This document shows positions 1-25,929 of a stretch of DNA of 25,929 nt, piece by piece. How positions within the stretch are numbered: the first letter of the stretch is position 1; each line of letters begins with the position of its first letter. The DNA comes from Silvanigrellaceae bacterium (GTDB lineage Bacteria; Bdellovibrionota_B; Oligoflexia; Silvanigrellales; Silvanigrellaceae): the NCBI GenBank assembly GCA_049423385.1, contig JBMSQQ010000050.1, positions 1-25,929 of the forward strand, in the 5' to 3' direction. The notes under the pieces were generated by a model. It did no database searches and was not told where the DNA came from. It worked only from the letters and a program-made list of their open reading frames with translations. Position numbers and translations under genes: made by a program.

Positions 1-1
1 C

Positions 2-100
2 GCCATCAACGATGCTGTCTCGGGCTTCAATGCTGCGACGGACGCTGTGATTGAAATCACGGGCTACACGGGAATTTTGTCGATGTTGAGTATCTGGTGA
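2..100 (+). CDS. Partial CDS (C-terminus), bluetail-domain-like putative surface protein
   Basis: Not in the ORF track. My translation from position 2 is AINDAVSGFNAATDAVIEITGYTGILSMLSIW*, with TGA at 98-100. This resembles the remembered C-terminal consensus of bluetail domains (..AlND..aGF.a..Da.IEITG.sG.L..l.i*). Confidence 0.7.
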   Translation, partial: AINDAVSGFNAATDAVIEITGYTGILSMLSIW

Positions 101-204
101 GAGAATGGGGCGTGTGAAAAAAGAACTCTGACAAGAGAGCATCCGTCAGATGACTTTCGTCCATTCGAGTTTCTACTATCGCCCTGTCGATGAGGCCGTA
201 CCTT

Positions 205-1770
205 TTAAACCGAAGGCTCTCGACACTCAAAAAACCACGCGTGTGAACGCCCGGCAATTTCCGGGAAGTCCATGGGTGGCCGTAGCCTCTGGACCTTTCT
301 GAACACACGCAACAAGCCTTTCTCAAACGCAGCACGCTCTTGCGCCTGACAATTGGTTGAAAACCAACAGACACCGTCCGCTTTGAGAATACGGGCACAG
401 GATTCGGAAAGTTCAATCCATTCCTTGCCTACGTGAAATGCTCCGCCTTCGCGGGTCGAGGAAAAGGTTGGCGGATCACACACAATAATGTCCCAGCCCT
501 GATCTGTTCCCTCAGCCTTTTTTTCGACCTGCTTTTGCAACCAGACGCGCGCATCACGCTCGACAAATTTACCTGTGCGCGCCTCGACCAGTGCATTCAA
601 TTCAAAATTCTTTTTGCCAATCGCCAGGGTGCTGCCCGCAGAATCCACATTCATCACAACTTCGCAGCCAGCTTTGCTGGCCACGATTCCAAATGCACAT
701 GTGTAGGAAAACAAATTGGCAATTCTTTTTCCGCTCGCGACCAATTGCAAACGCCGCCGGTTGTCGCGGTGGTCAAGAAAAAGTCCCACATGCTGCCGCG
801 CTGTAAGCGTGACCCACGCTTTCCATTCGTGTTCTTCAACCTCAAAAAGTTCGGGCGGTTCGATGCCCACACACAAACGTTCCTGAATGAGACCCTGTTT
901 GTGGGGGTTCTTGCTGATTCTGCGAAAAACGATCCCCACCAGACCAAAATTTCTTTGCAAGCTCAGAAAGAAATCTTGAAGTTCGCCTTGAATCACCTCA
1001 AACGACGCTTCATCGTAGACCCACACGAGCAGATGTTTTCCGTAAACATCAATCGACAAGTCAAGCCGCGACAATTCTCCGCGCTGAACGGCCCGCCAGG
1101 CAGAGGTGATAGAAGACATCCAGTTGCCACGTCTTTCGAGCGCCACCATGCCTTCGACGTGGCTCGCTCCAAGGGCATGAGAGTCGGCTGAAAACGAATG
1201 AGGCAATGGTGCACGCAGAGTCGAAGCAATTCCGGGCCATTTCAGTTCAAAACAATGCAGTGCAATCCGCGCAGCCGGTTTGCCTCCGTATTCTGTGTCA
1301 CCCCACAACGGGCAGCCGGAGTGTGCTGCATGCCTGCGGATTTGATGAGTGCGACCTCGCGCAATTAGTGCGCGATAGCGAAACAGATTTTCAGCAATTT
1401 GAGTATCGAAAAAAAACTCGGTGCGGGCCGACTTGTCGTCGAGTGGTTGAGTACAAATCCAGGATTGTCCATGGTTGGTGCGAACATCTTTGTCGGAAAG
1501 AAAATAATAAGTTTTCTCAGAGAGCTCACCCACATGAATCCGCTCGGCCTCGGAGCTTGCGGCCGAAGTCTTTGCAAACAGCAAAACACCAGTTGTCCCC
1601 TTGTCGAGGCGCGAACAAACAAACAATTGTTTACCATGGTGCAGGGCAAGCCATTCTTGAACCCCAACATCGCCAGGGTCACCGCCGTGGGTCGCAATTC
1701 CGTAGGGTTTGTTTACGATCAGCCAGTGCTCATCTTCGTGAAGAATCACTGAACCCGGGGCCATATTCAC
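205..1770 (-). CDS. Fusion of RluA-family pseudouridine synthase and class I SAM-dependent rRNA methyltransferase (RlmI/RlmK-like)
   Basis: N-half: VNKPYG, SRLDKGTTGVLLFAK (catalytic Asp), GRTHQIRRH, PLWGDTEYG, ALHC. C-half: GLFLDHRDNR, NLFSYTCAFG, DIIVCDPPTF. The GTG start overlaps the stop of the upstream HAD gene (GTGA); alternative ATG at 1764. Confidence 0.9.
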   Translation of the reverse strand: MNMAPGSVILHEDEHWLIVNKPYGIATHGGDPGDVGVQEWLALHHGKQLFVCSRLDKGTTGVLLFAKTSAASSEAERIHVGELSEKTYYFLSDKDVRTNHGQSWICTQPLDDKSARTEFFFDTQIAENLFRYRALIARGRTHQIRRHAAHSGCPLWGDTEYGGKPAARIALHCFELKWPGIASTLRAPLPHSFSADSHALGASHVEGMVALERRGNWMSSITSAWRAVQRGELSRLDLSIDVYGKHLLVWVYDEASFEVIQGELQDFFLSLQRNFGLVGIVFRRISKNPHKQGLIQERLCVGIEPPELFEVEEHEWKAWVTLTARQHVGLFLDHRDNRRRLQLVASGKRIANLFSYTCAFGIVASKAGCEVVMNVDSAGSTLAIGKKNFELNALVEARTGKFVERDARVWLQKQVEKKAEGTDQGWDIIVCDPPTFSSTREGGAFHVGKEWIELSESCARILKADGVCWFSTNCQAQERAAFEKGLLRVFRKVQRLRPPMDFPEIAGRSHAWFFECREPSV

Positions 1771-2579
1771 AAGGCTCCGCCTCTGATATTCATAAGGATG
1801 TTGACGATTTCAACAAGCCCACTTCCCTCGGGCTGGGTGCTGACAATCGACGGATAATGGCTCATCACTTCGCGGTATTTCACGACGTTGGCAACACCTG
1901 CTGAATGAGGAAACTTGCTCACTGCAAACAGTGGTGCATCGTTTGGACTGTCGCCAATGGTCAGGGTCGTGGTTGCAGGCCCGGTTTTGATTCCCCATTT
2001 TTGCAAAAGCCACTCGAGCGCAGTCCCCTTTTCTTGTCCCTGCGGCATGATGTGGGCATGGATCGTCGACCAAGCAAAAGCCAGTCCACTGGACTCCACC
2101 TGATTTTTCATTGCCGACAATGCTACGGCCGAAAGCCCCTTCGAATGAAAAGTAAAATCGCTCAGTCGAAAAACATTGTCACCCGTGATCATGAGTCCCG
2201 GGTTGTTCTCCAAAAGCTTTGCGAACATTTTTGCCAACGGTTCGCGGGTCTTGTTTGAGGCTGCCTCTTCATAGTGTCCGTTGGTGGGGTTCCGCACGAG
2301 AGGAGCCGCCTCTGGCCCCAAAAACACCACTCCACCGTTTTCTGCAATGGCAGCATCCACCGGAAGGTAAGAGGCCAAAGCCTGGGCCCAACCGGAGGGC
2401 CTTCCGGTGACCAGACACAGCTTCAGTCCTTGGGCACGGAGTGCATGCAAGGCCGATATGACTTCTGTCGTCAGCAGGCCATGAGTGGTGAGGGTTCCAT
2501 CAATGTCCATGGCAATCACTTCAATGCTCGCCCAACTCTCGTAGTTCGAGCCGCTTGACCTGGAAAAAACCTCAGTCAT
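1767..2579 (-). CDS. HAD-superfamily hydrolase, subfamily IIB
   Basis: Motif I DIDGTLT, motif II VTGRPSGW, IAENGG, motif III EKG, motif IV IGDSPND. Confidence 0.9.
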   Translation of the reverse strand: MTEVFSRSSGSNYESWASIEVIAMDIDGTLTTHGLLTTEVISALHALRAQGLKLCLVTGRPSGWAQALASYLPVDAAIAENGGVVFLGPEAAPLVRNPTNGHYEEAASNKTREPLAKMFAKLLENNPGLMITGDNVFRLSDFTFHSKGLSAVALSAMKNQVESSGLAFAWSTIHAHIMPQGQEKGTALEWLLQKWGIKTGPATTTLTIGDSPNDAPLFAVSKFPHSAGVANVVKYREVMSHYPSIVSTQPEGSGLVEIVNILMNIRGGAL

Positions 2580-2729
2580 TTCAGAACTTCCTCACAGTTT
2601 TTGAGTTCAATTCAAATACTCGTTGACTTCGCTTGTATGACTGCCTACCTGTGACTGGCCGGTCGGCTAGTCGAAATGTCGGCAACCTGCTGGCTGTTCA
2701 ACCCTACTTGGTTGTTTTGGGGAACCGCA

Positions 2730-4568
2730 ATGACGAAGACCTTTTTTGCCAAAATTTCTCTTCTTGCCTGTCTTCCTGCTGCAACAACCCTGGCGGTTGC
2801 CTGCCAAGGGAGCGACAGGTCGCAAGCAAAAGTTCAGTTTGTGAAGACTTCGACCACCACGGCAAGGCTGGAGAATCGTGACCTCGCCGACAAATTCATG
2901 TTCGGCTTGAACGTTATCGAGACCAAGGGATTTTTCAGTACAGCATTGAACCTCAACTTCCGTCCGGTCGAGGCAGACCTTGTACTGGCAGCGAATGAAG
3001 CTGGCAAAAATCAACTCGTTGTCTCGATGCCGGGAAGAGATGGCCGTCGGGAAAAACTCCTCAGTTTCGACGTCGCTGAAATTTCCAATGGTCAATTTGA
3101 AGTCGATTTCAACACCGCGGGCAACGATCTGTCCCTTTGGAATGACTACGGCGGGATGATCGTCGATACAGACGCAGGCGTGAAATCGGGCGCATGGCGC
3201 ACCACCGCACAGCCACGTGTGGTGCAGGTTGTTCAAGACCCAGACACCGTGATCGTGGACATCATTCACAGCGTTGCTTTCTCTCTCGCCAAAAACGCAG
3301 ACGACACCAGCAAGGAACGGAACGGGGAAGTCAAGGTCAGGTTGTTCCTCAAACGCCAGAGCAAAAAGCCGGATGTCTTCGGCCGCACCGTCCAATCCGC
3401 ACTCGCACAGAACATCGGTTATTTCGGCTCTTCACGTATGGCCGCCGGCGACAACACGCTGCCAATCGCCCATTATAAAATCGATGTAAATTCTCGCAAA
3501 GCAGCTCAGCAAATCGTTTATCTCAAGGATTTTCCTGAAGACTATTTGCCGGTCGCCAAACAGGCAGTTGAAAGCTGGAACATAGTTTTCGGATTTGACG
3601 CCTTCAAAACAACGGTCGCAAGTTCGGACATCGATCTCGGTGACCCTCGTTACAATGTCATCAAGTGGATCGATGGTCTGGATGAAGAAGTGCCCTGGGC
3701 CGGCTATGCACCGACGATGGTGAATCCACGCACCGGCGAAGTATTGTCGACGCAAATTCTCATCAACGGAAGCACGACCCGAAAGAGCTTCTCAGGAATC
3801 TACAAGTATACTTCCGAGGCCGCGCCACAATTTTCAAAACTCACGGGTAAAATCGGCAACGTGCCGCTGGTGGAAGGCACTGGCGAAAATCCGGTCGTGT
3901 CGTTCTTCGCAGACACCAAGTCCAAATCGGAAGAAGAGTACGTGAAGGGATATTACCTGAGTGTGATCATGCACGAGTTCGGACACTCGCTTGGCCTGCG
4001 CCACAACTTTGCCGGATCCACTGTCATTGATTCCAATGGAGTCTCGAGCTCGGTCATGGATTACGAACCGGGCTTTGTATCCAACATCCGCCAGGTGCCT
4101 GGATCCTATGATCACGCTGCAATCCGCTGGGGCTACTTTGGAGAAACTCCATCGTCGAAGCAGACATTTTGTACCGACGAAGACATGGCGAAGCGCTATG
4201 ATTGCAACCAGGGCGACGTGGGCAAGCCACAAGACTTTGTTGTCACAGGACTCATCCAGGGAACATCTGTTCTGGAAAACCTGATCGTTCCGTTGCCAGA
4301 CATGGTCAAAAAGCCAATGAAGAGCATAATGAAGACTGCGGTGAAAATCATTGAGCTTGCGAATCAATTGCCGGAATCGGAGCGGGCACAGGCCATTGCC
4401 GAAATCGAAAGAGCGCTCGCGCGGGTCAAGAATGCCCAACCGGCTTCGAACCTGAGCGCTGCAGAAAAGGCTATTGTCGAGGCCAATCTTGGCAAACTGT
4501 CAGCATCGTATGCAGATGCAACAGCACCCAAGAACCCGACACCGTTGGCATTCAACCCCGGCTTGTAA
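2730..4568 (+). CDS. Zinc-dependent metalloprotease lipoprotein (metzincin, DUF4953/EcxA-like)
   Basis: HEFGHSLGLRHNF zinc motif, Met-turn SSVMDY, GSYDHAAIRWGY, DLGDPRYNVIKW, VNPRTGEVL. The start is moved from 2676 to ATG 2730, which gives a signal peptide with lipobox LAVAC. Confidence 0.88.
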   Translation: MTKTFFAKISLLACLPAATTLAVACQGSDRSQAKVQFVKTSTTTARLENRDLADKFMFGLNVIETKGFFSTALNLNFRPVEADLVLAANEAGKNQLVVSMPGRDGRREKLLSFDVAEISNGQFEVDFNTAGNDLSLWNDYGGMIVDTDAGVKSGAWRTTAQPRVVQVVQDPDTVIVDIIHSVAFSLAKNADDTSKERNGEVKVRLFLKRQSKKPDVFGRTVQSALAQNIGYFGSSRMAAGDNTLPIAHYKIDVNSRKAAQQIVYLKDFPEDYLPVAKQAVESWNIVFGFDAFKTTVASSDIDLGDPRYNVIKWIDGLDEEVPWAGYAPTMVNPRTGEVLSTQILINGSTTRKSFSGIYKYTSEAAPQFSKLTGKIGNVPLVEGTGENPVVSFFADTKSKSEEEYVKGYYLSVIMHEFGHSLGLRHNFAGSTVIDSNGVSSSVMDYEPGFVSNIRQVPGSYDHAAIRWGYFGETPSSKQTFCTDEDMAKRYDCNQGDVGKPQDFVVTGLIQGTSVLENLIVPLPDMVKKPMKSIMKTAVKIIELANQLPESERAQAIAEIERALARVKNAQPASNLSAAEKAIVEANLGKLSASYADATAPKNPTPLAFNPGL

Positions 4569-5313
4569 GAGCTTCACGGAATTCGAAATCCACAACGAGC
4601 GGAACATGGTCGGACAATTGAGTCCACGGTGTTCCGCTCAAGCATTTGACTCCACGGTATTCCAGTCCACGTGAATAGACCCGATCAAGTGGAAGGATCG
4701 GAAATGCACTCGGAAAAGATCTCGCATGGTTTCCGTGCATCCATTTGTGGGCCTCGGTGACACCGCATCCTGACTCCAACTCTGTTGACAATTGACCACG
4801 CCAGTCATTGAAATCGCCCGCAATCACCAATGGTGTGTGATGCGGAACCGCCTGCTCGATTCGGTCAATCAGCCGCGACACCTGCGTCCTTCTGCCCCGC
4901 TCATGCAAATCAAAGTGAAGGCAAATGAAATGAACCGGCGGACGCTCGGGCGACACCAGAACCACCACATGCAGAAGCGACCTTTTCTGAAAGAAGACAT
5001 TCGAAACATCGATATTGTTGGAATAAATAATAGGAAAACGGCTGAGTACCGCATTGCCGTGATGGCCATCCCAGCCATCCCATGTCCGGCCGTACACTTT
5101 GTATTCATAATGCCCATCGGCCAAAAAAATGTGTTGTTCAGTTGAAGGCCAGTCTGGTATCAGCCGCGCCTTGCGCCGATGCTCTCCTTGAACTTCCTGC
5201 AACAGGACAACGTCTGCATCGATATTCCGCAGTGCGGAGCGCATGTCCGACAACACGAATTGTCGATTGGCAATCGAGAACCCCTTGTGAATGTTGTAGG
5301 TGACAATCCGCAT
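4552..5313 (-). CDS. Endonuclease/exonuclease/phosphatase family protein (YbhP-like)
   Basis: TYNIHKG, LLQEVQG, HGNAVLSRFP, AGDFNDW, LDRVY, SDHVPL motifs; adjacent to a clsB-like gene. Confidence 0.92.
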   Translation of the reverse strand: MRIVTYNIHKGFSIANRQFVLSDMRSALRNIDADVVLLQEVQGEHRRKARLIPDWPSTEQHIFLADGHYEYKVYGRTWDGWDGHHGNAVLSRFPIIYSNNIDVSNVFFQKRSLLHVVVLVSPERPPVHFICLHFDLHERGRRTQVSRLIDRIEQAVPHHTPLVIAGDFNDWRGQLSTELESGCGVTEAHKWMHGNHARSFPSAFPILPLDRVYSRGLEYRGVKCLSGTPWTQLSDHVPLVVDFEFREALTSRG

Positions 5314-5324
5314 CCTCGGCCTCT

Positions 5325-6557
5325 TTAGAGCATATGTCGAAAGTAAAGCAAAATTCCAACCAACAGCCGTTGAACAAAAGGCTGACCCGCCAAACTCAGT
5401 TTATCGACTTGATGGGAATTTAAAAAGTCGCGGGCAAAACTCTGTTCGAGTGAGCCCAAAACCCGATCATCCGAAAGAATCACATCCAGCTCATAATCAT
5501 GAAGAAGACTGCGATGATTGAGATTGGAAGAACCAATCCAGCATTTTTCGTCCAGCAACATCGCTTTGGCGTGCAAAACACGGGGAGTAAATTCATAAAC
5601 CTTGACACCGAACTTGATGAGCGTCTCGTAAAAGGCCCTGGAAATCCAAGGCATAAAATGAACATCGGAAATCCTGGGCAGCAGGATTCGAACATCGACA
5701 CCACGCTTGGCCGCAGCCATCAAGCCGCGCAACAGAGCCCCACTTGGAACAAAATATGCATTGGCGATCCAAATGCGCTTCTGCGCATTGCGAATGGCTC
5801 GCAAGCGCTGCTGAAAGGATGCGTGTCGCATCGATCTACCATCGTTGCGAACAATCCATTCGCTGGAACTCTTGCCGACAAAGCGACTCAAGGTCAGCAA
5901 CGGGCTCAGGATGCCGTGTTTGCCTGCCCGCCAGGATTTTCCCCAGGCCTTCAGAAACATCCTCTCCAGAAGCTGACACAACTCCCCTTCAACCCGCACT
6001 CCCAAATCATGCCAAGCATGCTCACCCATGACCTCTGCAAGGTGCACTTCAGCAACATTCAGACTGCCAACAAATGCAATGTGGCCATCCACAAGGACCA
6101 TTTTTCGGTGATTGCGACTGTTCGCATAAGAAAAAATTCGCAACAAAGATGGCAGGCCAAATCCTCGAGTCATCGAAATTGAAGGAATAATCTGCCAAGG
6201 CAAAGGATGATGCACACGAATCTCGAGGCCCTGTTCCCGCAAGGGGCGCAACATGCTGCCGATTAGATTTGCAGACCCGACACCGTCGATCAGGATTTTG
6301 ATTTCAACGCCACGTGCTTGCGCAGCAAACAGGGAACCCATCAGTTTGCGTCCCAAAGAGTCATACTCAAAGATATAAGATTCCAAATACACTCTGTGCT
6401 TTGCGGTATCGATGGCCTCAATTACCTTTGCAAAGTAGGAATCTCCATCAATCAACAACTCCTCAGCTTCCCAGCCTCCCTTGGATTTGAACATCTGCGG
6501 CGGCTGGTTGCGCGCGACCGAAAGGCTCACATGCTCCTCCGATTCAATCTTCTCCAT
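5325..6557 (-). CDS. clsB: Cardiolipin synthase / phospholipase D family (ClsB-like)
   Basis: Two HKD motifs (NHRKMVLVDG, LHAKAMLLDE), plus LESYIF, DGVGS, WHDL, NAYFVP and GSSNL. No N-terminal TM segments, as in ClsB. The start is uncertain: the ORF is open to 6632, and ATG 6557 was chosen to minimise overlap. Confidence 0.85.
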   Translation of the reverse strand: MEKIESEEHVSLSVARNQPPQMFKSKGGWEAEELLIDGDSYFAKVIEAIDTAKHRVYLESYIFEYDSLGRKLMGSLFAAQARGVEIKILIDGVGSANLIGSMLRPLREQGLEIRVHHPLPWQIIPSISMTRGFGLPSLLRIFSYANSRNHRKMVLVDGHIAFVGSLNVAEVHLAEVMGEHAWHDLGVRVEGELCQLLERMFLKAWGKSWRAGKHGILSPLLTLSRFVGKSSSEWIVRNDGRSMRHASFQQRLRAIRNAQKRIWIANAYFVPSGALLRGLMAAAKRGVDVRILLPRISDVHFMPWISRAFYETLIKFGVKVYEFTPRVLHAKAMLLDEKCWIGSSNLNHRSLLHDYELDVILSDDRVLGSLEQSFARDFLNSHQVDKLSLAGQPFVQRLLVGILLYFRHML

Positions 6558-7056
6558 CCAACTCAATCTGCTTGAGCCAACGAATTTTTTGACTGCAGGC
6601 TTCGAACAATTCAGGCTCTGCACTGAGAACAACCCGGAGGGCTTTCAGGGAAGCAACAATATCAGCAATGAAGAACAACATCGCAACAATCAAAGAACAC
6701 AAACTCAAAAGAAAGAATGTTTGTGCAACTTTGTCGAGCGCAGTCCCGTAAACAAGATTGAAGAAGAGACTGAAAATGGTCACGGCGACGAAAAAAATAC
6801 TCACTGCGACTGCAACAATTTCAGTACGAATCAGTCTCGCCCGACGATAGAGAATAACAATTTCAGTGACAATTGCATTTGCCGCCCGCTTGTCGTGTTC
6901 GCGGGTCCGGTAGTCACGCATCAACAATCGGATGCGATCAGACGTTCGACCATAGCGATTTGTCATTGCACCCAACAACAGGCCCGCACCTGAAATCACG
7001 GTGACCGGCGCGAGCGATGCCTGCAAGATACCAATAAGAGTGGGTTCACCGACCAT
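6544..7056 (-). CDS. DUF2721-like membrane protein
   Basis: LAPVTVISGAGLLLGAMTNRYGRTSDRIR, then LYRRARLIR followed by two hydrophobic helices; pattern typical of DUF2721. Confidence 0.8.
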   Translation of the reverse strand: MVGEPTLIGILQASLAPVTVISGAGLLLGAMTNRYGRTSDRIRLLMRDYRTREHDKRAANAIVTEIVILYRRARLIRTEIVAVAVSIFFVAVTIFSLFFNLVYGTALDKVAQTFFLLSLCSLIVAMLFFIADIVASLKALRVVLSAEPELFEACSQKIRWLKQIELDGED

Positions 7057-7077
7057 ATCGCAAATCTCCCGTAGACT

Positions 7078-7686
7078 TCACGAAACACTTTGGATGGCCA
7101 GTCCGACCAATCCAGCAAAAAAAGCCAGATTTCCAATCAAGCTCAAATACGCAAGCAGAATGAAAATTCCATTTGCTTCTATCATTGCCAGGCAACTGAA
7201 AAGCACTCCCCATGCAGGCACCGAGTTGCTGAATGGAATAGGCAAGGGCAAAGCCAACAACAACGAAAGAAACACAACATGACTCGCGAGAGCCCGGGGA
7301 TGCGACAAGACTCGCCCCACGATTCCCAAATTTAGATGAGGAATCCTTGCAAGTCTTTCCAGCATCGTCTCTGCGTAACCAAGTATCTTTTGAAAGGTTT
7401 CAACCTTGATTTCACGCATGCGAACACGGTGCGGAAGTGCCTTGTGACCTTTGCCCGCGATGGTGAGAACGCCAAAAAAAGCCATCGCAAGCCCCAAAGG
7501 CGTACTCAATCCGGGCAACGGCACGGGTTGTAAAAAAGGAACACAAAACAGCACTCCGCTGAACGCAAACTCCATTGGTTCCAGCAGCACAAACAACTCA
7601 CCCACAGTATGATGCTCGCGTGCAGTGTCGGACTCCTTGGTCACTGCCGCGCGGATGGCGCGAATCCTCTGAAGGGTCAGGTTCAT
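7078..7686 (-). CDS. exoD: ExoD-family exopolysaccharide synthesis membrane protein
   Basis: PFLQPVPLPGLSTPLG and LLALPLPIPFSNSVPA signatures, with a hydrophobic C-terminus. Confidence 0.85.
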   Translation of the reverse strand: MNLTLQRIRAIRAAVTKESDTAREHHTVGELFVLLEPMEFAFSGVLFCVPFLQPVPLPGLSTPLGLAMAFFGVLTIAGKGHKALPHRVRMREIKVETFQKILGYAETMLERLARIPHLNLGIVGRVLSHPRALASHVVFLSLLLALPLPIPFSNSVPAWGVLFSCLAMIEANGIFILLAYLSLIGNLAFFAGLVGLAIQSVS

Positions 7687-7761
7687 TTTGCATCCTGCTC
7701 ACAAACGGCTACTATTCCGAAGCTCGAGTCTGACAGAATTTTACCGGAAAGGAAATCCTGG

Positions 7762-9210
7762 GTGATTTCAGCAAAAAAACATCGACGCGTTGGCCTGGAA
7801 CTCTCAATTTTCAAGTGGGTTGTGTGTCTGCAGTTGTTGGTCTTGCCCCGCCTGGCAAATGCCGATCGAGCCTTCGGAAAAATTGCAGACACAGTTGTTC
7901 CTACCCTCGGATACACAGTGGACGCAAAACAAAACCGACAACTCATTTTCATGAATAATCCAGAATTTCTTTTATTTGGACGTGATGAATGCGATCTTGC
8001 AGATGAGATGCCGCGTTGGCGAAGAATGACTTGCGCACGGAGCTTGTTCAAAATCGATACTTTAAACAAAGGTCGATACAGGGCTTGGTGGGAACATCGA
8101 AACATGATGCCCTTTGCGGTGCACTCGGGTGTTCTTGTTACAAACAACAGTCACGAAGAAGCGCATATCGTTGTCGAAAACGATGCCATCGAAACCAACA
8201 GCCTCAAGAATGGCGGCAACGAATTTGTGCAGATTTTCAACTCAAATGCGCACAATTCAGAGTTCGAACTTGCACCCGGAGAGAAAAGATTCCTGGGCAC
8301 CACAACCAACAAGACTATCAGATCCGGCAATTTTTTTGCGGGTGTTGTCGACTTTGAAATCAAATCCGGCAGCGTGACTTTCGAAGAAGTTGTCTTCAAG
8401 GATCAACCGGCAGGCAATCTTTCTCATATTGGTTATTCAAGCAGAACCATGTTCAAGGTTCATGAAAGCCTTGTTTACAAGGGAGTCTCGCAAGTTTCCG
8501 CGATGAGGCTCGATGGTGCTGAATTCGCGATCGATGACAACTCTCTCGAGGGTCCACTGCCCTTGGCATACAAACAGGCAGAGGTCGTGCCTCTGGCTCA
8601 ACTGGATTCAACGTGCCGACCCGACCGAGTTCCTGCCTGCTCAGGCGCTGCTTTGAAGATGAGACAAGATCCCGTGCGGGATACTGCCTGGGTCACCCAC
8701 ATTGCGCCCGATCCCGAGGATGCCAATCCCAAACGAAAACGCGCAATACTCTCGGACCTGGTGGAACTGGTTCTTCCCGGCAGCACATCCGGTTGTCTGT
8801 CCCTCTGGCCACAGTCAAATCCCGCATGCATGGTGATGTCGCACAATCATTTTTGGTACCTGCACGATTTCAAGAAGTGGCGGTTGCCAAATTGGGGAAA
8901 TTGGGGAGTCGTATATTCTCATCCCATCAAGATAAAAAACAACGGATTCAAAAACCGTTTCGTGAAGGTATACATCACGGCCGATGGAGCTTCGCCTTTG
9001 GCGTTTCGAGGAACGGGCATGGGAAATCAGTGGCAACAGATTTTTCTCGATCCTAAAGCCAGTTCAAACAACCCTGCGAGCGCGCTTGTCGCAAGGTCAC
9101 ATGTCCTTGCCCTTGGCGAAACTGAACTGAAAGTGGAATTCGTTTTGAGCGGGCCCGGCGCCGGAACCCTCGAGCACAGAGTGGAATTGATGGATTCTGA
9201 GGATGATTGA
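7762..9210 (+). CDS. Secreted hypothetical protein, possibly DUF3370-like
   Basis: Long ORF. GTG at 7762 follows AAAGGAAA and gives a signal-like N-terminus ending ..PRLANA|D; the track start at 7609 would overlap exoD. LIFMNNPE, WWEHRN and GNWGVVY recall the NSPE and GNYGVxY motifs of DUF3370-type proteins. Confidence 0.6.
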   Translation: MISAKKHRRVGLELSIFKWVVCLQLLVLPRLANADRAFGKIADTVVPTLGYTVDAKQNRQLIFMNNPEFLLFGRDECDLADEMPRWRRMTCARSLFKIDTLNKGRYRAWWEHRNMMPFAVHSGVLVTNNSHEEAHIVVENDAIETNSLKNGGNEFVQIFNSNAHNSEFELAPGEKRFLGTTTNKTIRSGNFFAGVVDFEIKSGSVTFEEVVFKDQPAGNLSHIGYSSRTMFKVHESLVYKGVSQVSAMRLDGAEFAIDDNSLEGPLPLAYKQAEVVPLAQLDSTCRPDRVPACSGAALKMRQDPVRDTAWVTHIAPDPEDANPKRKRAILSDLVELVLPGSTSGCLSLWPQSNPACMVMSHNHFWYLHDFKKWRLPNWGNWGVVYSHPIKIKNNGFKNRFVKVYITADGASPLAFRGTGMGNQWQQIFLDPKASSNNPASALVARSHVLALGETELKVEFVLSGPGAGTLEHRVELMDSEDD

Positions 9211-9277
9211 GCCATTCGCGAAGACCTGCAGCCCTGCCCCATTCCATATAAGATCTCAAGTTGTTACAGACACTTGA

Positions 9278-9286
9278 TGATATAAT
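9278..9286 (+). promoter_or_regulatory. Extended -10 sigma70-type promoter element (TGaTATAAT)
   Basis: Perfect TGnTATAAT in an AT-rich intergenic region about 60 nt upstream of ATG 9347. No good -35 at canonical spacing. Confidence 0.55.
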
Positions 9287-9346
9287 CGTCATCATCGTTA
9301 AATTTTCATGAATTCTTCCGAACTCCCATTGGGAGCGGGGGAATGA

Positions 9347-11599
9347 ATGAAACCAATTTGTTTGTATTTATCCGGAGTTTTGCCAGTCTTGTTTTTGAAT
9401 TCCTGCGCACCAGGGAAGGCTGGCGGCAGCGGAGGGATTGGGTGTTCGAAGACTTCGAGTGTCGTTAAAACTCCGCAAATTCGCACCATCGAAGAGATCA
9501 CCACCGAACCGTCCGCTGCGACCCTCCGTGAGCGATTCCTGAAATTTTTCGGTTCGGAAGATCCTCATTTCACGAGTTCAAGTGGTTCCATCGTGCAGAG
9601 TTCAACCGGGGGTTTGAAGACCACCGGTGGGTATCTCTACATCAAATCCCGTGCCAGCTCGGATCCCCTCGGCCCTGTTGTGCAAGACAAACTCAGCCGA
9701 TGCAGCGTCCTGGTGGAATTTCCGAAAAACACAGCGCAGGTCAATCGGCCCGGATCGGGCTCAAATCCTTTTCCAAACACCACTTCAGCAATCGAAGCAT
9801 ACCGCTTTCCCTCCGAATCGGATGAACTGAAAATCCGTGTCTATACCGCTGCCCATTGCCTCGATTTTTCGGTGAACGAAACCCTGACTTTGTCGATTTT
9901 CAATCTCGACAAACCAGGACTCCCTGAGCCATCGCTGGCCTACGTGAATCTGGATGTTGAAGCTGAAGAGCTGCTTGCCGTGAAGAATCTTCGAAAGGAA
10001 ATTGAGAACAAGATTCAAGCCGGAGTCGTCACGAACAGCGAAGGTACAAGCATTCTGAGCGCCTTTCGGCCTCCAGCTCGCAATCTCGAGAAAATCTTTG
10101 GAACGGACTCATCCACTCCCAGGGGGAAGTGCAACTTCAAACCCGCGACTGTGGATGACAACACGGAGCAATATTCGTGCGCGACGTATCATGATCTTGC
10201 CGTTTTGGATTTGACGATAAACGAAACACTGACCACGGAAAAAACATCCGTGCTCAAAAACATCCGCAGCAAATGGGTGCAAAATGCAAAGGCAGAAGAG
10301 AACAAGGGACTGTGGGTGGAATATGTGAAGCCGCCTTTCAACATGGGTCAACCCAACATGCTCCGCCTTTTCGTAGACAATGTACTTTCTTCCAGCGTCG
10401 ATTCAACCCTTCAATCTGACGCAGCCAAGGGAACGGGAACTTGCGTCGCTTTTCCGGAGTACAGCACTCTGCAATCGTGCACCAATCTTTCAGCTGACCC
10501 TCAAATTTGCCCGATGCAGTCTTCAAAATTGGCGCTGTTCCATCCCACAATCGCCAATTGCGTCGAGGTTCCGCTCGACAGCCCCGAAAACCTGCAATAC
10601 GTGCGGCATCTCTCACGCTACGAAATGCGAAACTTTTCCAGACACAACATGGTTGGAAACATTCGGGAACTGACGACAGGCTTGTCATCAAATCTTCTTA
10701 ACCTCCACCTGTGCAGCAACAGCACCGCCATCTGTTCACTCACGGGAGCCATCAATTCGGCTTTGGACAAGGTCGTTCCCGGACTCACACTCACCAAGGT
10801 CAACAGCGATTTTCAAGCTGACTATCAGACCGCAACCAAACGGGTGGATGCCGGCCTCAACATTTGGAATCCATTCTTCGCCGTTGCAAATAGCATCGAT
10901 ATCGATGCACAAAATCAGACATTCAACGGTGGCATGACATTTGATAAAAGTATCCTCAAGGAAATGATCAACCCTGTGGACTTTCTCAAGCTGCATTCCA
11001 ACTTCATTGTCGTGGATGAGGCTGTGACCCAGATTCCGGATGCGACAGACACGACAACTCATCGGGCTTTCATGATGATGCCCATGGCAAGTATCGTGGG
11101 ACTCGAAGAAATGCTATTCTCGGCGTCACCCTCCACCAAGCCGATCGCGATTGAAAACTGGAGCGATTCGACGGCTGGAAGCGGCTTTGGAAAATTCCTC
11201 AGACTGTTCGTGAAACAATCCACGCTCAATTCATTTTTCACATCGGGCCTCGGCGATTTTACCCCTCCTTCGCCTCCACCAGGGGTAAGCCTGCCGCCCA
11301 TGAGCACTATCTTTGTCGGAGCCAATGACACCGTTTTAAACCAACCATTGCCCACCAAAGTGACCCTCCAAAAAGGCGACAGCGGCTCGATTTTCACTCT
11401 CGACGGCATTCCAATGTTTGCATTGTCGACAGTGAACGGTGAGCCGACTTCGGGTGGTGCTGCCGTAAGTGCAATCCCTGTCGCTGGTGCAGACACGGAC
11501 GACACTCCCCCCGGAGGTAGTGTTGCCGACAATGGTGGAACCGATGGCCAGCCGGTTGCGAGCGTTGGTGGCAAGGGCGGCGGTGCTGTCTGCAAATAA
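9347..11599 (+). CDS. Large lipoprotein, putative trypsin-like (S1/PA clan) serine protease with large insertions
   Basis: Lipobox-like FLNSC. YTAAHC (His170), HDLAVL (Asp283) and KGDSGS (Ser679) occur in canonical order. Gly/Pro-rich termini. Confidence 0.7.
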   Translation: MKPICLYLSGVLPVLFLNSCAPGKAGGSGGIGCSKTSSVVKTPQIRTIEEITTEPSAATLRERFLKFFGSEDPHFTSSSGSIVQSSTGGLKTTGGYLYIKSRASSDPLGPVVQDKLSRCSVLVEFPKNTAQVNRPGSGSNPFPNTTSAIEAYRFPSESDELKIRVYTAAHCLDFSVNETLTLSIFNLDKPGLPEPSLAYVNLDVEAEELLAVKNLRKEIENKIQAGVVTNSEGTSILSAFRPPARNLEKIFGTDSSTPRGKCNFKPATVDDNTEQYSCATYHDLAVLDLTINETLTTEKTSVLKNIRSKWVQNAKAEENKGLWVEYVKPPFNMGQPNMLRLFVDNVLSSSVDSTLQSDAAKGTGTCVAFPEYSTLQSCTNLSADPQICPMQSSKLALFHPTIANCVEVPLDSPENLQYVRHLSRYEMRNFSRHNMVGNIRELTTGLSSNLLNLHLCSNSTAICSLTGAINSALDKVVPGLTLTKVNSDFQADYQTATKRVDAGLNIWNPFFAVANSIDIDAQNQTFNGGMTFDKSILKEMINPVDFLKLHSNFIVVDEAVTQIPDATDTTTHRAFMMMPMASIVGLEEMLFSASPSTKPIAIENWSDSTAGSGFGKFLRLFVKQSTLNSFFTSGLGDFTPPSPPPGVSLPPMSTIFVGANDTVLNQPLPTKVTLQKGDSGSIFTLDGIPMFALSTVNGEPTSGGAAVSAIPVAGADTDDTPPGGSVADNGGTDGQPVASVGGKGGGAVCK

Positions 11600-11804
11600 T
11601 CCCTTGAACCCCGGCCAGCAGAAATCTACCGCTTGAATCGTTCACATGCCCCCGACTTGGGCTTTTTCATGACGATTTTATTGATCTTTTTAATACCCTG
11701 AATGATGTTTTTTGTTGCCTTCCCTGGCGAGTTGATCCTACGACCTTGGGCTGATGTGGCTTGGAGTTCCATGGCTACAGCATTCCACGGCGGAGAATTC
11801 GAAC

Positions 11805-13403
11805 ATGCTCAGACGAGACTTTTTCAAATCCCTCGGAATCGGTTCACTCGGCTACTCCATACTCAACTCGCAAAGAGCGCAGGCGTTCCCTCAACCTCCG
11901 CGCGTCATTTCACCACGCAACCCCAATGCCAAACGTCAGTTGGCCCGTGGCGAAGAAAAATCGGTCCTCGTCATCGGTGCGGGACTGGCGGGACTTTCCG
12001 CTGCCCTGGAATTGGCTGAGCGCAAATACAAGGTCACCGTCCGAGATGCGATGCCCATTGTGGGTGGAAAACTCGCCGTCCGCCAGGAAACCAATGCAGC
12101 TGGCACGTTCTGGGTGGAGCACGGCCTGCACATGTGGTTCGAGAACTACCACGTGCTGCGCAACATCCGCGATCGTTTGGGTGTGAACGGCAATTTCCGC
12201 CCCTATAATTCGGTTGAATTCAAATTCAAGGACTATGAAAAAGAAGTCATCAAAAGCGAGCCGCCGATTTATCCGCTCAATCTGATGAACATTCTCAAGA
12301 ATTCGCCGAACATGAATTTTCTCGATGCTGCCGGAACACTCAACACCATTCGAGAAGTTTTGTACTTCAACCACAAGATGAACTACATCCGACTGGATGA
12401 CATCACTTTTGCGGACTTGGCGAAACAAAGAAAAGTGAACAAGAAATTCTATGACATCGTCATGGAACCTGCTGCATCCGTGACCCTGAATGATCCCAAC
12501 ACGATCAGCGCTGCGGAAATGTGCCTCTACATGCATCTTTACTTCTTGAGCCATCCAAAGGCATTCAACCGCGAGGTGACCACCACCGACCACTACAACG
12601 GCCTTTTGCGCCCATGGGTCGAACGATTGAAGTCCTTTGGTACCCGTATTGAATTGTCGAAACCGGTTTCGGGACTCGACTTTTACGAAGACCGTGCGCG
12701 TGGCGTTGTCGGGGAATCGCAAAAATACGATTACGTGATTCTCGCCACCGATGTTGGAGCGACGAAGAAAATCATCTCTGCATCCGAAGCGCACGACGAC
12801 ACTGCAGAAGCTCTTTTGAACAAGTTGAAGTCAACGGTTGAGCCACTCAAGATTGCACCCCCATACAAGGTGCTCCGTGTGTGGTTCGACAAGAAACCCA
12901 GCGACGAAATTCCAGATTGTCTTGAAACACCCCAACACAGGCCCATCAACCTTTTGGCCCGCTTCGAACTTCTCGAAGAAGAGTCCCGCAAGTGGTCCGA
13001 TAAAACAGGTGGTTCCATCATTGAATTCCACCTTTACACAACACCGGAATTGGTTGGCCTGAAAGATGACGAAGTATGGCCCGCCATTCGCAACACTGTT
13101 CTGGATATCATGCCCGAAATGGCGGATGCCAACGTCATTGCAAGCAGTGTCGGCAGCTACCACAATTTCACATCGTTTGAATGCGGTCAGGGCACGGTTC
13201 GTCCAGCATCCACGGAGCCCCAATCCTTGGGAATCAACAACCTGTCTTTCGCGGGTGACTGGCTCAAGACAGAATATCCTTCAGCGCTCATGGAACGCGC
13301 GGTCTGCACGGGACGCGAGGCCGCCAACAGCATTTGCTTTGCAGACGGCGTTCGCGAAGAAGGAATGGTTGTGACAAATGATTATGGGCCGGGACTGATC
13401 TGA
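11805..13403 (+). CDS. Tat-signal FAD-dependent oxidoreductase, amine oxidase/carotenoid desaturase superfamily (CrtU/isorenieratene synthase-like)
   Basis: ATG 11805 after GGAGA. MLRRDFFK twin-arginine motif with AQA cleavage site. VIGAGLAGLSAA dinucleotide-binding motif, GGK, VEHGLHMWF, FAGDW and ALMERAVCTG. Confidence 0.8.
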   Translation: MLRRDFFKSLGIGSLGYSILNSQRAQAFPQPPRVISPRNPNAKRQLARGEEKSVLVIGAGLAGLSAALELAERKYKVTVRDAMPIVGGKLAVRQETNAAGTFWVEHGLHMWFENYHVLRNIRDRLGVNGNFRPYNSVEFKFKDYEKEVIKSEPPIYPLNLMNILKNSPNMNFLDAAGTLNTIREVLYFNHKMNYIRLDDITFADLAKQRKVNKKFYDIVMEPAASVTLNDPNTISAAEMCLYMHLYFLSHPKAFNREVTTTDHYNGLLRPWVERLKSFGTRIELSKPVSGLDFYEDRARGVVGESQKYDYVILATDVGATKKIISASEAHDDTAEALLNKLKSTVEPLKIAPPYKVLRVWFDKKPSDEIPDCLETPQHRPINLLARFELLEEESRKWSDKTGGSIIEFHLYTTPELVGLKDDEVWPAIRNTVLDIMPEMADANVIASSVGSYHNFTSFECGQGTVRPASTEPQSLGINNLSFAGDWLKTEYPSALMERAVCTGREAANSICFADGVREEGMVVTNDYGPGLI

Positions 13404-13465
13404 TCATTGAACAGATTTGGCCTTTCGACCGGCATCGTCGAGTTTCTCGATTCCAGAGGCAATAA

Positions 13466-15166
13466 TCAGAGAGTCTGCAAAAACTGAACAAGACTCAGCA
13501 CATCTTCTCGCGAAAATCTCGACTGGCCATCTTTTGCGAAAATCCCTTCGTCATGACCTTGGTTGCCCATGCCCTTTCGGCGTGTGTCGTAAAATCCCCA
13601 CCGGTTTTTCGCCCAAGCCTTGGGAGCTTTTTCTCCAATCGGATATCCGTTGCAGGTGGAATCGAAATCGGTGGAAGTCGACTCTGCTTCACCCACATTC
13701 CATGCCACAGGCCTCTGGGACGATGGCATCAACAAGGCACACAACGACGGAACCGAATTGTTGTGCAAATATGGCCAGCGCGCCCAAATACCCACCAGAG
13801 GCGGCGGCACGTACCCTTTCTGAACCTTCACGACGATACCATGCTTCTTTGAAACATCGAGGCTGTTGAGCGGCTCTGCGAGAGCATTCATGCCCTCAGC
13901 CCGCAGCGCGTCGGTACCAACGTTCACCACAGGAGTATTGGCATGATAGGTGACGCTGATGGTCTTCAACAGTTCACGCTGGCTCATTGAGGCAGCATTC
14001 GAACTTTCGAAACCCTTGATGTACTGGCCATGACAAAACGAACAATTTTCGTTGAACAACTTCTGGCCGCGGCGAACCTTGTTCAAATCAAAATGAGACT
14101 CCGGAAAAAAATCGAGGAACTCCGGGGCCTGCGACGAAAAAACAGCCGCTGTGAGATCTCGAACGACCGACTCGTTGCTTTCCAACCAGCGTGTCAGTTG
14201 CCCGAGGTCTGTTCCCCGGCCGATTTCATTCCAGAGAATATTTGTAAAAATGGGATTACCGGCAACCACTGAACCATCGAGCAGCCACTTGTTTTTGTAT
14301 TTCACGTTCCACCAGACCGCAGGCTTGCTGTCTGCAGGTTGATGCTTCAGCAACGAATCACGCGGAAATGAACGTGACTGCGGAGTTTTGGATGCCTCAC
14401 CATCATTTTCGCGACGACTCAGGCTGAGCGCCACATGTGCCAGCGAGGTGTCCAGTCCACGCACGAGTGGCTTTCTGCCATCGATGTATTGCGCGTTTTC
14501 ACGCAAGCGCCGATACATTTCCATCTCTTTTTCGGTGGCACCCAATCCCTGCTTGAAAAAGACTGGCGGAACAATCGTCGTGGCGGTGCGGCCCAGCAGG
14601 AAAAATTCATTGGCTCTTGGAAAGCGATTGTTGAGCCCAATCACCTTGCGACCAAACAAGTTGCCGGCATGACATGTTGCACAGCTGAAGGTGATGGCTG
14701 GCCCCTCGGGAGCATCTATGAAACTGGTCCCCATTTTGAACCAGGGTTTCTTCCCCTCAGGCATTGGAACAAAATAGGCGCCTTCGCCCTGTGTTTCTGG
14801 ATAATCGACAAGACCAACCATTCTTTCCACGTCGGAGAAGGATTGGAAGTTGAGCGTCTTCTTGAATGCGTTCTGCAACAAGGTGAGCAACGGATTGGTT
14901 TGACTGCTGGGCTTGAAAAAACGCAGTGCAGCATCACGTGGCAGAGCCTCTCCCGTGATTTCAACCGGATAATCGAGGGCGTACTGTTTTCCCCTCAGCG
15001 CAGCTTCTGCCAGTTCAGAGTTGCTCAATTCCAACGGATTGTTTCGACCTTGAGGCGAAATCGCTTCGTCCTGGACCCAACTTGCCGCGAGTGCAAAGCT
15101 TGTCATGCCAGATGCGACACAGAATGAAATCGTGGACAATCTCTTCTTGAATCGAAAACGTCTCAT
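13466..15166 (-). CDS. Secreted di-heme cytochrome c, RoxA/MauG-like
   Basis: Signal peptide. Two CxxCH motifs: CATCH (about 14669-14683) and CSFCH (about 14030-14044). KPAVWWN, VGTDALR, GYVPPPLVGIWARWPYLHNNSVPSL and GMGNQGH motifs. Confidence 0.82.
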   Translation of the reverse strand: MRRFRFKKRLSTISFCVASGMTSFALAASWVQDEAISPQGRNNPLELSNSELAEAALRGKQYALDYPVEITGEALPRDAALRFFKPSSQTNPLLTLLQNAFKKTLNFQSFSDVERMVGLVDYPETQGEGAYFVPMPEGKKPWFKMGTSFIDAPEGPAITFSCATCHAGNLFGRKVIGLNNRFPRANEFFLLGRTATTIVPPVFFKQGLGATEKEMEMYRRLRENAQYIDGRKPLVRGLDTSLAHVALSLSRRENDGEASKTPQSRSFPRDSLLKHQPADSKPAVWWNVKYKNKWLLDGSVVAGNPIFTNILWNEIGRGTDLGQLTRWLESNESVVRDLTAAVFSSQAPEFLDFFPESHFDLNKVRRGQKLFNENCSFCHGQYIKGFESSNAASMSQRELLKTISVTYHANTPVVNVGTDALRAEGMNALAEPLNSLDVSKKHGIVVKVQKGYVPPPLVGIWARWPYLHNNSVPSLCALLMPSSQRPVAWNVGEAESTSTDFDSTCNGYPIGEKAPKAWAKNRWGFYDTRRKGMGNQGHDEGIFAKDGQSRFSREDVLSLVQFLQTL

Positions 15167-15193
15167 TCGCAGGTCTCCAGGGCCTCAGACAAC

Positions 15194-15221
15194 AAAAATG
15201 GGACCGCTCAGCACGGTCCCA
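15194..15221 (-). terminator. Rho-independent terminator downstream of the MepA-like gene
   Basis: On the minus strand: TGGGACCG-tgctgag-CGGTCCCA (8-bp perfect stem) followed by TTTTTGTT, about 40 nt after the stop at 15264. Confidence 0.8.
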
Positions 15222-15263
15222 AACAGTAGAAAGGAACTCTACAAAACCTGTGGGTCTGCGGGA

Positions 15264-16022
15264 TTAGCGATGCCAATTCACATGCAAGTGATTGTCATGG
15301 CCAGATGCGCTTCCCACAAAGCCCGGGTATTTGCTCTGAACCGAGTAATCGTTGAACAACATACTCGTCGCACCGCCCATGTTCAATATCTCGCCGATCA
15401 CGGCAGACTGGGCACTGCGCAAATAACAGCCTTCCCAGATCGTGTAGCAGCTCACAGTCGGTGTGTTGCCCATGATGGCAATATCGACCTCGATACCATC
15501 ATAATGGCCTGCATGTCGGCCGGAGTTGCCTCCAGCAGCATTCGACAAATCTCCCACGTAGAGCTTGTATCCAGTCTTGTTGTAGACCCTGATGGCAAGT
15601 TCTTTGATGCGTGCAATCATCTTGGGTTGTCCATATCGCATGGATTCAACATCGAAGGTTTCATACCCATAGCCACTTGCAGGAAGCTTCACCAATCCGC
15701 CTGAGCCATTCGAAGGATTGAAGGGACCACTGTGAACTTCGCTGTTGCAAAATTTCTGATAGCAAGTGGTGCCACCCTTGTTGTCCAGGCATTTGCTGAG
15801 TGTTTCCATGGCGCAGAAATTTTCACTCGGTTTGAATCCGCAGCGGGAAAAACACGAAAGGCCACCGCGGGCGTCGGTACAGTCGGAAATATCCTTGACC
15901 GTGCATTTGGCCTCGCCGGTATCCACGGCCATGAAGCCTGCAGAATTTCGATTGCCTTGATTTGCAGTGCAGGCCACAACCGACGCAAATGAGACAAACA
16001 ACGTTGCCAACAAGCTTTTCAT
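15264..16022 (-). CDS. Lipoprotein with a Cys-rich tandem repeat and a C-terminal MepA-like (LAS-type Zn) murein endopeptidase domain
   Basis: ATG 16022 gives MKSLL...VVAC lipobox. RYGQP, VGDLSNAAGG, HAGHYDGIEVDI (H-x6-D) and HDNHLHV (HxH) match the MepA zinc-ligand pattern. Confidence 0.8.
   Translation of the reverse strand: MKSLLATLFVSFASVVACTANQGNRNSAGFMAVDTGEAKCTVKDISDCTDARGGLSCFSRCGFKPSENFCAMETLSKCLDNKGGTTCYQKFCNSEVHSGPFNPSNGSGGLVKLPASGYGYETFDVESMRYGQPKMIARIKELAIRVYNKTGYKLYVGDLSNAAGGNSGRHAGHYDGIEVDIAIMGNTPTVSCYTIWEGCYLRSAQSAVIGEILNMGGATSMLFNDYSVQSKYPGFVGSASGHDNHLHVNWHR
15747..15905 (-). repeat. Two protein-level Cys-rich repeats, C-x7-C-x4-GG-x2-C-x3/4-C
   Basis: CTVKDISDCTDARGGLSCFSRC and CAMETLSKCLDNKGGTTCYQKFC. 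Confidence 0.75.
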
Positions 16023-16203
16023 AAACCACCCACAATTCTTGAAAGCGAATGAACAGGACACCCGCATGGGCAAGACGAAGCAGAAGTCGTGCCAAGAATA
16101 ATGCCGAATTTCATGGGGCTTTTTGACTTTCAGGGCTGACCAAGGATTGGACAGTCGCAAATTCTTTACGGTATCATCCTGAAAGATCAGCCGGAGTTGC
16201 ATC

Positions 16204-17097
16204 TTGGTTCAAAAGCAGAACATTCCCATTGAACTCATCCCAACCTTCCTCCTGCTTGCGGAGGAACTCAATATTTCCAAATGCGCCAAGAGGCTTGGGC
16301 TTTCGCAGCCTGCATTGACCCGTCAGCTTCAGACACTCGAGGAAAGTTTCGGCACACAGTTGTTCATCCGACAAAGTCGAGGACTGGCCCTGACGCAGAC
16401 CGGTCGCTCTTTAAAGAAAGAGATCCTTCCGGGCTACGAAAACCTTGTGAATGCCCTGACCCGTGTTCAAAAAACCAATGCCGAACTCGACGGTGCACTC
16501 ACATTTGGATGCTTTTCGGAGATTGGTACCCACCTGATTGCCCCTGCGCTCTTCGAGTTCGCCAAGACTCACCCTCAAGTTCAACTCGACATCAGATATC
16601 TCTCCGAGGCTGAAATCATCGCTGCGGTCAGCAATGGGCAACTCCACTTGGGAACGGCGAGCCGAGCCCCCGACGCCGAGTCGGTGCGCTCCTACAAACT
16701 CGTCGAGGAGAAGGTTCAGATTGTAACTGCTCGTGGCAATCCTGATCTTGAAAAAAATCCGAAAGCCAGATTTGCCGGATATCGTGCCAACGATCGCCTG
16801 CTTCAAGCATTCCTCAAGACCCACTTCCCAGGCCGCTTCCGTGAAGGTCCGAATATCGCAGTTTCGGTCAACTCACATCAAGCCATGCTGGATGCCGTCA
16901 TCAAGCTTGAACTCTACGCCGCTCTTCCCGAGCACAGCATCACGGCTGCTCTTCGGGATGGAAAAATTCGCCTTGCGACCGCAAAGGAATGCAAAAACCA
17001 AGTCCACATCATCATGCCCGATTCCGAATTCCCAGACCGAAAAACTCTAGAGGTCGTCAAGTTCCTCCGGAAAAAATTCAAATCACTTGAGGGTTGA
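16204..17097 (+). CDS. LysR-family transcriptional regulator
   Basis: N-terminal HTH NISKCAKRLGLSQPALTRQLQTLEESFGTQLFIRQSRGLALTQTG, about 297 aa, with a substrate-binding domain. TTG start is uncertain. Confidence 0.95.
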   Translation: MVQKQNIPIELIPTFLLLAEELNISKCAKRLGLSQPALTRQLQTLEESFGTQLFIRQSRGLALTQTGRSLKKEILPGYENLVNALTRVQKTNAELDGALTFGCFSEIGTHLIAPALFEFAKTHPQVQLDIRYLSEAEIIAAVSNGQLHLGTASRAPDAESVRSYKLVEEKVQIVTARGNPDLEKNPKARFAGYRANDRLLQAFLKTHFPGRFREGPNIAVSVNSHQAMLDAVIKLELYAALPEHSITAALRDGKIRLATAKECKNQVHIIMPDSEFPDRKTLEVVKFLRKKFKSLEG

Positions 17098-17102
17098 GGT
17101 TT

Positions 17103-17645
17103 ATGTTCAAGGTGAAGTCTCTTTTGAACCTGGGGCCAAGTGCAGAAAAGGGACGCATCTGGAAGGGTGTGGAAAAGATATTTTTCGAATCTTCCTCGAA
17201 AAAAACTTTTTCATCACCCGAAGAAAGAGAGGTTTTCCGCTTCAAATATCTTGATTGGTACGCAAAGCATCATCCGGAATGCTTTTTCATTGCAATTGAA
17301 GACAACACTGACGCTCTAGGATACATCTGCGGAGTAGTCGACACTCGCACCCCTGAAGACCTCACGCTTTTGCATCCATGGTTTGCGCTCTTTGCCGATT
17401 GCTTCGAAAATTTCCCGTCACATTTGCATATCAACTGCGGCGAAACATCCCGGGGGCAAGGACTCGGAAGCACGCTCCTGAGCGTCTTTGAAAATCATAT
17501 GAAGTCCCAAAATGCGGCGGGTATTCATCTCGTCACATCACCAGGCGCCCGCAATGTTGGCTTTTACGACAAAAATGGCTATAAATTCACCAAAACAAGC
17601 GAATGGAAAGGGACGACGATGCTCTTGATGGGCAAATCCCTCTGA
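17103..17645 (+). CDS. GNAT-family N-acetyltransferase
   Basis: GYICG, FPSHLHIN, acetyl-CoA motif SRGQGLGSTLL, GIHL and NVGFYDKNGY. ATG 17103 after GAGGT. Confidence 0.88.
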   Translation: MFKVKSLLNLGPSAEKGRIWKGVEKIFFESSSKKTFSSPEEREVFRFKYLDWYAKHHPECFFIAIEDNTDALGYICGVVDTRTPEDLTLLHPWFALFADCFENFPSHLHINCGETSRGQGLGSTLLSVFENHMKSQNAAGIHLVTSPGARNVGFYDKNGYKFTKTSEWKGTTMLLMGKSL

Positions 17646-17676
17646 ATTCAGCGAACTTGAAGAACGGGAACAAAAA

Positions 17677-18813
17677 ATGAACAAGCAGCTTATTTTTACC
17701 TCCTTGTCGGTTGCGTTCTGGTCATTGGCCTGTGTGACTCCAGCCCATTCCGAATCCTCATTTTTTTCGGGTCGGTACAAAGTCAACTGCACCAACAGTC
17801 CCGAGGGCTGTGCCTGCACCACTTCTCCGCAATCATCCGAACCCGCCGCGATGGTGCTGCATGCTCAACCCGTGTCAGGCACCTCAAACCGCGATGCCAC
17901 TCTCGACAAACCAGCGCCCGTGGAGCTGAGCGTCAACGGCAAAACCTGTTTCTATCCATCACAGAAATTGCGGCCGATTTATTGGGACAGCGAACTCTGT
18001 CCAAATCCCGACGCAGCTGCAAGCATCCCTTTTCGCTCCATGCCCGAATTGCTGGAATCTGGCAGCAGCGAAAATGAAAAACTCTCTTTGGGTGCGCTAT
18101 TTCCAACTTTCTACAACATCGCCGATGAATCGTTTCATCCAGGCCCCAAGATTGTTCCGATTTATGAAGCTGTCAGCGGAAAGCTGATTGCCCGCGTGAG
18201 CAAGACATTTCATGAAGACCTCGACATGGAAGGCACAGGACGCCTCGTGGATGGGCGTGTTCTGAACGTTGCAAATTACGTCAACGGAATCTGGGACTAC
18301 AAAATCCTCCCATCCGACGCATTTGGAATTGGTATTCTGGGACACAACCTGCATCCCTACCGTTCAGTTGCAGTCGACTTTGCACATCTTTGTAAACAAG
18401 GCGGCTATTCCTTCTGCAATCAACCCATCGCAGAAATTAAAAAACGCCTGATTGGTGCTCTGCTCTATGTACCCCGCTTGCGTGGCATTCCACTGGGGAA
18501 TGGCAAAACCCACGATGGTTATGTTTGTGCACAGGATGTTGGCGGAGCCATTGAATTTGACCGGGTCGACATTTTTGTCGGGCCCATCGGCGGCGGAAAT
18601 CCCTACTTGAAGGATTGCAGGCAGAACAATCCCTTGATCGATGCGGGACTCCACGGGCTGGTTCCCACCGATTGGCGAACCTACGAAGCGAATGGCTTCG
18701 ATGATGCCGGAAAACCCAAATTCAGACGCACCAAAGAATTTGAATACCGCATTTATGGCGCGAAAAAAGCCCTTGAAACCTATATTGTCAAAGATTCATT
18801 CTGCAAACCCTGA
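17677..18813 (+). CDS. Secreted 3D-domain protein (MltA-like lytic transglycosylase fold)
   Basis: Signal peptide ending AHS. TFY, MEGTGRL, PYRSVAVD and AQDVGGAIEFDRVDIFVG carry the three conserved Asp residues of the 3D domain. Confidence 0.82.
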   Translation: MNKQLIFTSLSVAFWSLACVTPAHSESSFFSGRYKVNCTNSPEGCACTTSPQSSEPAAMVLHAQPVSGTSNRDATLDKPAPVELSVNGKTCFYPSQKLRPIYWDSELCPNPDAAASIPFRSMPELLESGSSENEKLSLGALFPTFYNIADESFHPGPKIVPIYEAVSGKLIARVSKTFHEDLDMEGTGRLVDGRVLNVANYVNGIWDYKILPSDAFGIGILGHNLHPYRSVAVDFAHLCKQGGYSFCNQPIAEIKKRLIGALLYVPRLRGIPLGNGKTHDGYVCAQDVGGAIEFDRVDIFVGPIGGGNPYLKDCRQNNPLIDAGLHGLVPTDWRTYEANGFDDAGKPKFRRTKEFEYRIYGAKKALETYIVKDSFCKP

Positions 18814-18834
18814 GACCAGCGAAAGACCTCAATC

Positions 18835-20502
18835 ATGACAACAAGAGCAAAACACCGCGCGCTTGTCTGCGGAACTTACATCACAGCGTTTTCAATAGCT
18901 GGAACAGGATTTGCAAAGCCACAAAGCTGTCTCAGCGAAAAAGAGCTTTCAGCGCTTCTGAAAGCGGCGGTGACAAACACGGACTTTGATCAGGTGGTCG
19001 ACCTGGGTCCCAATTTTACTGAAGACGGCTGTCCGGCAAGCGAACCAGCCTGCAAGCACGGACGCACACCTGTTGGTGCAGAGCGTTTTCCGCAGATCGA
19101 TCTCGCGGTCATTGCCTTTCAAAAAGGATGCGCAAACCCTGTTGTTGGCAGCAATGTTTTCTTCTCGCGCGATTTCCCAAAAGGCATCAGCGCGGAATTC
19201 GACAAAACCACGGGAGCCGTGGCAAACGTTCGCTTGCAGCGTTGGACGCAAGAAAGATTCGACGGTGGTCAGGTTTCCAGGAAAGCTCCCTATTTTGAGC
19301 AAACTCCTCATGCATGGAAAGCACCATTCCCACCGGAAGACCTCATCAACAGCGAAGCTTCGAGTTCTTCCGCAAATTTCATGTCGCCCTATCCGGCAAG
19401 CATCTTCAAGATTCTGGTGTTGACAAAAGTGCTGACCTACCTTGAGGAAAATGGCCCACTCGAAAAACAACTCGATCAAAAATTCACCTACGACTTTGGC
19501 ACTCCCGACACAAAAGACGACACAACCTTGAGTCTGCGTGAATATCTCGATGCCATGATCCAATGGAGCGGAAACAAAGCCACCGCTGCAATGATTCAAT
19601 TTCTGCATAAAAACGGACAGATCATTGAGTCAAAAATGCTGGACGAAGCTGGTTTCCCCTCAGCCATGCCAACTCTCAACACCTTGAACAGCCTGTATGC
19701 CGAACTCGGACTGTCTTCCCTTCAAATGAACCGAACGCGGATGAAGGATGGTCTTTGGGGAAATCGGGACACGATGTACCTGAAGAACAGTTCAAGCATC
19801 AGTCATATTTCAATGCCATCATGGGATGTGGCGCGACTGCTGTGGCTGATGCGTTCCAATTCGAGAACTGCTGCAGCTGAACTTCCTTCCTGGAAAATAT
19901 CCGAAGGACGGCCCGTCAACCCATTCAAAATTTCTGATGCCGTGAAAAAGAAGTTCTGGGACAACATGGACAACCAGCTTTTCCATGAAGTCTTGAGCAA
20001 CACCCTCCACTGCAACCAGGCGACTGGCGGCCCCTTTGGCATTCCTGCACGACTGCCAGGGAAATGGATTTCGCAGAACAAAATCAAACTTCCGGTTGGC
20101 ACATTTCCATTCACTTTTGCTCCCGATGAATTGAAAGGCGATTACAAGTTCAGCGAAAAAATTGCGGAATGCCAGAAGACTGCCGAGGTCTCATTTGCTT
20201 CAAAAACCGGCCTCACGTCGGTTTCGGGTAGCCAAGCAGGACTGGTCAAAGGTTTGTCGGAGCGCGGGTTCCGGCGAGAGTATATTGTAGTTCTGAATTC
20301 GAGCCTTGGCAGCCGATTCACTGATCCGGAAAGACTGGATGGCGAGCGCGTGATTCCGTGTTTCGACAAAACCCTTTGCTACACGAAACGAATCAACCAG
20401 CTCGGCGCAAATATCGACAATTCACTGAAGGGATGGTTGGAATCCAATGAGCGAAGCAGCACAAACACACGTCTTGCAAAGCGCAAAACAAAAGTCCAAT
20501 GA
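18835..20502 (+). CDS. Secreted serine hydrolase, class A beta-lactamase/PBP fold
   Basis: Signal peptide. YPASIFK (SxxK, Ser189), MIQWSGN (SxN, Ser245) and SKTG (Lys457). Confidence 0.8.
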   Translation: MTTRAKHRALVCGTYITAFSIAGTGFAKPQSCLSEKELSALLKAAVTNTDFDQVVDLGPNFTEDGCPASEPACKHGRTPVGAERFPQIDLAVIAFQKGCANPVVGSNVFFSRDFPKGISAEFDKTTGAVANVRLQRWTQERFDGGQVSRKAPYFEQTPHAWKAPFPPEDLINSEASSSSANFMSPYPASIFKILVLTKVLTYLEENGPLEKQLDQKFTYDFGTPDTKDDTTLSLREYLDAMIQWSGNKATAAMIQFLHKNGQIIESKMLDEAGFPSAMPTLNTLNSLYAELGLSSLQMNRTRMKDGLWGNRDTMYLKNSSSISHISMPSWDVARLLWLMRSNSRTAAAELPSWKISEGRPVNPFKISDAVKKKFWDNMDNQLFHEVLSNTLHCNQATGGPFGIPARLPGKWISQNKIKLPVGTFPFTFAPDELKGDYKFSEKIAECQKTAEVSFASKTGLTSVSGSQAGLVKGLSERGFRREYIVVLNSSLGSRFTDPERLDGERVIPCFDKTLCYTKRINQLGANIDNSLKGWLESNERSSTNTRLAKRKTKVQ

Positions 20503-22120
20503 ATTTCTCGCCATCGCCCCGCAGTTCAAGCTGGGCGATCTTCCCACGGAATCACAACACCCAAAGACAATGCAGCTTTCGGAATGGGCCCAGAACAACC
20601 TCCCGCAAGCTCTCAAAGTCATGCGGGAAGTGGATTGTGATGCACTCAGGCTGATGGTCGGCAAAGCCTCTGAAGTCCTCAAACTCGCAACTGCAATGCG
20701 CGAAACACTCGACCGCGGCGGCAGAATCTATTTTGTCGGTTGTGGCGCGACTGGAAGATTGTCCTTGAGCATTGAAGTTCTGTGGCGGGAAGCGGTGGGC
20801 AACAGCCACCCCTGGTGCGACAGGGTTCGCTCATTGATGGCAGGCGGCGACGTTGCGTTGGTGCGTTCGATTGAAAACTTCGAAGACCATCCTGAATTTG
20901 GCGCACGTATGCTCGATGAAGCTGGCTTTCAGGCTGGTGACCTGCTTGTTGCCTCGACAGAGGGCGGCGAAACTCCCTATGTGATTGGCGCGGCTTTGCG
21001 CGCTCCCGAAATTTCAGCGCAAAACCATTGGTTTCTTTTTTGTAATCCGGCTGAACTTCTCACACAAAAACTGGAACGCTGTCGGCAGGCCATCCTTCAC
21101 CCCAGGCTCAACAAAATGAATCTCACTGTGGGTCCCATGGCAATTTCGGGCAGCACCCGCATGCAGGCCAGCACAGTGCTGATGCTCGCAGGTGGAACTG
21201 CGCTGTTTGAATGCCTCAAGGAGCATCCAAGCTATGACTCAATTGAGGAGTCGATGGAGACGCTTTTGGAGCACTACGGCTCTATCGATCTTGCTCCGTT
21301 GTCGCAATTCATCATCGCTGAAAGCGAAGCCTACAAGCGCGGAGAAACACTGGTCTACGAGACAACTGATTATGGAATCACGGTGATCACCGACACCACG
21401 GAACGTTCACCAACCTTCAGTCTGGCCGCGTTCGAAAACCGCAACGACAGCAATGCCAGTGCAAGTCTTTGCTACCTTTGCATACCTTCGGTGGACTCAG
21501 CAAATGCGGCTTGGATTCATCTGCTCAAACGTGATCCCCGACCCCTCATTGGTTGGAAAAACCACGAAGAAATTGCCGGTCCTGGCAGGCTTGTCGGCTA
21601 TGATTTTTCTTCGTCGCTCCCTGCATGGCGCAAATCAAAACGACCCGGCGTCACACAAAAATCGTTCAAGGTTTTGCGCACCGGGCAGGGTATCGAGTTT
21701 TCGCTGGAAGGCTTGAATGCCTGCTTTGACCAAAAACAATTGACCCTGCTCAATGAACATTTGCTGCTCAAGATGATTCTGAATATTCATTCGACTCTCG
21801 TGATGGGTCGGTTGGGTCGCTACCAGGGCAACGTCATGACGTGTGTTCGCCCCAGCAACTTCAAGCTCATCGACAGGACCATTCGCTACGTACAGTTGCT
21901 CCTCAATCGTGAAGGAATCAGCAACTATTCCTATGCCGACATCTGTTTGCAATGCTTTGTGGAACTCGAAACCGCTGATGTGAATGAACCCATCGTTTGG
22001 AAAATATTTGAATCGCTGAAGCAGAAAAACATCATCTCGCAGGACACGGCCGGTTCAACTTCCATTCCACACGTCAAAACGAGTTACGAAACCCGTTCCT
22101 TTTCGGCATCAAGAACGTGA
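20447..22120 (+). CDS. Elongated MurQ/glucokinase-regulator-like SIS-domain protein
   Basis: LPTESQHP, GGRIYFVGCGATGRLS, MAGGDVAL, SIENFED, GGETPYVIG, GPMAISGSTRMQA, and C-terminal KMILNIHSTLVMGRLGRYQGNVM...SNFKLIDR. These are all MurQ-like blocks, but the protein is 557 aa. Confidence 0.8.
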   Translation: MSEAAQTHVLQSAKQKSNEFLAIAPQFKLGDLPTESQHPKTMQLSEWAQNNLPQALKVMREVDCDALRLMVGKASEVLKLATAMRETLDRGGRIYFVGCGATGRLSLSIEVLWREAVGNSHPWCDRVRSLMAGGDVALVRSIENFEDHPEFGARMLDEAGFQAGDLLVASTEGGETPYVIGAALRAPEISAQNHWFLFCNPAELLTQKLERCRQAILHPRLNKMNLTVGPMAISGSTRMQASTVLMLAGGTALFECLKEHPSYDSIEESMETLLEHYGSIDLAPLSQFIIAESEAYKRGETLVYETTDYGITVITDTTERSPTFSLAAFENRNDSNASASLCYLCIPSVDSANAAWIHLLKRDPRPLIGWKNHEEIAGPGRLVGYDFSSSLPAWRKSKRPGVTQKSFKVLRTGQGIEFSLEGLNACFDQKQLTLLNEHLLLKMILNIHSTLVMGRLGRYQGNVMTCVRPSNFKLIDRTIRYVQLLLNREGISNYSYADICLQCFVELETADVNEPIVWKIFESLKQKNIISQDTAGSTSIPHVKTSYETRSFSASRT

Positions 22121-24928
22121 GACTAGCTCCAGTGCAGAAAAGATGGAGTCAAACGCGACTCCATTGAGCGACAACGACACTTCGCAGGTTTTGCTCGAGC
22201 AATAGCCTTGTCTTGCGCCTTCGTCGCTCCAGACAATTTTCCCAACAGCATTTTCCGAAAGCTCGGGATGCCAAAGTCCCCGATCTCCTGCCATGCCACA
22301 ACACGCATTCTGAAGCGGAAATACCGGTTTTTCGCAAATCTTTTTTGCCAACGTCTCAAACCTGCCCATTCCTCCGGACTTCACGACAGAGCATACCGGA
22401 AAGAACCTTGTTTCGGATTTGAGCGGCGATATTGGCAAGTCTTCTGCAAGACGAAGTGCCAGGTCAACAGGATCCAGAATTTGCAGTCTGGAGAGCTTTT
22501 CTTGTGATGACTGTGAAACTTCCTTTGAATCTTCAAACATCGACAACGCACAAGGACTGTTGTCCAGCACAACAGGAATTTTTCCTCCGTCAGTTATTTC
22601 GAAGAGTCTATCGATGAGCGCAGACAACTTTGCACCCGACTGGCTGGGAAAGCCTTTGGAGCTCCAAGGCTGACCACAACACATGCCGCGCTCGTCGAGC
22701 ACATGAAGCTCAACTCCTGCCCGTCGACAACACTCAAGCAATGGGTCGCTCAAATTCTTGTCGCAGGGCCCATTCAAGGTACGCGACAAGCAGCTTCTGA
22801 AAAGCACCAGCCTTCGCGCCGTCAGGGCTTGCTCTCGCGTGAACTCTTTGAACGGAACAGGAACCTCGAAGGAAACGAAAGAATTTTGCACTTTGCCATT
22901 TTTTGAGAGCTTCGCTTTCCATTGGGGCGTTCCCAGGACATTGTTGAGTTGTCGCGAGGCAGCTTCCAAAGCAGAGGTGCCGACAATCTTTCTGGCCAGA
23001 TCTGCTGCACCCAAAGATGCGGAAATCAAATTCTCCACCAGCGGCATCGCTTCTGAGGCAAATTCCGCGACCCGGCGCGAGGAAGACGAGGAGTTTTTCT
23101 TGCGGTGCTGCTTGACCCAATTGCCCGTGTTGATACCCACGGGGCAAGCTTTTGCGCACAAACCATCGGCTGCACATGTGGCTTGAAACGCGTAATCAAG
23201 CGCTGCATCATCAACAACGGCAGCCGCTTTGTGTTCCGACAACTCTCGTTGCAGTACGATTCGGCCACGCGGAGAAAGCGTGAGTCCTTGGCTTGGACAC
23301 ACAGGCTCGCAAAAGCCACACTCGATGCAGGAGTCGACAAGTTCGTCGACAAGCGGACTCTGTTTGAGATTTTCGAGATGAACCCTGGGATTGGCATTGA
23401 TGAGCACACCCGGGTTGAAAATATTTTCAGGATCAAAAACATCCTTCAATTCACGCATCAATCCGTAGGCCTCGCCACCCCATTCCTTTTCAACAAAGGG
23501 TGCCATGTTGCGTCCGGTGCCATGTTCAGCCTTGAGGGCTCCTTCAAAGCGAATTGCAACGCATTCAACCATTTCATCAATAAATCTTTCGTACCTGCGC
23601 ACCTCCGCATCGAGCGCAAAATCCTGGGACAACACAAAGTGGAGATTTCCGTCGCGCGCATGTCCATAAATCACGGCATCGTGGTAGCGGTGTTTCTCCA
23701 GCAACCTGCGCAGCTCCAGTGTTCCCGATGCAAGCTTTGAAAGGGGAAAGGCAACATCCTCGATGATCACTGAGGTTCCGCGTGGTCGTCTTGCACCCAC
23801 CGCGGGAAAAATCCCTTTCCGCAATTCCCAGAGATTGTTTTGCTCATGTGTATCGGTCAGAAAGCCAGTTCTGTGTGAAACTTGCTTCCAGCGTGCAATA
23901 TCCTCGGCCCGCTCCAGAATTTCTTTCAGCTGCAAGCTGTCTTCTTGTTGTGCCTGAAGCAAAAGACATGCCCCCTGCCTGCTCATGTCTTGCAGGAAAC
24001 CTGGGATCCCCGGCTGTCCGCGGATGGCTTCGATCGAAGCGAAATCGAGAAGTTCAATGGCACTGAATCCCATATTGCGCAGAGCAGGCGTGAGTTCGCA
24101 CGCATCCTCCATGCGCCCGAAAGAAAGCAACGCACTGGCACGATGTGGACGCAATGGAACAGTTCGCAGTGTCATTTCCGCCATGAACCCAAGTGTGCCT
24201 TCAGAGCCGACCATCACATGCGAAAGAATCTCTGCACCAGTGCTGAAATCCAGAAAGGCCTGCAGGCCATAGCCTGTTGTATTTTTTGTCGATGCCTTGC
24301 GGCGAATCAAATTCACGACTGCAGCGGAATCGCGGACCTTGTCGCGCAGCTCCATGAGCCGACGGTAAATCTGCGGTTCCCGATTTCTGAAAATCTCTTC
24401 GCAATCGCTTTCACGCGTGTCGAGAATGGTCCCCGTTGAAAGAACAAGCTTCATGCCTTCTATCGTCCGGTAGGAATTCTCTTCGGTTCCGCAGCACATG
24501 CCACTTGCATTGTTGGCCACGATTCCACCGATGCAGGCCGCTTGAATCGACGCGGGATCGGGCCCAATCCGCCGTTCGAACTTCGTCAAAGCCGCATTCG
24601 CAACAGCACCGCGAACTGCGGGCCCACAGATTATATTTTGACCTGCCCCTGTGATTTGAAACTTGTCCCAACCTCGCGAGAGAAGCACGAGCATTCCGCG
24701 TGTCACTGCCTGTCCCGACAAGCTGGTGCCGCCGGTTCTAAAGGTCAAACCTGTGCGTTCTGTTCGTGCGTGCGAAATCAATTGCAAAATATCACCGAGA
24801 GAACCAGGTCGTGCCACACTCTGCGGAACCATCCTGTAGACACTTGCATCGTGGGCGTGCACAAGTCTGTCGGCCCAATCCTGCGAGACGAAATCCAAAC
24901 CCATTGCTGTTCCTTTATTGCAGTCCAC
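22109..24928 (-). CDS. dld: FAD- and Fe-S-binding oxidoreductase, Dld-II-type D-lactate dehydrogenase
   Basis: HDASVYR, GGTSLSGQA, IGPDPAS, NNASGMCCG, KNTTGYGL, GSEGTLGF, GHARDGNLHF, LKAEHGTGRNMAPF. Ferredoxin motifs CIECGFCEPVCP and CAADGLCAKACP, plus two CCG domains. Alternative start at 24904. Confidence 0.88.
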   Translation of the reverse strand: MDCNKGTAMGLDFVSQDWADRLVHAHDASVYRMVPQSVARPGSLGDILQLISHARTERTGLTFRTGGTSLSGQAVTRGMLVLLSRGWDKFQITGAGQNIICGPAVRGAVANAALTKFERRIGPDPASIQAACIGGIVANNASGMCCGTEENSYRTIEGMKLVLSTGTILDTRESDCEEIFRNREPQIYRRLMELRDKVRDSAAVVNLIRRKASTKNTTGYGLQAFLDFSTGAEILSHVMVGSEGTLGFMAEMTLRTVPLRPHRASALLSFGRMEDACELTPALRNMGFSAIELLDFASIEAIRGQPGIPGFLQDMSRQGACLLLQAQQEDSLQLKEILERAEDIARWKQVSHRTGFLTDTHEQNNLWELRKGIFPAVGARRPRGTSVIIEDVAFPLSKLASGTLELRRLLEKHRYHDAVIYGHARDGNLHFVLSQDFALDAEVRRYERFIDEMVECVAIRFEGALKAEHGTGRNMAPFVEKEWGGEAYGLMRELKDVFDPENIFNPGVLINANPRVHLENLKQSPLVDELVDSCIECGFCEPVCPSQGLTLSPRGRIVLQRELSEHKAAAVVDDAALDYAFQATCAADGLCAKACPVGINTGNWVKQHRKKNSSSSSRRVAEFASEAMPLVENLISASLGAADLARKIVGTSALEAASRQLNNVLGTPQWKAKLSKNGKVQNSFVSFEVPVPFKEFTREQALTARRLVLFRSCLSRTLNGPCDKNLSDPLLECCRRAGVELHVLDERGMCCGQPWSSKGFPSQSGAKLSALIDRLFEITDGGKIPVVLDNSPCALSMFEDSKEVSQSSQEKLSRLQILDPVDLALRLAEDLPISPLKSETRFFPVCSVVKSGGMGRFETLAKKICEKPVFPLQNACCGMAGDRGLWHPELSENAVGKIVWSDEGARQGYCSSKTCEVSLSLNGVAFDSIFSALELVSRS

Positions 24929-25091
24929 AAATCTTGAATCGACTTTGCCGGCACAGCAACCCCGAGCCGAGGAACATTTGATCTCGAAACGCGAAGCGGC
25001 AGGGGGGAACTTGACTCGTACTCAAATTTTATGTTACTAAAAAATTTAAATACACAAACTTTTGTGTATCACACCCCAACTGGAGGTTTCC

Positions 25092-25712
25092 ATGAACGCA
25101 ACCGTTAGAGTCCTTGCATCAGTGATAGCAACGCTTTCCGCGGCAAACGCGTTCGCGGATGTCCGTCCAGTTCCGCCGGGTCACAATCCGGGTCATCCCG
25201 GACACGGCCCAGGCCGTCCTTATCCCGGCCCGGGTCCCGGCTACCCCGATCCCAACCCAGGCTACCCGTCTCCCTATCCAGGAAACCCATACCCACGTGA
25301 TCCGCGTGGATATCCAAATCCACCCGCATTTGAATCGTTCGAATGCCGTGACATGCAAAACGGGTATGATTTCTTCACAATCACTCCTGCAGCCTACTCG
25401 CGCGGTGGTTACGTGGTTGACATCAACGCTCAAAACATCACCGCAAGCGGACTCGAAGCCTACGTGCTCAGCCGGTCCCACGATTCCATCCAGTTCCGCT
25501 TTTCAAGTCAATACGGAAACTCACACATCAACGTTGGCTATTTGAATCATCCCTATGGCCCAACAGCAGTGCTGTCTCTGGGTCGTGGCTACTATCAGGA
25601 ATTCAAGTGCCTCCGGCGATCGATTCCGAATCGTCCTTCCCCAGTTCCGCCCCGCCCCTATCCACCAAGCCCTTCCTATCCTCAAGCGCCATACCCCATT
25701 CCGCACCGCTGA
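25092..25712 (+). CDS. Secreted proline-rich hypothetical protein
   Basis: ATG 25092 after GGAGG. Signal peptide ending AFA|D. PGH/PYP-rich N- and C-terminal arms flank a small domain bounded by two Cys (FEC...FKC). Confidence 0.8.
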   Translation: MNATVRVLASVIATLSAANAFADVRPVPPGHNPGHPGHGPGRPYPGPGPGYPDPNPGYPSPYPGNPYPRDPRGYPNPPAFESFECRDMQNGYDFFTITPAAYSRGGYVVDINAQNITASGLEAYVLSRSHDSIQFRFSSQYGNSHINVGYLNHPYGPTAVLSLGRGYYQEFKCLRRSIPNRPSPVPPRPYPPSPSYPQAPYPIPHR

Positions 25713-25734
25713 AAAGCGGTGCGCGCCTTTTTTC
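25711..25734. terminator. Possible weak bidirectional terminator between convergent genes
   Basis: GAAAAGCG-gtgcg-CGCCTTTTTTC, an imperfect GC stem flanked by A and T tracts. Confidence 0.4.
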
Positions 25735-25748
25735 GGAATGATTCGCGA

Positions 25749-25928
25749 TCAACGATTTTGAGCGATTTGCAGGACTGCATCTGCAAGTCGCTCAAAATCC
25801 GAGAGGCGGTTGTAAATCTGCGCGGATGCTCGCACGTGAAGTTTCCCTTCGAAGCAGACAAATGGAATTTCAATTTTGAACTTTTCGTAAATCGAGGCGG
25901 TCAGCGACTTGGCTGCCGCAGCGTCTGC
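25749..25928 (-). CDS. Partial CDS (C-terminus), class V PLP-dependent enzyme (isopenicillin N epimerase/cysteine desulfhydrase-like)
   Basis: Not in the ORF track. My minus-strand translation is ADAAAAKSLTASIYEKFKIEIPFVCFEGKLHVRASAQIYNRLSDFERLADAVLQIAQNR*. The RxSAQIYN..D.ERLA.AV ending is typical of this fold. Confidence 0.75.
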   Translation of the reverse strand, partial: ADAAAAKSLTASIYEKFKIEIPFVCFEGKLHVRASAQIYNRLSDFERLADAVLQIAQNR

Positions 25929-25929
25929 C

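Follow-up and report, generated by a model that had tools for sequence, protein, structure and literature searches.

Seven contiguous genes occupy positions 15264 to 24928 of the 25,929-nucleotide stretch of DNA that we analysed (the window), which belongs to the genome of an uncultured member of the Silvanigrellaceae (Oligoflexia). They raise two questions: whether they form one regulated module for digesting cell wall, as a first-pass annotation had proposed, and what the MurQ-like protein encoded among them does. All seven ORFs were found in the place and orientation described, with intact catalytic motifs. We consider it likely that the locus serves this Silvanigrellaceae lineage to degrade and salvage peptidoglycan, as a cluster restricted to one genus and built round a single-chain MurQ. 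Our verdict is that the cluster is a variant form of peptidoglycan recycling.

The gene called MurQ-like (20447..22120, forward strand; GKRP_SIS_N/SIS_2) is indeed homologous to MurQ, but its architecture is different, since it encodes a 557-residue protein of GKRP type with two MurQ repeats in one chain. In hhalign, MurQ was matched by both halves of the protein (98.9% and 92.4%). PF22645 was over cut-off and the canonical MurQ models were below it (PRK05441, 139 against 168 bits; TIGR00274, 96.6 against 302). Canonical MurQ has about 300 residues, one SIS domain and a score over the NCBIfam cut-off; the fused protein departs from it in all these respects and contains two SIS repeats and a lid in a single chain, which is the GKRP architecture. 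The structure model (pLDDT 92.8) matched GKRP (4bb9) end to end, with a Z score of 36.1 and an rmsd of 3.1 over 463 aligned residues. In profile comparison, MurQ gave the closer match (E 8e-34; GKRP, E 2.5e-16), and the GKRP match was collinear and ran through the glutamate of the second repeat. The same comparison showed the motif GCGxxGRL, GGD, an insertion after NP and the glycine of the phosphate loop as features in common with GKRP. E146 in the first repeat and E319 in the second are invariant in 106 of 106 sequences, a count that excludes the serine-hydrolase sequences, and align to E83 and E114 of E. coli MurQ, which we take to be the catalytic glutamate pair. On the basis of sequence and model, the fused protein is a putative MurNAc-6-phosphate etherase and would represent the core of the locus.

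Carriers of the fused gene were found in Bdellovibrionota, Verrucomicrobiota, Bacteroidales and Myxococcota; one of the verrucomicrobial records bears the name Akkermansia muciniphila. Canonical murQ was over cut-off in none of the 58 genomes carrying the fused gene and was present in four of five genomes of a sister genus that does not have the fused form; it seems that the fused protein takes the place of ordinary MurQ in many bacteria. A divergent 675-residue relative from genome G028, considered as closer kin of GKRP, was rejected because it was no nearer to GKRP. An 885-residue ORF at locus L130 gave no extra domain when searched at E 1e-10, and P0236 gave only an S1/P1 nuclease match, below cut-off.

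The annotation had also reported no transporter or kinase in the window. Domain searches bore this out; AmpG, however, is encoded elsewhere in the genome, together with NagZ, NamZ, LdcA-Mpl, AmgK/MurU-like genes and one ROK kinase. The ROK kinase gene is on contig C102 and that of the AmgK-like kinase on C6. Among the genes that it had suggested looking for genome-wide, AmpG and NagZ are thus present, but AnmK and canonical murQ were not found. AnmK was found in none of 25 genomes of the family and BadF/MurK in none of the six genomes tested, and neither PTS EIIC nor NagA was found in the genome itself. The searches for AnmK, BadF/MurK and PTS EIIC thus identified no source of MurNAc-6-phosphate for the etherase. 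A PIG-L deacetylase gene paired with a NagB-II-like (SIS) gene on contig C4 may stand in for NagA; the former occupies positions 29104-29910 of that contig and the latter 29938-30999.

These results invite a route without a MurNAc kinase, in which the etherase would split unphosphorylated MurNAc into GlcNAc and D-lactate, PIG-L would deacetylate the free GlcNAc, the ROK kinase would phosphorylate glucosamine and the SIS deaminase would act last. Thermococcus Tk-Dac deacetylates free GlcNAc. The presence of NamZ, which frees MurNAc, and of a single ROK kinase is consistent with this route, as is the lack of matches for AnmK, BadF/MurK, PTS and NagA in the genome. The phosphate loop, moreover, reads T-E-G-G-E-T, with two invariant acids, whereas that of MurQ reads A-A-S-G-R-T. 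On the other hand, T102, T171, G173, T176 and K442, presumably the positions of the phosphate ligands of GKRP and GlmS, are invariant in the fused protein, and three of the four carriers in which the fused gene is linked to PIG-L (G049, G056 and G060) possess AnmK, which makes the 6-phosphate. We regard the kinase-free route as quite unlikely.

The gene convergent on fused murQ, with a 12-bp overlap (22109..24928, reverse strand; start probably near 24904), encodes a FAD and Fe-S 2-hydroxyacid dehydrogenase (FAD_binding_4, FAD-oxidase_C and Fer4), present as one full-length copy in the genome. The FAD/Fe-S architecture attributed to it was recovered; specificity for D-lactate is an inference, as no curated NCBIfam model passes its cut-off. 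Its PDB matches are glycolate oxidase, mitochondrial D-lactate dehydrogenase and LctD, its plasmid homologues (39-42%) include one named lactate dehydrogenase, and it is most likely, judging from the sequence, a D-lactate dehydrogenase. In another genus, the dehydrogenase gene lies directly after fused murQ in the same direction. Among 76 fused murQ loci scanned in other taxa, FAD 2-hydroxyacid dehydrogenases occur within two genes of fused murQ in four (L081, L086, L113 and L148). These enzymes are only about 24% identical to that of the window, and the pairings are spread over three distinct parts of the tree. Other neighbours of fused murQ in the same set are nagA over cut-off (L112), PIG-L with SIS or NagB-like genes (L080, L095, L107 and L108), an SSF transporter in four loci of Opitutales type, GH3 in two and an AmpG-like gene in one. 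In about 60 of the 76 loci, none of the scanned genes was a cell-wall or amino-sugar gene of the counted kinds. AnmK was detected in 9 of 50 outside carriers.

The GNAT gene (17094..17645, forward strand) overlaps the LysR gene by 4 bp and is followed, after 31 bp, by the 3D-domain gene (17677..18813, forward strand; PF06725). The GNAT domain protein is of the OgpAT, or O-GlcNAcase pseudo-acetyltransferase, type, with 3zj0 and 4bmh as best PDB matches. Its His112 aligns with His135 of OgpAT, the proposed base (PMC3814719), and the acetyl-CoA loop is preserved; its acceptor is possibly an amino sugar. In another genus, too, GNAT and the 3D gene are neighbours, and ampG and GNAT are adjacent in G029, from another family. 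The 3D protein carries a signal peptide, recognised by eye, and its D234, D287 and D298 are invariant in 45 homologues. Its profile gave no sequence match in the PDB. With the structure model (pLDDT 90.9), the top 11 Foldseek matches were all MltA/LtgG (E 2e-5 to 1e-4), with a TM score of only 0.23-0.28; the three aspartates and the double-psi barrel fold of the MltA/3D group are both found, the fold match being weak. The protein is a putative lytic transglycosylase of MltA-like fold.

After a further 21 bp lies the gene for a secreted class-A-like serine hydrolase of PBP fold (18835..20502, forward strand; Beta-lactamase2), whose ORF overlaps fused murQ by 56 bp. S189-x-x-K192, S245-x-N247 and K457-x-G459 are invariant in 30 hydrolase sequences, and T458 nearly so, in agreement with the SxxK, SxN and K[TS]G motifs of penicilloyl-serine transferases. 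Its atlas neighbours are Beta-lactamase2 clusters. The single sequence gave no PDB match, and the best match of its profile was DacB1 (E 0.013). Class A beta-lactamases have Glu166 in the omega loop; in alignment A2 no conserved Glu follows QMNRT, a position matched by eye to the known motif. From the sequence, the protein is probably a DD-peptidase or a muropeptide hydrolase rather than a beta-lactamase. Of 53 loci with distant relatives, 24 have ldcA close by (21 of them at most 400 bp downstream); when the relatives are grouped at 80% identity, 12 of the 29 groups show this linkage. One relative adjoins canonical murQ; the nearest outside relatives (L182-L197) have no ldcA nearby. Context beyond the genus supports a role in peptidoglycan salvage for four of the seven genes: the breakdown and salvage function proposed earlier has independent context for the serine hydrolase, the GNAT and the dehydrogenase as well as for fused MurQ.

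The gene at 15264..16022 (reverse strand; Peptidase_M74) encodes a MepA-like Zn endopeptidase of family M74, a lipoprotein whose N-terminal region is rich in Cys. It most likely starts at ATG 16022 and not at 16202, as indicated by a lipobox recognised by eye and by the start of the G010 orthologue; this leaves 181 bp to the LysR gene. PF03411 scored 46.9 bits (cut-off 25), the MepA equivalog model was below cut-off (46/272), and the protein aligned to E. coli MepA (1tzp, E 4.6e-5) across the HxxHxxxxxxD motif. The Zn ligands H-x6-D and HxH are in place, and the C-terminal HxxHxH reads HDNHLH. In 10 of the 12 congeners the MepA gene diverges from the run, and in the other two the contig ends, but a vWA lipoprotein gene splits it from the run in eight of the 12, and no linkage to the locus genes was found outside the genus. 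The LysR-family regulator (16204..17097, forward strand; HTH and substrate domains, PF00126 and PF03466) adjoins the run in eight of 12 congeners, with a contig end in one; no orthologue was found in three of 11 informative congeners, and the gene is also lost on two metagenome contigs. Its NCBIfam matches were all below cut-off (PenR model, 48/625 bits), and a role as AmpR-type muropeptide sensor was rejected, as no AmpR-type match came near cut-off and the gene is lost in these three congeners. Both MepA and LysR are more loosely attached to the locus, as additions at the level of the genus, and LysR is dispensable.

The claim that all seven genes are one AmpR-like regulated module is not supported by these results. 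A single LysR-controlled, muropeptide-induced regulon foraging on prey or detrital walls would agree with the divergent MepA and LysR genes, the tight spacing, the three exported hydrolases and the order maintained in most congeners. It would also agree with a sigma-70-like site upstream of LysR (16148-16177), yet the promoter scan was at chance level (3 sites against 5.1 in shuffles), as was the terminator scan (17 against 13.8). The loss of LysR, its lack of an AmpR-type match, the intervening vWA gene, the lack of a MepA linkage outside the genus and the opposite strand of the dehydrogenase make this reading rather unlikely. One aquatic metatranscriptome contained 5% of the words; three RNA contigs of at least 99% identity span GNAT, its junction with LysR and a portion of the hydrolase gene, and show neither co-transcription nor level.

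The neighbourhood conservation that had been proposed as a check held across the genus, gene order being kept in most of 12 congeners, but not in the nearest other genus, where the locus genes are scattered over four contigs. The conserved order extends to flanks unrelated to cell wall (RoxA-like cytochrome, FAD oxidoreductase, ExoD and PLD) and is for this reason weak evidence; genus-wide synteny was rejected as proof of a module. In two congeners (G003 and G010), ampG over cut-off lies inside the run, directly after fused murQ. The seven-gene arrangement is a feature of one genus and a matter of synteny only. In G013 the locus genes are dispersed, and no serine hydrolase was found there. A chance assembly of separate cell-envelope or housekeeping genes, held together only because rearrangement is slow in this genus, with the fused SIS protein acting on another sugar phosphate or as a GKRP-like regulator, would account for the synteny of the whole window, for the dispersal in G013, for the mostly housekeeping neighbours in other taxa and for the searches that found no MurNAc kinase. 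It is very unlikely given the invariant glutamate pair, the mutual exclusion of fused and canonical murQ (0/58) and the independently recurring dehydrogenase, nagA, PIG-L, SSF and ampG neighbours. In functional terms, fused murQ with the dehydrogenase, plus GNAT-3D, makes up the tightest core.

In the salvage cluster that we favour, the MltA-like 3D enzyme would cut glycan strands outside the cytoplasm, as its fold and intact motifs suggest, and the PBP-fold hydrolase, probably with MepA, would trim or cut the peptides there. AmpG would import the fragments, and NagZ, NamZ and LdcA-Mpl, encoded elsewhere, would free sugars and peptides. Some further kinase would supply the MurNAc-6-phosphate pool, which the single-chain MurQ would convert to GlcNAc-6-P and D-lactate, presumably at a single active site made of E146 and E319, in the same way as the MurQ dimer builds its site from two chains. 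The dehydrogenase would oxidise D-lactate to pyruvate, and PIG-L with the NagB-II-like deaminase, probably replacing NagA/NagB, would lead from GlcNAc-6-P to fructose-6-P. Recycling of the own wall and foraging on prey or detritus cannot be told apart.

The seven-gene arrangement by itself is of modest importance. With curated cut-offs, carriers of fused murQ are scored as having no murQ, and therefore their catabolism of muramic acid is overlooked; the locus offers candidate enzymes for this gap, namely the fused etherase, a D-lactate sink and a NagA substitute. It also poses a missing-enzyme question, namely which kinase acts on MurNAc or anhydro-MurNAc in those carriers (41 of 50) that gave no AnmK match. 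A bolder reading, which we hold tentatively and at somewhat less than even chances, is a distinct bacterial MurNAc pathway with a GKRP-type etherase for MurQ, PIG-L for NagA, a repeatedly recruited D-lactate dehydrogenase and, unless no kinase is needed, a kinase from a family so far without a link to MurNAc, the GKRP architecture deriving from bacteria. A bacterial two-repeat etherase bears on the origin of the architecture of the human glucokinase regulator and, if this reading is true, the fused gene would put that origin in bacteria eaten by amoebae. Searches of PMC open access and bioRxiv returned no paper that describes a two-repeat MurQ from bacteria, this cluster or PIG-L as a NagA substitute.

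With respect to known systems, both fused repeats are homologous to MurQ (E. coli; H. influenzae, 4LZJ; Yersinia, 4S12) and retain the catalytic Glu positions; canonical MurQ, however, is a dimer of chains of about 300 residues, and the 557-residue chain is clustered here with a dehydrogenase and exported hydrolases. The AmpG-NagZ-LdcA-Mpl-AnmK-MurQ-NagA pathway has its AmpG, NagZ-like and LdcA-Mpl genes in this genome, but AnmK and NagA were not found. Multidomain Fe-S D-lactate dehydrogenases include Shewanella Dld-II and Pseudomonas Fe-S D-iLDH. The window dehydrogenase shares with them FAD_binding_4, FAD-oxidase_C, 4Fe-4S and a C-terminal region over about 940 residues; lactate-uptake genes adjoin those enzymes, whereas an etherase adjoins this one. 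OgpAT (PMC3814719) and the Streptomyces sviceus GNAT (4BMH) are the best PDB matches of our GNAT, which retains the proposed catalytic His and the acetyl-CoA loop; here, the GH84 partner is absent and the neighbours are 3D or ampG. Tannerella murTKQ (PMC5790795) is a PTS-independent MurNAc salvage via an etherase in which MurT is a sodium symporter, comparable to the SSF beside fused murQ in four loci; its etherase is a canonical MurQ and its kinase is of BadF type, and neither of these was found here. Eukaryotic GKRP (human/Xenopus, 4BB9 and 3W0L) has the same SIS-SIS-lid architecture along the whole chain, but the window protein is bacterial and only 16-19% identical. According to a preprint, eukaryotic two-repeat GKRP homologues from Naegleria and lancelet are active etherases (10.64898/2026.05.08.723886). 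In the two preprints consulted the GKRP-type fusion is described for eukaryotes only, whereas the one reported here is bacterial.

All seven open reading frames of the locus lie where the first-pass annotation had placed them, and domain searches matched the same families. The LysR, GNAT, 3D, serine hydrolase and MurQ-like genes are consecutive on the forward strand and either overlap or are no more than 31 bp apart; the gene of the dehydrogenase (22109..24928, reverse strand) converges on this run with a 12-bp overlap. For the MepA lipoprotein gene (15264..16022, reverse strand) the most probable start is 16022. The zinc ligands are conserved in MepA, as are the three aspartates in the 3D protein and all three PBP motifs in the serine hydrolase. 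The predicted model of the 3D protein folds like MltA, with a weak match. The GNAT protein belongs to the OgpAT type and retains the His that has been proposed as catalytic; our guess is that it acetylates deacetylated wall sugars. The dehydrogenase is putatively specific for D-lactate, judging by its architecture, its neighbours and what is known of such enzymes.

The MurQ-like gene (20447..22120, forward strand) encodes a 557-aa protein made of two MurQ repeats in a single chain, whose closest named genome records, at 69-72% identity, are labelled Oligoflexia or Silvanigrellaceae. Both halves match canonical MurQ (hhalign against five aligned sequences, 98.9% and 92.4%). The GxGxxGRL loop and E146 are present in repeat 1, which has lost the other catalytic glutamate; this one is provided by repeat 2 as E319 within DTTERSPTF. 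Neither glutamate varies among the 106 aligned sequences, and T102, T171, G173, T176 and K442 are likewise invariant; the roles of these residues are presumed by analogy with MurQ and GKRP. In a Foldseek search with the predicted model (pLDDT 92.8), the best whole-chain match was GKRP. Structural alignment gave a Z score of 36.1 with GKRP (rmsd 3.1, 463 residues), compared to 25 with MurQ and 22.7 with GlmS. The bacterial family is large, with 655 representatives (50% clustering, E up to 1e-30) and at least 593 genome matches in Bacteroidales, Verrucomicrobiota, Bdellovibrionota, Myxococcales, Alphaproteobacteria and Acidobacteria. A preprint presents a GKRP tree drawn from amoebae and Holozoa only (10.64898/2026.05.05.723016).

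Carriers of the fused gene were analyzed in 58 genomes, namely those of 50 of the 76 outside loci (hand-picked, near-duplicates thinned) and eight relatives. No canonical murQ scored over the cut-off in any of the 58; of five sister-genus genomes, none of which has the fused form, four carry one over the cut-off. The fused GKRP-type protein, a putative etherase, would take the place of MurQ, perhaps only in this subfamily. The genome of one outside locus (L139) contains two fused copies, and a divergent 675-aa member of the family (locus L042:1233-3260, genome G028), 32-36% identical, keeps the TEGGET loop.

GNAT, 3D, hydrolase, fused murQ and dehydrogenase genes are present in all 12 congeners, in constant order wherever contigs permit. 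By itself this order is weak evidence, because the flanking genes are syntenic too (a RoxA-like cytochrome and a FAD oxidoreductase, and in G002 also ExoD, DUF2721 and PLD). Variation between congeners is more telling. The slot 3' of fused murQ contains AmpG over the cut-off in G003 and G010, whose copies are 98% identical and therefore represent one event; it contains a DedA protein in five congeners, is empty in four and is cut off in one. The DedA/VTT protein (L030:8250-8930) is a weak UptA match and presumably may recycle undecaprenyl phosphate. A vWA-like lipoprotein gene without Pfam match (L028:15118-15966) lies between MepA and the run in 8/12 congeners; its orthologue in our genome is at 8384-9187 of contig C94, and three copies occur elsewhere in this genome. 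The first-pass annotation had proposed a single foraging regulon under an AmpR-like LysR. The LysR gene does adjoin the run in eight congeners; three others (G002, G005 and G011) lack it at this place, and their genomes gave no orthologue (G008 is uninformative). One regulon of all seven genes is unlikely.

The RoxA-like, di-heme cytochrome c protein (13466-15166, reverse strand) is encoded just downstream of MepA, is syntenic in the genus and nearly abuts MepA in G001 and G006. Three large or Pro-rich proteins (9347-11599, 7609-9210 and 25062-25712), kept in congeners, gave no Pfam match, and the first two look exported. At 205-1770 (reverse strand) an RNA pseudouridine synthase is fused to a SAM-dependent rRNA methyltransferase domain.

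Gene neighbourhood is conserved in the genus, but the cluster breaks up beyond it. In the nearest other genus (G013), GNAT and 3D form a pair on one contig, whereas fused murQ and the dehydrogenase are located on further contigs; MepA gave a weak match about 76 kb from fused murQ, and the serine hydrolase was not found. The pieces retain independent links: the Fe-S dehydrogenase follows fused murQ on the same strand in another genus (G017), and GNAT comes directly after ampG in another family (G029). The first and second neighbours of fused murQ in 76 loci of other taxa were scanned, with one neighbour per cluster. In four of these loci, which occupy three places in the tree, a short FAD 2-hydroxyacid dehydrogenase is encoded no more than two genes away; three of these enzymes (L086, L113 and L148) are about 24% identical to that of the window. 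The other neighbours were a PIG-L deacetylase with a SIS or NagB-like gene (four loci), SSF transporters (four), GH3 (two), nagA (one) and an AmpG-like gene (one), and about 60 of the 76 loci have none of these or the dehydrogenase.

The relatives of the serine hydrolase were examined in 53 distant metagenome loci. ldcA is near them in 24 (21 within 400 bp downstream), and in 12/29 groups at 80% identity and 6/15 at 60%; it is not near the nearest outside relatives. Some loci also contain TonB receptors, an oligopeptide ABC system, D-Ala-D-Ala dipeptidase or S13 carboxypeptidases, and one of the 53 has a canonical murQ beside the hydrolase gene. Loci L198-L234, where hydrolase-ldcA pairs are kept with genes for a TonB receptor, a Gate-domain protein, an AstE/AspA-like protein or an S13 peptidase, are apparently an unnamed muropeptide-use cluster of other bacteria.

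As for the rest of the salvage pathway, searching our genome (90.6% complete) for anmK, ampG and nagZ gave AmpG over the cut-off and a NagZ-like protein (200 of 207 bits), but not AnmK, which was found in 0/25 genomes of the family. NamZ, one ROK kinase and weak AmgK-like and MurU-like genes are present, together with an 824-aa fusion of LdcA-like carboxypeptidase and Mpl-like murein peptide ligase (L243:2022-4496, contig C10). BadF/MurK was not found in this genome and five relatives, nor PTS EIIC in this genome, and no NagA scored over the cut-off among 13 genomes of the genus. Among carriers of fused murQ, AnmK occurs in 9/50, NagA in 25/58 and an AmgK-like gene in 47/58 (none over the cut-off). 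The searches for AnmK, BadF/MurK and PTS EIIC gave no source of MurNAc-6-P in our genome. Using as queries the PIG-L and SIS proteins encoded beside fused murQ in outside loci, we found an adjacent pair of a PIG-L deacetylase and a NagB-II-like SIS gene on contig C4 (29104-30999; L242:7105-9000). It has a homologous pair next to fused murQ in three loci of alphaproteobacterial type and is retained in three of five relatives tested; the best model of the SIS protein is NagB-II (110 of 430 bits). None of the four PIG-L-linked outside carriers has NagA, and three of them have AnmK, which suggests that a PIG-L enzyme may replace NagA by acting on GlcNAc-6-P. The pair is a candidate replacement for NagA/NagB.

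The peptidoglycan theme of the first-pass annotation holds; we consider it probable that the locus is a cluster for peptidoglycan breakdown and salvage. Its newness lies in parts of which we found no description in the open literature: a putative etherase of fused GKRP type that would replace MurQ, a putative sink for D-lactate that was recruited repeatedly, a candidate substitute for NagA and a missing kinase.
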